From positions 299,355-363,354 of the forward strand of contig JAEUVA010000046.1 in assembly GCA_016787045.1 (NCBI GenBank): DNA of 64,000 bases, given 5' to 3'. Source of the DNA: Chitinophagales bacterium (GTDB taxonomy: Bacteria; Bacteroidota; Bacteroidia; Chitinophagales; LD1). Numbering within the stretch: the stretch's first letter is position 1; each line of letters opens with the position of its first letter. Under the pieces are notes generated by a model, which was given only the letters and a program-made list of their open reading frames with translations, had not been told where the DNA came from and did no database searches. The position numbers and the translations under genes are program-made. This document shows, one piece after another, positions 1-64,000 of the stretch.

Positions 1-1163
1 TTACTTTCACTAAAAATGCGCTGAGCTTGATTCCGGGTTTATATTACATTGGAATATACTATCAAAACGGTAGCAACAATTATTCGCTGATCAATCAAAC
101 TACCTACTACAACCCGGTAACCATTAATGTAACGGGGCCATTCAACAGTATGCAAATGTACAGCAACACTACGTTTAGCCCTACACAACCCATCAAAAGC
201 CAAAGTTTTACGGTGAATACACAAATTGCCAATGCAGGCGGCACAAATTTCAGTGGCTACCTAGCGGCTGATTTGTTTGATATGGAAGGCAACTATGTGG
301 CTAACATACAAGACCTTTCGGGGGTAAGTTTATCTTCCGGTTACTACAATAATTTTCAGTTTGCTACCAATGGCCTAAATGTAGATCCGGGCACATACTA
401 TGTGGCTTTTTACAGTTCCACCAACGGCCAAAACTGGAGCTTGGTGTACAACAACAACTATCCCAATCCGGTAACTGTAACTATTGTAGCAGCACCACTC
501 AGCCCAGACCAATATGAGTCTAACAATAGCTCAGGTACAGCTTACGCCATGCCCGTAAACTTTAGCGGAAACAATGCTACTGTTTTAACTACCGGTTCAA
601 ATATGCACGTGGGTAACGATTATGATTACTATAAACTCAATTTGCCATCCGGCACCAACTATGCTATTACCGCAAGAGTTCACGATAGCTACAACAGCGG
701 CAATGGTCAAAACTATACTAATGATGTTCAATTCAGTTATATGGTAAATGGCGGCAACTGGAGCGATACGTATGACGATATAATGCCCGGCAACATTGTG
801 ATCAACAATGGTGGTACCGTAGTTTTTTGGGTGAGTAATTATTTTTCGGGAAGCACAGGCACATACTTGCTTGACTTACAACTTCAACGCGGACAGAGTG
901 TAGGTATAAATGAGCCGTATGTAACCACCATTTCGGCTTTTCCTAACCCCACACAAGATGTTTTATTTATTGATGCCGGAAATTTGACCGGCAGCTATTT
1001 GTTGCAAATTTGTGATTACAATGGTCGTGTAGTAAAGCAAAACGAGGGAGTTTTATCTGACGAATTGATAAAAACAAGCACCAATGGTTTGGCTAAAGGC
1101 ATATACTTGTTACAACTAACCACAGCCGAAACTAAAGCTACCACCAAAATAGTAATTGAGTAA
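1..1163 (+). CDS. Secreted protein, 5' partial, with PPC-like domain and T9SS C-terminal sorting domain
   Basis: The frame of ORF 27..1163 stays open back to nt 3, so the gene starts upstream of the window. The sequence is Asn/Tyr/Gly-rich. 'GNDYDYYKLNLPSGTNYAI' resembles pre-peptidase C-terminal (PPC) domains. The last ~80 aa ('ISAFPNPTQDVLFIDAG...GIYLLQLTT...TKIVIE') fit the T9SS CTD pattern. Confidence 0.6.
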   Translation, partial: TFTKNALSLIPGLYYIGIYYQNGSNNYSLINQTTYYNPVTINVTGPFNSMQMYSNTTFSPTQPIKSQSFTVNTQIANAGGTNFSGYLAADLFDMEGNYVANIQDLSGVSLSSGYYNNFQFATNGLNVDPGTYYVAFYSSTNGQNWSLVYNNNYPNPVTVTIVAAPLSPDQYESNNSSGTAYAMPVNFSGNNATVLTTGSNMHVGNDYDYYKLNLPSGTNYAITARVHDSYNSGNGQNYTNDVQFSYMVNGGNWSDTYDDIMPGNIVINNGGTVVFWVSNYFSGSTGTYLLDLQLQRGQSVGINEPYVTTISAFPNPTQDVLFIDAGNLTGSYLLQICDYNGRVVKQNEGVLSDELIKTSTNGLAKGIYLLQLTTAETKATTKIVIE

Positions 1164-1176
1164 ATTATTTCATCCA

Positions 1177-1207
1177 CCAAAGGCACCGCTCGGTGCCTTT
1201 GGTTTTT
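1177..1207 (+). terminator. Intrinsic terminator after the T9SS cargo gene
   Basis: Perfect inverted repeat ccaaaggcaccg/cggtgcctttgg followed by a T-run. It overlaps the annotated 1193 start, which argues for the later ATG at 1220. Confidence 0.6.
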
Positions 1208-1219
1208 CAAACTAATGCT

Positions 1220-1696
1220 ATGTGGAAATACTTCGTTTGCTTACTTACCATTATCACCGCTTGCAAAACAAAAAATGTGGTTGAGGGAGTTACTTACACC
1301 GGTGAACAAACCATTGTTTACAAAACTGTGAACGATTACCACGAATACGTACCGGTAACTATGAATACAGAAAAAACAGAAATTGTGGCTTACCCATCGC
1401 CCAAAGATGTGTACCGCAATGGCCAACTGGCTTTGCCCACCACTTTAGCAAACGGATACTGGTTAGATAACCGTGGAGTAAATGCAAACACTGTTTTTCT
1501 AAACATTACTTACCGTGAGTATGCTCAGCTAACCGAAGCCCCATCATTACAAAAAATGCTAGATATGATTAAAGACAAAAACCCCTTTGAAAGTATCTAT
1601 AATTTAGGAACCCGCAACCGTTTCAAAGATGAGGTAAGCGAAATCAACTACATCATCAAAAAGAATTTACTACAGCAATTCAAAAAAGTGAAATAG
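1220..1696 (+). CDS. Hypothetical lipoprotein
   Basis: ATG at 1220 gives 'MWKYFVCLLTIITAC', a lipoprotein-type signal with lipobox Cys. No recognisable catalytic motif. Confidence 0.5.
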   Translation: MWKYFVCLLTIITACKTKNVVEGVTYTGEQTIVYKTVNDYHEYVPVTMNTEKTEIVAYPSPKDVYRNGQLALPTTLANGYWLDNRGVNANTVFLNITYREYAQLTEAPSLQKMLDMIKDKNPFESIYNLGTRNRFKDEVSEINYIIKKNLLQQFKKVK

Positions 1697-1697
1697 C

Positions 1698-2168
1698 GTG
1701 GAGTTAAAGCGATTTAATGTACGAGTTTACGGACTATTGATTAACGAACGCAATGAATTACTTGTTTCTGACGAAGCGTTTAAAACCGGCATGAAAGCCA
1801 CCAAGTTTCCGGGCGGAGGGTTAGAGTTAGGCGAAGGAACTATAGAAGGACTGATACGGGAGTTTAAAGAAGAATGCGGCATTGATATAGAAGTAGTCAA
1901 GCACTTTTACACTACCGATTTTTTTGTGCGTTCTGCATTTGAGTTTAATAGCGATAGCCAAATCATTAGTATCTACTACATCGTAAAATCTTCAGACTGG
2001 AACAAAATCAAAACATCTGAAGTAAAATTTGATTTTGAATATGTACCGGGCGTTGAGCGGGAGTCATTTCGCTGGGTAAAACTAACTGAGTTAAAAAACG
2101 AAGAAGACATCAAACTGCCTACCGATGTAGTTGTACTCAACCTTCTCGTATCAAACAACAACGCGTAG
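1698..2168 (+). CDS. NUDIX hydrolase
   Basis: Nudix box 'GGGLELGEGTIEGLIREFKEECGI' (GX5EX7REUXEEXGU). Confidence 0.85.
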   Translation: MELKRFNVRVYGLLINERNELLVSDEAFKTGMKATKFPGGGLELGEGTIEGLIREFKEECGIDIEVVKHFYTTDFFVRSAFEFNSDSQIISIYYIVKSSDWNKIKTSEVKFDFEYVPGVERESFRWVKLTELKNEEDIKLPTDVVVLNLLVSNNNA

Positions 2169-2203
2169 CGTAATACATTTCTACATTTTCCGTTATTTAC
2201 TGC

Positions 2204-2845
2204 ATGAATCAAGCATTGGTAAAAATGTGGAGCAAGTGCAACTGGTTTGTGGTACCATACCTCATTTTTGTGTTGCTGGGCGCTGGCATCATGCTATCTT
2301 TTGAAAAGGGAGCTGACATCCTTTACATCAATGCACTTCACACGCCTGCAGCCGATTCGTTGTTCAAAGTACTTACCAAAAGTGTAGAGTTTCCGTTGAT
2401 AGTTGTATGGATGATAATAGTAGGTGCGTTTCACTTCAGGCATTCTTTGTTTGTTGCTGCGTGCACGGTGTTAGCAGGCATGATTGTCCAGGTGCTCAAA
2501 CATTTTATATTTACTGATATGGCAAGACCGGCTTTATTTTTTCAACAAAAAAACAATTTAAATTTTGTGGATGGAGTGGAGATTCTGCACCAGCATAGCT
2601 TTCCATCAGGCCATACAGCTGCGGCTTTTTCGCTGTGCTTGGCATTAGCATTAATTGTACAAAACAAAAAAATAGGAGCTTTACTTTTTGTTACCGCTCT
2701 TTTAGTTGCCGTATCGCGTGTTTATCTTTTGCAGCATTTTTTTAGAGATGTATATGCCGGTGCTGCTGTGGGGGTATTTGCGAGTATTGCCACCTACCTT
2801 GTTTTTACCCAACTCCATCTATTTTCCAGCGAAAAAGAAGCGTAG
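2204..2845 (+). CDS. PAP2-family membrane phosphatase
   Basis: Multiple TM helices. PAP2 motifs 'SFPSGH' and 'SRVYLLQHFFRD' (SRx5Hx3D). Confidence 0.8.
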   Translation: MNQALVKMWSKCNWFVVPYLIFVLLGAGIMLSFEKGADILYINALHTPAADSLFKVLTKSVEFPLIVVWMIIVGAFHFRHSLFVAACTVLAGMIVQVLKHFIFTDMARPALFFQQKNNLNFVDGVEILHQHSFPSGHTAAAFSLCLALALIVQNKKIGALLFVTALLVAVSRVYLLQHFFRDVYAGAAVGVFASIATYLVFTQLHLFSSEKEA

Positions 2846-2924
2846 CAATCGCCAAGTACATAGCAATAAAAAAGGGACATAGTTTCCTATGCCCCTGAGT
2901 TATGTTTTAAATGTTTACGTTTTT

Positions 2925-3146
2925 CTAATGTTCATCTTCATGAAAAAAGAAATCGTCTTTGGTCGGGTAATCCGGCCAAATGTCTTCTATCCCTTCGTAC
3001 ATTTCGCCATCATCATCCAGTTCTTGCAGGTTCTCAATTACCTCTACGGGTGCTCCAGAGCGGATAGCATAATCTATTAGCTCATCTTTGTTAGATGGCC
3101 AAGGTGCATCTTCTAAGTATGATGCTAATTCTAGTGTCCAAAACAT
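2925..3146 (-). CDS. DUF2795-like small acidic protein
   Basis: 73 aa. 'WPSNKDELIDYAIRSGAPVEVIENLQEL' resembles the DUF2795 pattern. The + strand ORF 2889..3080 is its antisense shadow. Confidence 0.55.
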   Translation of the reverse strand: MFWTLELASYLEDAPWPSNKDELIDYAIRSGAPVEVIENLQELDDDGEMYEGIEDIWPDYPTKDDFFFHEDEH

Positions 3147-3303
3147 ATGTGTCCGTTTTTAACGAGCGGCAAAAGTAATTTTTTCCGTTACGCTCCAAAG
3201 TTCTTTGAAACTTAGTGTACAAGATGTGTACAAGTAGCCCTAAATCAGTTAGATTTTTAAGACACCACCGGGCTTTTCAACATCAGAGCTACCAAAAGGG
3301 CTG

Positions 3304-4203
3304 TTGCAACCTGCTTTCGGTTGGCTATGTTTGATGCAAATATTTTTTCAGTTGGCAAGCAGCAAAGGCACCTCTTATTTTTATTCGGTTTTTGGCACTA
3401 CGTTAGTGCTGTTTGTAATGGGCGTGGCTTTGCTTTTGGGCTTTGAAGCCAAAAAAATTTCGGGTGGTTTTAAAGAAAATCTGGTGGTAGAAATTGTACT
3501 CAACGACAGCTTGCCACTATCTCAAATCTCTGCCTTACAGAAAAAAATTGAACAGCAAGAGTACTGCAAACAAGTGCAGTTTATATCTAAACAAGATGCC
3601 GCCAAAACTTTGCAAAAAGATTTAGGTGAAGATTTTTTAGACATATTAGGATACAACCCCCTGTATGCATCGCTGGTACTTAACCTCAAAGAAGAATTTG
3701 CCAACTCAAAAAGCACGCAACTGATAAACACTGAAATAAGCGCTATGGCAGGCGTACAACAAGTTAATTTTCAGAAAAATATTTTAGAAAAATTAGATGA
3801 AAATATCCGACAGTTTTCTTTGGTAGCTGTTGTAATCACGGGCTTGCTGCTCTTTTTTGCGGTATCGCTCATTTTCAGCACTATTCGTTTAGCTATTTTC
3901 TCCAGCAGGTTTATTATTAAAACCATGCAACTGTTTGGCGCCACTAAATGGTTTATTATTAAACCCTTTTTAGGCCGCAGCATTTTCAACGGCTTTTTGA
4001 GTGGCATACTCAGTTGTGTGTTACTTATCGCATTGATTTGGTATTTTGACTACACACTGCCTGAACTTGGTTTGCAGGGCGATTTGGTTACATTCGCGCT
4101 GCTGTTTGGGGGGCTGTTGCTGTTTGGAATGATTATTTCGTTTTTCAGCACACTCACCGCAGTACTTCGCTACCTACAAATGAAGGTAGATGACTTGTAC
4201 TAA
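3304..4203 (+). CDS. ftsX: Cell-division ABC permease-like protein FtsX
   Basis: One N-terminal TM helix, a ~100 aa extracytoplasmic domain, then three C-terminal TM helices with 'MQLFGATKWFIIKPF'. The exact start is uncertain (TTG at 3304 or a downstream ATG). Confidence 0.75.
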   Translation: MQPAFGWLCLMQIFFQLASSKGTSYFYSVFGTTLVLFVMGVALLLGFEAKKISGGFKENLVVEIVLNDSLPLSQISALQKKIEQQEYCKQVQFISKQDAAKTLQKDLGEDFLDILGYNPLYASLVLNLKEEFANSKSTQLINTEISAMAGVQQVNFQKNILEKLDENIRQFSLVAVVITGLLLFFAVSLIFSTIRLAIFSSRFIIKTMQLFGATKWFIIKPFLGRSIFNGFLSGILSCVLLIALIWYFDYTLPELGLQGDLVTFALLFGGLLLFGMIISFFSTLTAVLRYLQMKVDDLY

Positions 4204-4216
4204 TTCGCTTTAAACC

Positions 4217-4513
4217 ATGGCAAAACAACAACCACAGCAAAAAGCCAAAACGGCTTCGGCTACTGTAGCACCAAAACAGGTGGCACCTCAATTGCCCTTT
4301 ATTTTTGATCGCACCAACTACATAATTATGGTAGTAGGTGTAGTAGTCATACTTGCGGGATTTTGGCTGATGAGTGGTGGCGCTACTACAGACCCTAACG
4401 TGTTTCCGGCCGAAGAGATTTACAGTTTTCGCAGAATAACCTTAGCTCCAATTGTGATTTTAGTGGGCTTTGCCATTGAGATTTTTGCCATCCTTAAAAG
4501 ACCTAAGAATTAA
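4217..4513 (+). CDS. DUF3098-like small membrane protein
   Basis: 98 aa with two TM helices. It lies between ftsX and uppP, as is common in Bacteroidota. Confidence 0.5.
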   Translation: MAKQQPQQKAKTASATVAPKQVAPQLPFIFDRTNYIIMVVGVVVILAGFWLMSGGATTDPNVFPAEEIYSFRRITLAPIVILVGFAIEIFAILKRPKN

Positions 4514-5376
4514 TGACTACTGCCGAGGCGGTAATACTTGCTATTGTTGAAGGACTTACCGAATTTTTGCCCGTATCTTCTACCGGGCACATGATACTTA
4601 CCGAAGCGCTGCTGCACATGCAGGGCTCCGAATTTTTGAAAGCGTTTACCGTGTCTATACAATTTGGTGCCATAGCCGCTGTGGTGGTGCTGTATTGGAG
4701 GCGTTTTTTTCAAACCATAGATTTTTACCTCAAGTTGTTTGTGGCTTTTTTGCCCATTGCAGTTTTGGGTTTGTTGCTCAAAGATTCTATTGAAAGTTTA
4801 CTAGAAAATGTAGTGGTGGTTTCGGTGGCATTAATTGTAGGTGGGGTAATACTGATTTTTTTAGACAAAATTTTTCACCACCAGATTGAAGAAGCCATTG
4901 ATGACCCGGATTATGTATCGGTAAAAAAAATAGATGAGTTTGGCGTTGAATATGTGCAAGATGAACTGAGACAAATCAAAATAAGTTGGAAGCAGGCGTT
5001 TATTGTGGGTTGTTTTCAGTGTATGGGTTTAGTACCCGGTGTATCGCGCGCTGCTGCTACTATTGTTGGTGCCATGCAACAAGGGTTCAACATAAAACGT
5101 GCCTCTGAGTTTAGTTTTTTTCTGGCAGTGCCTACCATTTTTGCGGCCTCCGCATATTCACTTTGGGGGCACCGCACAGTTATTACAGGCACCAACATTG
5201 AGTACCTTATCATAGGCAACGTGGTGTCTTTTATTGTGGGGATGATTGCCATTCGGTTTTTTATTGAACTCATTACCCGCTTAGGGTTACGCTTTTTTGG
5301 GTATTACCGTATCGCCTTGGGGGTTATCATCCTCATCCTGCTTGCGTTGGGTTACGATATTAAAATCAATCATTAA
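4513..5376 (+). CDS. uppP: Undecaprenyl-diphosphate phosphatase
   Basis: 'EGLTEFLPVSSTGH' BacA/UppP motif and polytopic membrane topology. Confidence 0.9.
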   Translation: MTTAEAVILAIVEGLTEFLPVSSTGHMILTEALLHMQGSEFLKAFTVSIQFGAIAAVVVLYWRRFFQTIDFYLKLFVAFLPIAVLGLLLKDSIESLLENVVVVSVALIVGGVILIFLDKIFHHQIEEAIDDPDYVSVKKIDEFGVEYVQDELRQIKISWKQAFIVGCFQCMGLVPGVSRAAATIVGAMQQGFNIKRASEFSFFLAVPTIFAASAYSLWGHRTVITGTNIEYLIIGNVVSFIVGMIAIRFFIELITRLGLRFFGYYRIALGVIILILLALGYDIKINH

Positions 5377-6063
5377 ATGGATTTTAAAGCAGGCGGAGTT
5401 TGGCTAATAAACAAACCGGCCGGATGGACATCTTTTGATGTGGTTAACAAACTGCGCTATACTGTTACCAAAAAAATTGGCGAGCGAATAAAGGTAGGTC
5501 ATGCCGGTACTTTAGACCCTTTTGCCACCGGATTGCTCTTAGTTTGTTACGGTAAAATGACCAAGCGTATCGATGAATTTACGGGCATGGATAAAGAGTA
5601 CACTGGCACCATTATGTTTGGCGCTACCACACCCACCTACGACCCCGATAGCGAAATCGACCAAACCTACCCAACCGCACATTTAAACAAAGAGACAATC
5701 ACCCAAGCTGCTACAAAATTTGTGGGTGCTATACAGCAGATACCACCGGCTTATAGCGCCATAAAAGTGGATGGCAACCGCTCATACGATTTGGCTCGAA
5801 AAGGTACTGCTGTTGAGCTAAGAGCACGGCCCGTGAATGTATATGAGTTTGAACTAACACGTATTGAGATACCAGAGGTGGACTTTAGGGTGCTATGCAG
5901 TAAAGGAACTTACATTCGCTCATTGGCTTACGACTTAGGAAAAACCGTAGAAAGCGGAGCGTATCTCAAAAGTTTATGCCGTACTAAAATTGGTGATTTC
6001 AGCATAGACAACTCACTCTCTATTGAACAAAGCGTAGAGCAAATAAAGAATGCAGAAGTTTAG
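5377..6063 (+). CDS. truB: tRNA pseudouridine(55) synthase
   Basis: Catalytic-Asp motif 'GHAGTLDPFATGLL'. Starts immediately after the uppP stop. Confidence 0.9.
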   Translation: MDFKAGGVWLINKPAGWTSFDVVNKLRYTVTKKIGERIKVGHAGTLDPFATGLLLVCYGKMTKRIDEFTGMDKEYTGTIMFGATTPTYDPDSEIDQTYPTAHLNKETITQAATKFVGAIQQIPPAYSAIKVDGNRSYDLARKGTAVELRARPVNVYEFELTRIEIPEVDFRVLCSKGTYIRSLAYDLGKTVESGAYLKSLCRTKIGDFSIDNSLSIEQSVEQIKNAEV

Positions 6064-6065
6064 AT

Positions 6066-7034
6066 TTGCACCAAAGTATGAATGTATTTTATCAGTTAAA
6101 TAATCTTCCGGCATTTAACCGATCCGTCATTACCATTGGTACATTTGATGGTGTGCACAAAGGTCATGTGCAACTCATTGAAAAAATTAAAAATATTGCC
6201 GACCAAACTGCTGGAGAAAGTGTCATCATCACCTTTCATCCGCATCCGCGCTTGGTGATAAACCCCAGCGACCAATCGCTGCGACTGCTCAATACCATTG
6301 ATGAAAAAATTGAGCTACTGAGGCAGCACGGTATTAACAATGTGGTGGTGGTTCCTTTTAGCCGCGATTTTTCGGAGATGAGTGCAGAAGAATATGTTAG
6401 CAGCTTTTTAGTCAAGAGCTTTCATCCGGCAACTATAGTAATTGGCTACGACCATCGATTTGGCAAAAACCGCACGGGCAATTTTTCGCTTTTAGAGAAA
6501 ATGAAAAGTGTTTATGGTTACGAACTTGTAGAAATACAACAAGAAATGCTAGACGACATATCTATCAGCTCGACCAAAATACGCACTGCGCTAAATGAAG
6601 GCCATGTGCAACTGGCCAACCAACTTCTCGGCTATAAGTATGCTTTTACCGGTACCGTGGTTAGGGGTTTACAAAACGGCAGAAAGTTAGGTTATCCCAC
6701 AGCCAATCTACAGTTATCTGATGAACGCAAGCTGATACCGCGTACAGGTATATATGCGGTACGTGTACTATATAAACCTAAGTCAGAAAATTTACCGGCA
6801 CAAGTGTACGCGGGCATGATGAGCATCGGCTACAACCCTACGTTTGACGGTAAAACGCAAACCATAGAAGTGAACATCTTAGATTATGATGGCGATTTGT
6901 ACGGAGAGCAGTTAACCGTGGAATTGGTAGATTTTATTCGTAATGAAAAAAAGTTTGACTCTATAGATGAACTCATTGCTGCCATAGCGGATGATGAGGT
7001 TAAAACACGAGGTATCATCCGATCTGCCATATAG
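6066..7034 (+). CDS. ribF: Bifunctional riboflavin kinase / FMN adenylyltransferase
   Basis: N-terminal 'GTFDGVHKGH' nucleotidyltransferase motif. C-terminal riboflavin-kinase region 'GYPTANL...'. The start may instead be the ATG at 6078. Confidence 0.9.
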   Translation: MHQSMNVFYQLNNLPAFNRSVITIGTFDGVHKGHVQLIEKIKNIADQTAGESVIITFHPHPRLVINPSDQSLRLLNTIDEKIELLRQHGINNVVVVPFSRDFSEMSAEEYVSSFLVKSFHPATIVIGYDHRFGKNRTGNFSLLEKMKSVYGYELVEIQQEMLDDISISSTKIRTALNEGHVQLANQLLGYKYAFTGTVVRGLQNGRKLGYPTANLQLSDERKLIPRTGIYAVRVLYKPKSENLPAQVYAGMMSIGYNPTFDGKTQTIEVNILDYDGDLYGEQLTVELVDFIRNEKKFDSIDELIAAIADDEVKTRGIIRSAI

Positions 7035-7582
7035 TGTTTGTTTGTTATTTTAGATGTGTGAAGCATTTTGCCGCCATATTACTTACTACACTTTTACTTT
7101 GGATGAATAGTTGCCGCCCTGATTATCCATTTTATTCGGTAACAGGACTAAAGCCGGTGTACATCAGCCACGACTCATTACCTTTAATTTACAATTTACC
7201 CCCACAACCTGTAGTCAATTCGGGGCCTATTTTTTTGCAAGACTCTCTTTTTTTTATGGTTGAAATGCGTAAAGGCATCCATGTATTTAATGTGAGCGAT
7301 AGCGCAAATCCGTTGTCGCTTACTTTTCTCAAAATTCCTGCGGTAACAGATTTTACATTGTCTGGCAATACGCTCTATGCAGATAATGGTACCAATCTGG
7401 TAACCATAAACCTTGCAAATCTTTATTCTATACAAGTCATGTACACACAACAAGATGTATTTTTGCCGATGCTATTTCCTAACAACTATTCGGGTAGATT
7501 TGAGTGTGTGGACCCTAAAAAAGGTATTGTAATAGATTGGGATACGGTTACTTTAAAAAGTCGTTGCTCATCATCTAATTAA
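7034..7582 (+). CDS. Lipoprotein with LVIVD-like beta-propeller repeats
   Basis: Signal and lipobox 'LLLWMNSC'. Repeat-like 'GIHVFNVSDSANPLSL'. The true start is probably the internal GTG at 7058. Confidence 0.4.
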   Translation: MFVCYFRCVKHFAAILLTTLLLWMNSCRPDYPFYSVTGLKPVYISHDSLPLIYNLPPQPVVNSGPIFLQDSLFFMVEMRKGIHVFNVSDSANPLSLTFLKIPAVTDFTLSGNTLYADNGTNLVTINLANLYSIQVMYTQQDVFLPMLFPNNYSGRFECVDPKKGIVIDWDTVTLKSRCSSSN

Positions 7583-7593
7583 ATAAATAAATT

Positions 7594-8346
7594 ATGTATA
7601 AAACATTAATTGCTGTTTCTGTAATGTTGCTGCTTTACTCTTGCAGTAAAGATGAAACCACCTACAACCCTGCCGCTAAAGGCAAGAGTGGTTCGGTTAC
7701 CCGTTTTGCGGCCCACAATGGTTATCTGTATGTATTAGATCAAAATAAAATTAAGACTTACATGGCTACGGGCAGTGGTGAACCCACGTTGCAATCAACC
7801 GTGTACACCGATTACGGATTAGAAACCATTACTATTTATGATGCAGTTATTTACCTTGGCTCAAGAGACGGCTTGTACATATTAGATATCAGCAACCCTT
7901 CATTGCCAAAAGTGTTGAGCAAAACCGAGCGCAGCACGCTCTTTGGCCGTTGCGACCCGGTGGTAGTGCAAGGCAACTATGCTTACTCTACCGTAAAAAC
8001 TACTGAAAATAGTTGCGGAAGCATTAGTGCAATAAGCGCATTGATTACCTACGATGTAAGCAACAAAAACAACCCTGTACAGATAGATGCTGTTGCACTT
8101 AATCAACCTAACGGATTGGGTATAGCCGGCAACCACCTTTTTGTCTGTGATGATGGTGATGATATGATTCATGTATTTGACATCACATCTACTACCCCGG
8201 TAAACTACACCACTATTACAGTAACCGATCCACGCGATGTAATTTGTACGGATGGTAAAATGATAGTTTCTACAGCCAATGGTTTTTGGTTTTACAACAT
8301 CAGCAACATCAGCGACATAAAACTAATTGGGAATATTGCGCAATAG
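7594..8346 (+). CDS. Lipoprotein with LVIVD-like beta-propeller repeats
   Basis: 'LLLYSCSKD' lipobox. Repeats 'DGLYILDISNPSLPKVL' and 'DDMIHVFDITS'. Confidence 0.5.
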   Translation: MYKTLIAVSVMLLLYSCSKDETTYNPAAKGKSGSVTRFAAHNGYLYVLDQNKIKTYMATGSGEPTLQSTVYTDYGLETITIYDAVIYLGSRDGLYILDISNPSLPKVLSKTERSTLFGRCDPVVVQGNYAYSTVKTTENSCGSISAISALITYDVSNKNNPVQIDAVALNQPNGLGIAGNHLFVCDDGDDMIHVFDITSTTPVNYTTITVTDPRDVICTDGKMIVSTANGFWFYNISNISDIKLIGNIAQ

Positions 8347-8347
8347 A

Positions 8348-9043
8348 ATGAAGCCGCATATCACTATTATGCTGGTACTGCTTTGCAGTGCTGTTGCCTA
8401 TTGCCAACCTGTTGCAGATTCAACAGCAAATGCAGCATTTAAAAGTGATAAAGCGCCCGCTCCGGTAGCTAACATTAAACTCAATTTACTGACCTTGCTT
8501 GACCCCATTCGCACCTCGCTAGCAGTGAGTGCAGATTTATATCTGCATGAACGAGTAGGATTAGAGTTAGGAGGAGGTTACATTTTTAGCAACTGGTTTC
8601 AGTCTTACAAGGGCGAAAAACTATACGGCTTTAGAGGGCGATTAGGGGTAAAATATTTTTTAAACCCCGATGATGAAACCGTGCCATACTTTGGTATAGA
8701 GGGAAAATTAAACTGGTACCACAAAAAACAATGGGAGCAAATTTGCCGCTATGGTTGCCAGTACAATGAAACATTTGTAACTACTAAACGGATAGTAACC
8801 GGAGGTATAGCGTTCAAAGCCGGCTCTCTGTTTTACATAAATAAAAAACGAAATGTTTTTTTTGATTTATATGGAGGTGTGGGATACAAATTAACCCACA
8901 TCAATTACCTGCTGCCGGATGATGCGGAACTGTTGCGGAATAGAAGTTGGCTGATGGGCATTAACCGTTTTACCGGAACTTACCACTTGCCAGACTTTTT
9001 GCTGGGCTTAAACATTGGCTACGCATTTTACCGCAAAAACTAA
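8348..9043 (+). CDS. Hypothetical exported protein, possibly an outer-membrane beta-barrel
   Basis: ATG at 8348 gives the signal peptide 'MKPHITIMLVLLCSAVAYCQ'. Alternating aromatic/Gly-rich segments and a C-terminal 'GYAFYRKN'. Confidence 0.35.
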   Translation: MKPHITIMLVLLCSAVAYCQPVADSTANAAFKSDKAPAPVANIKLNLLTLLDPIRTSLAVSADLYLHERVGLELGGGYIFSNWFQSYKGEKLYGFRGRLGVKYFLNPDDETVPYFGIEGKLNWYHKKQWEQICRYGCQYNETFVTTKRIVTGGIAFKAGSLFYINKKRNVFFDLYGGVGYKLTHINYLLPDDAELLRNRSWLMGINRFTGTYHLPDFLLGLNIGYAFYRKN

Positions 9044-10842
9044 ACAATTTCTTCGGCAGCAGTAGCTACGGTAATGTTATTCTTACTCCTTAGCCGTTGG
9101 AGCAAGTAAACAGTTTTAGGCAACTCATATTCAAAATAATAGCCGCAGGCATGTTGCTTAGATTTCAAAAACTCTTGGGAGTAGGCCGCAGAAGATGCTG
9201 CTAACTTTTCGTTAGCAGAGGCACATTGTTTTAACCACTGCCAAGCCACGCAAACAATACCAAATGCCTCTAAGTACAATGTAGCATCACTCAAAAATAC
9301 TTCCGCGCCTTTACTTTGTGCTTTAGCAAGCAGTTCAAACGTAGTTTGCTGTAAATCGTTCAAAACAGATTTCAAAGAACTAACATACGGCTGCAACAAT
9401 TGATGTTGTGCCGCTCGCTTCATGTCCTCTGCTATCTCTCTCAAAAGCAACTGTACAGCTTTACCATTTTGCATTGTAACTTTGCGCCCGAGTAAATCCA
9501 TACCATGTATGGCTGTAGTGCCTTCGTGCAGGGTGTGTATGCGAGTTTCGCGAAAAAACAACTCTGCCATAAAATCTTTGGTAAACCCATAGCCACCAAA
9601 ACACTGCAAGGCAGCGCTGGTGGTTTGTATGCTCATTTCTGCCGGATACGATTTTACTATTGGTGTAAGTATTTCTAACAGCAGAAAGTACTTTTCTTTC
9701 TCTTCGCCTACTGTGGCTTTCCACATGTCAAAGTACCAGGTAGATTGCATACAAAGCGATAATGAGCCTTCTACAATTGATTTTTGAAAGAGCAACATGC
9801 GCTTAACATCAGCATGGTTAATGATTTCGGTTTGAGGTTTTACCGGGTCTTTATCTGTAATTTTACGCCCCTGCTTACGCACTTTGGTATATTGTAATGA
9901 ATGATAATATGCGGCAGAAGCAATGGCCACCGCACTCATACCCACCCCTATCCGGGCTTCATTCATCATTTGAAACATATAGCTCAATCCTTTATGCTCC
10001 TCGCCCACCAAATAGCCGTGGCAATCTTCTTTTTCGCCCATTATCAGGTGCGCAATAGGAGCACCGTGGTAACCCATTTTATGAAACAAACCTGCGGTGC
10101 TCACATCGTTACTTACCAAACTGCCAGACGCATCTATTCGTTTTTGGGGAACAACAAAAAGAGAAATTCCTTTGGTGCCAGCCGGTGCACCTTTTATACG
10201 CGCCAGCATCAGGTGCACTACATTATCGCAAGCATCATGGTCACCGCAACTGATAAATATTTTTTGACCTTTGATTAAGTAATGCCCGCTTGCAGTTTTC
10301 TCTGCCGTGGTTACAATATCTGACAACGAGCTACCCGCCTCCGGCTCAGTAAGCGCCATAGTACCCTGCCACTCGCCTGAGTAAATTTTTGGAATAAACT
10401 GTTGTTGCAAATCTTTGGTGGCAAACGATTCAATGAGATGTGCCGCTCCATTGCTCAAAAACGGATACGCCATAGTGGAATAATTAGCTGCTGCAAAAAT
10501 GAATCCTACAGCTTGCAGCAGGGTAAATGGTGCGTGCAAACCACCATGTTCTTGCGGTGCGCTCATGCTTATCCAACCATCATCACCAAATTTTTTCATA
10601 AGCGAGCGCATGGCCGGGTGTACGGTTATTTTGCCGTTGACCAACTGCGGAGGATTTCTATCCATCTCCATTAGAATGGGTCGCAAATGCTTTGTGGCCA
10701 AGCTATCGGCTGCTTCCAGCATCATGTCAAAACCCTCCGTGGTGTGGTGGTTATACCGCCCTAACTTACATAGTTCGCTGATGTCAAAAACTCCGTTCAG
10801 CAAAAAATGCAAATTCTCTTTTGAATAAAATATTTCGCTCAT
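9040..10842 (-). CDS. Long-form acyl-CoA dehydrogenase
   Basis: 600 aa. ACAD signature 'ALTEPEAGSSLSD' and an extended C-terminal domain. Confidence 0.85.
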   Translation of the reverse strand: MSEIFYSKENLHFLLNGVFDISELCKLGRYNHHTTEGFDMMLEAADSLATKHLRPILMEMDRNPPQLVNGKITVHPAMRSLMKKFGDDGWISMSAPQEHGGLHAPFTLLQAVGFIFAAANYSTMAYPFLSNGAAHLIESFATKDLQQQFIPKIYSGEWQGTMALTEPEAGSSLSDIVTTAEKTASGHYLIKGQKIFISCGDHDACDNVVHLMLARIKGAPAGTKGISLFVVPQKRIDASGSLVSNDVSTAGLFHKMGYHGAPIAHLIMGEKEDCHGYLVGEEHKGLSYMFQMMNEARIGVGMSAVAIASAAYYHSLQYTKVRKQGRKITDKDPVKPQTEIINHADVKRMLLFQKSIVEGSLSLCMQSTWYFDMWKATVGEEKEKYFLLLEILTPIVKSYPAEMSIQTTSAALQCFGGYGFTKDFMAELFFRETRIHTLHEGTTAIHGMDLLGRKVTMQNGKAVQLLLREIAEDMKRAAQHQLLQPYVSSLKSVLNDLQQTTFELLAKAQSKGAEVFLSDATLYLEAFGIVCVAWQWLKQCASANEKLAASSAAYSQEFLKSKQHACGYYFEYELPKTVYLLQRLRSKNNITVATAAEEIV

Positions 10843-10849
10843 ACGTAAT

Positions 10850-11650
10850 TTATGCTAAGCGTGCGTTAGAAATAATTTTTGAAAATAATCCGGGGAAAAA
10901 TCTTTTCACCCATACTGCCATTCGCTCTTTGAATCCGGCTAACAAAATTTCTTCTTTACCGGCCAACGCTGCATTCACAATATCTTTAGCCACTTGTTTA
11001 GGGTCTAAACCCTGCTCAATCATAGGGCTTTGTTTATTGATAGGTTTACCCTCCTTATCAAGCGAGTTTTTAGCCACATTGGTTCGTACAAAACCAGGGC
11101 AAACCAGTAAAACCTTTATTCCGCTTTTTCCATACTCTGCTCGCAGGGTATCAAAAAAACCATGCAGTGCATGTTTGCTGGCGTTGTAGGCCGCTTGTTT
11201 AGCGGTTACAATTTTACCTAGAATGCTGCTTACAACAATTATCTGCCCCTGCTTTTGCTGCAGCATGTATGGCAGTACCGCTTTAGTCAGAGATGCACTC
11301 CCCATAAAGTTGGTATTCATAATAGTGCTGAGCACATCCATACTCATATCATTAATGCGAGTCCAGTGGCTAAGACCTGCATTGTTAACGAGCACATCTA
11401 TCTTTCCAAATTTTTCTAATACAATTTTTACTTTTTCTGTTGCCTCATTAATTTTTGAAACGTCCATAGGCAATAACAAAATGTTACCTGCTGCTGTGTT
11501 GCAACCTTTTTTTACCCGTTCCAACTCCTCTTGTCTGCGGGCGCTTAACACCAGCTTTGCACCGTGTGAAGCAAATTCGTAAGCAAGTGCCTCACCAATA
11601 CCGGAAGATGCCCCGGTAATCCATACAATTTTATTCTCTAATTGTGCCAT
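10850..11650 (-). CDS. SDR-family oxidoreductase
   Basis: 'TGASSGIGEA' cofactor motif and catalytic 'YNASKHA'. Confidence 0.85.
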   Translation of the reverse strand: MAQLENKIVWITGASSGIGEALAYEFASHGAKLVLSARRQEELERVKKGCNTAAGNILLLPMDVSKINEATEKVKIVLEKFGKIDVLVNNAGLSHWTRINDMSMDVLSTIMNTNFMGSASLTKAVLPYMLQQKQGQIIVVSSILGKIVTAKQAAYNASKHALHGFFDTLRAEYGKSGIKVLLVCPGFVRTNVAKNSLDKEGKPINKQSPMIEQGLDPKQVAKDIVNAALAGKEEILLAGFKERMAVWVKRFFPGLFSKIISNARLA

Positions 11651-11715
11651 AGTGTGTATTTAGAGTGAAAATAAAATTTGCGCTTAAAGGTTCACTACAC
11701 TATTATATTCGCCAC

Positions 11716-13653
11716 ATGTCCTTACAGGAAAAAATACAGGAGCAAGTATTGCAGTTGCAAGGCCCCATCGTGGTTTTTGGTGCCGGTGGGTTTATTGGCG
11801 CAAATTTGGTGCGGGCTATCCTCCAACACCGCAACGATGTTTTTGCGGTTACCAGCAAGCCCTTTGTGCCCTGGCGTTTAGATGATATACCGACCAACCA
11901 TATTTTGCATTGCAACATCACTAACAAAAATCAGATAGAAGATTTGTTTGGCCGACATGCGTTTAAAACCATTTTTGATTTAGCGGCTTATGGTGCTTAT
12001 AGTAAACAAAGCGATGTTGAACTAACATATGACACGAACCTTAATGGACTACTCAACTTATTAGAAATTTCTTCTCAGTATTCCATACGTGCTTTTATAC
12101 ATGCCGGCAGTTCCAGTGAGTATGGTCTAAATGCAGCAGCACCTAAAGAGGATGCTCCACTTTTACCCAACTCACATTATGCAGTTACAAAAGTAGCCGC
12201 TGCACATCTTATTAAGTATTACGGTATTCTGAAAGAAGTGCCGGTGGCAAACCTGCGCTACTACTCTATTTATGGCGCCTTTGAAGAACCGGATCGATTG
12301 ATACCGCGCCTGATTGAAGAGGGCATTAAGCAAACGTATCCGCCCTTAGTACAGCCCGATATTTCGCGCGATTTTGTGTACATTGACGATGCCGTATTTG
12401 CTACACTTTTAGCCGCTAATCAGATTGGGAAGGTGATAGGGGAAAGCATCAACATTGCCAGCGGACAAAAAACCACCATTCAGCAGTTAGCAGACACAGT
12501 AAAAGAAATTTTTCAGATACCCACATCACCGCAATGGGGCGATTTTCCAAACCGCAAATGGGATTTGAAAGATTGGTATGGCGATGCCACTTTAGCCATA
12601 GAAAAGTTAGGCTGGCAAAACGCTACCTCGCTCAAAGATGGATTACAAAAAACATACGAGTGGCAAAAAAGCTACTCTAAGCCACTGTACGAAAAAAAGT
12701 TAGCACAAGACAAAATCCGCCACAAGTTATCGGCAGTTATTGCCTGCTATAAAGATGCAGAAGCCATACCTTATATGCACGAGCGGCTGACCAACACATT
12801 CAAAAAAATTGGTGTGGATTATGAAATCATTTTTGTGAATGATGCCAGCCCGGATCACGCTGCAGATGTTTTGCAGCAGTTGGTCAATCGCGATAACCAA
12901 GTAATAGCTATTGAACACTCGCGCAATTTTGGTTCACAGGCGGCTTTTCTTTCGGGCATGGAAATTTCTACCGGTAATGGTGTAATACTCTTAGATGGTG
13001 ATTTACAAGACCCGCCCGAACTAATAGAAGATTTCTACAAAAAATATTTAGAGGGCTTTGACATTGTGTATGGCCGTAGAGTAGCTCGCGAAGGCAACCA
13101 AACACTAGCGGTTTTTTACAAAATCTTTTACCGCCTTTTTCGCAGCGTCAGCTATGTACCTATACCCTTAGATGCCGGTGATTTTAGTTTGATGGATCGT
13201 AAAGTAGTAGATGAGTTGGTAAAAATGCCGGAGACCGACCAGTTTATGCGTGGTCTGCGTGCCTGGGTGGGCTTTAAGCAAACCGGTGTGGACTATGTAA
13301 GGCCCGAAAGAATGTTTGGTGTAACCACTAATAACTGGCGCAAAAACATGGCTTGGGCGCGTAAGGCCATTTTCAGTTTTAGTTTTGTTCCACTTGAGCT
13401 ATTGACCTATGTAGGTTGGTCGCTTACTGCGTTTTCGTTTATTGCAATCGTATTACAAATTATACTATACTTCGTAATGCCCGGCAACCCGCACGGCATT
13501 ACCACCATTATTGTATTGATTTTGTTTTTTGGCGGACTAAACATGTTAGCTATTTCTATTATTGGTGAATATCAAGCCAAAATTTTAGAGGAGACCAAAC
13601 GGAGACCTAAATTTATCAGACGCAATATTTTGCGCAAAGAATCCGGAAGGTAA
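11716..13653 (+). CDS. Fusion protein: NAD-dependent sugar epimerase/dehydratase (N-terminal) plus GT2 polyprenyl-phosphate glycosyltransferase (C-terminal)
   Basis: N-terminal half has 'GAGGFIGANLV' and 'YAVTK'. C-terminal half has 'IIFVNDASPD', 'LDGDLQDPPE' (GtrB/ArnC/DPM1-like) and two terminal TM helices. ATG at 11716 is preferred over GTG at 11665. Confidence 0.75.
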   Translation: MSLQEKIQEQVLQLQGPIVVFGAGGFIGANLVRAILQHRNDVFAVTSKPFVPWRLDDIPTNHILHCNITNKNQIEDLFGRHAFKTIFDLAAYGAYSKQSDVELTYDTNLNGLLNLLEISSQYSIRAFIHAGSSSEYGLNAAAPKEDAPLLPNSHYAVTKVAAAHLIKYYGILKEVPVANLRYYSIYGAFEEPDRLIPRLIEEGIKQTYPPLVQPDISRDFVYIDDAVFATLLAANQIGKVIGESINIASGQKTTIQQLADTVKEIFQIPTSPQWGDFPNRKWDLKDWYGDATLAIEKLGWQNATSLKDGLQKTYEWQKSYSKPLYEKKLAQDKIRHKLSAVIACYKDAEAIPYMHERLTNTFKKIGVDYEIIFVNDASPDHAADVLQQLVNRDNQVIAIEHSRNFGSQAAFLSGMEISTGNGVILLDGDLQDPPELIEDFYKKYLEGFDIVYGRRVAREGNQTLAVFYKIFYRLFRSVSYVPIPLDAGDFSLMDRKVVDELVKMPETDQFMRGLRAWVGFKQTGVDYVRPERMFGVTTNNWRKNMAWARKAIFSFSFVPLELLTYVGWSLTAFSFIAIVLQIILYFVMPGNPHGITTIIVLILFFGGLNMLAISIIGEYQAKILEETKRRPKFIRRNILRKESGR

Positions 13654-13664
13654 AACGGCAATCA

Positions 13665-14963
13665 ATGATGGCCGCATTACAAATACTGCTCTACTTCTTT
13701 TGGCTTTACTTCCTGGTCAAGATAGTAAGGCAGCACTATTTTTTTCGCTCTTCGGGTGTTTCGCCAAACGCACTCACCACTTTTTTTTTATTTAAAGTGT
13801 TAGCCGGTATTGCGCTCACACTCCTCTACACATATTACTACACCGACAAAACCAAATCTGACATTTGGCGTTACTTTTCAGATAGTGTCATCATCAGCAA
13901 ATTGTTTTTCAGCCATACAAAAGTTTGGTTGCAGGTCATCAGTGGTTGGGGATTAAATGAGCCGGAAGTGTTCAGGCATATTCTGAATACGCAAAACTTC
14001 AGCCATCCGGAAAGTGATTTTGTAACAAACAATGCATTTATTATACGCGTTGTTTCTGTACTAAATATACTTACGGCACACTCCATATATGCCAATACAT
14101 TAATATTTAATTTCTTAAGTTTTGTGGGCTTTACTGCGCTTTACAGGGCTTTTTCTACTTTCTTTAAAGCATACAATAGAATGTTGCTGGCCGCGTTTTT
14201 CCTTCTGCCATCGGTAGTTTTTTGGAGTAGCGGTTTATTAAAAGACGCATTCATTTTTGGGAGCATGGGGATGCTGTTTTACTGTTGGCTACATACATCA
14301 CTACCGGCCGCTAAACGCATTGCTTACCTCCTATTTTTTGCATCGGTTTTGCTGCTATCTAAACTGCAAGTATTGTTAATGGCCGCTGCTCTGTTACCGA
14401 TTTTACCTACACCATTTATCCGCATAAACAATAAATGGATTATGGTCATGATAGTAAGCTACGCAGTAGCACTTTTTGCATTACGAGAACACATAGTGTC
14501 TCTGTTATGTGACCGCAGAAACCAGTTTATTGAACTGGGCATGCAGGAACAAGCAGGAAGTTTATTTAGCACCGTCCCCTGCGAGAGCTCTAACACGCTT
14601 TTACAAATGACACATGGGTTTGTGGATGGCTTGCTACAACCTTTTTTATGGAACACCGCAACATACATGAATACTTTAGCCGGAATTGAAAACTGGCTTA
14701 TACTAGGTATCTCTTTAGCAGTATGGATTAGATACGCCTCTGCAAAGCATATTAACTACCGCTTGGCTGTGTTTTGTTTTACATTTTGCATAGTCAATTT
14801 AACCATTATTGGTACTACTGTGCCAATAGCTGGAGCGCTGGTGCATTACCGCACAATTTCCATTCCCTTTCTAATTATTGGTGTGTTGAGCACAGTTAAT
14901 TTAGAGAAATTTAAATATGATATAAATCGTTTCTTAACGCTCATTTTTCCAACTAAATCCTGA
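13665..14963 (+). CDS. Polytopic membrane protein of unknown function
   Basis: About 10-12 predicted TM helices. It starts 11 nt after the fused epimerase/GT2 gene. No named family recognised. Confidence 0.5.
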   Translation: MMAALQILLYFFWLYFLVKIVRQHYFFRSSGVSPNALTTFFLFKVLAGIALTLLYTYYYTDKTKSDIWRYFSDSVIISKLFFSHTKVWLQVISGWGLNEPEVFRHILNTQNFSHPESDFVTNNAFIIRVVSVLNILTAHSIYANTLIFNFLSFVGFTALYRAFSTFFKAYNRMLLAAFFLLPSVVFWSSGLLKDAFIFGSMGMLFYCWLHTSLPAAKRIAYLLFFASVLLLSKLQVLLMAAALLPILPTPFIRINNKWIMVMIVSYAVALFALREHIVSLLCDRRNQFIELGMQEQAGSLFSTVPCESSNTLLQMTHGFVDGLLQPFLWNTATYMNTLAGIENWLILGISLAVWIRYASAKHINYRLAVFCFTFCIVNLTIIGTTVPIAGALVHYRTISIPFLIIGVLSTVNLEKFKYDINRFLTLIFPTKS

Positions 14964-15096
14964 AAATTCTTACAATTCAATCAACAATCTACTCATTTTT
15001 ATCCTAAAAATATACCATTGTGCATAAATTTTGAGCAATTTGGTAAGAATTGTAAACCAATAATTTACTTTTGCGCGCCATAAAACCAACCCTCTA

Positions 15097-17289
15097 ATGA
15101 GTAACGCACGCAAAAATGCACTCCAAACCGTGGTCAACCGCGAAGTGGTATCACCACGAATAGCCGGAACCAAAGTTTCTGACTACTACGCTTCAAATGT
15201 ATTTAATGATGCCGCCATGCGCGAGTATTTATCAGAAGATGCGTATAAAGCCGTAAAATCTGCCATGCAATCGGGCACTAAAATCAGCCGAGAAATTGCC
15301 GATGCTGTAGCTGCCGGTATGAAATCATGGGCTATGAGCAAAGGGGCCAACTCCTATACACACTGGTTTCAACCCCTCACCGGTTTAACAGCCGAAAAAC
15401 ACGATATGTTTTTTACGCCTAAAGGCGATGGAGCCATTGAAGTATTTAGCGGTGATGCCTTAGTGCAACAAGAGCCAGATGCTTCTTCTTTCCCGAGCGG
15501 TGGTATCCGTGCTACTTTTGAAGCCCGTGGTTATACGGCTTGGGATCCGGGTTCGCCCGCTTTTATTATGGAAATTGGCGATGGCAAAACATTGTGTATT
15601 CCTACCATATTTATTTCGTACACCGGTGAATCGCTTGATTTTAAAGCGCCTCTGCTCAAGTCTTCACACTTATTAGAAGAGGCAGCACTGCCAGTAGTGC
15701 ACATGTTTGATAAAGAGGCCACAAAAGTAACTGCTACCTTAGGTTGGGAGCAAGAGTACTTTTTGATTGACGAGGCACTGTTTTATCAACGCCCGGATTT
15801 AATGTTTGCCGGACGTACCTTACTAGGTGCTGCACCACAAAAAGGCCAGCAGTTTGAAGACCATTACTTTGGTTCTATTCCTGAGCGGGTGTATGCCTTT
15901 ATGTTAGACTTAGAAACAGAGTGCCACAAATTGGGCATACCGGTGCGCACCCGCCACAATGAAGTAGCACCCGCACAGTTTGAGTGCGCTCCGATGTTTG
16001 AAGAAGTTAACGTAGCTGTTGACCACAACTCTTTGCTGATGGATTTGATGGAGCGTGTGGCTCGCAGGCACAAACTGCGTGTGCTATTGCACGAAAAACC
16101 ATTTGCAGGAATCAACGGCAGTGGCAAGCACAACAACTGGAGTATGGGTACCGATACCGGCAAAAACCTGCTTTCTCCCGGCAAAACACCAAAAAACAAC
16201 ATCCTGTTTTTAACTATATTTGTAAACGTAGTAAAAGCGGTAAGCGAGTATGCCGACTTGTTGCGTGCATCTATTGCCTCTGCCAATAATGACCACCGCC
16301 TTGGAGCCAACGAAGCACCTCCGGCTATCATTTCAGTATTTACCGGCTCTTACATGAGAGATGTATTGAGCGAAATTGAAAAGCGTGTTTCTAAAGATAA
16401 ATACGATGAGCTTTCTAACGCCAATTTGAAGTTGGATATCCACAACAAAATACCTGATGTACTTTTAGACAACACCGACCGAAACCGTACTTCGCCATTT
16501 GCCTTTACCGGAAACAAATTTGAATTCCGTGCTGTGGGCTCCTCAGCTAACTGTGCACTGCCTATGACTATAATGAATGCCATTGTAGCCAAACAGTTGC
16601 AAAAATTTAAAGCGGAAGTTGACAAACTAGTGAAAGGCGGTGAGACAAAAGATGGCGCCATCATGCGTGTACTGCGTCAATATATTTCTGATTCTAAAAA
16701 TATATTGTTTGAAGGCGATGGCTATAGCGATGCATGGGAAAAAGAAGCTAAAAAACGTGGGTTGAGCAATGTAAAAACCACCCCTTACGCTTTAGATTTT
16801 TACACCAGCAAAAAAGCAAAAGAAGTATTGGTAGATACCGGCATTTACTCTCAGCGCGAGTTAGAGGCAAGAGTAGAGGTATTTCATCACAACTATATTC
16901 TTAAAATTGATACAGAATCAAGAATACTGGCTGATATGGCTACCAACCAAGTAGTACCGGTGGCACTTGATTACATGAATAAGTTGATAGCTAACATCAA
17001 AGGGTTAAAAGAATTAGGTGTAGCTGCAACAGCTTCTAAGGCACAAAAAGAAATTGTATCTGAAATTGCAGTTCATGTTAATGCCATTAAAGTAGCGGTG
17101 GACAAAATGAACGCTGCTCGCGAAAAAGCCCACCATGCCAAGTCTAATGCAGATGCCAGCAAAAACTACTGCGATAAAGTAAAACCATACTTTGACGAAA
17201 TCAGAAACAGTGTAGATACATTGGAAACTTTGGTGGATGACAACTTGTGGACATTACCAAAGTACAGAGAGATGTTGTTTATCCGCTAA
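15097..17289 (+). CDS. Glutamine synthetase type III
   Basis: ~730 aa, the typical GSIII length. ATP-site motif 'KPFAGINGSGKHNNWS'. Confidence 0.9.
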   Translation: MSNARKNALQTVVNREVVSPRIAGTKVSDYYASNVFNDAAMREYLSEDAYKAVKSAMQSGTKISREIADAVAAGMKSWAMSKGANSYTHWFQPLTGLTAEKHDMFFTPKGDGAIEVFSGDALVQQEPDASSFPSGGIRATFEARGYTAWDPGSPAFIMEIGDGKTLCIPTIFISYTGESLDFKAPLLKSSHLLEEAALPVVHMFDKEATKVTATLGWEQEYFLIDEALFYQRPDLMFAGRTLLGAAPQKGQQFEDHYFGSIPERVYAFMLDLETECHKLGIPVRTRHNEVAPAQFECAPMFEEVNVAVDHNSLLMDLMERVARRHKLRVLLHEKPFAGINGSGKHNNWSMGTDTGKNLLSPGKTPKNNILFLTIFVNVVKAVSEYADLLRASIASANNDHRLGANEAPPAIISVFTGSYMRDVLSEIEKRVSKDKYDELSNANLKLDIHNKIPDVLLDNTDRNRTSPFAFTGNKFEFRAVGSSANCALPMTIMNAIVAKQLQKFKAEVDKLVKGGETKDGAIMRVLRQYISDSKNILFEGDGYSDAWEKEAKKRGLSNVKTTPYALDFYTSKKAKEVLVDTGIYSQRELEARVEVFHHNYILKIDTESRILADMATNQVVPVALDYMNKLIANIKGLKELGVAATASKAQKEIVSEIAVHVNAIKVAVDKMNAAREKAHHAKSNADASKNYCDKVKPYFDEIRNSVDTLETLVDDNLWTLPKYREMLFIR

Positions 17290-18270
17290 TTATTTGCCAA
17301 GCGGCACTACCGCTATTTGCGGATTAAACACACCGCTTACATACAATTTACCTTTCCAAATCAGCGCTGTAGATGCAGCGCTGATTTTTTTTCCGTTATC
17401 GTAAAAAATTGGAACGGTGGTTTTAGTGGTTGGGTTTATTCTAAACACCGTACTGGGCGATAATTTTTCAGCATTTTTGTAATGCTTCAAAAAAGCAACA
17501 AATCGTAAGTGTCCGGGCACAATCAACTCTTGCCCGTACAACCGGATGTTATCCGCGCCTTTCACTCGGCCTATCTCTACCCGATTAATCAACTTCTTGT
17601 TTTCTATATCAAACTGCCATACTTTATTTTGCATGGTAGAGGCAAGAAAAACCTTACCATTTTCATATTCAATACCATTGGCATAGCAATATCCCTCCGT
17701 GGCCACAGTGCAAACTGTATCGTGGCAATAAATAATTTGTCCGTGTTTTAGTTTAAAAAGAATTTCCCAAGCGTTGCCTTTTTTGCGTGCATCGTTGCTC
17801 ACTATAAAATCTCCGTTGGATAATCCACAAACAGCATTAGGCGAAACAATAAGTGGATGAACCGTTTTGCTGATAAAGCGCAATGTATCCGCATATACCT
17901 CATATTTCAATACAGAATTGATGTTGGTTTTATGCTCGTGATTAACCACCAGCAAAAACCATTTTTCGTTCACTTTTACCAAGTCTATACCATGCGGATT
18001 AAATGACAAATCAATCGGCTCATTTACTCTAACCAAAGGTGTTGTATATTGAGCCAAAGGGTAAAGCGCTTCAATTTCTCCGTAATCTTGTTCGCTTTTT
18101 CTACGAGCGCTGCAAGACACCAAGATACGGTCGTTCATGCTATCTATCACCATATCTTCGGGCCCTGGTCCGGAGTTTATGCTTTTGGCATCCGTTTGTA
18201 AATATTTAGGAAGCGTGTAACATGAATTAAGCAGTACGCACATTACTGCTGCGCCAAAAAGAGTTCTCAT
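17290..18270 (-). CDS. Beta-propeller lipoprotein, paraoxonase/arylesterase (SMP-30-like) type
   Basis: Signal with 'LLNSC'. 'GPEDMVID' and a repeated-blade-like sequence resemble the PON/arylesterase family. The assignment is tentative. Confidence 0.4.
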   Translation of the reverse strand: MRTLFGAAVMCVLLNSCYTLPKYLQTDAKSINSGPGPEDMVIDSMNDRILVSCSARRKSEQDYGEIEALYPLAQYTTPLVRVNEPIDLSFNPHGIDLVKVNEKWFLLVVNHEHKTNINSVLKYEVYADTLRFISKTVHPLIVSPNAVCGLSNGDFIVSNDARKKGNAWEILFKLKHGQIIYCHDTVCTVATEGYCYANGIEYENGKVFLASTMQNKVWQFDIENKKLINRVEIGRVKGADNIRLYGQELIVPGHLRFVAFLKHYKNAEKLSPSTVFRINPTTKTTVPIFYDNGKKISAASTALIWKGKLYVSGVFNPQIAVVPLGK

Positions 18271-18352
18271 TCTTCAAAAATAGCATTACAGACACTTGAA
18301 TTAGGCAAATTTTTAAATTGGGTTAGGTTTGCGCCCGCAAAAAAAATCTTGT

Positions 18353-19450
18353 ATGAGTTTACAGTGTGGTATAGTAGGATTGCCCAACGTAGGAAAATCA
18401 ACCTTATTCAACGCGCTATCCAGTGCAAAAGCCCAGGCAGCAAATTTTCCGTTTTGCACCATTGACCCCAATGTGGGTGTTGTAACTGTGCCCGATGCAC
18501 GTTTAAGAAAACTGGAAGAATTGGTAAAGCCACAGCGTGTGGTGCCCACCACCATTGAGTTTGTGGATATTGCCGGTTTGGTAAAAGGCGCCAGCAAAGG
18601 CGAAGGATTAGGCAATCAGTTTTTAGGAAATATACGTACGGTGGATGCTATTATTCATGTGGTGCGTTGTTTTGAAAACGAAAATATTATACACGTAGAT
18701 GGTTCGGTAAACCCCGTGCGCGATAAAGAAATTATTGATACCGAGTTGCAGTTAAAAGATTTAGAGAGCGTTGAGAAAAAACTGGACAAACTGCGCAAAA
18801 TGAGTAAGACAGGCGATAAGGAAACTTTGCGCGGTGCAGAAGTATTGGAGACCTATAAGAAACACTTAGAGAGCGGACAAAGTGCCCGCACAGCACCGGT
18901 TACCGAAGAAGATAAACGTTTTGTGGAAGACATACAGTTGCTTACTGCCAAGCCAGTAATTTACTGTTGCAATGTGGACGAAGGCAGTGTGGTAAACGGC
19001 AATCAATTTGTAGAAGAAATACGCGAAGTTGCCGCTACCGAAAATGCAGAGGTGGTAGTGATAAGCGCGGCTATTGAGGCAGATATAGCAGTGATGGAAA
19101 CAGCCGAAGAGCGCGACATGTTTTTGAGTGAGTTAGGACTTACAGAGAGCGGTTTAAACCGGCTGATAAGTGCAGCATATCATTTACTTGATTTACAAAC
19201 CTACTTTACTGCCGGAGAAAAAGAGGTACGCGCATGGACCATCCACAAAGGTTTCAAAGCACCGCAGGCAGCCGGAGTAATACACTCTGATTTTGAACGT
19301 GGGTTTATTCGGGCTGAAGTAATGGCATATAACGATTTTGTAACCCATAAAAGCGAAGCTGCTTGCCGCAGTGTAGGTAAACTTAGGTCAGAAGGTAAAG
19401 AATATGTTGTGCAAGATGGTGACATCATGCACTTCCTTTTCAACGTATAG
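18353..19450 (+). CDS. ychF: Redox-regulated ATPase YchF
   Basis: P-loop 'GIVGLPNVGKSTLFNAL'. C-terminal TGS-like 'EGKEYVVQDGDIMHFLFNV'. ATG at 18353. Confidence 0.9.
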   Translation: MSLQCGIVGLPNVGKSTLFNALSSAKAQAANFPFCTIDPNVGVVTVPDARLRKLEELVKPQRVVPTTIEFVDIAGLVKGASKGEGLGNQFLGNIRTVDAIIHVVRCFENENIIHVDGSVNPVRDKEIIDTELQLKDLESVEKKLDKLRKMSKTGDKETLRGAEVLETYKKHLESGQSARTAPVTEEDKRFVEDIQLLTAKPVIYCCNVDEGSVVNGNQFVEEIREVAATENAEVVVISAAIEADIAVMETAEERDMFLSELGLTESGLNRLISAAYHLLDLQTYFTAGEKEVRAWTIHKGFKAPQAAGVIHSDFERGFIRAEVMAYNDFVTHKSEAACRSVGKLRSEGKEYVVQDGDIMHFLFNV

Positions 19451-19452
19451 CG

Positions 19453-21954
19453 TTAAGTTTCTATATGCTCATCCTCCGGGCGGTGGATGGTAAAGTAAAA
19501 GGTTGTACCTTCACCTTCTTTAGATTCAAACCAGATTTTACCCTGGTGTAGCTGAACAATTTTTTTGCAAATGGCCAATCCGATGCCCGTGCCGGAATAC
19601 TCAGAGTCATTGTGTAAACGCTGAAAAATTTGGAAGATGCGATCTTTAAATTCATCGCGGATACCTATGCCGTTATCCTTGATTGTAAACTGCACATGGT
19701 TTGGCAATTGCTCTGCGGTGATAACAATCTGTGGTTTTTTATCTCTTACAAACTTGATGCCGTTATCTATTAAGTTTTGAAACAGCTGCACCAACTGTGT
19801 GGGCTCGCCATACACATCGGGTAGTTTACCAACTTCTACAGTTGCTCCGGTTTGTAAAAAGGTACTTTTGAGATTGTGTAACACGGTTTGCATCACATCA
19901 TTAGTATTCACTTTTACAAATGGCTTGGGAGTTGAGTTTAAGCGGGAATAGCTGAGTAAATCCTGGATTAAGGATTGCAAACGCTTTGCGCCCTTTACCG
20001 AAAAATCTATAAACTCTGCCGCCTCTGCATCTAACTGTGTTTTGTAGCGCATTTCTAATAACTGCAAATAGCTGGCAATAGTGCGCAGCGGCCCTTGCAA
20101 ATCATGCGATGCCACATAAGCAAAACGCTCCAACTCATCGTTGCTCCGTTGTAACTGCTCGGCTCTTTTCTCTAGCTCCTTTTGGGTGTCTTTCAAATCG
20201 GTAATGTCAAACACCATCACCATACCGTACATAATCTTGCCTTCGTCATTTCGGATAGGAATATGGTGTACGCGCAGTGTGCGGCCGGAGAAGGCCTGCT
20301 CCATTTCGCTAGTTTCTCCGGAAAGTATATTCCGGTAAATGCCCTCTACGCGCGGCAACTCTTCGCTCTTAATGGTTTCGCTAACCGTTTTTCCTTCTAT
20401 TTCTTCCTTGGGTTTGCTGATAAACCCAATCAGTGGGCCTTCGGCAAGTGTATAGCGAAGGTTATGGTCAAAAATGAACATGGCTGCTTTGGGCAAGTTG
20501 CGGGCAATGGAGCGATACAACTGCTCTGATAAATGCAGTTCTTCTTTGGCTTGTTTAATAGCGGTTACATCATTGGCTACACCCAATATATTCATGCCTT
20601 TTCCATCGGGTGAGGGAATGGCCTTTTTTACAGTACTCAGCCAAGTAGTGATACCAGTTTGTGTATTGTGATACTGCCGCTCCGGAAAACTTACAATCTC
20701 TCCGTTTTTTTGAAGGGCTAAGTCGTCTTGTTCTTTAAAAGCAATCAAATCTTCTTGCGAAAAATTATAGTCGCTATCGTAATGCCCCTCCATGTCGTTG
20801 GTGGACATACCATAATAACGAGCCACTGATTCGTTGGCGAGAATAAACTTCCCACTCTGTTCTTTTACAAAAACCAAATTGGGCAAGGCGTCAATAATTT
20901 GACGAAGCGAATCCTTTTGTCGCTGCAATTCATCGCGTGCTATTTGGCGTTGTTCTATTTCAGTAAGTAAAAGTTTATTCGCTTCCTCTAACTCTGCTGT
21001 GCGCAACTTTACTTTTTGCTCTAGCTCATTATTGAGTTCTTTGAGTAGTTGTTCTTTTTGCTTACGGTCAGAAATATCGCGAACATGCATGAGCATGGCC
21101 GGCTTGTTGTTAAACTCAATTTTGGCAGCACTAACTTCAATGGGTATCACCTCACCATTTTTGGTTACACACTCACTCTCAAATTTTTTAATTTCTCCAC
21201 TAATCAATTTTGGCTGTCGCTCACGTATGGTAGTGTGTAGTGCAGGTGGCGAAAGGTCGTAAATACTTTTCCCCAACAAGTTTGCAGCTGTGGTTTCATG
21301 CAAGCGGCAAGTGGCTTCATTTACATCTAAAACCACCCCATCTATGCTCTCAATGTAAATAGCATCGGGCGAGTTTTGATAAATATCTCTAAAACGTTGC
21401 TCGCTGTGTTTCATAGAAACCTCCACCAACTTTCTCTCGCGTATCTGCTCGTTGAGTTTGTTGTTGGCCTCAGAAAGCTGACGGGTACGGGCATTTACTT
21501 TTGACTCTAAATCCTCTTTGGCATAAATCAATTCTTCTTCCAGCAATTTTTGCGCAGTAATGTCGGTGTGGATAGTAACCGATGCCACAAACTGCCCATC
21601 GGAATCAAACACAGGTTTGCCATTGAGCCGTACCCAGATAGGGTCACCATTTTTTTTGCGCATGAGCATTTCGTACACATCGCTAAGCCCTTTTTTGCGG
21701 AGTTCTAACTTTTGGCGGGCAATGGCTTTGTATTCTTCCGAGTAGAAATAGTCAAAAATGTGCGAACCGATAATTTCATTGTGTCGGTAACCGAGGTTAC
21801 GGCAAAACTGCTCGTTAGCAAATAAGATAATGCCATCCGTATTAACACAAAAGATGCCCTCATTAATCCATTCTACCAACTGTTTAAAATGGATAGCCGC
21901 CTGGCTACCACTTTTATTGGTAATAGAAATTATTTCTCCGGTGGTGTTATCCAT
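19453..21954 (-). CDS. Multi-PAS sensor histidine kinase
   Basis: 4-5 PAS-like modules separated by coiled coils. H-box 'FAYVASHDLQGPLRTI'. ATPase G-box 'GTGIGLAICKKIV'. No adjacent response regulator. Confidence 0.85.
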   Translation of the reverse strand: MDNTTGEIISITNKSGSQAAIHFKQLVEWINEGIFCVNTDGIILFANEQFCRNLGYRHNEIIGSHIFDYFYSEEYKAIARQKLELRKKGLSDVYEMLMRKKNGDPIWVRLNGKPVFDSDGQFVASVTIHTDITAQKLLEEELIYAKEDLESKVNARTRQLSEANNKLNEQIRERKLVEVSMKHSEQRFRDIYQNSPDAIYIESIDGVVLDVNEATCRLHETTAANLLGKSIYDLSPPALHTTIRERQPKLISGEIKKFESECVTKNGEVIPIEVSAAKIEFNNKPAMLMHVRDISDRKQKEQLLKELNNELEQKVKLRTAELEEANKLLLTEIEQRQIARDELQRQKDSLRQIIDALPNLVFVKEQSGKFILANESVARYYGMSTNDMEGHYDSDYNFSQEDLIAFKEQDDLALQKNGEIVSFPERQYHNTQTGITTWLSTVKKAIPSPDGKGMNILGVANDVTAIKQAKEELHLSEQLYRSIARNLPKAAMFIFDHNLRYTLAEGPLIGFISKPKEEIEGKTVSETIKSEELPRVEGIYRNILSGETSEMEQAFSGRTLRVHHIPIRNDEGKIMYGMVMVFDITDLKDTQKELEKRAEQLQRSNDELERFAYVASHDLQGPLRTIASYLQLLEMRYKTQLDAEAAEFIDFSVKGAKRLQSLIQDLLSYSRLNSTPKPFVKVNTNDVMQTVLHNLKSTFLQTGATVEVGKLPDVYGEPTQLVQLFQNLIDNGIKFVRDKKPQIVITAEQLPNHVQFTIKDNGIGIRDEFKDRIFQIFQRLHNDSEYSGTGIGLAICKKIVQLHQGKIWFESKEGEGTTFYFTIHRPEDEHIET

Positions 21955-22045
21955 TTTCTCGTTTCCACTATGTAGCCATGGCGTTTACTCCGGCTACAAT
22001 CGTGTTTGTACGAAACAAACAATATTTTGTTTTAATCGGAAACTG

Positions 22046-23110
22046 TTATTCCAACACTTTAAGCTCTACTTTGGGGAAACCCAGTATAAAATCTTTGCCA
22101 TACACCTGCGAAGGGGTATGTGCGCCTGTTTTTAAGTTACCGGCAAGTACCTGTTTTACAATTTCTACGGCTGTGAGATAAGTGAGCGTGTATCCCTCGG
22201 GCAGTTTCAGCAACATCCGCTTTGAAATACCCAAATGGTTAGATGCTTGCCCCCAGATTGAGGAAGAAGCAGTTTCGCGCATTTGGTCGGTAGGGCCGGG
22301 TGGTCTGGATTTTATACGGCTTCGCAGAATTTTTTTCATCAAAGTAGAGCGGAGGATAAAGCCAAATGAATTACTGATTTTGAACGAACGAACTACTTTG
22401 AGTGGCAATAGGTTATACACCGTAATGTTGGGTATGGCTGTGGAGCGGTAAGCAGTGGATATATCTCCCCACGAAATAGCCACTGCAGTTTTTTGTTTTC
22501 CATCCAATACAAGGTCTATGGTTACTTCGCCATTTCGTACGGTATCTAATTTACCCCGCTTGCGAACAACAGTACCTGTACCCATGTTTTCGGCAATGGT
22601 TAGCGCGGTGCCTTGCGATAATCCACCTCCTTGGTTCATGAGTACCAACTCTAAGGTTGTAGCAGAGGGCAATACTGCTTTTAACTGGGCAGATAAACAA
22701 TCGGACGGTACTACATCAAAACCTACGCCCGGTAGTAGCATGATACCGCTCTTTTTTGCATCTGCATCTAACTCAAACATACGCTCAAAAACCTGATACT
22801 CTCCCGTAATGTCCAAGTAGTGCGCCTTAGCGGAAAGGCAGGCCTGGACCATTATTTCAGCAGTAAAAATAAAAGGCCCTGCACAATGCAACACTAAGGC
22901 AAATCCAGTAAGCTGTTCGGTAACTTCACTTACATTTTTTACATCAAATACCTTGTAGGGCAATTGCAACTCTTCTGCCAGTTGTTTCACCTTTTGCTCA
23001 TCGCGACCAGCCAACGTAGGGCGCATACCTATTTCAACTGCATGTTTTGCAATCAATTTTCCGGTGTATCCATAACAACCGTACAACAGCCACTCATTGG
23101 GGTGCGGCAT
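22046..23110 (-). CDS. Saccharopine dehydrogenase-like NAD(P)-binding protein
   Basis: N-terminal 'LLYGCYGYTGKLIAKHA' Rossmann motif. ~350 aa, typical of this family. Confidence 0.65.
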   Translation of the reverse strand: MPHPNEWLLYGCYGYTGKLIAKHAVEIGMRPTLAGRDEQKVKQLAEELQLPYKVFDVKNVSEVTEQLTGFALVLHCAGPFIFTAEIMVQACLSAKAHYLDITGEYQVFERMFELDADAKKSGIMLLPGVGFDVVPSDCLSAQLKAVLPSATTLELVLMNQGGGLSQGTALTIAENMGTGTVVRKRGKLDTVRNGEVTIDLVLDGKQKTAVAISWGDISTAYRSTAIPNITVYNLLPLKVVRSFKISNSFGFILRSTLMKKILRSRIKSRPPGPTDQMRETASSSIWGQASNHLGISKRMLLKLPEGYTLTYLTAVEIVKQVLAGNLKTGAHTPSQVYGKDFILGFPKVELKVLE

Positions 23111-23208
23111 ATATTCAACTGTGGGTTTATGGTAAAAAAAGTAAGTTTATTTGTGGCATCAAACCTGCTCTAGAACCAAATACACTTCTAATCTTATTTG
23201 CCCATACC

Positions 23209-23868
23209 ATGATGAAAACAAACCTATATCTGATCCCTGGTTTAGCTGCCGATGCCCGCATGTATTCTCCACAGATAAATGTATTTTCTTCTGCTATAGC
23301 ACTCAATCATTTATCATTTCAAAAAGGTGAAACCCTTTCTGATTATGCGCAGAAGTTCATCCCTTTTATTGACCAAACTCAACCCTTTGTATTAGTTGGC
23401 TCATCTATGGGTGGTATGGTGGCTATTGAACTAACACGGTTTATCAAACCTCAAAAACTAATCTTGTTAGCAAGTATCAAAAGTCGCAAAGAGTTCCCTT
23501 TGCTCATCCGCAGCATGCGCTACCTTAAATTGCATCGGTTCATTTCCGGAAACACCATAAAAACATTTACCCGAAAAGTAGCGCAACAGCTCAAAAACAG
23601 TAATGATAAAGAGATTACCAACCTGCTAATAGACATGGTAATGTGCACTGATGCTAAGTTTATTGAGCATGCCATGGAGGCGATAGTACATTGGCAGCCA
23701 CCAACTACTCTTCCCGAAAACACTTACCACATACATGGTAGTAATGACCGGCTTTTTCCGGTGCATCGCATCAAAAATGCCATTGTGGTAAAGGGCGGCA
23801 CACATGTGCTTAACTTACCAAACAGCCAAGAAGTAAATCAACTACTGCTCAAAATAATTAACTCCTAA
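23209..23868 (+). CDS. Alpha/beta hydrolase
   Basis: ATG at 23209 ('MMKTNLYLIPGLAAD'). Nucleophile elbow 'GSSMGG'. The upstream ORF extension overlaps the divergent gene. Confidence 0.65.
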   Translation: MMKTNLYLIPGLAADARMYSPQINVFSSAIALNHLSFQKGETLSDYAQKFIPFIDQTQPFVLVGSSMGGMVAIELTRFIKPQKLILLASIKSRKEFPLLIRSMRYLKLHRFISGNTIKTFTRKVAQQLKNSNDKEITNLLIDMVMCTDAKFIEHAMEAIVHWQPPTTLPENTYHIHGSNDRLFPVHRIKNAIVVKGGTHVLNLPNSQEVNQLLLKIINS

Positions 23869-23872
23869 ACCC

Positions 23873-25051
23873 ATGCCCATTCAATTTCCCAAAAATTTTG
23901 CTTTTGGTACTTCTACTGCAGCCGCTCAAATTGAAACCGCTTACGAGCATGAGTGGGTTAACGTAAAATCTAGAGATGGATACGTTTTTAACCAAACCTG
24001 CGACCATGAGTTTAGGCGTGAAGAAGATGCCGCCATTATAGCTTACTGTGCTCCACACTACCGCATGGGCTTTTTGTGGAGCAAGTTGCAGCAATCGCCC
24101 TTAGCGCCTTTGCACGAAGAAACGGCTCTGGAGTACGAAAAATTCATACAGTTGCTACAAGCCAAAGGGGTAAAACTTATGCTGGTGTTACATCACTTTC
24201 ACAACCCCAACTGGTTTAATATACTAGGTGGTTGGGAAAACAAAAACAACATAAAGTATTGGCTTGATTTTGTAGCCAAAATAGCTGAGCGATTTGGCAA
24301 GTATGCTACTCACTGGAACACTTTCAATGAGCCAAATGTATATGCCAGCAACGGCTGGATATTGGGAGAATTTCCTCCGTTTAAGAAAAATTTGTTCAAA
24401 GCGTTTGCCGTTATCAAACACATGGGCATTGCTCACCATCAGGCATACGCCTTACTCAAAAAAACATTTTCGGACAAACCGGTGGGCATCAGCCATAATA
24501 CAGTGTACTTTACTGCTGAAAACTGGTTGGGAATCATTCCGGCAAAAATTTCGGATTGGTGGTTTATGGAACATTGCCTAAAACAATTTACCGGCTCATT
24601 AGATTTTTTTGGCATGAGTTACTACGCAAAAATGTCGCACGACCCGGCTCCTATTACTTACATTGACACTCCCGGAAAAATTAAGCAACTTAATAAGCCA
24701 CATGACGATATGTGGGAGTATTACCCGAGTGGCATGAAAGAAATTATTGAACGCTATTGGAACAAGTACCACCTGCCTCTTATTATCACAGAAAGTGGGG
24801 TTTGCACTACTGACGACAATTTTCGCATACAAGCCATGAAAGATTACCTGCATATCATACACAACTCCCTACAAAACGGAGTTGACATTCGTGGATACTA
24901 CTGGTGGAGTACTTTCGATAACTTTGAGTGGAACCTTGGCCCCACTTTTCGCTTTGGACTGTACGAAACAGACCTGGTTACAAAAAACCGAACCAAGCGC
25001 CCAAGTGCGGATGTTTATCGCCAAGTGGCTTACGAGAAAAATTTAGTGTGA
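23873..25051 (+). CDS. Glycoside hydrolase family 1 (beta-glucosidase-like), short form
   Basis: 'FPKNFAFGTSTAAAQIE' N-terminal motif, acid/base 'TFNEPNVY', nucleophile region 'ITESG'. Confidence 0.75.
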   Translation: MPIQFPKNFAFGTSTAAAQIETAYEHEWVNVKSRDGYVFNQTCDHEFRREEDAAIIAYCAPHYRMGFLWSKLQQSPLAPLHEETALEYEKFIQLLQAKGVKLMLVLHHFHNPNWFNILGGWENKNNIKYWLDFVAKIAERFGKYATHWNTFNEPNVYASNGWILGEFPPFKKNLFKAFAVIKHMGIAHHQAYALLKKTFSDKPVGISHNTVYFTAENWLGIIPAKISDWWFMEHCLKQFTGSLDFFGMSYYAKMSHDPAPITYIDTPGKIKQLNKPHDDMWEYYPSGMKEIIERYWNKYHLPLIITESGVCTTDDNFRIQAMKDYLHIIHNSLQNGVDIRGYYWWSTFDNFEWNLGPTFRFGLYETDLVTKNRTKRPSADVYRQVAYEKNLV

Positions 25052-25129
25052 TTTTTTAGTAAAGGGCTCCGCTCCTCTCGTTGTCTATATAAACCCGCTG
25101 AATATCTTTGCCGGCTTTCAAAAAACAGG

Positions 25130-25618
25130 ATGAGTTTCATAATACGCAAAGGAACCCAAGATGATGTACCGGGCATGATGCAACTGGTACACGAACTGGC
25201 CACATTTGAGCGGGCGCCACAAGAGGTGGTAAATACCCCACAAATGATGCTGGAAGATGGATTTGGCAATAACCCTATTTACAGAGTGGTAGTAGCTGAA
25301 GAGGCCGATACCAACCGCATTATTGGCATGGCATTATTTTATACTGCGTATTCTACCTGGAAAGGACGCATACTTTTTTTGGATGATTTGATTGTAACCG
25401 AAAGCTACAGACGCTACGGCATAGGCCGCAAACTTATTCATGAGTTTTTGAAACAAGCCAAAGAGGATGGTGTAACTCAAGTACGCTGGCAAGTGCTTGA
25501 CTGGAACACTCCGGCCATAGAGTTCTACCAATCATTAGGCACAACTTTAGATGCGGAATGGATTACCTGTAAAATGACAAATGAACAGATTAACCAATAT
25601 TTAAATACAGTTAAATAG
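25130..25618 (+). CDS. GNAT N-acetyltransferase (diamine acetyltransferase-like)
   Basis: GNAT motif A 'RRYGIGRKLI'. 162 aa. Confidence 0.8.
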   Translation: MSFIIRKGTQDDVPGMMQLVHELATFERAPQEVVNTPQMMLEDGFGNNPIYRVVVAEEADTNRIIGMALFYTAYSTWKGRILFLDDLIVTESYRRYGIGRKLIHEFLKQAKEDGVTQVRWQVLDWNTPAIEFYQSLGTTLDAEWITCKMTNEQINQYLNTVK

Positions 25619-25629
25619 AATTTACAATC

Positions 25630-26895
25630 ATGCAAGTGTACAAGTTTGGTGGAGCATCAGTAAAAGATGCAGCAGCCGTAAAAAATGTGATTTCCATATT
25701 GCAGGAAAACAACTTTAAAGAAAAAGTGGTGGTGGTTTCGGCTATGGGAAAGAGTACTAATGAGTTAGAAAAAGTAGTGAACCAGTATTATGCCGGTGAT
25801 GATTTATGGAAGGCAACTCTAGAGCAGCTTTTTCAAAAGCATGTAGCTATTATGCGGGAGTTATACACCAACGGCAGCTATGATAATGCGGTTAAAGAGG
25901 TGCAAGTAATCATTGACCAAACTACTAAGTTCTTGACCGAAAATCAATCGCGCAACTACAACTACATTTACGATCAGGTAGTATCTATTGGAGAATATAT
26001 TTCTACTACCATAGTTAGCGATTATGCCAACTCTGTAGGGCTACAGAATACACTGCTAAATGTGAAAGAAGTATTGTTTACAGACAATGCTTACACCGAA
26101 GGCAAAGTAGATTTCAAAAAAACAGAAAAATCTATTAGCGAAAAGGTAAATACATTAACCCAAACCGGATTTGTGATTACACAAGGTTTTGTGGGCTGCA
26201 CCCCCGAGGGGTTCTCCACCACATTGGGGCGCGAAGGTTCTGACTATACGGCCTCTATTTTTGCCTATGCGCTCAATGCCGAGCGAATGACGGTGTGGAA
26301 AGATGTGGAGGGCATTATGAATGCCGATCCAAAAGAGTTTTCTGAGGCACAGTTTCTAAGCGAAATCACTTACCATGAAGCTATAGAAATGACTTACTAT
26401 GGCGCCAGTGTTATTCACCCCAAAACCATCAAGCCGATTCAGAATAAAAATATCCCTTTGGAGGTGCGCTCGTTTGTCAACTACAGTAAGCGCGGGTCTG
26501 TTATTTCGGCAAATGCAAACACCAATTTTTTACCGCCAATTTTGATTTGGAAACGTGGTCAATCATTACTTTCATTCTCAGCAAAAGATTTCTCGTTTAT
26601 TGCCGAAGACCACCTCAGCAAAGTGTTTGGTACTTTTGCCGAAAACCGTTTACGCATCAATCTCATGCAAAATGCTGCTATCAGCTTTTCGGTAGCCGTA
26701 GATTTTAAGAAAGAGAAAATTGAGAATGTGATTGAGCAACTCAAAGATGACTTTAGCATTACCCGCAACGATGGATTGTCTTTGCTGACTATCCGCCACT
26801 ACAACAAGGGTATTATTGATAAACTGACAAAAGACAAAGACATTTTGCTCCGGCAAATTTCGCGCAATACGCTACAAGTGTTAATGCGTGAGTAA
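25630..26895 (+). CDS. lysC: Aspartate kinase
   Basis: 'VYKFGGASV' kinase motif and C-terminal ACT-like region. 421 aa. Confidence 0.85.
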   Translation: MQVYKFGGASVKDAAAVKNVISILQENNFKEKVVVVSAMGKSTNELEKVVNQYYAGDDLWKATLEQLFQKHVAIMRELYTNGSYDNAVKEVQVIIDQTTKFLTENQSRNYNYIYDQVVSIGEYISTTIVSDYANSVGLQNTLLNVKEVLFTDNAYTEGKVDFKKTEKSISEKVNTLTQTGFVITQGFVGCTPEGFSTTLGREGSDYTASIFAYALNAERMTVWKDVEGIMNADPKEFSEAQFLSEITYHEAIEMTYYGASVIHPKTIKPIQNKNIPLEVRSFVNYSKRGSVISANANTNFLPPILIWKRGQSLLSFSAKDFSFIAEDHLSKVFGTFAENRLRINLMQNAAISFSVAVDFKKEKIENVIEQLKDDFSITRNDGLSLLTIRHYNKGIIDKLTKDKDILLRQISRNTLQVLMRE

Positions 26896-26926
26896 TAGTA
26901 CTACACGCTCATCATCTGAATAAACC

Positions 26927-27466
26927 ATGAATAAAATACACTATACATCCATTGTTTTTTTAATGCTGCTAGCAGCATGTTACCCAAAAAGTGAATGGTA
27001 CCGAACCAAAATTTTGCAACAGGAGAGCAACATCCTAAACCTAGCTAAGAGTGGAGTTTTGGATTCTACATCCATTAACCAACAGTTGGTGGCTTACGAA
27101 GACTATGCTGATAAACACCCCAGCGACCCGCAGTCGGTAGAGTTTTTATATAAGGCAGCAGATTTTTACAGAGCCATGAACATGCCTTTGCGCAGCATAT
27201 CTGTGTATGAAAAAATATATGAAACATTTCCTAACCACTCGCAGCGCCCAAAGGTGCTTTTTTTACAGGGGTTCATTTATGAAAACGATGTAAAAAACTA
27301 CACCGCAGCGCAAATCAAGTATCATGAGTTTTTAAAACAGTATCCCGATCACCCGTTGGTAAAAGATGTAAAACTCTCTTTGCAGTTGATTGGCAAATCA
27401 CCGGAGCAGTTGATTGAAGAGTTTAAGAAAGCCCGGCAAGATTCAACAGGTATAGCTACTAAGTAG
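26927..27466 (+). CDS. TPR-repeat lipoprotein
   Basis: 'MLLAAC' lipobox. TPR-like helices ('YKAADFYRAMN', 'YHEFLKQYPDHP'). Confidence 0.55.
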   Translation: MNKIHYTSIVFLMLLAACYPKSEWYRTKILQQESNILNLAKSGVLDSTSINQQLVAYEDYADKHPSDPQSVEFLYKAADFYRAMNMPLRSISVYEKIYETFPNHSQRPKVLFLQGFIYENDVKNYTAAQIKYHEFLKQYPDHPLVKDVKLSLQLIGKSPEQLIEEFKKARQDSTGIATK

Positions 27467-27500
27467 TGCAACAGATTATATTTGCGCTGCAAAAAAAAAT

Positions 27501-27588
27501 AGAGAGGTGTCCGAGTGGTTGAAGGAGCACGCCTGGAAAGTGTGTATACGTCAAAAGCGTATCGAGGGTTCGAATCCCTTCCTCTCTG
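27501..27588 (+). tRNA. tRNA-Ser (anticodon GGA)
   Basis: 7-bp acceptor stem AGAGAGG/CCTCTCT. D-arm 'GTCCGAGTGGTTGAAGGAGC'. Anticodon loop 'CTGGAAA'. Long variable arm. T-arm 'GGGTTCGAATCCC'. CCA is not encoded. A TATATTTG (-7-type) box lies at 27477..27484. Confidence 0.9.
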
Positions 27589-27594
27589 CAAACA

Positions 27595-27626
27595 AAAAAG
27601 CCCCTCGCTGTTGCGAAGGGCTTTTG
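27595..27626. terminator. Hairpin between tRNA-Ser and convergent rny, probably a bidirectional terminator
   Basis: aaaagcccctcgc/gcgaagggctttt stem with one mismatch, an A-run upstream and a T-run downstream. Confidence 0.6.
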
Positions 27627-27651
27627 TAATTAAAGGTAACACTACAAAGAT

Positions 27652-29259
27652 TTAGCGAGCCACACTTACACTTCGTTTTTCGCGAATCACCGTAACTTTT
27701 ACCTGACCTGGGTAGGTCATTTCTTTTTCAATTTTTTGAGAAATAGCAAACGAAATTTCTTCGCTCTTCTTATCATCCACCTTATCGGCTTCTACAATTA
27801 CACGCAATTCTCTGCCGGCTTGTATGGCGTACGCTTTTTCTACCCCTTCAAAACCCTGAGCTAAGTTTTCTAAATCTTTTACACGCTGCAGATAGCCCTC
27901 CATCATTTCGCGCCTTGCACCGGGGCGGGCGCCTGATATGGCATCGCATGCCTGTACGATAGGCGAAATCACATACTTCATTTCCATTTCATCGTGGTGG
28001 GCACCCACAGCATTTACTACAGCCGCATGCTCCCCATATTTTTCGCACAACTTAGCACCAAGCAGCGCATGCGATAACTCACTTTCCTCATCGGGAACTT
28101 TGCCAATATCGTGTAGCAAACCTGCACGTTTTGCCAGCTTAGGATTTAGACCTAATTCCGCAGCCATGGTGGCGCACAAGTTGGCTACTTCGCGGCTGTG
28201 CTGCAATAAGTTTTGTCCGTATGATGAGCGGAAACGCATACGCCCTACATACCGAACTAGTTCCTGGTGCATACCTTGTATGCCCATATCTATTACTGTA
28301 CGTTCTCCAATTTCTAAAATATGCTCCTCTAACTGTTTTTTGGTTTTAGCTACCACTTCTTCAATACGAGCCGGGTGAATACGGCCATCAGTAACCAAAC
28401 GTTGTAAAGAAAGGCGGGCAATTTCTCTGCGGATGGGGTCATAGCCCGAAATAATAATGGCCTCAGGTGTATCATCTACCACAAACTCGCAACCGGTAGC
28501 GGCTTCCAAAGCGCGGATATTGCGCCCTTCGCGGCCTATTATCTGTCCTTTTTGCTCATCGCTGTCTAAGTTGAATACAGACACTGTATTCTCAATAGCA
28601 TTCTCCGCTGCAGTGCGTTGAATGGTTTGTATGATAATTTTTTTGGCCTCTTTATTGGCTTTTGACTTAGCTTCGTCTATCAATGTTTTTGTTAGTGACA
28701 GCGCCTCGGTTTCAGCGGCTTTGGTCATGCTTTGCACCAATTCTTTTTTTGCATCGTCTTTGCTGAGCCCGCTGATTTGCTCTAGCTTGCTAACAAATAT
28801 CTCGTGGCTCTTTTGCAACTGCTCACTCTTGGTGTTTACCTGCTCAATTTGCTTGCTCAGGTTTTCGCGAAGCACCTCCACCTCTTTTTCCTTTTTGGAA
28901 ATTTCAGCATTTCGTTGAGAAACTTCTGTTTGCTGTTGCTTAATTTGTGCTTCCTTTTCTAATGCTTTTTTATTGCGTTCGGCCACCTCTGCCTCGTGCT
29001 TGGCTTTTAGCTGTAGGAAATTTTCCTTGGCTTCCAGCATTTTGTCTTTTTTGGTTTGCTCGGCTGTTCGCTGGGCATCGGCCACTATTTTGTCGGCTGA
29101 TGATTTGGCATCGGCAAGTTTCTTCTCTGCCTCTTCTTTCAATTTTTGCTCAATATCGTTGTTCGATTTTTGAGTGATTGAACGCCCAATCAACAAGCCC
29201 GCAATGGCAGCCACCACAGCTATACCTGCTGCAATAATGATGATGATGGTAGTATCCAT
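27652..29259 (-). CDS. rny: Ribonuclease Y
   Basis: N-terminal TM helix, Lys/Glu coiled coil, KH motif '[11 protein letters not shown]', HD motif 'LLHDIGK'. Confidence 0.9.
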
Positions 29260-29345
29260 TTTTTAACGGTTTTTGGGGTAATAAAATCTTTCTGTTTCTA
29301 ACAAAACACCCGGAAACCGTATAGTTGAAGTAAAATCTGAAAGAA

Positions 29346-29645
29346 TTAAACCTGAAGAGAAGAAAGAGTACTCCGCAATGCGGCTATTTTTTCTTCTATC
29401 ATTTGATGGTGAAGAGCAGATTCGTTTTCGGCACTTACGGCTTGTACTGCAAAATTAATGAGGCACATGGCCAGGTAATCTTGCTTGTCTTTGCCGCTGT
29501 ATTGTAACTGGTATTGCTTAATCGTATCATTTACCAGTTGTACTGCGTTTTGAATTTTTTGCTCATCATGCTTTGCCACTAACAGCGGATATGTTCTATC
29601 TGCTATGCTTACCTGCATATTCACTGTTTCTTGCTTGGCTCCCAT
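29346..29645 (-). CDS. zapA: Cell-division protein ZapA
   Basis: 99 aa. 'VSIADRTYPLLV...QDYLAMCLINFA' fits the ZapA pattern. It lies just upstream of rny. Confidence 0.7.
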   Translation of the reverse strand: MGAKQETVNMQVSIADRTYPLLVAKHDEQKIQNAVQLVNDTIKQYQLQYSGKDKQDYLAMCLINFAVQAVSAENESALHHQMIEEKIAALRSTLSSLQV

Positions 29646-29652
29646 TGTTTAT

Positions 29653-29949
29653 CTAATCGTTCAGAATTGCAATGCAACTATCTATTTCGCGTATGTATTC
29701 GTTTATTTTTTTCTTGATTTCGGCAGCGGGTTCATTTTCGCTGCCGGGGTTACTAATATTTTGCGCTAACTTAACAATTTTGAGTTTTTCCGATAACTCT
29801 ATGTTTTTTTTCCTCTCTGCTTCTAAAAGTGTCTCTAAATTGGCCATTTCTGCCTGTTGGCTTTCTAACTTGGCTTGAAGTTGCTTTAGTTTACCGGCAA
29901 CTAATAAAGCTCGGGCATTAAGTTCATCTAAATCTTTACTCAAAATCAT
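29653..29949 (-). CDS. Small coiled-coil protein of unknown function
   Basis: 98 aa, heptad-rich ('LKQLQAKLESQQAEMANLETLLEAERKK'). Ends 7 nt upstream of the zapA start. Confidence 0.4.
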   Translation of the reverse strand: MILSKDLDELNARALLVAGKLKQLQAKLESQQAEMANLETLLEAERKKNIELSEKLKIVKLAQNISNPGSENEPAAEIKKKINEYIREIDSCIAILND

Positions 29950-29956
29950 GTGCTGA

Positions 29957-29993
29957 AAATAAAAAAGTCCCCGCTTTTTAAGCGAAGACTTTT
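29957..29993 (-). terminator. Intrinsic terminator downstream of the lipoprotein paralogue pair
   Basis: Imperfect aaaagtc(ccc)gctt/aagcg(aa)gactttt hairpin with two mismatches. The minus-strand reading is followed by a T-run. Confidence 0.55.
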
Positions 29994-30014
29994 TGTTGAA
30001 TAGGTAAGGTAATA

Positions 30015-30857
30015 TTAGTCATTCACGTTTACTACCGATGCTACACCGTTGATGGTCAGTATGCCTAAATCATCGCAGGTGCCATCGCCATAATCTAAAG
30101 ACTCTGTTGGCTGCCCGGTGCGCTGTGTATCCACTACTCCGCTTACAGTGTTAACACAAGTTGTGTATGGCTGCACTAACTTCTCGGTAATCGTGTAGAT
30201 AACGTTTGGCGATGCTGATGGACTGTCTTTGATTGTAATATTGCCGGTTATCCAGTTTTCATAGCCGGGGTTTTCTACCATTATATCCATAGATTGAAAG
30301 TAGGTGGTATTGTTGCTTAAATTAGTGATGTAAGCACTTGACTTTACTGAGCCACGAGGAATTCCATTGGTTCCAATACCCAGGTTTTTCATGATGAGTT
30401 TACCCTCTTGGCTAATGCTGCCAATTGCAAAGTTATAGTACTGCACTTTGAACTCGGTGTTGGGCACTGCAATATCGGCTGAGTTATAGGTAACCGTTAC
30501 TTTGCCTCTGTAGTTAACTCCATTTACATCGGTACAACCGGTGGTACCAAAATCAAGTATGGCCATTGTTTTGCCACCGCCTATATCTTCGGTTAATACC
30601 TGTGTACATGGATTTGGGAAAAGCGGAGTGGCCTCATCGTTATTTTTGTGCGAGTTGGCTTGCGCTAGAATGTATTGCATTACTTCTATGCCATGAGAAG
30701 AGGAATATAAAGCATTGTTGACCTGCTCAACGGTGTTTGATTTGTCTGTGGGTGCCACAAGTGTTTCTTTGGTACAAGATGATACACTCATCAAAAAAAC
30801 AAAGAGTGTAATCGGAGTAACTAATTTTAGGTACATACTATTCATATAAAAAAACAT
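30015..30857 (-). CDS. Lipoprotein of unknown function (paralogue A)
   Basis: Lipobox 'LMSVSSC'. Shares 'LDFGTTGC', 'PY.TC.N.VSG' and 'D.G.GTCD' blocks with the upstream gene. Start uncertain (30857 or 30845). Confidence 0.5.
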   Translation of the reverse strand: MFFYMNSMYLKLVTPITLFVFLMSVSSCTKETLVAPTDKSNTVEQVNNALYSSSHGIEVMQYILAQANSHKNNDEATPLFPNPCTQVLTEDIGGGKTMAILDFGTTGCTDVNGVNYRGKVTVTYNSADIAVPNTEFKVQYYNFAIGSISQEGKLIMKNLGIGTNGIPRGSVKSSAYITNLSNNTTYFQSMDIMVENPGYENWITGNITIKDSPSASPNVIYTITEKLVQPYTTCVNTVSGVVDTQRTGQPTESLDYGDGTCDDLGILTINGVASVVNVND

Positions 30858-30912
30858 TTGCCTGTGCTTACGCAACAGGCAAATGCATTGTTTCAGAAAA
30901 ATCAATTATTTA

Positions 30913-31764
30913 TTATTCAAATTCGTAGTTGGTGGTAACACCGTTTACAGTAATGGTGTAGAAGTTATCGCAAGTTCCATTTCCAAAATCTGTCAACTCA
31001 TCATCAGCACCGGTTTCTTGTTTCAGCACTTTGCCACTCACTGGATTATCACAAGTGTTGTACGGATGAATAACCGTTTCTACTCCTGTCAAACTAACCG
31101 AATTTCCGGAAACTACTTCTGTTAGTGAAATGTTGCCATCTATCTGTGCCTCATCTCCGGGGTCTTGTATGTGAATGTTAGCAGATGCGTTATACACCTC
31201 ATTGGTTGATAACTGAGTAAGTTGTACATTGGCAATTATCTCACCGTGTTTGTTGCCAACTGCATTAGTCCCCTTGTTTTCTACACTAACAATTCCATTC
31301 ATTCTAAAAGTATCTATGGTAAAATTGGTAAAAGTAGATTTGATAAACGCTCCGGCCATACCCATGTCATCGGTGTTATATTCTACAACTATAGTTCCGG
31401 TGTACAGTTTACCCTCGTAATCGTAGCAACCTGTAGTACCAAAATCTAATGTTGCACGGTAGCCATCCGCTAATGTATCGTAGGTTACTGTGGCGCAAGA
31501 ACCTTCAAAATCTATACCCTCTCCATCGCCATTCGTTTTTTTGCTCAATCGGTTATTTATCATGTAGCTTACTACACCCAATGCTTGCTTACCAAGACCG
31601 GTAGTTGTTAAAAATACTTCGCCACCCGATTGTTGCATCAAAGTGGGTTGCTTGGTAGGGTTATTGATTGTTTCCTTTTTGCAGGAAGACAACAGCAGCA
31701 ATGTGGCGAAGAACATTATGCTGAACTGTACGAATTTTGCTTGCTTTTTCATTGCTTGTTTCAT
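30913..31764 (-). CDS. Lipoprotein of unknown function (paralogue B)
   Basis: Lipobox 'LLLSSC'. Same conserved Cys-containing blocks as paralogue A. Confidence 0.5.
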   Translation of the reverse strand: MKQAMKKQAKFVQFSIMFFATLLLLSSCKKETINNPTKQPTLMQQSGGEVFLTTTGLGKQALGVVSYMINNRLSKKTNGDGEGIDFEGSCATVTYDTLADGYRATLDFGTTGCYDYEGKLYTGTIVVEYNTDDMGMAGAFIKSTFTNFTIDTFRMNGIVSVENKGTNAVGNKHGEIIANVQLTQLSTNEVYNASANIHIQDPGDEAQIDGNISLTEVVSGNSVSLTGVETVIHPYNTCDNPVSGKVLKQETGADDELTDFGNGTCDNFYTITVNGVTTNYEFE

Positions 31765-31846
31765 TTTATGGCTCCTTGTACGTGCGCTTTTAAATTTTTG
31801 TTGCAGTTAAAAAATGTGCATTCATCACATCTGTTATATTTAGCTC

Positions 31847-33319
31847 ATGCTCAAACAGTTTTTAAAAATCTCTTCCGGTCCTATATCCGCTATTAGCATA
31901 TACTTATTAACCAAAAGTGCCGGATTTGATCATCCGGCTGCGGTGATGTCTGCAGTGGTACTATGGGTGGGTATGTGGTGGATGTTAGAACCTGTGCACC
32001 TTGCGGTTACATCGCTGCTTCCCTTTTTGCTGTTACCCGTTTTGGGAATTTTGAAAACTGATGAAGTGGCCATGCAATATATGGATCCTATCATTTTTCT
32101 TTTTATCGGTGGATTTTTTTTGGCGTACAGTATGGAAAAGTGGCGCTTGCATGAAAGAGTAGCATATTCTATCATATTAAAAGCCGGCAATCTTCCTTCG
32201 CGAATTTTGTTTGGCATTATGCTATCTTCTTACCTCATATCTATGTGGGTAAGCAATACCGCTACCGTTATGATGTTGCTGGCTGCCGTACTCGCTATAG
32301 TCAAACAAAAAGAATTGTATGCAGAAAATGCTCATCGTAAAGTTTCATCTGCATTACTGATTGGCCTATCGTTTAGCGCTACTATTGGCGGTATGGCTAC
32401 CCCTGTGGGCACACCACCCAATATGATTTTTGCCGGTTTTTATGCCCGCGAATTTACGGATGCGCCTGCTATTGACTTTGTACAATGGATGAAGTTTGGT
32501 GTTCCGTTTTCGTTTATACTGCTTGTGGTTTGTTACACCATATTACGGATTTCACTAATTCCTAAGAATGCCGATTTGGCATTTAATATGAGTACTATCA
32601 GCAATAAACTAACCTCTTTGAAAGAACCCGGTTTTGAAGAAAAAACAGTGGCGGTTATTTTTGGATTGACTGTACTTTTGTGGCTATTTAGAGATACTCT
32701 GAACTTTGGGGCGTTTTCCATAACCGGCTGGACAAAACTGCTCGGTACTTATGGCACAAATATTAAAGATAGTACTGTTATCATTTTCACTACAATGCTG
32801 TTGTTTTTTATCCCGGCAAAAAATAAAAAAGGCCGTTTGTTAGATTGGCAAGACACACAACAGTTGCCGCTGAGTGTTATCTTACTTTTTGGTTCGGGCT
32901 TTGCATTGGCTGCGGGCTTTGAACGCTCTGGGCTAAGTGTGTCAGTAGCTCAACAACTAACACTATTGCACGGAGCACCGGTTTGGTTAGTTCTTCTTGG
33001 TATAGCTGTAACAGTTACCTTACTTAGTGAGTTTGCTTCTAATACTGCAACCGTACAGTTAGTGCTTCCGGTCATAATTCCATTAGCGGCCTCCTTACAA
33101 TTACCACCACTGCTACTCATGCTCACGGCTACCTTTGCAGCATCACTGGGGTACATGCTTCCGGTGGCTACCTCTGCCAATACAATTGTATACGGCAGCG
33201 GAGAAATTAAAGCCAGTGAGATGATGCGTGCCGGTTTTTTGTTAGATATAGTAGGCATACTCTTACTTTTGTTATTTATGTGGTTGTTGGGTAATAGTGC
33301 GTTTGGATTCACTTTTTAA
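31847..33319 (+). CDS. DASS/SLC13-family anion (sulfate/di-tricarboxylate) symporter
   Basis: Polytopic membrane protein. Duplicated 'SNTAT' hairpin motifs ('VSNTATVMML', 'ASNTATVQLV'). Confidence 0.8.
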   Translation: MLKQFLKISSGPISAISIYLLTKSAGFDHPAAVMSAVVLWVGMWWMLEPVHLAVTSLLPFLLLPVLGILKTDEVAMQYMDPIIFLFIGGFFLAYSMEKWRLHERVAYSIILKAGNLPSRILFGIMLSSYLISMWVSNTATVMMLLAAVLAIVKQKELYAENAHRKVSSALLIGLSFSATIGGMATPVGTPPNMIFAGFYAREFTDAPAIDFVQWMKFGVPFSFILLVVCYTILRISLIPKNADLAFNMSTISNKLTSLKEPGFEEKTVAVIFGLTVLLWLFRDTLNFGAFSITGWTKLLGTYGTNIKDSTVIIFTTMLLFFIPAKNKKGRLLDWQDTQQLPLSVILLFGSGFALAAGFERSGLSVSVAQQLTLLHGAPVWLVLLGIAVTVTLLSEFASNTATVQLVLPVIIPLAASLQLPPLLLMLTATFAASLGYMLPVATSANTIVYGSGEIKASEMMRAGFLLDIVGILLLLLFMWLLGNSAFGFTF

Positions 33320-33333
33320 CTGCCGCAGATTCA

Positions 33334-35883
33334 TTGAAAGCAATCCATTTTATTCTTACTAACTGCTTATTGCTATGCGTAGTAGGCCGCAGTATGGCCT
33401 ACCAACTCAGTGGCAAAATTACCAATACAGCCAACGAGCCACTCAGCTATGCTAATATCTACATCAAGGGAACGTCTAACGGCACATCGGCCAATGTAGA
33501 AGGCATCTACACTATTGAACTGCCCGAAGGAATACATGAAGTTGTTTTTCAATACATTGGTTATCAGCAACGCACAGAATTTGTGACAATTAGTGGCAAT
33601 AAAGAACTAAACATTACCCTGCAAGTGCTGCAATACCAAATGAATGACCTGGTGGTAAATGCTAAAGAAGATCCGGCTACACAAATTATCAAACAAGCTA
33701 TTGCCCGCAGAAAATACTTCTTAAATGCGGTAGAAAGTTATTCGTGCGATGCATATGTAAAAGGGATACAGCGAGTAACCGACTTACCCTTTTGGGCAGA
33801 AAAACGTTTAAAAAAAGCAGGAATATACATGGGTAAAGATGGGGTGATATACCTGAGCGAATCGGTCTCTAAACTTTATTACAAAAAACCGGATAAGTTT
33901 CATGAAGTGGTTAAATCTTCTAAAGTAAGCGGAAGAAGCGAGGGGTTTACCTACAACTCAGCACAAGATTTCTTTTTCAATTTCTACAAGAGCACCATTG
34001 ATATACCCGGCATTGCACCGCGCCCGCTTATATCGCCACTAAATGACAATGCATTTTTTTATTACCACTTTAAAATGCTTGGTGCTCATCACGAGGGTGG
34101 TTTGCTTATCAATAAGATACAGGTAACTCCTAAACGCAAAGCAGACCCTTGTTTCAATGGATTTATCAGCATAGTAGATGGCAACTGGAACATCCACTCG
34201 CTGGAACTTTACCTCACTAAAGCCAACGGTATTGAGTATCTGGATACTCTGAAAGTAACTCAATACTTCCTTCCGGTTAAAGACGACCTTTGGCTGGCCT
34301 CTCAGCAGCGATACGATGCCAACCTCAGTATGCTTGGCGTAAAGGGCAATGGCTATTACCTCGGTATTTTTAAAAACTATGAACTCAACAATTTGTTTGG
34401 CGCAAAAAAAGACTCGGTGAAACCCGTTTCGGCTACTCCAAAAGCTGCACGACAACAGAAAAAAGAAATTGCAAAAACAGAGAAAAAGATTTTCACCCCA
34501 GAAATAATTCGCATAGAGCAAGAGGCCAATAAACGCGACTCTATCTATTGGGATAGCATACGCCCTGTGCCACTCACTGTGTTAGAAACAAACGATTACC
34601 AAATTAAAGATAGCATTCAAACATTTAAAGAGTCTAAGACCTTTAAAGATAGTACCGACAAGCAACTCAACAAACCGGGCTTCATGAGTATCTTGACCGG
34701 TTATACCTACCGAAAGCAGTATAAAAAAATTGAATTTACTTTCCCCTCACCATTTACCGTTTTCAACTTCAACACGGTAGAGGGCTCCAACATTGACATT
34801 AAACTACGGCTAAGAAAGCGATGGGATAAAAACAGAGCCGCCCTATCTTTTGAACCGGTTTTCCGCTATGGATTTACCAATCGCGATTGGCAATTGAAAG
34901 CCACGGTTAGTGCGCGCATCAATCAACAACACGATGAGCACATTAGCATTAGTGGTGGTAAGTACATTAGTCAGTTTAACGAAGCACAACCACAAAGCGG
35001 CTTCGGCAACACAGCCATAAGTTTGATTTTCAAAAGCAACTTTATGAAGCTGTATCAACACTACTTTGCACGTGTTGCATATAGCCGAGAATTGTACAAC
35101 GGTATTTATTTGAATACTGCATTGCTTTACTCCAAACGAACTCCTTTAGAAAACACTAATCAGTACTCCTTCTTTCCAAAGTATCCGGGTAGTTATACAT
35201 CAAACGGAGTGGATTTGCCCGGACTTACCAACGAAACCAACAATATTACCTCCCATTCGGTGTTTAGGATAGATGTGCGCTTCAAGTTTGTGTTTGGTCA
35301 GCAATACATTACCCGGCCCGATTTTAAAATCCGTACATCTTCAAAGTACCCACAACTTAGCATAGCTTACAAAAGAGCGATTCCCATTAAAGGTTTCAGT
35401 AATTTAAATTATGACTATTTAGAAGCTCAAATAGCTGGGGATATTCCCATGAAGTTAGGCGGAGAACTGCACTATCGTTTTGGGGGTGGTGGTTTTGCCA
35501 GTGCAAAACAAATTCAATTTACAGACTACAAACATTTCTTTGGCAACTTTTTGACCACCGGAGAAACCGATATGCTCGGCTTTTATGGATTACGGTATTA
35601 TAGACATAGCACTAACCGGTATTTTGCAGAGGCCCATTTAGAGCATCATTTCAAAGGTTTTTTCTTTAACAAGATACCCGGCTGGCGTAAATTAAAGCTG
35701 CACGAAACTTTAGGATTTCATTTCTTATACACACCTACCAGGCAGCAATATTTTCAATTAGATGCCGGTATAGAAAACATACTTAAAGTTCTTCGTGCTG
35801 ATTTTATAGCCGGCTTTGGCTCGCAAAAAAACGAATACTACTTTGGTGCGCGATTAGGTTTACTGCTAAACGTAAGCAACTAA
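33334..35883 (+). CDS. Large exported protein with CarboxypepD_reg-like N-terminal domain (DUF5686-like)
   Basis: Signal peptide. 'LSGKITNTANEPLSYANIYIKGTSNGTSANVEGIY' carboxypeptidase-regulatory fold motif. ~850 aa beta-rich remainder. Confidence 0.6.
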   Translation: MKAIHFILTNCLLLCVVGRSMAYQLSGKITNTANEPLSYANIYIKGTSNGTSANVEGIYTIELPEGIHEVVFQYIGYQQRTEFVTISGNKELNITLQVLQYQMNDLVVNAKEDPATQIIKQAIARRKYFLNAVESYSCDAYVKGIQRVTDLPFWAEKRLKKAGIYMGKDGVIYLSESVSKLYYKKPDKFHEVVKSSKVSGRSEGFTYNSAQDFFFNFYKSTIDIPGIAPRPLISPLNDNAFFYYHFKMLGAHHEGGLLINKIQVTPKRKADPCFNGFISIVDGNWNIHSLELYLTKANGIEYLDTLKVTQYFLPVKDDLWLASQQRYDANLSMLGVKGNGYYLGIFKNYELNNLFGAKKDSVKPVSATPKAARQQKKEIAKTEKKIFTPEIIRIEQEANKRDSIYWDSIRPVPLTVLETNDYQIKDSIQTFKESKTFKDSTDKQLNKPGFMSILTGYTYRKQYKKIEFTFPSPFTVFNFNTVEGSNIDIKLRLRKRWDKNRAALSFEPVFRYGFTNRDWQLKATVSARINQQHDEHISISGGKYISQFNEAQPQSGFGNTAISLIFKSNFMKLYQHYFARVAYSRELYNGIYLNTALLYSKRTPLENTNQYSFFPKYPGSYTSNGVDLPGLTNETNNITSHSVFRIDVRFKFVFGQQYITRPDFKIRTSSKYPQLSIAYKRAIPIKGFSNLNYDYLEAQIAGDIPMKLGGELHYRFGGGGFASAKQIQFTDYKHFFGNFLTTGETDMLGFYGLRYYRHSTNRYFAEAHLEHHFKGFFFNKIPGWRKLKLHETLGFHFLYTPTRQQYFQLDAGIENILKVLRADFIAGFGSQKNEYYFGARLGLLLNVSN

Positions 35884-35887
35884 ACTT

Positions 35888-37714
35888 TTACATTACCGAG
35901 AAACGCACGGTGTGTACTACCTCGCCAGAGGTATACTGCATAAGATAAATACCCGCAGTAAGAGCGTCAGTAGTAATTTGTACTGTGTTAGCACCACTGT
36001 TTAACTGCACACTTTGTTGTGAGAGCATAGTGCCTTTCAGGTCAAAAACACTCAACACAGCGTTGGCCGTTTCATTGATAGCCAATAACACATTGATTGA
36101 TTGAGATGAGTTAACCGGATTTGGGTAAACTGATATGCTAACCTGTTGAGCTAAATCTACACCCAAAGAACTGTACACAAAAGTTTGTTGTGCTTCGCAA
36201 CCTTTAGAGTCGGTTACAGTTACCGAGTACGTGCCAAAAGAGATATTGTTGTTAGATGCATAAATCTCACCATTGCTCCAAGAGTAAGTGTATGGTGGGG
36301 TACCACCTTCGGGCATGGCGTTGAGGTTGTTGCCCACCTTACTTATTCCTACCAAAATCAATTCCGGATTTTTAATCTCAAAAGTAGAGATGGCCACCTC
36401 ACCGGCTGCATCGGTAATAGTTACGGTATAAAAACCCGCAGCTACATTGCCGGTGCTGTTGGTTGTAGCTCCGTTTGACCATACGTAACTGAACGGTGCC
36501 ACGCCATTAAGCGGAGTAACCGTGATGCTGCCATCTGCATCGCCCGAGCAAGAAGGTTTAATGTTGGCAACGGAAGTAAGCAATGAAGCGCTGCTGGCAA
36601 ATTGCATGGCTGTAAAATTTCCGCAAGTGTTGCCATAAGAAATTGCCTTTACTCTGTATTTGTAGTTTTTGTTGGCTAACAAGTTGCCGTAAGTAAAAAA
36701 TGTATCGCGCACTACAGTATCGGCAAGCATAAGTGATGATGTGGTGGTTTGCAACTTAAAGTGATAGTACTGCGCACCTGCCACTTTGTTCCACCTAAAA
36801 ATGGTTGGGCCGGCAAGTAAGGTAGTGTCTCCATCTATGGGGGAAACAAATACCGGAGCCGGGAGTGGGTTTACATCAGGTACTGTTTGGTTGAGTAACT
36901 CAGGTCTGTCAAGTGTAAGCGTAGTATTCATTTCAGTTTGCTGCATGGGGCTAAACTTGTTTTGACACGCATCATAAAAGTAAGACATGTATAAAGTTTC
37001 ATCAATCACATTTTTGTACAAGTCTCCATTGGGGTCGGTCTGTGGGCCATTGTATGGACATGGGGCTCGGTAATCCACAAAATCTGCCGGGGTATCGCAA
37101 AAACGGTCACCTTTAGTGGCGCAGTTGCTGCCGTTGACATACTCTACTGGGTTGGTATCTTCAAACGTATGGGGCAAACCCATAAAGTGACCCATTTCAT
37201 GCTGTAGTGTAGAAGTACCTGCACCGTAACAACTTTTGTTCAAAAAAATTCCTCCTCCGCTGGACATACCGGGGTAGGTAGCAAAGCCACACACATCTAA
37301 ATTAGGACTAACATAAACATTGCACTTTGCAGCAACATTATAGGCAGGAAAAGTGGTCCAACTGCTAGGGTAGGTATTGTTGTATAAAGAGGTGCTTTTG
37401 ATAGAGTCTATAGACGCAATAAAAAACCCCATGTCAAATGGATTGTAGGCCTCGTTTAGCTCACAATGGCTGTCAAAAATCATTTTCAGACTAATACCAC
37501 CAGAACCATCATCTTTTGTGAGTATATGATAAACCACCGGAATCCAGCGCATAGCACGGGTACCGGGCGTTTGTTCATAGAGGTAATCCATATTTTTTGT
37601 GTAGTACTTCTGCCTAAAGTCTGCAGGCATTTCGGTACCACAGCTGCGTAGTGGCACCTGAGCATAAATAGCCGAAAAAGAGAACAATAAAACGATACTT
37701 AAAAGCTTATTCAT
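35888..37714 (-). CDS. Secreted metzincin zinc protease with SprB-type repeats and T9SS CTD
   Basis: ATG at 37714 gives the signal 'MNKLLSIVLLFSFSAIYAQ'. 'HEMGHFMGLPH' is HExxHxxGxxH. Two 'G..PY.Y.WSNG...G.Y.VTVTD' repeats. C-terminal 'VYPNPV...GIYLMQY' sorting domain. Confidence 0.75.
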   Translation of the reverse strand: MNKLLSIVLLFSFSAIYAQVPLRSCGTEMPADFRQKYYTKNMDYLYEQTPGTRAMRWIPVVYHILTKDDGSGGISLKMIFDSHCELNEAYNPFDMGFFIASIDSIKSTSLYNNTYPSSWTTFPAYNVAAKCNVYVSPNLDVCGFATYPGMSSGGGIFLNKSCYGAGTSTLQHEMGHFMGLPHTFEDTNPVEYVNGSNCATKGDRFCDTPADFVDYRAPCPYNGPQTDPNGDLYKNVIDETLYMSYFYDACQNKFSPMQQTEMNTTLTLDRPELLNQTVPDVNPLPAPVFVSPIDGDTTLLAGPTIFRWNKVAGAQYYHFKLQTTTSSLMLADTVVRDTFFTYGNLLANKNYKYRVKAISYGNTCGNFTAMQFASSASLLTSVANIKPSCSGDADGSITVTPLNGVAPFSYVWSNGATTNSTGNVAAGFYTVTITDAAGEVAISTFEIKNPELILVGISKVGNNLNAMPEGGTPPYTYSWSNGEIYASNNNISFGTYSVTVTDSKGCEAQQTFVYSSLGVDLAQQVSISVYPNPVNSSQSINVLLAINETANAVLSVFDLKGTMLSQQSVQLNSGANTVQITTDALTAGIYLMQYTSGEVVHTVRFSVM

Positions 37715-37824
37715 GAGTTGGTTTTGAGGATGGCGAATAAAACAAATACTACTAATTACAAAAAGAGAGAGTATTTGTTCGTGGATAAGGTTGCAAAAAT
37801 CAGTAGCAGTGCCAACGCGCAACA

Positions 37825-37855
37825 TTTGCACAGCCCGCGCATTCCTCTATGTTTG
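37825..37855 (+). promoter_or_regulatory. Bacteroidota-type promoter for mdh
   Basis: TTTG (37825..37828), 19-nt spacer, TATGTTTG (37848..37855). This matches the -33 TTTG / -7 TAnnTTTG consensus and lies ~44 nt before the ATG. Confidence 0.55.
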
Positions 37856-37898
37856 CGCAGCTTTTTTAAAAAATCAATCACTCCTTAAATCCTCTAAA

Positions 37899-38834
37899 AT
37901 GAAAATTACAGTAGTAGGAGCAGGTGCAGTAGGCGCTACCGTGGCCGATAACATTGCTCGTAAAGAACTTTGCCAAGAATTAGTTTTGTTAGACATTAAA
38001 GAAGGTTTTGCTGAGGGCAAAGCCATGGATATGATGCAAACCGCTGCCATCTTAGGTTTCGATACTAAGATTACCGGAAGCACCAACGATTATGCAAAAA
38101 CTGCCGGAAGCGAAGTAGTAGTAATTACATCCGGTATCCCGCGCAAGCCCGGTATGACCCGCGAAGAACTAATAGGCACCAATGCCTCAATAGTAAAAGG
38201 AGTTACTGAAAATATTTTGAAACATTCTCCCAATGCCATTATTGTGGTGATTAGTAACCCAATGGATACTATGACCTACCTTGCCCTTAAATCAAGTGGC
38301 TTGCCTAAAAACCGCATTATTGGTATGGGTGGAATATTAGATAGCTCACGGTTTAAGTTCTATCTATCTTCTGCGCTCAATTGCTCACCGGCAGACCTGC
38401 AAGCTAATGTGATAGGCGGACACGGAGATACTACCATGATTCCGTTAACTCGTTTGGCTACTTACCAAGGTGCTCCGGTTTCGCAGTTTTTAGATGCCGC
38501 ATCACTTAACAAAGTAGCTGCCGATACTATGGTAGGTGGAGCTACTTTAACCAAACTGATTGGCACATCTGCCTGGTATGCACCGGGTGCCTCGGGCTGT
38601 GCTTTAGTGGAAAGCATAGTGCGTGACGAAAAGAAAGTGTTTACCTGCTGCGTATCATTAGAAGGCGAGTATGGACAAAAAGATATTTGCCTTGGTGTAC
38701 CGGTAGTAATTGGCAAAAACGGTTGGGAAAGTATTATTGATTACAAACTAAATGCCGAAGAGCAGGAGGCATTTAATAAAAGTGCAGAAGCAGTGCGCAG
38801 CATGAACAGTGTGCTATCTACCTTGACACTGTAA
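37899..38834 (+). CDS. mdh: Malate dehydrogenase
   Basis: 'MKITVVGAGAVGAT' Rossmann motif and 'IGGHGDT' catalytic-His region. 312 aa from the ATG at 37899. Confidence 0.9.
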   Translation: MKITVVGAGAVGATVADNIARKELCQELVLLDIKEGFAEGKAMDMMQTAAILGFDTKITGSTNDYAKTAGSEVVVITSGIPRKPGMTREELIGTNASIVKGVTENILKHSPNAIIVVISNPMDTMTYLALKSSGLPKNRIIGMGGILDSSRFKFYLSSALNCSPADLQANVIGGHGDTTMIPLTRLATYQGAPVSQFLDAASLNKVAADTMVGGATLTKLIGTSAWYAPGASGCALVESIVRDEKKVFTCCVSLEGEYGQKDICLGVPVVIGKNGWESIIDYKLNAEEQEAFNKSAEAVRSMNSVLSTLTL

Positions 38835-38856
38835 TATCTGCATCTACTACACTCCT

Positions 38857-38890
38857 ATCCGCATCGGTTGAGCCGATGCGGATTTTTTTT
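38857..38890 (+). terminator. Intrinsic terminator of mdh
   Basis: Perfect 11-bp stem atccgcatcgg/ccgatgcggat, 5-nt loop, then T8. Confidence 0.8.
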
Positions 38891-38904
38891 GCTGACAAAA
38901 ATCA

Positions 38905-38986
38905 TTTAGAATGTTTCTAAATAATTTGGAAAATTGCCGCCCTGCTTTAGATTCGCAGCCATAAATTTATTTAGAATTAATCTAAA
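38905..38986 (+). promoter_or_regulatory. Two TTTAGA-N5-TCTAAA palindromes upstream of the iron-type operon (candidate repressor operators)
   Basis: IR1 is 38905..38921 (tttaga-atgtt-tctaaa). IR2 is 38970..38986 (tttaga-attaa-tctaaa). An extra half-site lies at 38946..38951. A near -7 box TAAATTTA at 38962..38969 abuts IR2. Confidence 0.4.
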
Positions 38987-39001
38987 CAACAAAAAAACAA
39001 C

Positions 39002-40054
39002 ATGAAAAAAAATCATTTTTATCTGCTACTAGTAGCACTTACAGTCAGTTTATATTCTTGCAAAAAAGATAACAATAACAACTATGATGTACCAACCACC
39101 TATAGTTTCAGTAATGTGGACTATAGCGGCCAAACCTACCGTTTAGCCATGCTCACTGAATTATCTACCGAAATGAAAAAAGGCAACACACAGGGTACTG
39201 TAGTAGATGCTCAGGTTCTCAGAAACATGTATGCCAATACTGGAAACCCTTTCAGCAACGATACACTGAATACTTCCGGCAAAAAACTGAAGGATAAAAC
39301 ATTTACCACGGAGCAAAGTGTGATTGAGGGGTATCTTGATACCCATGCATGGGCAAGTACTTCTCCCGTTGCCGGCAGCAACGGAAGTGCTGGTGTTGTA
39401 CAGGTAGGTACGGCTAAGTATCTTTTCGATGAAAACGGCAGGGAATACACACAGTTGGTTGAAAAGGGACTATTTGGTTCACTCATCTATTACCAGATTG
39501 CTGCGGTTTATCTGGGTACCGATAAAATGGGAACTCAAGTAGCTTTAGCAGACCGCCAACACCACTGGGACGAAGCATTCGGCTACTTTGGAGTGCCTAC
39601 GGATTTTCCTTCCAACATAACCGGTATCAAATTCATCGGCAAATATTGCAATGACCGCAATGCACTCCTAGGAACAAATGTTGCCATAATGAATGCTTAC
39701 CTAAAAGGTCGTGCTGCGCTGAACAATGGCGATGAGACAACGGTTGCAGAACAAATCAATATTATCCGCGAAAACATAGAGAAGGTACTTGCCGGAACTG
39801 CCATCCATTACATCAACGAAGCGCTTGCGAATATCGCTAACGATGCAGTGCGTAACCACACACTAAGCGAAGGGATTGCCTTTGCGCGTGCCTTAAAATT
39901 CAGCCCCACCAAAAAAATTACTGATGCTCAACAGAGCCAGATAGAAACCTACTTCGGCTCAAACTTTTATACTGTGAGCACTACCGATTTGCAGGCAGCT
40001 AAAAACTTGTTGAGCACCATTTACGGATTTGATTCAATAAAAGACCAACTGTAA
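39002..40054 (+). CDS. Lipoprotein, DUF4856-like
   Basis: Lipobox 'SLYSC'. First gene of the operon with imelysin-like, HTTM and TonB-dependent receptor genes. The family call is from memory of this neighbourhood. Confidence 0.45.
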   Translation: MKKNHFYLLLVALTVSLYSCKKDNNNNYDVPTTYSFSNVDYSGQTYRLAMLTELSTEMKKGNTQGTVVDAQVLRNMYANTGNPFSNDTLNTSGKKLKDKTFTTEQSVIEGYLDTHAWASTSPVAGSNGSAGVVQVGTAKYLFDENGREYTQLVEKGLFGSLIYYQIAAVYLGTDKMGTQVALADRQHHWDEAFGYFGVPTDFPSNITGIKFIGKYCNDRNALLGTNVAIMNAYLKGRAALNNGDETTVAEQINIIRENIEKVLAGTAIHYINEALANIANDAVRNHTLSEGIAFARALKFSPTKKITDAQQSQIETYFGSNFYTVSTTDLQAAKNLLSTIYGFDSIKDQL

Positions 40055-40056
40055 GC

Positions 40057-41121
40057 ATGAAGAAGTTGAAAATTGCGGCAGCGTGTTGTTGCATAGTATT
40101 GCTGAGCGCGTGCATTAAAAAGAAGAAAGACGATTTTAATCGCACAGAGATGCTGAATAGTATGTACACCATGGTTGTTCAACCCGGCTATACAGGATTG
40201 AAAGACGCTTCTACAACTTTGCAAACTACTGCAAACATTTTTCTCTCATCGCCCGACTCTGCTTCGCTCGGTAATTTGAAAGATGCATTTTACGTAGCTT
40301 ATGCCAACTTGCAGTATGTAGAGGCGCTTGATTTTTCTAGTGAATCTGCATTGCGAAACGACTTAAATACGTTTCCGGCAGACACTGCTCAAATTGACAA
40401 TAACATAGCCAGCGGCAGTTACAATTTAAGCACGGTGAACAACCTTCGTGCAAAGGGTTTTCCCGCCTTAGATTATTTGCTTTACAGCAAATCGCTCGCG
40501 CAAACCATCTCCGATTTTTCAGGCAGCACTAATCGCAAACAGTATTTAACTGATGTGGTGAATGATATTGTGTCAAAAGCGAACGCTGCTTCCGATTGGT
40601 GGAATGCCAACAAAACCACTTTTGTAAGTGCCGCAGGAACCGATGTAGGAAGTTCAGTAGGCATGTTGGTAAACGACTTAAGTTTTGAAATGGAGCGAAA
40701 CCGCAGAGAACGTGTGGGATCTCCGCTGGGGTATATAGGTTTAATTTATAGTGGTAGTGTAGCACCACAAACAACGGAAGCATACTACAGCAGTTACTCT
40801 AAAGAAATGTTTTTAGAGAATCTAAAAGGGCTTGCCGCGCTTTATTCCGGTGCAGGTGGAACTGGCTTTGATGATTACCTAATTCATTTAGGAGCAGATT
40901 ACAACGGCACCCCGCTTGCAGATGAAATTTCTACCCAATTTGTAAAAGTGCGCACGGCTGCTGAGCAAATTCCCGTTCCATTTTCACAGGCAGTTACTAC
41001 CCACAATGCCGAAATGCAAACATTGTTTTTAGAATTGAAAAAGTTGACGGTGCTATTAAAAGTAGATATGAGTTCACAGTTGGGCGTCATCATTAACTAT
41101 AGTGATAATGATGGCGATTAA
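40057..41121 (+). CDS. Imelysin-like (Peptidase_M75-like) lipoprotein
   Basis: Lipobox 'LLSAC'. Helical, ~350 aa, with imelysin-like blocks. No HxxE metal motif seen. Confidence 0.5.
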   Translation: MKKLKIAAACCCIVLLSACIKKKKDDFNRTEMLNSMYTMVVQPGYTGLKDASTTLQTTANIFLSSPDSASLGNLKDAFYVAYANLQYVEALDFSSESALRNDLNTFPADTAQIDNNIASGSYNLSTVNNLRAKGFPALDYLLYSKSLAQTISDFSGSTNRKQYLTDVVNDIVSKANAASDWWNANKTTFVSAAGTDVGSSVGMLVNDLSFEMERNRRERVGSPLGYIGLIYSGSVAPQTTEAYYSSYSKEMFLENLKGLAALYSGAGGTGFDDYLIHLGADYNGTPLADEISTQFVKVRTAAEQIPVPFSQAVTTHNAEMQTLFLELKKLTVLLKVDMSSQLGVIINYSDNDGD

Positions 41122-42532
41122 AAGAAGCGATTGGCGTTATACGATAAACGACTGGCGAACAACCGCAAGTAATGGTCGCATGTCGCGTATCGCGAATCGT
41201 TTAACCACCTTCTTAAACAAACCCATTTATACTTCGCCTTTAACCATCTTCCGCTTTGCTTTCGGCATCATGATGTTCATATCGCTCGTGAGATTTGCTG
41301 CCAACGGATGGATTGATGCACAGTATATTCAACCCGAATTCTTTTTTACGTTTTATGGGTTTGAATGGGTAAAGCCGTTGAACGAAACAGGCATGTATGC
41401 CGTGTTTGCAGTTATGATGCTTGCTGCACTATTTGTTGCTTTTGGAATTTTTTACCGCATCAGCATTATCACTTTCTTCTTGCTTTTTACTTATGTAGAA
41501 CTGATTGACAAAACCAACTACCTCAATCACTACTACTTTATTTCATTGCTAAGTTTTTTGATGTGTTTTCTGCCCTCAAACCTAGCTGGTTTTAAAAACC
41601 TACGAGGTTTTGTATTTATCATTCAACTGCAAATAGCCATCGTATATTTTTTTGCGGGCATAGCCAAGATAAACAGCGACTGGTTACTACATGCTATGCC
41701 TCTCAAAATATGGCTGGCATCAAAAGCAGATTTACCACTCATCGGAAATTTACTTACTGAGCGATGGGTAGCGTACACATTCAGTTGGTGCGGTATGTTG
41801 TTTGATGTAAGTATTATATTTTTTCTTTTCAACCGAAAAACAGTATGGTACGCTTATGCAGTGGTAGTGGTGTTTCACACGCTAACGGCAATTTTGTTTC
41901 CGGGCATTGGTATGTTTCCATTTATTATGATGGTGTGTGCCACTATTTTTCTACCTGCAACTTTTCACGAACAAGTATTACAAATTGCGAATCGCGGATG
42001 GCGAATGATAGATTTGAAAATTCCAAGCATGCAATTCAATCTGTGGCCCAAAATTCATAATTTAAAATTTTACCTCATTCCAACTTTTACAATTTTCTTT
42101 CTAATTCAGTTTGCGCTGCCTTTCCGCTATCTTCTTTATCCTGAAAATCTGTTTTGGCATGAACAAGGTTACCGCTTTTCGTGGCGAGTAATGCTCATGG
42201 AAAAAGCAGGCACAGTTTTTTTTACAATAAGAGGCTCAGATGGAAAATTGTTTGAAGTGAATAACCGCGATTTTCTGACCATGCAGCAGGAAAAGCAAAT
42301 GAGTACACAACCCGATATGATTTTGCAATTTGCACACCATCTAGCCGAATTGTATCATAGCAAAGAGGTGTATGCAGAGGCGTATGTAGCGCTCAACGGC
42401 AGAGCCAGCCAACTGCTGATTGACCCCATGCAGAATTTATGCGAGGTGCAAGATGGGTTTGCTAATAAAGAATGGATCACATCACCCCACTCTCTCAATG
42501 AAGTAGAAGTGTTAACCGCTAGCAACAGATGA
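41102..42532 (+). CDS. HTTM-domain membrane protein (vitamin K-dependent gamma-carboxylase-like TM domain)
   Basis: 'LTIFRFAFGIMMFISLVRF...FFFTFYGFEWVKPL...NYLNHYYF' matches the HTTM pattern. It overlaps the imelysin-like gene end; the ATGs at 41108 and 41111 are likelier starts. Confidence 0.7.
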   Translation: MIMMAIKRSDWRYTINDWRTTASNGRMSRIANRLTTFLNKPIYTSPLTIFRFAFGIMMFISLVRFAANGWIDAQYIQPEFFFTFYGFEWVKPLNETGMYAVFAVMMLAALFVAFGIFYRISIITFFLLFTYVELIDKTNYLNHYYFISLLSFLMCFLPSNLAGFKNLRGFVFIIQLQIAIVYFFAGIAKINSDWLLHAMPLKIWLASKADLPLIGNLLTERWVAYTFSWCGMLFDVSIIFFLFNRKTVWYAYAVVVVFHTLTAILFPGIGMFPFIMMVCATIFLPATFHEQVLQIANRGWRMIDLKIPSMQFNLWPKIHNLKFYLIPTFTIFFLIQFALPFRYLLYPENLFWHEQGYRFSWRVMLMEKAGTVFFTIRGSDGKLFEVNNRDFLTMQQEKQMSTQPDMILQFAHHLAELYHSKEVYAEAYVALNGRASQLLIDPMQNLCEVQDGFANKEWITSPHSLNEVEVLTASNR

Positions 42533-44979
42533 AGGTTGTTTATGGCTGTATTTTAATGTGCTTACTGCAATTAGTGGTTAACCGAGTAAACGCAAAGTAT
42601 TACACCATTAGTGGAAATGTATTTAATGCGCAAACCACAGAGCCGGTGTACAACATTATTGTGGAGTTAGAACCCTCTGAGGCAAAAATGCGCACCGATA
42701 GCAGCGGTGCATTTGCCTTCAATAATTTATATCCTGGCAAGTACAGAGTAGTTTTCAAAAGCATGGCGTACGAGCGCAAAATTGTTGCAGTTGAAGTTAC
42801 AAACGAGTCCATTCATTTAGACAGCATTTTTGTAACCCCATTTGTTCGCCAGCTTACAGAAGTAACTGTACAGGGCGAGCAGCAAAATTTTGGGGTAACG
42901 CGCCTGCGAAGCATAGATGGCACTGCCATTTACGATGGCAAAAAAAATGAAGTGATACTTGTGCAAAGCATGAATGCAAATTTGGCGGTAAATTGCTCAC
43001 GCCAAATTTTTTCAAAAGTGCCGGGCATTAATATTTGGGAAAGCGATGCAGCCGGCTTGCAAATTGGTATTGCCGCACGCGGCCTTGACCCTAATAGAAC
43101 ATCCAATTTCAACACCCGGCAAAACGGTTATGATATGAGTGCAGATGCACTCGGTTACCCTGATGCGTATTATGTGCCGCCTTCTGAAGCGGTGGAGCGC
43201 ATTGAAGTTGTGCGAGGTGCGGCTTCGTTGCAATATGGGCCACAGTTTGGTGGCATGTTAAACTATGTTTTGCAACGCGCTCCGGTTGATAAAAAAATTG
43301 AGTTGACTTCGTTTACAAGTGTCGGTGCTTACAAACTGATGAACACCTTTAACAGCATTGGCGGCTCTATAAAATGTTTTAAATATTACGGCTACTATAA
43401 TTACAAGCAGGGCGAAAGCTGGCGCCCCAATGGCGGCTTTCAATTGCACAATGCATTTGCCAACATCGGGTATCAGTGTAGCGAAAAATTAGCGATACAT
43501 GCCGAATACACTTTTAGCCAATACACTGCACAGCAAAGCGGTGGATTGACCGATGCACAGTTCAATAACAATGCAAAAGTATCGCTACGCAACCGCAACT
43601 GGTTTGCTACCAACTGGAACATTCTCGCACTCACTGCCAGCTATAAGCACAATGCGTTTCACCAATTGAATATGCGCGTTTGGGGTTTTATCGGTTCGCG
43701 CAATGCAGTGGGTTATCTGGGCCCGGCCAATAGAATAGATGACGAAAACAAAAACCGCGATTTGATTGCAGACAAATACCAAAACTTAGGTGCCGAAGCC
43801 AGATACTTGTGGAAGTATTACATCAAAAAAAGTTTGAGCACGCTGCTGGTGGGTGCTCGTTTTTATACCGGAGTTACGCAAAAGCAGCAGGGCTTTGCTA
43901 GCAATGGTAAAGATGCAGATTTCAATTTTGCGGCAGATAGTTTGCGTAGCAGCAGTTACCGGTTTCCGGCAATGAACGTGGCAATGTTTGCAGAAAATGT
44001 GTTCAACATTTCCAATAAAGTAAAAATTACGCCCGGCATTCGTTATGAGCACATCAGTACAAAGGCAAACGGTTTTTACAAACAAGTACAAAATGAAATT
44101 GTAAGCGAAAATGCGGTAAATGAAAGCCGAAATTTCAGTCGCAACTTTGTGTTGCTGGGCTTAGGCGTTAGTTACAATGTATGGAAAGCAACAGAACTAT
44201 ATGCCAACTTTTCGCAAAACTATCGTGGTATTACGTTTACCGATATGCGTGTTATCCGCATCAGCCAAATCATTAATCCGAATTTAAGAGATGAAAACGG
44301 ATTTAATATGGATTTAGGTTACCGGGGTGAGATTGGCAACTGGCTTAGTTTTGATATAAGTGGCTACTGGCTGCAATACAATAACCGCATCGGGCAAATA
44401 CAAGTGGTGGACAGCGCTTACAATATTTTTCGCTACACCACCAACGTGGGTACTACACGCAGCTTAGGCGCTGAACTGTATGCAGAAATTGATTTCTTAT
44501 CGGCTGCAAATGTTTCAAAGCGCGCTGGTAATCTATCGCTTTTTGTAAGTGGCGGCTACACCAATGCAGTGTATGTAAAATCTCCGTACAACAATGTAAT
44601 TGGCAACTCGTTAGAATTTGCTCCACAACTATCTTTACGTAGCGGAGTTTCTTATCGCTATAAAAAATTCAGCACTACTATACAGGGTTCATTTACCGCT
44701 AAACAGTTTACCGATGCTACCAATGCAACGTTTACACCTACAGCAGTAAACGGTGCCATACCTGCCTATTTTGTACTGGACTGGAGTGCAAAGTACGCTG
44801 TAAAGTGTGTGCAAATTGGAGCCGGCATCAACAATTTTACAAACAACAAATACTTTACCCGCAGAGCAGTAAGTTACCCCGGACCCGGCATTATACCTGC
44901 CGAGCCACTTACGTTTTATGCCACTTTGGGAATAAAACTGAACGAAAAAGCTAAAGAATTAAAGTGGAATACGTTTTAA
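42529..44979 (+). CDS. TonB-dependent receptor with CarboxypepD_reg N-terminal domain
   Basis: ATGA overlap with the HTTM stop. Plug-domain motifs ('IEVVRGAASLQYGPQFGG') and a long beta-barrel region. Confidence 0.85.
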   Translation: MKVVYGCILMCLLQLVVNRVNAKYYTISGNVFNAQTTEPVYNIIVELEPSEAKMRTDSSGAFAFNNLYPGKYRVVFKSMAYERKIVAVEVTNESIHLDSIFVTPFVRQLTEVTVQGEQQNFGVTRLRSIDGTAIYDGKKNEVILVQSMNANLAVNCSRQIFSKVPGINIWESDAAGLQIGIAARGLDPNRTSNFNTRQNGYDMSADALGYPDAYYVPPSEAVERIEVVRGAASLQYGPQFGGMLNYVLQRAPVDKKIELTSFTSVGAYKLMNTFNSIGGSIKCFKYYGYYNYKQGESWRPNGGFQLHNAFANIGYQCSEKLAIHAEYTFSQYTAQQSGGLTDAQFNNNAKVSLRNRNWFATNWNILALTASYKHNAFHQLNMRVWGFIGSRNAVGYLGPANRIDDENKNRDLIADKYQNLGAEARYLWKYYIKKSLSTLLVGARFYTGVTQKQQGFASNGKDADFNFAADSLRSSSYRFPAMNVAMFAENVFNISNKVKITPGIRYEHISTKANGFYKQVQNEIVSENAVNESRNFSRNFVLLGLGVSYNVWKATELYANFSQNYRGITFTDMRVIRISQIINPNLRDENGFNMDLGYRGEIGNWLSFDISGYWLQYNNRIGQIQVVDSAYNIFRYTTNVGTTRSLGAELYAEIDFLSAANVSKRAGNLSLFVSGGYTNAVYVKSPYNNVIGNSLEFAPQLSLRSGVSYRYKKFSTTIQGSFTAKQFTDATNATFTPTAVNGAIPAYFVLDWSAKYAVKCVQIGAGINNFTNNKYFTRRAVSYPGPGIIPAEPLTFYATLGIKLNEKAKELKWNTF

Positions 44980-45009
44980 TAGGATATACGAACACTAAAT
45001 ATAACAGTT

Positions 45010-45150
45010 ATGAAACCTGAACTAAAAGAGTTGTGCGAAAACACTTGCATTGTAAAACAACTGTGGAGCAAAATTTCTTTGCCTAAAAAAGATAAGTGTT
45101 GTAAAAACTTTAAAGAAGGAAAAAGATGCAAGCGATGCCCAAAACGATAA
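45010..45150 (+). CDS. Candidate small Cys/Lys-rich protein (46 aa), not in the ORF track
   Basis: My translation is MKPELKELCENTCIVKQLWSKISLPKKDKCCKNFKEGKRCKRCPKR. Same strand as the operon, 30 nt after the receptor stop. Confidence 0.3.
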   Translation: MKPELKELCENTCIVKQLWSKISLPKKDKCCKNFKEGKRCKRCPKR

Positions 45151-45198
45151 CAGAATCAGATAATCAATTTTAATATAACATAAACCAAAACGCCATAT

Positions 45199-45534
45199 AT
45201 GAATAACAACAAACCATTTGTAGCCATAAACTACATTGAATGCAACGAAGATTACAAGCAACGCTTTGAAGAACTATTCTCTAGCAGAGCGCATGCCATA
45301 GACCGTATGCCCGGATTTCAACAAATGCATGTATTAAAGCCCAGCGATGACAGCGGCAAGTATTTAGTAGTCAGCTATTGGGATAACGAAGACCAATTTA
45401 AAACATGGACAAGCTCTAAGGAGTTTATAGAAGGCCATAAGCGCGGCTTTGCCGACCTTGCAAAAGCCAAAACCGAAGGAAAAGAACCGCCCATGAAGTC
45501 AAGTTTTAAAACTTACTCTATTATTACACGCTAA
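45199..45534 (+). CDS. ABM-family monooxygenase, IsdG/HmoA-like (putative heme-degrading)
   Basis: 111 aa. 'FVAINYIECNEDYKQRFEELF...VVSYWDNEDQFKTWTSSKEFIEGHKRG' resembles heme-degrading ABM proteins. Confidence 0.65.
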   Translation: MNNNKPFVAINYIECNEDYKQRFEELFSSRAHAIDRMPGFQQMHVLKPSDDSGKYLVVSYWDNEDQFKTWTSSKEFIEGHKRGFADLAKAKTEGKEPPMKSSFKTYSIITR

Positions 45535-45535
45535 A

Positions 45536-45679
45536 ATGGAAGAGACAAAACCAGCTACAGACAGCAAATGGAAACTCTGGCTCAAACGAGCGGGTGTGGC
45601 GGGCTTTCTATTTTTCCTTATCAAAGGGCTGATTTGGATTGGAGTTGCTATTGCTATATGGCTTGGCTTCAATAAATAG
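45536..45679 (+). CDS. Candidate 47-aa single-TM peptide, not in the ORF track
   Basis: The ATG lies 1 nt after the ABM stop. Translation is MEETKPATDSKWKLWLKRAGVAGFLFFLIKGLIWIGVAIAIWLGFNK. Confidence 0.35.
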   Translation: MEETKPATDSKWKLWLKRAGVAGFLFFLIKGLIWIGVAIAIWLGFNK

Positions 45680-45731
45680 ATAAGGCGGCTCGTGTGTACG
45701 AACTGCCATTCTTATCCATGCTGCTTTAGCA

Positions 45732-46202
45732 TTAATTCAAACCTTGTATTGCTGCTTTCAGTGCTTCAAAGTTGACTTGTGCTCCGGGGTTAGCAGTTTC
45801 TTCGGCATAGGCAATGTTACCATCTTTACCCACTACCACTACCCCACGCTTAGCTACTCCCTTTAAGCCAAAAGCAAAATTGGGGAAATACATATCGTAA
45901 TCATGTATCATTCGTTTGTTAAAGTCAGAAAGCAACGGAAAGTTGATTTTGTTTTGCTCTTTAAATACTCCGAGTGAAAAAGGCATATCTACAGATACCC
46001 CCACCACATCGGCACCAAGATTGTTGAAATAGGCCAGTTCATCGCGGCTGCTGCAAAGCTGCTCGGTACAAACACCGGTGAAGGCAGCCGGGAAAAACTG
46101 CATTACTAATACTTTACCGGCATAATCTGCCAGAGAAACTTCCTTTTTATCGGAACTGAATAATTTAAAATCGGGTGCTTTTGAGCCAATTGTAAGTGCC
46201 AT
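45732..46202 (-). CDS. Peroxiredoxin (AhpC/TSA/redoxin family)
   Basis: 'FFPAAFTGVCTEQLC' peroxidatic-Cys motif. 156 aa. Confidence 0.85.
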   Translation of the reverse strand: MALTIGSKAPDFKLFSSDKKEVSLADYAGKVLVMQFFPAAFTGVCTEQLCSSRDELAYFNNLGADVVGVSVDMPFSLGVFKEQNKINFPLLSDFNKRMIHDYDMYFPNFAFGLKGVAKRGVVVVGKDGNIAYAEETANPGAQVNFEALKAAIQGLN

Positions 46203-46242
46203 TTTGATATGTTTTTTGTGAAAATTGACTACAAAACAACGA

Positions 46243-46284
46243 TTTGCAACGAAGGTTGCAAAGATTTTTGCAACGGCTGCAACC
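46243..46284. promoter_or_regulatory. Cluster of four TGCAA(C) boxes, including a 20-bp palindrome, upstream of the peroxiredoxin gene
   Basis: TTTGCAAC-gaag-GTTGCAAA at 46243..46262. Further TGCAAC boxes at 46269 and 46278. Spacing between boxes is 12, 12 and 9 nt. Confidence 0.3.
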
Positions 46285-46337
46285 TTTTAGCATTCGTGTT
46301 TGTCTATGTATCATAGTTTAGTTTTTAAGGGTTAAAC

Positions 46338-46376
46338 AGGGAACCTTCTGCCATTGCGGAAGGTTCTTTGCTTTTT
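46338..46376 (+). terminator. Orphan terminator-like hairpin in an intergenic region
   Basis: gaaccttc/gaaggttc stem (46341..46348 and 46359..46366) followed by tttgcttttt. No annotated upstream + strand gene. Confidence 0.4.
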
Positions 46377-46442
46377 AACAAGTTGCCAATGCTGGCAAAC
46401 CGATTATCTTCGCATCCATTCATTAAAAAACCTTCTTAACAC

Positions 46443-47762
46443 ATGAAAAAAATTTTACTTGCTTTAATGGTAGCGGTAACTGTTACCTCACAAGCACAAA
46501 TTCTCAACCACGATTTTGAAAATTGGAAATGGGATACCATTTATTTCCCAGGGGCAAGCGGTGTACCACCCGATACTTTTGAGGCCTTCAACCCCCTTGA
46601 CTGGACTACCTCTAACTCCCTTTCTGGAGCCGACTCTTTGGGGGGTGTTAATTTCGTAAACTATACTTATGATGCCTACAGCGGTGGGTTAGCCGTAAAG
46701 ATGGTAACAGATACCATTAAACTACCCCTAATCCCCGGTTTTCCTGCTACCAAATTGACTATCCCCGGCTTTATTGTAAGCGGTAAGTTTCCGGTAAAGG
46801 CAGAATCGCTAATCACCAGTGGCTCTGTTATTTCCCCTATGGCATTTTTAGATGCCGGTCAACCCATGAATCAACGTTTAGCTAAAATCAAGGGCTACTA
46901 TAAATATGCTCCTCAATTTATTAGCGGCACCAATTCTAACGATACTTGCTTGGTTTGGGCGGTTATGCGCAAAGGTCCAAAAGAAGTGGGCCATGCTATT
47001 TTCAAAAGCACCACCAATACGGCAAATGCTTATTTACCCTTTGAAGCAAACTTTACTTACACCGATTGCGATATGCCCGACACACTGGTGTTGTTTATCG
47101 CCTCTAGTGTACCAAACATTGCCGCTATTTTGGGTGGAAACTCAGGGCTAATACCCGGCAGCGATTTACGTGTAGATAGTTTATCGTACGATGTATTGCC
47201 CGGCAATTACAATTTTGCACCAATTGCTTTGGCTGATATAGACACAACTACAAAAAATACGCCCAAAACCATCCAGATCAAAGCCAACGATAGCGATTGC
47301 AACGATCCAATCAGTAACTTAACCATTAATGTAACTCAAAACCCAACCAATGGTTCGGTATCCGTATCGGGAAGTAACGCATTTGTAGTGTATACACCAA
47401 ACAATAACTACGTAGGTATTGATAGTTTCTACTACACTATTAATGATGGCACTAATACCTCTGCACCTGCCCGTGTTAGAGTTTTAGTGTTAGATGTACA
47501 GGGAATCAATAATGTGAACCAAGTTGCAGTAAGCATGTATCCTGTACCTGCTACCGATGTACTAAACATTAACTACAACTATAGCGGTAGTTCTACTCTT
47601 GTAGTTTATGATGCAGTTGGTAAGGCGGTAGTTCGCCAAACATCTGCCGGAAATTTTGCCTCTATTAACACAGAACCTCTGGCTAACGGTGTTTATTTTA
47701 TCCAGATTTTAGATGCTAAGAATGCTGTGTTGGCAGTTTCTAAGTTTACTGTGAGCAAGTAA
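46443..47762 (+). CDS. Secreted protein with Ig/cadherin-like domain and T9SS CTD
   Basis: Signal peptide. 'IQIKANDSDCNDPISNLTINVTQNPTNGSVSV...YTPNNNYVGIDSFYYTINDG' Ig-like repeat. C-terminal 'VSMYPVPATDVLNI...GVYFIQIL' sorting domain. Confidence 0.6.
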   Translation: MKKILLALMVAVTVTSQAQILNHDFENWKWDTIYFPGASGVPPDTFEAFNPLDWTTSNSLSGADSLGGVNFVNYTYDAYSGGLAVKMVTDTIKLPLIPGFPATKLTIPGFIVSGKFPVKAESLITSGSVISPMAFLDAGQPMNQRLAKIKGYYKYAPQFISGTNSNDTCLVWAVMRKGPKEVGHAIFKSTTNTANAYLPFEANFTYTDCDMPDTLVLFIASSVPNIAAILGGNSGLIPGSDLRVDSLSYDVLPGNYNFAPIALADIDTTTKNTPKTIQIKANDSDCNDPISNLTINVTQNPTNGSVSVSGSNAFVVYTPNNNYVGIDSFYYTINDGTNTSAPARVRVLVLDVQGINNVNQVAVSMYPVPATDVLNINYNYSGSSTLVVYDAVGKAVVRQTSAGNFASINTEPLANGVYFIQILDAKNAVLAVSKFTVSK

Positions 47763-47781
47763 TTTGTCTTTATATTTTCTC

Positions 47782-47812
47782 AAAAGCCCTCGCCACAAGC
47801 GGGGGCTTTTTG
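47782..47812 (+). terminator. Intrinsic terminator
   Basis: aaaagccctcgc/gcgggggctttt hairpin followed by a T-run, directly after the stop at 47762. Confidence 0.65.
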
Positions 47813-47841
47813 TTTGTGGATGGTATGTTATATTTGCACAA

Positions 47842-48011
47842 GTTTGGGTATTGATGCTTTTCAATTGAAAAGGGAATGCCGTGAAAATCGGCAACACTAC
47901 CCGGTGCTGTAAGGCAGCCGCAAAAAATGCGGTAGAACATTTTACCACTCTCAAAAATATACGAGGGGAAGGAAGTTCTAAAAAATGCCAAGTCAGAAGA
48001 CCTGCCCAAAC
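47842..48011 (+). promoter_or_regulatory. Cobalamin (B12) riboswitch aptamer
   Basis: P1 pairing gtttggg (47842..47848) with cccaaac (48005..48011). Conserved blocks 'AAAAGGGAATGCCGTGAAAATCGGC', 'CCCGGTGCTGTAAGG', 'CCACTC...GAGGGGAAGG' and B12-box 'AGTCAGAAGACCTGCC'. A TATATTTG box lies at 47829..47836, just upstream. Confidence 0.85.
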
Positions 48012-48102
48012 CAAATTTTATCATCATGCCTTCGGGAAAAAAGGTGGCGATGGAGCAGATACTCTACTCCTATCTCTATTTCAAAAGGCCTAAACATTAA
48101 CG

Positions 48103-48423
48103 GTGAAGCACGAACCAAAACATTGTGCACATTGCAGCGATTTATTTGAATGCAAACCCAATGCCATATCGGCTTGCCATTGCAGTCAAATCCTTTTAAA
48201 TGATGAGGAACGAGCATTTATCTCCGCAAAATATAACGATTGTCTTTGTAGTAAATGTTTGGTTGCCATAAAGCTGGAATATGAGCAAATGCCCTTATTT
48301 TATACAGAGCATGGATACTACGTGATGACTGTGAAGCATCACTTGAAACGTGGATTTTGCTGCAAAAACGGATGTCGACATTGCCCTTACAAAAACAAGG
48401 CAGCGGGGTTGCCGCATATATAA
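48103..48423 (+). CDS. Cysteine-rich protein (CWC-like N-terminal half, DUF5522-like C-terminal half)
   Basis: GTG start. 13 Cys in 106 aa: 'CAHCSDLFEC', 'CHCS', 'CLCSKC', 'RGFCCKNGCRHCPY'. First gene after the riboswitch. Confidence 0.55.
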   Translation: MKHEPKHCAHCSDLFECKPNAISACHCSQILLNDEERAFISAKYNDCLCSKCLVAIKLEYEQMPLFYTEHGYYVMTVKHHLKRGFCCKNGCRHCPYKNKAAGLPHI

Positions 48424-48436
48424 CTAAAGTAATACG

Positions 48437-49414
48437 ATGAGTGCATCAATTAAAATTTTTACGGCAGTTACTTTTTATATGTGTATAGTTTGTGCACAAG
48501 GCCAGTTTGCACCAGCCGCTGGCCAGCCCGGGTCAACAGCAATTTTCAAAGACAGTAGCATAATCGTCAACTGGGCTACGGGTTGTGAAATTGTAAAAGG
48601 ATATTTACAAATAAATTTGCCGGATAGTGGATTTGTATCGGTTGGCAGTGCCGTTTCAGCTATCGGCAAAGCCGGAGAAAATGGAGTGGTAAGTTTAGGA
48701 GATGGAGGCATCGCCACGCTTACATTCTCCTCCCCCATTATCAATGGTGCAGGTGCCGATTTTTGTGTATTTGAGAATTCATTTTTAGATACGTTTTTAG
48801 AATTGGCTTTTGTAGAGGTAAGCAGCGATGGCGTATACTTTGTGCGCTTTCCGGCCATATCACACACGCAAGATACGCTGCAAACAGATGGCTTTGGCTA
48901 CACGCAACCCGAGCATATACACAACCTTGCCGGTAAATACCGTGGCCTATACGGCACTCCCTTTGATTTGGATGACTTAAAAGATAGTGTAAGCATTAAC
49001 ATAAATAATATTACCCATGTAAGAGTGATAGATGTGGTAGGCAGCATAGATTCTATGTATGCCACTTATGATGTATTGGGCAACAAAGTGAATGACCCAT
49101 TCCCTACACCCTTTCCTTCAGGTGGATTTGATTTAGATGCTGTGGGCGTGATTCATCAATCTCCATTATCATCACCAAACATCCACCAAACGGCTGTGCT
49201 GATTTTTCCAAACCCCTTTACTAATACACTAAGCATAAGTGGCCACATTATCCAAAGTATCAGCATCACTAATTCAATTGGTCAAAAAATATTTTCTGAG
49301 CTATACCCCACGCTTCCTTGCACAATTCAATCAAACGATTGGCCTTTGGGTACTTACCACATTCAACTATTGATTGATAATGCAATAAGTACCTTTACTA
49401 TTATTAAACAATAG
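48437..49414 (+). CDS. Secreted protein of unknown function with T9SS CTD
   Basis: Signal peptide. 'VSLGDGGIATLTFSSPIINGAGADFCVFENSF' and 'GGFDLDAVGV' blocks. C-terminal 'LIFPNPFTNTLSI...GTYHIQLL' sorting domain. Confidence 0.55.
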   Translation: MSASIKIFTAVTFYMCIVCAQGQFAPAAGQPGSTAIFKDSSIIVNWATGCEIVKGYLQINLPDSGFVSVGSAVSAIGKAGENGVVSLGDGGIATLTFSSPIINGAGADFCVFENSFLDTFLELAFVEVSSDGVYFVRFPAISHTQDTLQTDGFGYTQPEHIHNLAGKYRGLYGTPFDLDDLKDSVSININNITHVRVIDVVGSIDSMYATYDVLGNKVNDPFPTPFPSGGFDLDAVGVIHQSPLSSPNIHQTAVLIFPNPFTNTLSISGHIIQSISITNSIGQKIFSELYPTLPCTIQSNDWPLGTYHIQLLIDNAISTFTIIKQ

Positions 49415-49416
49415 TT

Positions 49417-49839
49417 ATGCGTATAGAAATCATCTACGCCCTGCTGTCTATGATGGCCGCGGGTGTTACCTCGGTAATTGCAAAACAGGGATTAAAAAAT
49501 GTAAGCGGAGATACCGGATTATTTATTCGTACGCTCTTTGTTGCTCTTTTCATTTCCTTCAATTTCATAGTGTTTGGCTATGCAAAGGAAATGCGCCAAC
49601 TCACTAAAACCGATATTTTGTTTTTATGCGGCTCAGCAGTTACCACTACCCTTTCGTGGGTATTTTACTACAAAGCCATAAAGATTGGAAACGTGAGTGA
49701 AGTAGCACTTATTGATAAAGCCAGCATCCTCATCACCTTACTTTTATCGTTTTTTATTTTACGTGAACCGTTTACGGTAAAAATTGCTGCCGGTACTACG
49801 TGCATTTTGGCCGGGCTGATTATCTTAATATGGAAATAG
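49417..49839 (+). CDS. Half-size EamA/DMT-family transporter
   Basis: 140 aa, 4-5 TM helices, EamA-like pattern. Confidence 0.6.
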   Translation: MRIEIIYALLSMMAAGVTSVIAKQGLKNVSGDTGLFIRTLFVALFISFNFIVFGYAKEMRQLTKTDILFLCGSAVTTTLSWVFYYKAIKIGNVSEVALIDKASILITLLLSFFILREPFTVKIAAGTTCILAGLIILIWK

Positions 49840-49874
49840 TTTTTTAGATTCATCTAAATTTTTATTTTTGCACC

Positions 49875-51929
49875 ATGAAATTTATTTCATGGTTTGTATT
49901 ATTAGCTGTATTTGTGCGTTCCACAGCACAAGTTAATGTAAAGATTTCTGTTGATACATCGGTGGCTACTCCATCTCACCGTTTAGAGGAAGTGGTGATA
50001 AGCGGCACGCTGCAAGAGCGCAGCAAGTCAGATTGCCCCATAGCTGTTGAAAGCTACTCCGCCAAGTTTTTCCAAAAAAATGCCAGCATCAATCTGTTTG
50101 AAAGTATGAACATGATAAATGGTGTGCAGCCGCAGCTGAATTGCAGTGTATGCAATACGGGCGATATACACATTAACGGAATGGAAGGCCCATACACCAT
50201 GATACTGATTGATGGTATGCCAATAGTATCATCTCTTGCTACGGTTTATGGTTTGATGGGAATACCAAATGGTATGATTAAAAGGGTGGAGGTAGTTAAA
50301 GGCCCTGCTTCTACACTCTACGGCAGCGAAGCAGTAGCCGGACTGATAAACGTAATTACAAAATCGGGTATAGATGGCGATAGATTTAAGTTAGATTTTA
50401 ATGCCAGCAGTTTAGGTGAGTTTAATACAGATATAGCCGCAGCATTTCGGCTAAAAAAGGCGAACACATTGTTGGGCATCAACCACTTTAATTATTTGAT
50501 TCCGCGCGATGTAAATGACGATAATTTTACAGATGTTACCTTGCAGCATCGCCTATCTGTTTTCAATAAGTGGAATTTTGAACGCAAAAGCGGCAGAGTA
50601 TTTTCTTTAGCCGCTCGCTATGTGTGGGAAGACCGATGGGGTGGCCAAATGCAGTGGCAGAAAAAATTTTCGGGTAGCGATAGTGTTTACGGAGAAACCA
50701 TACTTACGCACCGTACAGAATTATTTGGCGCTTACCAGTTACCTACCGGTAACGAAAACTTGTTTTTAGATTACAGCTACAGCTACCACTTTCAAAATAG
50801 TTTTTACGGCACTGTGCACTATAAAGCCAAACAACATGTGGGCTTCGTGCAATTGCGCTATGTAAAGCAAACCGGCATACAACACATTACAGTAGGAGTG
50901 CCGTTGCGAGTTACTCACTATGACGATAACACCATTGCAACCTCTCAATCTGATTCTATTTTCACCAAAAACAAACCACAGCTAACCATTTTGCCGGGCA
51001 TTTTTGTTCAAGATGAATTAGTAATCACAAACAGGTTTACAGCATTGTTCGGTATCCGGTATGACTACAATTCATTGCACGGCAATATTTTTACTCCGCG
51101 ATTGGCATTTAAAATAACTCCGGTACCAAATCATGTGCTGCGATTGAATATTGGTAATGGGTACAGAGTAGTGAACCTGTTTACAGAAGACCATGCAGCA
51201 CTTACCGGTGCGCGCAAGGTGGTAATTGCTCAAAAACTAAAACCTGAGCAAAGTTGGAATGCCTCGCTTAACTATAACACGCAAATACAGCACAAATTTG
51301 GCTATGTAAACATAGATGGCAGTGTATTCTTTACTTATTTCACTAACCGGATAGTACCTGATTACATCAGCAACCCTACCGAAATTAGATACAATAATCT
51401 AAATGGTTATGGAATCTCGAATGGTGCTGCCGCTAATGTTGAGGCCAATTTCACTAATGGTCTAAAAATGCTTGTTGGGCTAACCTATGCCAACAACTAT
51501 CAGGTACACAGAAATGACAATGGAGAAAAAACGAAAACACAAGTGCTGCATGCGCCACGTTTTAGCGCAACCTTTAGCGCTGGGTATAGTATTCGTAAAT
51601 TAGGATTGAGTTTTGATTTGACAGGCCGCATCAATGGACCCATGTATTTGCCAGTAGTGCCCAATGACTTTCGCTCGGAAATATCCCCTTGGCACTGCAT
51701 ACTAAACTTGCAGGTAACCAAAACATTTAAACAGCAGATAGAACTATATGCCGGTGCAAAAAATATATTAAATTTTATCCCCGCTCATCCCATTCTTCGC
51801 CCGCACGATCCATTTAACAAAGCAATTGATGTTGATAATCCGAACAACTATCGCTTTGATACCAGCTACAACTATGCCTCGGTACAAGGAGCAAAAGCCC
51901 TGGTGGGTATCAGATATACATTAAAGTAA
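49875..51929 (+). CDS. TonB-dependent receptor (BtuB-like by context)
   Basis: Plug motifs 'LIDGMPIV' and 'VEVVKGPASTLYGSEAVAGLINVITK' plus a beta-barrel remainder. It lies in the riboswitch-led operon. The palindrome TTTAGAT-tc-ATCTAAA at 49843..49858 lies just upstream. Confidence 0.8.
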   Translation: MKFISWFVLLAVFVRSTAQVNVKISVDTSVATPSHRLEEVVISGTLQERSKSDCPIAVESYSAKFFQKNASINLFESMNMINGVQPQLNCSVCNTGDIHINGMEGPYTMILIDGMPIVSSLATVYGLMGIPNGMIKRVEVVKGPASTLYGSEAVAGLINVITKSGIDGDRFKLDFNASSLGEFNTDIAAAFRLKKANTLLGINHFNYLIPRDVNDDNFTDVTLQHRLSVFNKWNFERKSGRVFSLAARYVWEDRWGGQMQWQKKFSGSDSVYGETILTHRTELFGAYQLPTGNENLFLDYSYSYHFQNSFYGTVHYKAKQHVGFVQLRYVKQTGIQHITVGVPLRVTHYDDNTIATSQSDSIFTKNKPQLTILPGIFVQDELVITNRFTALFGIRYDYNSLHGNIFTPRLAFKITPVPNHVLRLNIGNGYRVVNLFTEDHAALTGARKVVIAQKLKPEQSWNASLNYNTQIQHKFGYVNIDGSVFFTYFTNRIVPDYISNPTEIRYNNLNGYGISNGAAANVEANFTNGLKMLVGLTYANNYQVHRNDNGEKTKTQVLHAPRFSATFSAGYSIRKLGLSFDLTGRINGPMYLPVVPNDFRSEISPWHCILNLQVTKTFKQQIELYAGAKNILNFIPAHPILRPHDPFNKAIDVDNPNNYRFDTSYNYASVQGAKALVGIRYTLK

Positions 51930-51940
51930 ATAATTAGTTA

Positions 51941-52639
51941 TCAATACCGTTCTTGGTTTATTTGTTTCAGCAAATCACGGATACGAGAAGAAAGATAAAG
52001 CATTTCCAATGCAATCCGGTGATTAAGTTGTTTATACTTTAATTTTTCGCGAACCGTTTTTTCAAAAGGTGTTGGGCTAGAGTAAGGTAAATGAAAAGTG
52101 GAATACTTTGCCGCATTGCCGCTTGGCTCTTTTTCATCGCAAATATTTACTACCACACCCATTGTAGTATCTATAGTCCCTACCATTGATTTAGAAGAAA
52201 CAATACTCTCCGGAAAATCTTTACTAATAGAAATCATGTAACCATTAGGATCGGCATTTGCTAACCTGCTGACATAAAAACCTACTTCACTCAAAACATT
52301 TGCCACACCACTATATACCGGTGTAACCGTATCTCCAATCGAAAAAGCATTTCTATCCGCCAAACCGTAGTAGTAAAATCCGGTTTGTGCCCATACTTGC
52401 AGCAGTACTGTTCTACGCGAATTGGTTTTGCATGTAAATACAATATACCGTTTATCTACCAAATCGCTGGCCATAAGGTCTAGCACTTGCTTACGTTCTT
52501 CTGATACGGTTCTGTAACTTTGGATTAACTGCTTGCAATATTTATCTAATTTGCTGGTAAAGCGATTTTCTTGCGCGTTTGTAGCAATAGCCAGCAAACA
52601 CCAAACAAAAACGAACAAACATTTATTGTGCTTCATCAA
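51941..52639 (-). CDS. Exported protein with LMW-phosphatase/ArsC-like CxxNSxR(T) motif
   Basis: Signal peptide 'CLLAIATNAQ'. 'IVFTCKTNSRRTV' fits the CX5R(S/T) P-loop of the LMW-PTP/ArsC fold. Last gene of the minus-strand receptor operon. Confidence 0.35.
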   Translation of the reverse strand: MMKHNKCLFVFVWCLLAIATNAQENRFTSKLDKYCKQLIQSYRTVSEERKQVLDLMASDLVDKRYIVFTCKTNSRRTVLLQVWAQTGFYYYGLADRNAFSIGDTVTPVYSGVANVLSEVGFYVSRLANADPNGYMISISKDFPESIVSSKSMVGTIDTTMGVVVNICDEKEPSGNAAKYSTFHLPYSSPTPFEKTVREKLKYKQLNHRIALEMLYLSSRIRDLLKQINQERY

Positions 52640-52683
52640 TTCAAACGAATATACTCATCACAAAATGTCTATTAAGGTTTATA

Positions 52684-53244
52684 CTACTGAATTTGCAACG
52701 GGAACGTAATATCCACATCAGTATCCCCGGGGGTTTCTGTGCCGTTTTTTGTACCCGGCTGGTGGCGCAAAACCACATTTACTTGTCCTACAGATGTCGA
52801 ACCGGTTATCCATTTGCTTTCTACCCCTACAGGTAAGTTGTTATCGTCTTTATCCGTTGCGTTCACAGCCAGGTTCCCAATAATATTCTTGTATAAAAAC
52901 AAATGGTCGTTCTTCTCATTTAGAATATCAGCTGTAACATTGTGTTCATGAACGCCATCATGCAAAGCATAAACCATAATATTTACTAAGTACACATTAG
53001 ATGCATTCAACTTTATAGTGTCTATCTGTGTGGGATTATTGCCCCCTATACCATCCGGATCTGCCCAGGTAAAAGTACCCACTGAAGTGTTGGTTGCAGA
53101 ATCCGTAAACATCAATTGCACTTTGGTGATAGCATCATGCTCATCATCATGATTATGGTCATCTGGCTTGCAGGCATACAAACCGATAACTATTAGCGCA
53201 AAAGTTACAGTAATTTGAATAGCGGTTTTGAACTGTGTGGTCAT
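52684..53244 (-). CDS. Lipoprotein with His/Asp-rich N-terminus
   Basis: Lipobox 'GLYAC' followed by 'KPDDHNHDDEHD'. Starts 1 nt after the receptor stop. Confidence 0.45.
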   Translation of the reverse strand: MTTQFKTAIQITVTFALIVIGLYACKPDDHNHDDEHDAITKVQLMFTDSATNTSVGTFTWADPDGIGGNNPTQIDTIKLNASNVYLVNIMVYALHDGVHEHNVTADILNEKNDHLFLYKNIIGNLAVNATDKDDNNLPVGVESKWITGSTSVGQVNVVLRHQPGTKNGTETPGDTDVDITFPLQIQ

Positions 53245-53245
53245 G

Positions 53246-55561
53246 TTATTTGTTTTTTTGTTTTAATAAAAATTGAATGGGAATTTGTATTCGCAACGCA
53301 ACATTTATTCCTTTCTCATCGGCAAAGTACCGGAATCGGTTTAAATAATCGCGATAACGAATGTTTAATGCGTTGGTGATAGAAATGTGAATGTGTAATG
53401 GTTGTTGGCGAATAAGAAACGAAGTACCGGTTTCAAAATTGAGTAGCCAATACGCCTTAGGTGGTGCTGAGTAATCCTGATTATCGGGTACTAAAGTTTG
53501 ACGAAAAACATGGGTAACAGATGTGCCCAAATAAAATCCTTTAGTGTTTTTAAAATCTTTAAACGTGTAGCGAACCCCGTTTTCCATCCGCTGTGGAGGC
53601 ATCAGTATCAACCATTCTTTTGCAGTTAAATTTCGTGCAAAAAGCAAAGATGTCTTGTTATTGATTTCCAATCCTTTTGCAGGCATTATAGTAATGTCAA
53701 CATCACTACCCGTAAGTGATGCGTTGGTCTGTGTGTAAGCAAAAGCCGGGTAGGCGCCACGAATAGTTAACTGCGCAGGTTGTGTGGGTTTGAGGTAAAT
53801 GTAGTTTTGAATCAGGTATTGATACAAACCAACCGATGTACGAAGCCACCTGTAACTGATCTGAAGTGATGTGGACACATCTAACGAAATTTCGGGTTGT
53901 AGTTTTGCACTGCCCCGCTCAAAAGAAGCAGAGCCATGATGCACCCCATCGGCATACAACTCTACCACTTGTGGCGCACGCCAGGCAGATGCCACATTTA
54001 TATTCCACCGAACATGTTCGTTAAAATGATAATCCATGCCTATGCTGCCACTTGGCACAATCCATTGGTGTATTGGTTTAGCTCCGCCTTTTGATACCGG
54101 CAAGTATGCCTGAAGCCATTTGTAATCTAAACGTACACCGGCTTCTAACTCTAACTTTTTGTAATTCCATCTTTCAATAGCATAAACACCTGTACCAAAG
54201 TTCCAGAAGCCGGGGATAAAGTACCCATACCTATAGTTATTGGTCTGTGTACTACCACTTACACCCACTATGCCCGAAAAACCACGAGTTGGTTTATGCT
54301 CCCAAGTGAAATCTAAAGTCATGGTTTGGATTAGAAACTGAAACGCAGGGCGGTCGTCATTATCCCCAATAGGTTTATGCTTATCAAACTCAGTACGCTG
54401 GTTATGCTGTAAGGCAAATGTGGCGGCAAACATACCCACCTTATCCGATTGTAAGTATCCTCGAAATTTTGCCAGTTGATGTACAATATCTTGATATGGG
54501 CGATTAATTGCATACGAAAATTTGCCTTGCTCTAATGGCACGGGTGAGTCAATGGCCTTTTGCAAATCGGTCAGGTTGTGAATGTGCGCAGCACTCAAAA
54601 TACCGATTTTAGTTTTGAAGAAACTGTAAAACACTTCTGCTCCGTAATGCTGTTTTTTCCAGCCCAGTGCTACTGAAAAGTTTCCTTCTTCCATACCGGT
54701 ATTTTTGAGCCAGTATTGCGGTGCTTTCGCGTTAGCTCCCTTTCTAAATGTTCCTTGAATACGCCATCCCAACGAAGGCACTTTAGCCAGATTGCCTTGC
54801 AGAATACCCGAAGTACTCACCTCGGCATTATTAGAAAAAGCCGCTAAATTAAATTCACCCTTTAGTTCCTGCTCGGTAGGTAAAGGAGCGGGGTCAACTA
54901 ATATAACACCTCCAATAGCATCGCTACCATAACGGAGCGATGAAGCACCCTTTATCAATGTAATTTTTTTAGCAATGTAAGGATCAATCTCCGGTGCATG
55001 TTCACTGCCCCATTGCTGACTTTCTAACCTCACCCCATTGTTGAGTATGAGCACTCTGTTGCTATGCAACCCGTGTATAACAGGTTTGGAAATAGTGGAG
55101 CAGGTATTGATGGTGGTTACTCCGGGTAGTTTGCTCACAGATTCGCCCAAAGTTAGGCCTTGTAACTTTTGTAGTTGCACGCCTTGTATCTCTTCTGTTG
55201 CCTGAGTTACATGGCTTTCTTTTTTATGTTGTACAATTTCTAAATTTTCTAAATCATGACCCTTGTGCGAAAGGATTATACGCACAGTAGTATCTGCAGC
55301 AATAGTGTACTCTAACTGTTTGGTCTCACATCCTAAATGCGATACAGTAAACACCACTTTGCCCGCACATAAGTTTTTCAACTCAAAACGCCCTTTGCTA
55401 TCAGATAATACCTGCACATTGTTTACAGTTACCACTGCTGCTTCTAATGCATCAATGCTATTCTCATCGGTAATTTTTCCTTTTACAGACAAAGAGCAGT
55501 TTTGCGCATGCACATACACAGATGCGTACATCACCAAAAGGTAAAGCAAAAACGATTTCAT
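53246..55561 (-). CDS. TonB-dependent receptor with CarboxypepD_reg N-terminal domain
   Basis: Signal peptide. 'SVKGKITDENS...' regulatory-like domain. Plug motif 'ITLIKGASSLRYGSDAIGGVILV'. Confidence 0.85.
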   Translation of the reverse strand: MKSFLLYLLVMYASVYVHAQNCSLSVKGKITDENSIDALEAAVVTVNNVQVLSDSKGRFELKNLCAGKVVFTVSHLGCETKQLEYTIAADTTVRIILSHKGHDLENLEIVQHKKESHVTQATEEIQGVQLQKLQGLTLGESVSKLPGVTTINTCSTISKPVIHGLHSNRVLILNNGVRLESQQWGSEHAPEIDPYIAKKITLIKGASSLRYGSDAIGGVILVDPAPLPTEQELKGEFNLAAFSNNAEVSTSGILQGNLAKVPSLGWRIQGTFRKGANAKAPQYWLKNTGMEEGNFSVALGWKKQHYGAEVFYSFFKTKIGILSAAHIHNLTDLQKAIDSPVPLEQGKFSYAINRPYQDIVHQLAKFRGYLQSDKVGMFAATFALQHNQRTEFDKHKPIGDNDDRPAFQFLIQTMTLDFTWEHKPTRGFSGIVGVSGSTQTNNYRYGYFIPGFWNFGTGVYAIERWNYKKLELEAGVRLDYKWLQAYLPVSKGGAKPIHQWIVPSGSIGMDYHFNEHVRWNINVASAWRAPQVVELYADGVHHGSASFERGSAKLQPEISLDVSTSLQISYRWLRTSVGLYQYLIQNYIYLKPTQPAQLTIRGAYPAFAYTQTNASLTGSDVDITIMPAKGLEINNKTSLLFARNLTAKEWLILMPPQRMENGVRYTFKDFKNTKGFYLGTSVTHVFRQTLVPDNQDYSAPPKAYWLLNFETGTSFLIRQQPLHIHISITNALNIRYRDYLNRFRYFADEKGINVALRIQIPIQFLLKQKNK

Positions 55562-55596
55562 TAGAAATTTTAGAAATGAAACAAGAAATACGAGAG

Positions 55597-55929
55597 TTAC
55601 AGTAGCTTATACTGTAACGGGGGGCCTCGGAGGTAAGAGGTGAACTTTTTTAAACTAACGTGATTGGTTTGCAAACCAGAGGAATAAGTAGGCGGAAAAT
55701 GAACAACAAACTTATTTGAGGGTGCAATGCCACCTTCAGCCACCACTAACAAGTCTATTTTACAAAAATCGCAATGAGACTCTTCGGCACCGTGTAAGTG
55801 ATTATCACAATGCTCGGTGGGCTGATGCTGTGTAAATAGGTAGTGCAGTTCGTGGTAACCAAAAGCAAACACCACAGCAGCAGCAAGCGAAGCAGCGAAT
55901 AGTTTGCGTAACTGGTTAACAAAAATCAT
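55597..55929 (-). CDS. Small membrane-anchored His/Cys-rich protein
   Basis: N-terminal TM helix, then 'HQPTEHCDNHLHGAEESHCDFC' and a C-terminal 'RGPP'. It is reminiscent of small metal-associated proteins found next to TonB receptors. Confidence 0.45.
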   Translation of the reverse strand: MIFVNQLRKLFAASLAAAVVFAFGYHELHYLFTQHQPTEHCDNHLHGAEESHCDFCKIDLLVVAEGGIAPSNKFVVHFPPTYSSGLQTNHVSLKKFTSYLRGPPLQYKLL

Positions 55930-55949
55930 GCGCCAAATATATGGTTGTG

Positions 55950-56933
55950 CTAATAATCGCGGGTGTTAATTTTCTGTGCAACTGCCGTCAGCATTTGTTT
56001 GGCAGACAGGTCAATACTTATGCTGCTGAGTGCCTCAATGGCCGCATTAAAAAGCTGCTCTGCTTTTTGGTTGCTTTGCTCATAACCACCGGTAGCTTTC
56101 ATCAATTCTTGTATGCCGGTTATCTTTTTTTGCTCATCCGCCTCTAGAAGCAAATGGTTTAACTGTTCGCGTTGGGCTAATGAAGCCAATTGCATGGTGC
56201 TGATCAGCAAATAGGTTTTCTTGTTGAGCAGAATATCACCTCCAATTTTTTTACCTACTTTTTCGCCTTCGCCAAAGGCATCAAGCAAATCATCTTTTAT
56301 TTGAAAAGAAAGGCCGAGATACAAACCAAAATCGTATGCTTTTTTTTGCTCATCGGCACTTGCTCCGGCCACAATAGCACCTATTTGCATACAGCAGGCC
56401 AAGAGTACCGATGTTTTGTACTCTACCATCTTGAGGTACTCGTGCAGTGATACATCGGCACGGGTTTCAAAATCCACATCCATTTGTTGTCCTTCAAATA
56501 TTTCAATGGCCGTTTTATTAAATATATCTAATAGAGCCGGGATTTTTACCCCCTCTACCGATGTGAGATATTTGTAGGCATAGGCCAACATCACATCACC
56601 GGCAAGTATTGCAGCGTTGGTACCATACACTTTATGCACCGTGGGCTGGCCTCTGCGGATATCTGCCTTATCCATTATATCATCGTGCACCAATGTAAAA
56701 TTGTGAAACACTTCCATAGCAAATGCGGGGCTCATGGCCTGTTGCACATCTCCGCCAAACATATCGCAACTCATTAGCACTAACAAAGGGCGTATTTTCT
56801 TTCCCTTCATTTGCATAATATGCTCTACCGGCTTATACAAATTGGTAGGGCTTGTATTAAAATTATTCTTACTAAAATTTGCTTCGTACTGTTTTAGTAG
56901 CTCTTCGGGGTGCTGCATAGTTTCTTTAAACAA
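55950..56933 (-). CDS. Polyprenyl (farnesyl/geranylgeranyl) diphosphate synthase
   Basis: First Asp-rich motif 'LVHDDIMDKADIRRG'. Second Asp-rich motif 'FQIKDDLLD'. Confidence 0.85.
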   Translation of the reverse strand: MFKETMQHPEELLKQYEANFSKNNFNTSPTNLYKPVEHIMQMKGKKIRPLLVLMSCDMFGGDVQQAMSPAFAMEVFHNFTLVHDDIMDKADIRRGQPTVHKVYGTNAAILAGDVMLAYAYKYLTSVEGVKIPALLDIFNKTAIEIFEGQQMDVDFETRADVSLHEYLKMVEYKTSVLLACCMQIGAIVAGASADEQKKAYDFGLYLGLSFQIKDDLLDAFGEGEKVGKKIGGDILLNKKTYLLISTMQLASLAQREQLNHLLLEADEQKKITGIQELMKATGGYEQSNQKAEQLFNAAIEALSSISIDLSAKQMLTAVAQKINTRDY

Positions 56934-56964
56934 ACCGTTAATCAGAAGGTTTGCCGGTGCAATA

Positions 56965-59151
56965 TTAAGATTTTGAAGAAAGGGATGTTTGCTGCAAAGA
57001 AGCCCGCCCCAGTGCCCAAAGCGGAAATATGTTTCGGTAATTAGTGTAGCTAATCATGCAATTGTGATTAAACACACCGTTGATGTGCTCTTGCACAAAG
57101 TCGCCATTGGGCAATTGTTGTGATGCTAAAAATGAAATACCGGCTGCAATGCTCCTCTGAAGCTCTGCTGTGGGCAAATGCTCATTTATCTTTAGCAATG
57201 CAAGCAATGCCCAAGCCGTGTTAACTGCCTGAGAACGGGTAGTGCTGATGTATTTTTTTTGCACACTGCTCTCAAAACTTTCGCCCCAACCGCCATCGCT
57301 TTGCTGTTTGCTGATTAAAAAACGGGCTGCTCTTATCAGAGCATTTTTCATGGCCTCTTTGTTTTGTACATCCTCCGTTTGTACATAAGCGCACAATCCC
57401 TCACAGCCAAACCAAGTACCGTAGGTAAAACATACTGCCCATGAGCCATACCAGCTGCCATCGGCTTTTTGTTGGCCCAACAAATAATTTATACCGCTTT
57501 GAATGGCCTGCTTTACCTCCACACTTCTATACTCCGGATAAATGCGATTGAACTTTATCAGCGCTTGCAAACTCGCGCTGCTGCATTCGGTATAGGAATA
57601 ATCTATCATAATATTTCCGAATACTTCTGAAGGATTTAGCCACTCTAACCACTTAGGTCCCCGGGTCAACTCGTATGATGCCCAGCCGCCATCTGTATTT
57701 TGAAAAGAAAGAAGCAGGTTGCAAGACAGTTTTAATCTTTCTGCCAACTCATTTTTGGAATAGTTGCCTTCTTCCACAGCACTTAGCATAATTTTAAGCC
57801 CTTCGGCAGTACAATCGGTAATAGGCCAACCATGAGGCGATGTAGAAAAGGGCCACCCACCTACTGAATCGTGGCGAAAAAATTGTTTGTGATCATTGAC
57901 TTCTTCGCGCACTTGCGTGCGGTCAATAAAACTAAGCGCACTTTTTGCAACCGATTCAAATTTTGAACTTGTGCTAGATTCCTTTAATGCCAGATAAGCG
58001 AATGCGGTATCCCACAATTGCGAGCCGTTGTAGCCCTGCATTTTTAGCCCATCTTCTGCCAGCCAAAGATACTCTGCCCAACGTTCGCGATGCTTTCTGA
58101 AGGGGATTGAATTTACCCCGTAAGCGTGCCATACACAAATAGAATTGATGACTTGATTAACAGGGCCTATATTGATGTAGTTGGTCTGCTCATCCTCAGC
58201 ATGTATATACTCCAGCATAAATTCTTGTGCCTTTTTCCTCCATAACTTTACAGGTGACTTTTCATACTGATTCAATGCCTTGTTTAGTAACTTCAGTAAG
58301 GATCTTTGCGGATAATACAAATCCGTTTCAGCACATTGGTTTCTTGCCTCTGCCCAATCGATTTTTTCAAATGGCTCAGTATATATTTCCTTACGGATTT
58401 CTTGAATCAGCGGACTGATTTCTCCTACAACTTTGTAACTAAAACAATACGCCATGGGCAAATACACCATGCGCGTATGGCACCAATACTTAGCAGGGTG
58501 TACGGGCAGCCACTTGGGGAGCAGCCACATTTCCGGAAACAGCGAATTGCACCCTTTCCAGTCGTATAAACCCAACACCGACAAGTAAAATTTGCCCCAA
58601 CTAGGTATTTGCGTAGCACCACCATTTTGCAAAATCCAGTTGCCGGCCTTGGTCATGGCCGGTGTATTTGCACTTTCGCCCAACAACCTAAGCGCCACAT
58701 ATTGCAGCACAGTGCCAAACATGGTGGAGCCGCCTTGTATGTGTAACCCCCAACCTCCGTCTTCGTTTTGATGGTTAAGCATGTAGCACTTCATCAATTC
58801 GTGCTCTGCATCTGCAAATGCCGACTGCGTAATATGTGATGCAAAAACCAGACCGGGCAACAAGAATAATGGGCCGCCATAATCGCCCGGCCAATGCCCG
58901 CTTTCGGCCTGCAATTGGCTAAAATAATGCCACCCTTTTTCTAATGCTGTTTCTCCTTGGGGCTGAAAATTTTTGCCCAGTTTTTGACTCCGAAAAACGC
59001 CATCCGTACTGTTCGCATTCGCTTGCTTGTTGAATCCAAAACCCTGTATCCAGTCGGCAATTTTGGAGGGCGATACAACTCCAGTTGCTTGCCAAACTTG
59101 TGCTCCAAAACTATCTGTGCATAGCGCATAAGGCGCATTTTTGTCTTCCAT
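56965..59151 (-). CDS. Oxidosqualene cyclase (cycloartenol-synthase-like)
   Basis: 728 aa. Catalytic 'ITDCTAEG' is the OSC DCTAE motif, not the DxDDTA of hopene cyclases. Multiple QW repeats ('QNEDGGWG', 'QNTDGGWASYE', 'QQKADGSWYGSW', 'QQSDGGWGESF'). 'MQGYNGSQLWDTAF' block. Confidence 0.9.
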   Translation of the reverse strand: MEDKNAPYALCTDSFGAQVWQATGVVSPSKIADWIQGFGFNKQANANSTDGVFRSQKLGKNFQPQGETALEKGWHYFSQLQAESGHWPGDYGGPLFLLPGLVFASHITQSAFADAEHELMKCYMLNHQNEDGGWGLHIQGGSTMFGTVLQYVALRLLGESANTPAMTKAGNWILQNGGATQIPSWGKFYLSVLGLYDWKGCNSLFPEMWLLPKWLPVHPAKYWCHTRMVYLPMAYCFSYKVVGEISPLIQEIRKEIYTEPFEKIDWAEARNQCAETDLYYPQRSLLKLLNKALNQYEKSPVKLWRKKAQEFMLEYIHAEDEQTNYINIGPVNQVINSICVWHAYGVNSIPFRKHRERWAEYLWLAEDGLKMQGYNGSQLWDTAFAYLALKESSTSSKFESVAKSALSFIDRTQVREEVNDHKQFFRHDSVGGWPFSTSPHGWPITDCTAEGLKIMLSAVEEGNYSKNELAERLKLSCNLLLSFQNTDGGWASYELTRGPKWLEWLNPSEVFGNIMIDYSYTECSSASLQALIKFNRIYPEYRSVEVKQAIQSGINYLLGQQKADGSWYGSWAVCFTYGTWFGCEGLCAYVQTEDVQNKEAMKNALIRAARFLISKQQSDGGWGESFESSVQKKYISTTRSQAVNTAWALLALLKINEHLPTAELQRSIAAGISFLASQQLPNGDFVQEHINGVFNHNCMISYTNYRNIFPLWALGRASLQQTSLSSKS

Positions 59152-59351
59152 TTGGGCACTAAAGTACCCTCAAAAAGTACCTTTTCTAATGCCGGGGTGT
59201 GCATAACTACGGGCTAATCAAATTCTAAATTTTATTTAATACGTTGATTTTCAATTAATTAAAGGATGTAATGGCTATATCAAAACAATTGTGAAAAATT
59301 CGCTTATTAAATTGCGGAAATTTCGCGTTTTGTTTGTGCGAAAATTACGCT

Positions 59352-60548
59352 ATGGTAATAGATATGATAAAATCTGCTCACCACCCGTCTGAATTGATGG
59401 CTATGCTCAAAATCAAGTTCAGCGGCAAGGTACCCCACGACCATAAAGAGGGGTTAGAGGTGCTGGCGAACAAACTCAACCAACGAGATTTTTGCTACGC
59501 GGCACTCAACAAAGTATCGCGCTCTTTTGCTGTAGTTATTCAGCAACTTCCCCGTGAGTTAAAAGACCCGGTTTGTGTTTTTTACTTAGTGCTTCGCGGC
59601 TTAGATTCTGTGGAAGACGACATGACTTATCCGGCAGAAAAACGTATGCCGCTGCTCCGAAACTTTCATGAAAAATGCTTTGAAAAAGGTTGGAAATTAA
59701 ATGGCGTAGGTGACTCTGACGACTACCGAACCCTGTTGGCCAACTTTGATAAAGTCATCCATCTGTTTTTACAACTGGATGAATCGTATCAGTTTGTTAT
59801 TGCAGACATCTGCAAGCAAATGGGCAACGGCATGGCCGATTACGCGGAGCGCAAAGTGAATACGCTGGAAGACTACGACCACTATTGCCATTACGTAGCC
59901 GGTTTAGTAGGCATTGGTTTATCTGCGTTGTTTTCTGCGTCCGGTTTAGAGATAAACCGATTGCAACAAGAAACAGATTTAGCAAACTCTATGGGGCTGT
60001 TGTTACAAAAAACAAACATCTCACGCGATTATTATGAGGATCTAAACTTGGGTAGAGTGTTTTGGCCCAAGCAGATTTGGGGAAAATACGCCACACAGTT
60101 AGAGGAATTTCACAACAAACCCTCCTCTCCCGAATCGCTGGCTTGTATCAATGAGATGGTCACCAACGCATTGCAACATGTATCTAACTGCATTTTGTAT
60201 TTACATCTGATCAAAAACCCTCAAGTATTTCGTTTTTGCGCCATACCACAAGTAATGGCCATGGCCACTTTAGCCAAAATATATAACAATCCGAATGTAT
60301 ATACCGAGGTGGTAAAAATACGTAAGGGCATTGCCGCCAAAATGATGATTGATACCACCAATATGGATCGGGTACGGTTTTACATGGAAAAGTTTGTGCG
60401 CGAAATACAGAACAAAATGAGCGAAAGCGACCCCAACTATGCGCTTACCCGTAAGCGGCTCAACCGCATAATAGAAGCGCTGGATGATGTACTGTTTTCT
60501 CCCGAAAACTTCCAAGAAAGAACTATTGAAGAAACCGTATTGTTTTAA
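59352..60548 (+). CDS. Squalene synthase (eukaryote-type farnesyl-diphosphate farnesyltransferase)
   Basis: 'SRSFAVVIQQLPRELKDPVCVFYLVLRGLDSVEDDM', 'YCHYVAGLVGIGLS' and 'LQKTNISRDYYED' blocks track animal/fungal SQS by eye. Start at ATG 59352 or 59364. Confidence 0.9.
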   Translation: MVIDMIKSAHHPSELMAMLKIKFSGKVPHDHKEGLEVLANKLNQRDFCYAALNKVSRSFAVVIQQLPRELKDPVCVFYLVLRGLDSVEDDMTYPAEKRMPLLRNFHEKCFEKGWKLNGVGDSDDYRTLLANFDKVIHLFLQLDESYQFVIADICKQMGNGMADYAERKVNTLEDYDHYCHYVAGLVGIGLSALFSASGLEINRLQQETDLANSMGLLLQKTNISRDYYEDLNLGRVFWPKQIWGKYATQLEEFHNKPSSPESLACINEMVTNALQHVSNCILYLHLIKNPQVFRFCAIPQVMAMATLAKIYNNPNVYTEVVKIRKGIAAKMMIDTTNMDRVRFYMEKFVREIQNKMSESDPNYALTRKRLNRIIEALDDVLFSPENFQERTIEETVLF

Positions 60549-60549
60549 A

Positions 60550-61917
60550 ATGGCCGAGGAGTTTGATATCTGTATTGTAGGAGCAGGAATAGCCGGTGCA
60601 TCTTTGGCTTGCTACTTGGGCAAGCATGGAAAACGTGTAGCCGTTATAGAAAAAAGTATGGTGGAGCGCGATGTAATAATTGGCGAATTGCTGCAACCCG
60701 GTGGTGTAGATGTATTGCAAGAAATGGGATTGGAGGAATGCTTAAATGGTTTTGATGCACAGCCGGTAGAGGGGTATGCGTTGTTTATGCAAGGCGAACA
60801 TTTCACTATACGTTACCCAAATCACAAAGCCGGCAGAGGTTTTCGGAATGGCAAGTTTTTGCAAGCACTACGTAAAGAAATGCTTGCCCAACCCACTGTT
60901 ACGGTAATAGAAGGCACTGTAGAATCACTTACTGAAATTGATGGTATCATTAACGGAGTGAAATACAAAACCAAGACAAGCGACAGCTCACAGACTATTT
61001 CGGCAAAACTTACGGTGGTGAGCGATGGCATGTTTTCTTTGTTTAGAGAGCAATTATCAGCCAATGAGAAAAAGGTAACCAGCTACTTTATGGGGCTATT
61101 GCTCAAAAGTTGCGAGTTGCCGTACAAGAACTATGGCCATGTGGTGGTAGCAGAACCCTCGCCCTGCCTAATGTACCCCATCAACGCTACTGAAACCCGC
61201 ATGCTCATTGATTTTCCGTGGAGCGAAGCACCACGCAAATCACCCGAGCTTATTGCCTATTTAGAAAACACCATAGCCCCTCAATTACCTTCAAGCATGT
61301 TGCCCTCCTTTTGGGAAGCAGTTAACGAGGGTAAGTTTAAGGTGATGCCCAACCACCACATTCCGGCAAAGCCGGTTTACAAGCCGGGAGCTGTTTTACT
61401 GGGCGATTCGCTAAACATGCGGCACCCGCTCACCGGTGGTGGTATGACGGTAGCGCTAACCGATGCAAAAAATTTAGGTGCCCGTCTAATTGCTATTCAA
61501 AATTTTGCTGATACAAAACAAGTCGGTGAACTGGTGAAACAGTTCTATGCCACGCGGCATAACCAAACCGCCACTATCAATATACTGGCCGATGCGCTTT
61601 ACGGAGTTATGCGCAATGAAGACTTGAAAAGGGCTTGCTACGATTACTTAAAGCGCGGTGGTCATTACGCACATGAACCCATCAGCATACTCTCTGCCGT
61701 ATCACGCGATGTCAATTTACTTTTATCTCATTTTTTTTCTGTAGCCGGCTATGGCATAAAAAATTTGATACGTACCAAATCAATAACCGTAGGGCTGCTT
61801 CGTAGCCGAGCCATGTTGCGCGATGCCGTAAATATTGTAGCCCCGTTAGTGCTCAACGAAAAACCATCATGGAAATGGAAATATCCGATAAAAGCGGGCC
61901 AAATAGTTTTCAGATAA
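60550..61917 (+). CDS. Squalene monooxygenase (epoxidase)
   Basis: FAD motif 'IVGAGIAGASLA'. Diagnostic 'LLGDSLNMRHPLTGGGMTVAL'. The ATG lies 1 nt after the squalene synthase stop. Confidence 0.9.
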   Translation: MAEEFDICIVGAGIAGASLACYLGKHGKRVAVIEKSMVERDVIIGELLQPGGVDVLQEMGLEECLNGFDAQPVEGYALFMQGEHFTIRYPNHKAGRGFRNGKFLQALRKEMLAQPTVTVIEGTVESLTEIDGIINGVKYKTKTSDSSQTISAKLTVVSDGMFSLFREQLSANEKKVTSYFMGLLLKSCELPYKNYGHVVVAEPSPCLMYPINATETRMLIDFPWSEAPRKSPELIAYLENTIAPQLPSSMLPSFWEAVNEGKFKVMPNHHIPAKPVYKPGAVLLGDSLNMRHPLTGGGMTVALTDAKNLGARLIAIQNFADTKQVGELVKQFYATRHNQTATINILADALYGVMRNEDLKRACYDYLKRGGHYAHEPISILSAVSRDVNLLLSHFFSVAGYGIKNLIRTKSITVGLLRSRAMLRDAVNIVAPLVLNEKPSWKWKYPIKAGQIVFR

Positions 61918-61985
61918 TTGACCTGCCAGTTTAACCCAACTACTACAAATGAGGTGCGTTTGAAAAATTATCTGACCTTAGCACC

Positions 61986-62867
61986 ATGCACAAAGCCGGA
62001 TTTGTAAATATTGTTGGTTTGCCCAATGTAGGTAAATCTACCCTGATGAATGCGCTGATGGGTGAAAAAATGAGCATCATCACACCCAAAGCGCAAACCA
62101 CCCGCCACCGCATTCGCGGCATTTGGAATCGAGACGATTACCAAGTGGTGTTTTGCGATACTCCCGGATATATTACACAGCCCGCGTACAAGCTGCAAGC
62201 CAATATGAACGAGTTTGTGGAAGAAGCATTTACCGATGCCGACATAGTACTTTTTGTGACAGACAAGTTTCAAAAAAATGAAGAGCAAGCAGCACTGCAT
62301 ACCTACTTACAAAAATCAAAAGCACCCGTAGTGGTAGCCATTAACAAGTTGGATTTGTGCAAGCCCGAAGAAGCCCAAAAACTATCCGAAAAGTGGCAAG
62401 CCGATTTGCCCAGCGCAACAGTGTTCATTATTTCTGCAGAGCATAAACATGCAGTGAATGAATTGCGAAATAAAATCATAGAACTACTGCCCGAATCGCC
62501 ACCGTATTTTGAAAAAGACCAGATTACCGACCGTGCTGTACGTTTTTTTGTAACTGAGATTGTGCGCGAAAAACTGCTATTACTTTACGATAAAGAAATA
62601 CCCTACAGTTGTGAGGTTGAGATAGAAAGTTTTAAAGAGGCAGAAAACATAGACCGCATACGTTGCAACATATTTGTGGAGCGCGAATCACAAAAAGCCA
62701 TCATCATTGGCAACAAAGGCGAAGCCATAAAAAAATTAGGTATTGAATCGCGCAAAAGTGTGGAGCAACTTACCGGTAAGCAAGCGCACTTAGAACTGTT
62801 TGTAAAAGTGAAAGATAAGTGGCGCAACGATGAAAATGCACTGCGCAAGTTCGGCTATAAAATCTAA
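61986..62867 (+). CDS. era: GTPase Era
   Basis: G1 'GLPNVGKSTLMNAL', G3 'DTPG', G4 'NKLD', and a C-terminal KH domain. Confidence 0.9.
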   Translation: MHKAGFVNIVGLPNVGKSTLMNALMGEKMSIITPKAQTTRHRIRGIWNRDDYQVVFCDTPGYITQPAYKLQANMNEFVEEAFTDADIVLFVTDKFQKNEEQAALHTYLQKSKAPVVVAINKLDLCKPEEAQKLSEKWQADLPSATVFIISAEHKHAVNELRNKIIELLPESPPYFEKDQITDRAVRFFVTEIVREKLLLLYDKEIPYSCEVEIESFKEAENIDRIRCNIFVERESQKAIIIGNKGEAIKKLGIESRKSVEQLTGKQAHLELFVKVKDKWRNDENALRKFGYKI

Positions 62868-63505
62868 CCTCTTCGTTTCAGCACATAATCTGCTATATCT
62901 TTGGCTACTTCCGCTTTGGCTTTAAGCGTATACTCAATAACCTTTCCGGTATTGTCAATTATCGTAATGCGATTGGTATCGTACTGAAATCCTGCACCGG
63001 CATCTTGCATGGAGTTGAGCACCACGGCATCAAAATTCTTTTTAGCCAACTTTTGCTCCGCGTTTTCAAGTTCATGGTCGGTTTCTAATGCAAAACCAAT
63101 AACCGTTTGATCGTTTCGTTTGCCCTTGCTGAGTGTGCCGGCTATATCTATCGTTTTTACTAATTCCAGAGTCATTTCTAGTTCCTTCTTCTTTATCTTT
63201 AAGTTACTGGGGTATTTAGGCGTATAATCAGCTACAGCGGCTGCAAAAATCACTACATCACTTTGCTGAAAATAAATAGAAGTGGCCTCAAACATTTCGG
63301 CTGCGCTTTCAACATCAACCACTTTTATACCATGTACCTTAGGCAATACTGAAGTAGGCCCCTTTACTAAAACCACTTGCCATCCACGCAGGGCAAATTC
63401 ATCGGCCAAAGCAATACCCATTTTACCCGAAGAATGGTTACTAATGTAGCGTACCGGATCTATGTGCTCACGAGTGGGGCCGGCTGTAATCAATACTTGC
63501 ATCAT
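62864..63505 (-). CDS. coaB: Phosphopantothenate--cysteine ligase, stand-alone CoaB domain
   Basis: 'ITAGPTREHIDPVRYISNHSSGKMG' CoaB motif begins 4 aa after the start Met. ~213 aa. No flavoprotein (CoaC) region upstream. Confidence 0.75.
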   Translation of the reverse strand: MMQVLITAGPTREHIDPVRYISNHSSGKMGIALADEFALRGWQVVLVKGPTSVLPKVHGIKVVDVESAAEMFEATSIYFQQSDVVIFAAAVADYTPKYPSNLKIKKKELEMTLELVKTIDIAGTLSKGKRNDQTVIGFALETDHELENAEQKLAKKNFDAVVLNSMQDAGAGFQYDTNRITIIDNTGKVIEYTLKAKAEVAKDIADYVLKRRG

Positions 63506-63540
63506 ACTGCAAGCGATAATACAAATTACCCACATACATT

Positions 63541-63558
63541 TTCAAACAATTGTTTGAA
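63541..63558. promoter_or_regulatory. Perfect 18-bp palindrome, candidate TetR operator
   Basis: TTCAAACAATTGTTTGAA. It overlaps a TTTG (-33-type) box at 63553..63556. A TATGTTTG box lies at 63575..63582, ahead of the TetR ATG. Confidence 0.45.
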
Positions 63559-63589
63559 TTTATAGTGTCTCTGTTATGTTTGCAGACGA

Positions 63590-64000
63590 ATGAAGCACGA
63601 TAAAAAGAAGAAAGAAATTTTACGAACCGCGGCCAGAGTGTTTCGGCAAAAAGGTTACCATGCCACCCGCATACAAGATATAGCCGATGCGCTGAAAATG
63701 CAAAAAGGCAGCTTGTATTACTACATCAAAACCAAAGAGGATTTACTGCGCGGTTTGGTGGAAGACATTTTGGAGCAAAGTGTTTCGCTGCTTCATGATA
63801 TTAAAGACAAACACCATACCCCATCAGAAAAGGTGCTCATGTGTATAGAGAGCCACCTCAACCTGTTTCATAACAATATAGATGCCTTTGGCGTATTTAT
63901 TACAGAAGACTTACAACTCATCAATAAAAATTCTGAAAAAGATGTTTTCAAATTGATTAAGAGTTATGAAAACGGTTGGTTAAAAATTTTTGAGGAGGGG
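63590..64000 (+). CDS. TetR-family transcriptional regulator, 3' partial
   Basis: My translation gives 'MKHDKKKKEILRTAARVFRQKGYHATRIQDIADALKMQKGSLYYYIKTKEDLL', a TetR HTH. The frame runs open to the window end. Confidence 0.75.
   Translation, partial: MKHDKKKKEILRTAARVFRQKGYHATRIQDIADALKMQKGSLYYYIKTKEDLLRGLVEDILEQSVSLLHDIKDKHHTPSEKVLMCIESHLNLFHNNIDAFGVFITEDLQLINKNSEKDVFKLIKSYENGWLKIFEEG

Follow-up and report, generated by a model that had tools for sequence, protein, structure and literature searches.

Bacterial sterol producers are known to have either HpnCDE or Sqs (Santana-Molina et al. 2020, PMC7306690). In Fluviicola taffensis, cycloartenol was the sole sterol detected and downstream genes are missing, and members of the Methylococcales further demethylate their sterols (PMC4919349). 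The oxidosqualene cyclase (OSC) of Eudoraea adriatica, an organism that the earlier note on this DNA had cited as a sterol producer, in fact makes the arborane triterpenol eudoraenol via W230S, H232Y, a change at position 521 and N697Y, and the metagenomic cycloartenol synthases HM23 and HM31 occupy early-branching subclades (PMC12414744). Here we describe a locus in a 64-kb stretch of DNA from a Chitinophagales bacterium (the window) that encodes a short-chain trans-isoprenyl diphosphate synthase (IDS), a eukaryote-type squalene synthase (SQS), a flavin-dependent squalene epoxidase (SE) and an OSC, and that is likely to be a functional, chromosomally stable protosterol module. Under the sterol-locus criterion of Santana-Molina et al. 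(PMC7306690), sqmo and osc are adjacent in the window and precursor supply is of the Sqs kind.

F. taffensis resembles the window in being a member of the Bacteroidetes with an I453-type OSC, a canonical SE and no tailoring genes. It differs in order, as the window falls in a Chitinophagales clade and F. taffensis in the Crocinitomicaceae (represented among our loci by L079, with 53% identity between its OSC and that of the window), and in layout, as its SE (Fluta_3221) and OSC (Fluta_3214) lie seven locus tags apart whereas the window has tight divergent operons. Methylococcales (Methylococcus, Methylobacter) have OSCs that belong to the same broad clade, share 52-53% identity with the window OSC and adjoin a canonical SE, but these are of the lanosterol type with V453 (Y/N,Q/V), and the loci lack SQS, IDS and the palindrome element described below. 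The OSC of E. adriatica is, like ours, a Bacteroidetes OSC adjoining SE, and is set apart by the arborane product and the substitutions given above. An identical four-gene layout is present in an uncultured MAG cluster (L001, JANWXI010000056), which shares 72% (SE), 83% (SQS), 62% (OSC) and 70% (IDS) identity with the window as well as a Y/H/I active-site triad and a three-palindrome element. Eukaryotic ERG9/FDFT1, ERG1/SQLE and ERG7/LSS/CAS1 catalyse the same three reactions with the same catalytic motifs, and the window proteins score 310-670 bits against the human enzymes; unlike in eukaryotes, the genes stand together in operons, SQS has no C-terminal anchor and the downstream pathway is absent from the 64-kb window.

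Layout and genomic context

The locus and its neighbours are arranged as follows.

53246-55561, TonB-dependent receptor, left flank
55597-55929, conserved His/Cys-rich ORF of 110 aa, between IDS and the TonB-dependent receptor
55950..56918, minus strand, IDS, short-chain trans-isoprenyl diphosphate synthase, 322 aa, GGPPS-like, presumed FPP source
56965..59151, minus strand, OSC, oxidosqualene cyclase, predicted cycloartenol synthase, 728 aa
59152..59351, no strand, divergent intergenic control region between OSC and SQS, exactly 200 bp
59291..59350, plus strand, three-palindrome array, putative operator, overlapping the SQS promoter or leader
59352..60548, plus strand, SQS, eukaryote-type squalene synthase, 398 aa
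60550..61917, plus strand, SE, flavin-dependent squalene epoxidase, 455 aa
61986-62867, era, right flank

The earlier note had described four genes as two pairs diverging from a 200-bp control region, with ordinary bacterial flanks and without introns. All four ORFs are intact on the strands that it gave, with outer coordinates of 55950-61917, and the SQS-SE (plus) and OSC-IDS (minus) pairs do flank a spacer of that length. Both flanking genes were seen, and there were no introns or frameshifts in the cluster, alignments of OSC, SQS and SE to their human counterparts covering essentially the full length. At most 1.4 kb separates SE from OSC, with Sqs lying in this interval, and IDS follows OSC on the same strand after a gap of 46 nt.

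Three start codons were corrected. With its start at the ATG at 56918, IDS has 322 aa, as do virtually all of its homologues. At 11 loci the start of SQS lines up with the ATG at 59352, and alignments of SQS by tblastn begin at residue 7 of the original ORF. For SE, the ATG at 60550 gives 455 aa, as it does in two related loci (L081 and L083). This start lies one base past the SQS stop codon and there is therefore no overlap between the two genes; judging from this sequence, SE is translationally coupled to SQS.

The window carries T9SS Por_Secre_tail proteins, SprB, DUF5686 and CarboxypepD_reg TonB receptors, which assign the host to the Bacteroidota, and among named relatives Chitinophagales MAGs are the nearest; the Bacteroidota-like genome proposed in the earlier note was thus recovered. 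The GC content of the cluster is 0.43-0.44 compared with approximately 0.41 for the window.

The four enzymes and the predicted pathway

SQS matched the Pfam family SQS_PSY (4.4e-52) and scored 461 bits against TIGR01559, passing the cut-off of 287, while HpnC, HpnD and CrtB reached at most 56 bits. Its score was 346 bits against human SQS (1EZF) and 21 against HpnC. The aspartate-rich boxes DSVED and DYYED and the blocks YCHYVAGLVG and FCAIPQVMA are conserved. These values agree with the earlier likening of the protein to FDFT1/ERG9 and speak against a phytoene-synthase type. No C-terminal membrane anchor was detected in SQS, the maximum 19-residue hydropathy being 1.63 and falling in an internal core helix.

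The SE matched PF08491 (2.7e-85, 286 bits) and FAD_binding_3 (87 bits), and aligned with human SQLE (6C6N) over residues 28-459 with 310 bits, the next flavoprotein in the PDB being at 66 bits. It contains the FAD motif GAGIAG and GDSLNMRHPLTGGGMTV at residue 307 of the 477-aa ORF, and lacks the N-terminal regulatory/membrane region of the eukaryotic enzyme. Both the assignment as a squalene epoxidase and the motif quoted for it in the earlier note are consequently sound, the generic flavoprotein score being far below that to SQLE. No redox partner for SE was evident in the 64 kb seen.

The cyclase matched SQHop_cyclase_N (1.4e-52) and SQHop_cyclase_C (5e-56), the PF13249/PF13243 pair, and passed the cut-off of the squalene/oxidosqualene cyclase model TIGR01787 (670 bits, cut-off 323). 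With TIGR03463 (osq_cycl) it scored 665 bits against 265 for the hopene cyclase model, missing the trusted cut-off of 851 bits that this 'subfamily' model sets high. Human lanosterol synthase (1W6K) was matched at 670 bits and SHC at 132. DCTAE is present at residue 446 together with five QW motifs, and D455, H232 and Y503 (human numbering) are kept. The protein thus groups with oxidosqualene cyclases, as the earlier note had read from DCTAE and the QW repeats. In a simple tree it nests in a Chitinophagales clade, with a plant sequence sister to the bacterial clade. A tie to HM23 or HM31 (PMC12414744) was sought and none was established. The exact protein is absent from a public collection of 15 billion proteins, and the sequences closest to it are Logan assemblies.

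The OSC carries Y381/H449/I453 (human numbering), the cycloartenol synthase signature, for which the lanosterol synthase counterpart is T/C,Q/V under the rule of Wei et al. (2016, PMC4919349); in that study I453 was fully correlated with cycloartenol production in the bacteria tested. The window OSC shares the Y/H/I triad with all 61 Bacteroidota-type sequences, Methylococcales relatives having Y/(N,Q)/V. We also considered an arborane (eudoraenol/isoarborinol) type of synthase. This was rejected, as the window OSC keeps W230, H232, F521 and N697, identical to human lanosterol synthase, at the positions of the published arborane determinants (W230S, H232Y, a change at 521 and N697Y; PMC12414744). 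Because the triad is present and the arborane substitutions are not, the predicted product is cycloartenol, a protosterol of the plant type, and this should be what the enzyme makes, a call from three residues that is correlative. A Pfam scan for tailoring genes (CYP51/ERG11, SdmA/SdmB, ERG24/ERG4 reductases and SMT) found none in 50 of the 57 window ORFs of at least 120 aa, the other seven being mostly embedded in larger ORFs. Since such genes are absent nearby, the pathway probably ends at cycloartenol, like that of F. taffensis, and tailoring genes may be present elsewhere in the genome beyond the 64 kb.

The assignment of the IDS is less specific. The protein matched polyprenyl_synt (PF00348, 2.8e-76) and contains DDIMD (FARM) at residue 84, in the context F-T-L-V-H-DDIMD, and DDLLD (SARM) at residue 214. 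It fell below all NCBIfam equivalog cut-offs, with polyprenyl transferase and GGPPS models scoring best (NF041003 GGPP_syn, 258 bits, cut-off 500). The best structural match was the GGPPS CrtE of Nonlabens dokdonensis (6KD7, 272 bits), followed by 5JFQ (179) and 1WY0 (172). FPP synthase models were missed (NF045485 FPPsyn, 188 against 275; PRK10581, 124 against 321), and DDIMD lacks the two-residue insertion of the bacterial type-II FARM (DDxxxxD). Phenylalanine occupies position -5 of DDIMD; an aromatic residue at this FARM position is linked to chain length. We therefore retain the family and both motifs named in the earlier note. IDS is best described as a general short-chain prenyl synthase of GGPPS-like type, rather than as an FPP synthase proper, and is presumed to supply FPP.

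In the pathway that we propose, IDS would condense IPP with allylic diphosphates to FPP, and probably to GGPP as well because it is GGPPS-like, these products being assigned from homology. The soluble SQS would then join two FPP molecules to presqualene diphosphate and, with NADPH as reductant, squalene, which the FAD-dependent SE would convert with O2 to 2,3-oxidosqualene. Protonation of the epoxide by the DCTAE aspartate of OSC would initiate cyclization to cycloartenol. The genes would be expressed as two divergent operons, SQS-SE and OSC-IDS, and a dimeric transcription factor encoded elsewhere may bind the palindromes and control at least the SQS-SE operon.

Conservation, distribution and alternative readings

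Purifying selection acts on each of the four genes (dN/dS 0.03-0.14), with values of 0.03-0.04 for IDS, 0.04 for SQS and 0.08-0.11 for SE. Gene order and chromosomal context are the same in two relatives, L081 (a same-species contig with 96.8% nucleotide identity, from SRR30909894) and L083 (70% OSC identity). Relatives of the OSC were found in 431 species-representative genomes; the window species is not itself represented in GTDB r232, and its OSC reaches at most 62% identity to any representative there. Approximately 30 Bacteroidota loci share the SE-SQS|OSC layout, IDS being adjacent in approximately 19. This kind of cluster is already known in the phylum and is not rare. The earlier note's description of the locus as unusual but not unprecedented points the right way, although the layout is common in Chitinophagales MAGs. 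In the literature that we found, there was no published description of the Chitinophagales SE-SQS|OSC MAG clusters, which are annotated generically only.

Several other readings of these genes have to be weighed. The relationship of the three core enzymes to eukaryotic proteins, their nearest neighbours among solved structures, and the sister position of a plant sequence in the simple tree might suggest that the cluster is contaminating eukaryotic DNA or was acquired from a eukaryote very recently. We regard this as extremely improbable, since the cluster sits between bacterial genes on one contig with operon-style coupling and no introns, its GC content is close to that of the window, the proteins lack eukaryotic membrane anchors, there is a clade comprising hundreds of homologues from Bacteroidota with 55-69% identity, and the same context is found in relatives down to 70% OSC identity. 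The synteny effectively refutes a transferred or contaminating island, and GC content also speaks against it. It is improbable, to a lesser degree, that the pathway is real and the cyclase makes something other than cycloartenol, such as lanosterol, parkeol or a non-steroidal triterpenol like arborinol. The prediction depends on three positions, the evolution of the OSC in this lineage is 2-4 times faster than that of the adjacent genes (dN 0.24 vs 0.05-0.12), and bacterial OSCs with unexpected products exist in the form of the eudoraenol and isoarborinol synthases (PMC12414744). Against this, the triad is complete and its I453 perfectly tracked cycloartenol in tested bacteria, positions 230, 232, 521 and 697 match human lanosterol synthase, and the F. 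taffensis enzyme, the closest characterized in Bacteroidota, makes cycloartenol.

More evenly balanced is whether IDS belongs to the module at all. There is a considerable chance, though somewhat short of even, that the sterol module consists of SQS, SE and OSC only and that IDS is a general FPP/GGPP synthase lying beside it by chance. Such a general role would serve menaquinone, carotenoids and undecaprenol, and is consistent with the best matches being characterized GGPP synthases, with a family of 322-aa proteins having >7000 relatives across Bacteroidota, with a higher conservation of IDS than OSC between relatives (92% vs 70%) and with IDS adjoining in only 5/14 palindrome-bearing loci. 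The position of the gene argues for membership: it lies at most approximately 2.5 kb from OSC or SE in the approximately 19 loci, which span different families and orientations, a pattern unlikely for an unrelated housekeeping gene, and in the window it is directly downstream of OSC on the same strand.

The palindrome array in front of squalene synthase

The spacer between OSC and SQS contains three 13-bp palindromes with the consensus GCGAA-WWW-TTCGC (GCGAA-N3-TTCGC).

59291-59303, plus strand, palindrome unit 1, GTGAAAAATTCGC
59314-59326, plus strand, palindrome unit 2, GCGGAAATTTCGC
59338-59350, plus strand, palindrome unit 3, GCGAAAATTACGC, abutting the SQS start codon

Across 15 loci, unit 1 is invariant and the spacing between units 1 and 2 is fixed at 10 nt. 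When the spacer was aligned with those of L083 and L001, the SQS-proximal ~62 nt were nearly invariant and the remainder was poorly conserved. Perfect palindromes occurred 9 times in 20.4 kb upstream of OSC compared with once in 869 kb elsewhere, a 383-fold enrichment, and exact matches to the composite element in a metagenome collection were directly upstream of SQS in 4/4 cases. Solo OSC genes can also have a single palindrome upstream, at a distance that varies, and the array was found only in a Chitinophagales subclade. The element is previously unreported.

Searches for known signals in the spacer were negative. Rfam returned only sub-threshold chance matches (rli34 and speF, E ~0.3), there was no exact copy of the Bacteroidota -7 motif TAnnTTTG, and a sigma-70 promoter scan found fewer promoter-like sites than in shuffled sequences, using a model that is uninformative for Bacteroidota. 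No regulator gene common to the palindrome-bearing clusters was present within 10 kb on either side. A TetR-thiolase pair near the cluster in L081 and L083 was considered as a candidate regulator and rejected, as it is not conserved in the other palindrome-bearing loci and its own promoter has no palindrome.

The array is probably an operator for a regulator, and we would put at about even odds the more specific proposal that this regulator is an unlinked transcription factor providing dedicated control of sterol synthesis in one Chitinophagales lineage. The palindromes could instead act as RNA, with the 5' leader of SQS folding into small hairpins or an attenuator: the units can fold as 5-bp hairpins or pair alternatively with one another, unit 2 and the T-run after it were flagged as terminator-like, and unit 3 touches the start codon. 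We consider this unlikely, as a stem of five bp has very little stability, there is no strand bias (pairing at 80/90 vs 79/90 positions for sense and antisense, with 6 vs 5 G-U pairs), positions 4 and 10 vary with no consistent compensation (e.g. A-C in L087), Rfam offers no match, and lone palindromes stand at variable distances from solo OSC genes.

Other Bacteroidota clusters embed an AraC-type regulator and a lipocalin-like DUF2147 protein. If the array is an operator, the palindromes and the AraC-type regulator with DUF2147 would be two independent regulatory solutions for one pathway, and the array would be, as far as the literature shows, the first known cis-regulatory element of a bacterial sterol pathway, with a controlling signal that could be feedback, oxygen or membrane state.

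Sterol-producing bacteria complicate the use of steranes as biomarkers for eukaryotes and inform theories on the origin of eukaryotic sterol synthesis. The locus described here provides a clean, minimal IDS-SQS-SE-OSC example from a previously unsampled Chitinophagales species, with cycloartenol as its predicted product, and its compact, anchor-free four-gene set may be a convenient cassette for heterologous production of this compound. Together with the 431 species representatives bearing an OSC, it indicates that the trait is widespread in Bacteroidota and not exceptional. Finally, the operator-like element offers a handle for finding the regulator, its signal and the purpose that sterols presumably serve in these bacteria.

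Identity of the four sterol-pathway proteins

ORF calling recovered four sterol-pathway genes with the strands and outer coordinates given in the earlier note, and each protein matched the Pfam family expected of it:

55950-56918, minus strand: isoprenyl diphosphate synthase (IDS); polyprenyl_synt, 2.8e-76
56965-59151, minus strand: oxidosqualene cyclase (OSC); SQHop_cyclase_N, 1.4e-52, and SQHop_cyclase_C, 5e-56
59352-60548, plus strand: squalene synthase (SQS); SQS_PSY, 4.4e-52
60550-61917, plus strand: squalene epoxidase (SE); SE, 2.7e-85

All previously quoted motifs were located (DDIMD and DDLLD in the IDS, DCTAE in the OSC, GDSLNMRHPLTGGGMTV in the SE), and the OSC contains five QW repeats. 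While the outer boundaries stood, the mechanical ORF starts of the IDS, SQS and SE were corrected. The IDS starts at ATG 56918, yielding 322 aa, the length of essentially all homologues. The SQS starts at ATG 59352, which aligns across 11 related loci; in tblastn alignments, residue 7 of the ORF is the first to be matched. The SE starts at ATG 60550, 1 base past the SQS stop codon, and its 455-aa form is also called in two relatives (L081, a same-species contig, and the more distant L083). With these corrected starts, the divergent OSC/SQS spacer occupies 59152-59351 and is exactly 200 bp, as first described.

Scores against profiles and solved structures indicate that the OSC, SQS and SE are each clearly a eukaryote-type member of their superfamily. 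The OSC scored 665-670 bits against OSC models and 670 bits against human lanosterol synthase (1W6K), as compared with 265 bits for the hopene-cyclase model and 132 bits for A. acidocaldarius SHC, and lies below the high trusted cut-off (851 bits) of the OSC-specific model TIGR03463. For the SQS, scores were 461 bits against TIGR01559 (cut-off 287) and 346 bits against human SQS, with 56 bits or less for HpnC, HpnD and CrtB. The SE scored 286 bits against Pfam SE and 310 bits against human SQLE, the next best PDB flavoprotein reaching 66 bits. By these scores, none of the three groups with hopene cyclases, phytoene synthases or generic monooxygenases, the placements that the earlier note had named as evidence against its reading. 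Unlike their eukaryotic counterparts, the SQS lacks a C-terminal membrane anchor and the SE an N-terminal extension.

The IDS missed every cut-off of the NCBIfam equivalog models. The solved structure closest to it is 6KD7 (272 bits), which is CrtE from the flavobacterium Nonlabens dokdonensis, a GGPP synthase; archaeal GGPP synthases rank next. At the first Asp-rich motif the protein has a simple DDxxD, and position -5 is F; we take this to be the type-I GGPPS pattern and not that of bacterial FPPS. In sequence the enzyme is GGPPS-like, and it is probably the general short-chain synthase of this lineage, making or releasing FPP en route to GGPP. The ubiquity of this 322-aa family in Bacteroidota would fit a housekeeping gene that merely neighbours the sterol genes, an explanation we hold to be credible but somewhat doubtful; however, an IDS adjoins OSC or SE, in various orientations, in ~19 Bacteroidota loci, which exceeds chance expectation, and the gene was therefore counted within the pathway.

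Predicted cyclase product and distribution of the cluster

Lanosterol synthases carry T381/C,Q449/V453 (human numbering) and cycloartenol synthases Y381/H449/I453, with a perfect correlation between residue 453 and product among the bacteria analysed by Wei et al. 2016 (PMC4919349). In an alignment with human OSC and 86 relatives, the window OSC has Y/H/I at these positions and conserves D455, H232 and Y503; the triad is present in 61/61 Bacteroidota-type sequences, and Methylococcales OSCs have Y/(N,Q)/V. The substitutions leading from OSC to arborane (eudoraenol) synthase, at positions 230, 232, 521 and 697 (PMC12414744), were absent from the window OSC. Because the triad is kept and these substitutions are absent, cycloartenol is the predicted product. 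A Pfam scan of 50 of the 57 window ORFs of ≥120 aa (the other seven being mostly embedded in larger ORFs) detected no P450, Rieske-type SdmA, sterol reductase or sterol methyltransferase within the 64 kb. This agrees with Fluviicola taffensis, in which cycloartenol is the sole sterol made (PMC4919349).

The sterol-pathway interpretation is supported overall, but the presumed rarity of the trait is not. OSC relatives at E<=1e-50 numbered 5721 in the protein collection and occurred in 431 species-representative genomes, and the divergent SE-SQS|OSC layout was found in ~30 loci; the trait is far commoner in Bacteroidota than had been claimed, and the cluster is ordinary within its clade. Eudoraea was also a poor example of a sterol producer, its arborane product being eudoraenol. 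The best named OSC match, from Chitinophagales MAG L001 (JANWXI010000056), is only 62% identical, and L001 has an identical four-gene layout; with so distant a match, the species is unsampled among GTDB representatives. The exact OSC protein had no entry in the protein collection. A distance tree nested it in a Chitinophagales clade inside a group of Bacteroidota and Methylococcales, which we take, by inference without a joint tree, to be Group 2d (Wei et al.) and OSC4 (Santana-Molina et al.). No specific treatment of Chitinophagales OSC clusters was found in the literature consulted.

Inheritance and genomic surroundings

Values of dN/dS for the four genes were 0.03-0.14 (window versus L081 and L083). 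Over 18 kb, L081 is 96.8% identical to the window in nucleotide sequence; the gene order DFP, era, SE, SQS, OSC, IDS, small ORF, TonB receptor is identical in L081 and L083. This synteny, the similar GC (0.43-0.44 for the cluster, ~0.41 for the whole window) and the accompanying Bacteroidota-typical genes (T9SS sorting domains, SprB, DUF5686) exclude contamination or recent transfer. Since neighbours are not conserved at deeper distances, the sterol module has relocated within Chitinophagales over time.

Synonymous divergence from L081 is uneven, with dS of 0.34 for SQS and 0.26 for SE and lower values for OSC (0.05), era (0.07) and DFP (0.007), which suggests a recombination mosaic across the SQS-SE operon (59352-61917). 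The OSC (56965-59151) is only 70% identical to that of L083 (10001-12187; dN 0.24), as compared with 82-92% for IDS, SQS, SE, era, TonB and DFP (dN 0.04-0.12). The differences are distributed over the whole protein with catalytic residues retained, suggesting that the cyclase is evolving faster or is less constrained in this lineage.

The flanks are ordinary, as first noted: era lies to the right, and on the other side a small His/Cys-rich ORF separates the cluster from a TonB-dependent receptor. Three genes directly downstream of the IDS (52684-55929) are conserved in L081 and L083:

55597-55929, minus strand: conserved 110-aa His/Cys-rich ORF
53246-55561, minus strand: TonB-dependent receptor with weak ZnuD/heme-receptor similarity
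52684-53244, minus strand: His-rich 186-aa ORF

The three together resemble a metal-uptake module, and a connection with sterols is improbable. Elsewhere, an operon-like group (39002-44979) encodes DUF4856, imelysin (Peptidase_M75), an HTTM/vitamin-K-dependent gamma-carboxylase-like protein and a TonB-dependent receptor; the third of these (41102-42532) includes a VKGC lumenal domain, and such a vitamin-K-carboxylase homologue is curious in a bacterium. At 11665-13653, a 662-aa protein joins an NAD-dependent epimerase/dehydratase domain to a family-2 glycosyltransferase; its weak 3Beta_HSD match (6e-12) was read as generic Rossmann-fold similarity and not as the sign of a sterol enzyme.

A palindromic element upstream of squalene synthase

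Alignment of the 200-bp spacer with those of L083 and L001 identified ~62 nt next to the SQS start that are nearly invariant, despite saturation of synonymous sites in the flanking genes. This block contains three 13-bp palindromes (consensus GCGAA-WWW-TTCGC):

59291-59303: unit 1, GTGAAAAATTCGC
59314-59326: unit 2
59338-59350: unit 3

Across 15 loci, unit 1 is invariant, the gap between units 1 and 2 is exactly 10 nt, and unit 3 ends 1-37 nt ahead of the SQS ATG. The 20.4 kb lying upstream of OSC genes held nine perfect palindromes and 869 kb of other sequence held one, a 383-fold enrichment (52-fold with <=1 mismatch). Single perfect palindromes precede lone OSC genes in three loci (L011, L014 and L019), and none was found upstream of Methylococcales OSCs. 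A composite-pattern scan of a metagenome collection returned four matches, 4/4 directly upstream of SQS.

The array is read as a putative operator, to be bound as double-stranded DNA by a dimeric regulator, because the spacer had no Rfam match and the sense strand showed no pairing advantage over the antisense strand; the same two results make it unlikely that the palindromes act as RNA. No regulator gene linked to palindrome-bearing clusters was found. Nearer the OSC, a small block shared with L083, GTGCATAACTA (59198-59208, ~50 nt upstream of the OSC start), reads TAGTTATG on the OSC strand, one mismatch from the Bacteroidota -7 consensus TAnnTTTG, and may be the OSC promoter.

Bacteroidota sterol clusters without palindromes often have an embedded regulator of the AraC family, in most cases together with a DUF2147 protein (e.g. 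L029:7836-9176 and L029:9182-9649). An AraC/HTH_18 regulator (373-446 aa, the N-terminal ~290 aa without a Pfam match) adjoins OSC or SQS in eight loci (L023, L029, L030, L031, L035, L048, L049 and L058), accompanied in 6/8 by DUF2147; palindromes (19 loci) and the embedded regulator are mutually exclusive. A recent preprint (bioRxiv 10.1101/2025.07.29.667474) puts the lipocalin-like DUF2147 family forward as a candidate for hopanoid transport, so its members in these clusters may bind sterols. In a Bacteroidales MAG, a 431-aa DAO-type FAD oxidoreductase (L062:8427-9722) replaces the AraC regulator between SQS and OSC; modification of sterols or squalene is a possible role for it. Beyond the right end of the window (64000), DFP is followed in both syntenic relatives by a TetR-family regulator and a thiolase of acetyl-CoA acetyltransferase type (L081:1513-3329, L083:3743-5559), with no palindrome in the promoter region of this pair.

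The operator-like element provides a concrete new lead to the regulation, and hence the function, of bacterial sterols.
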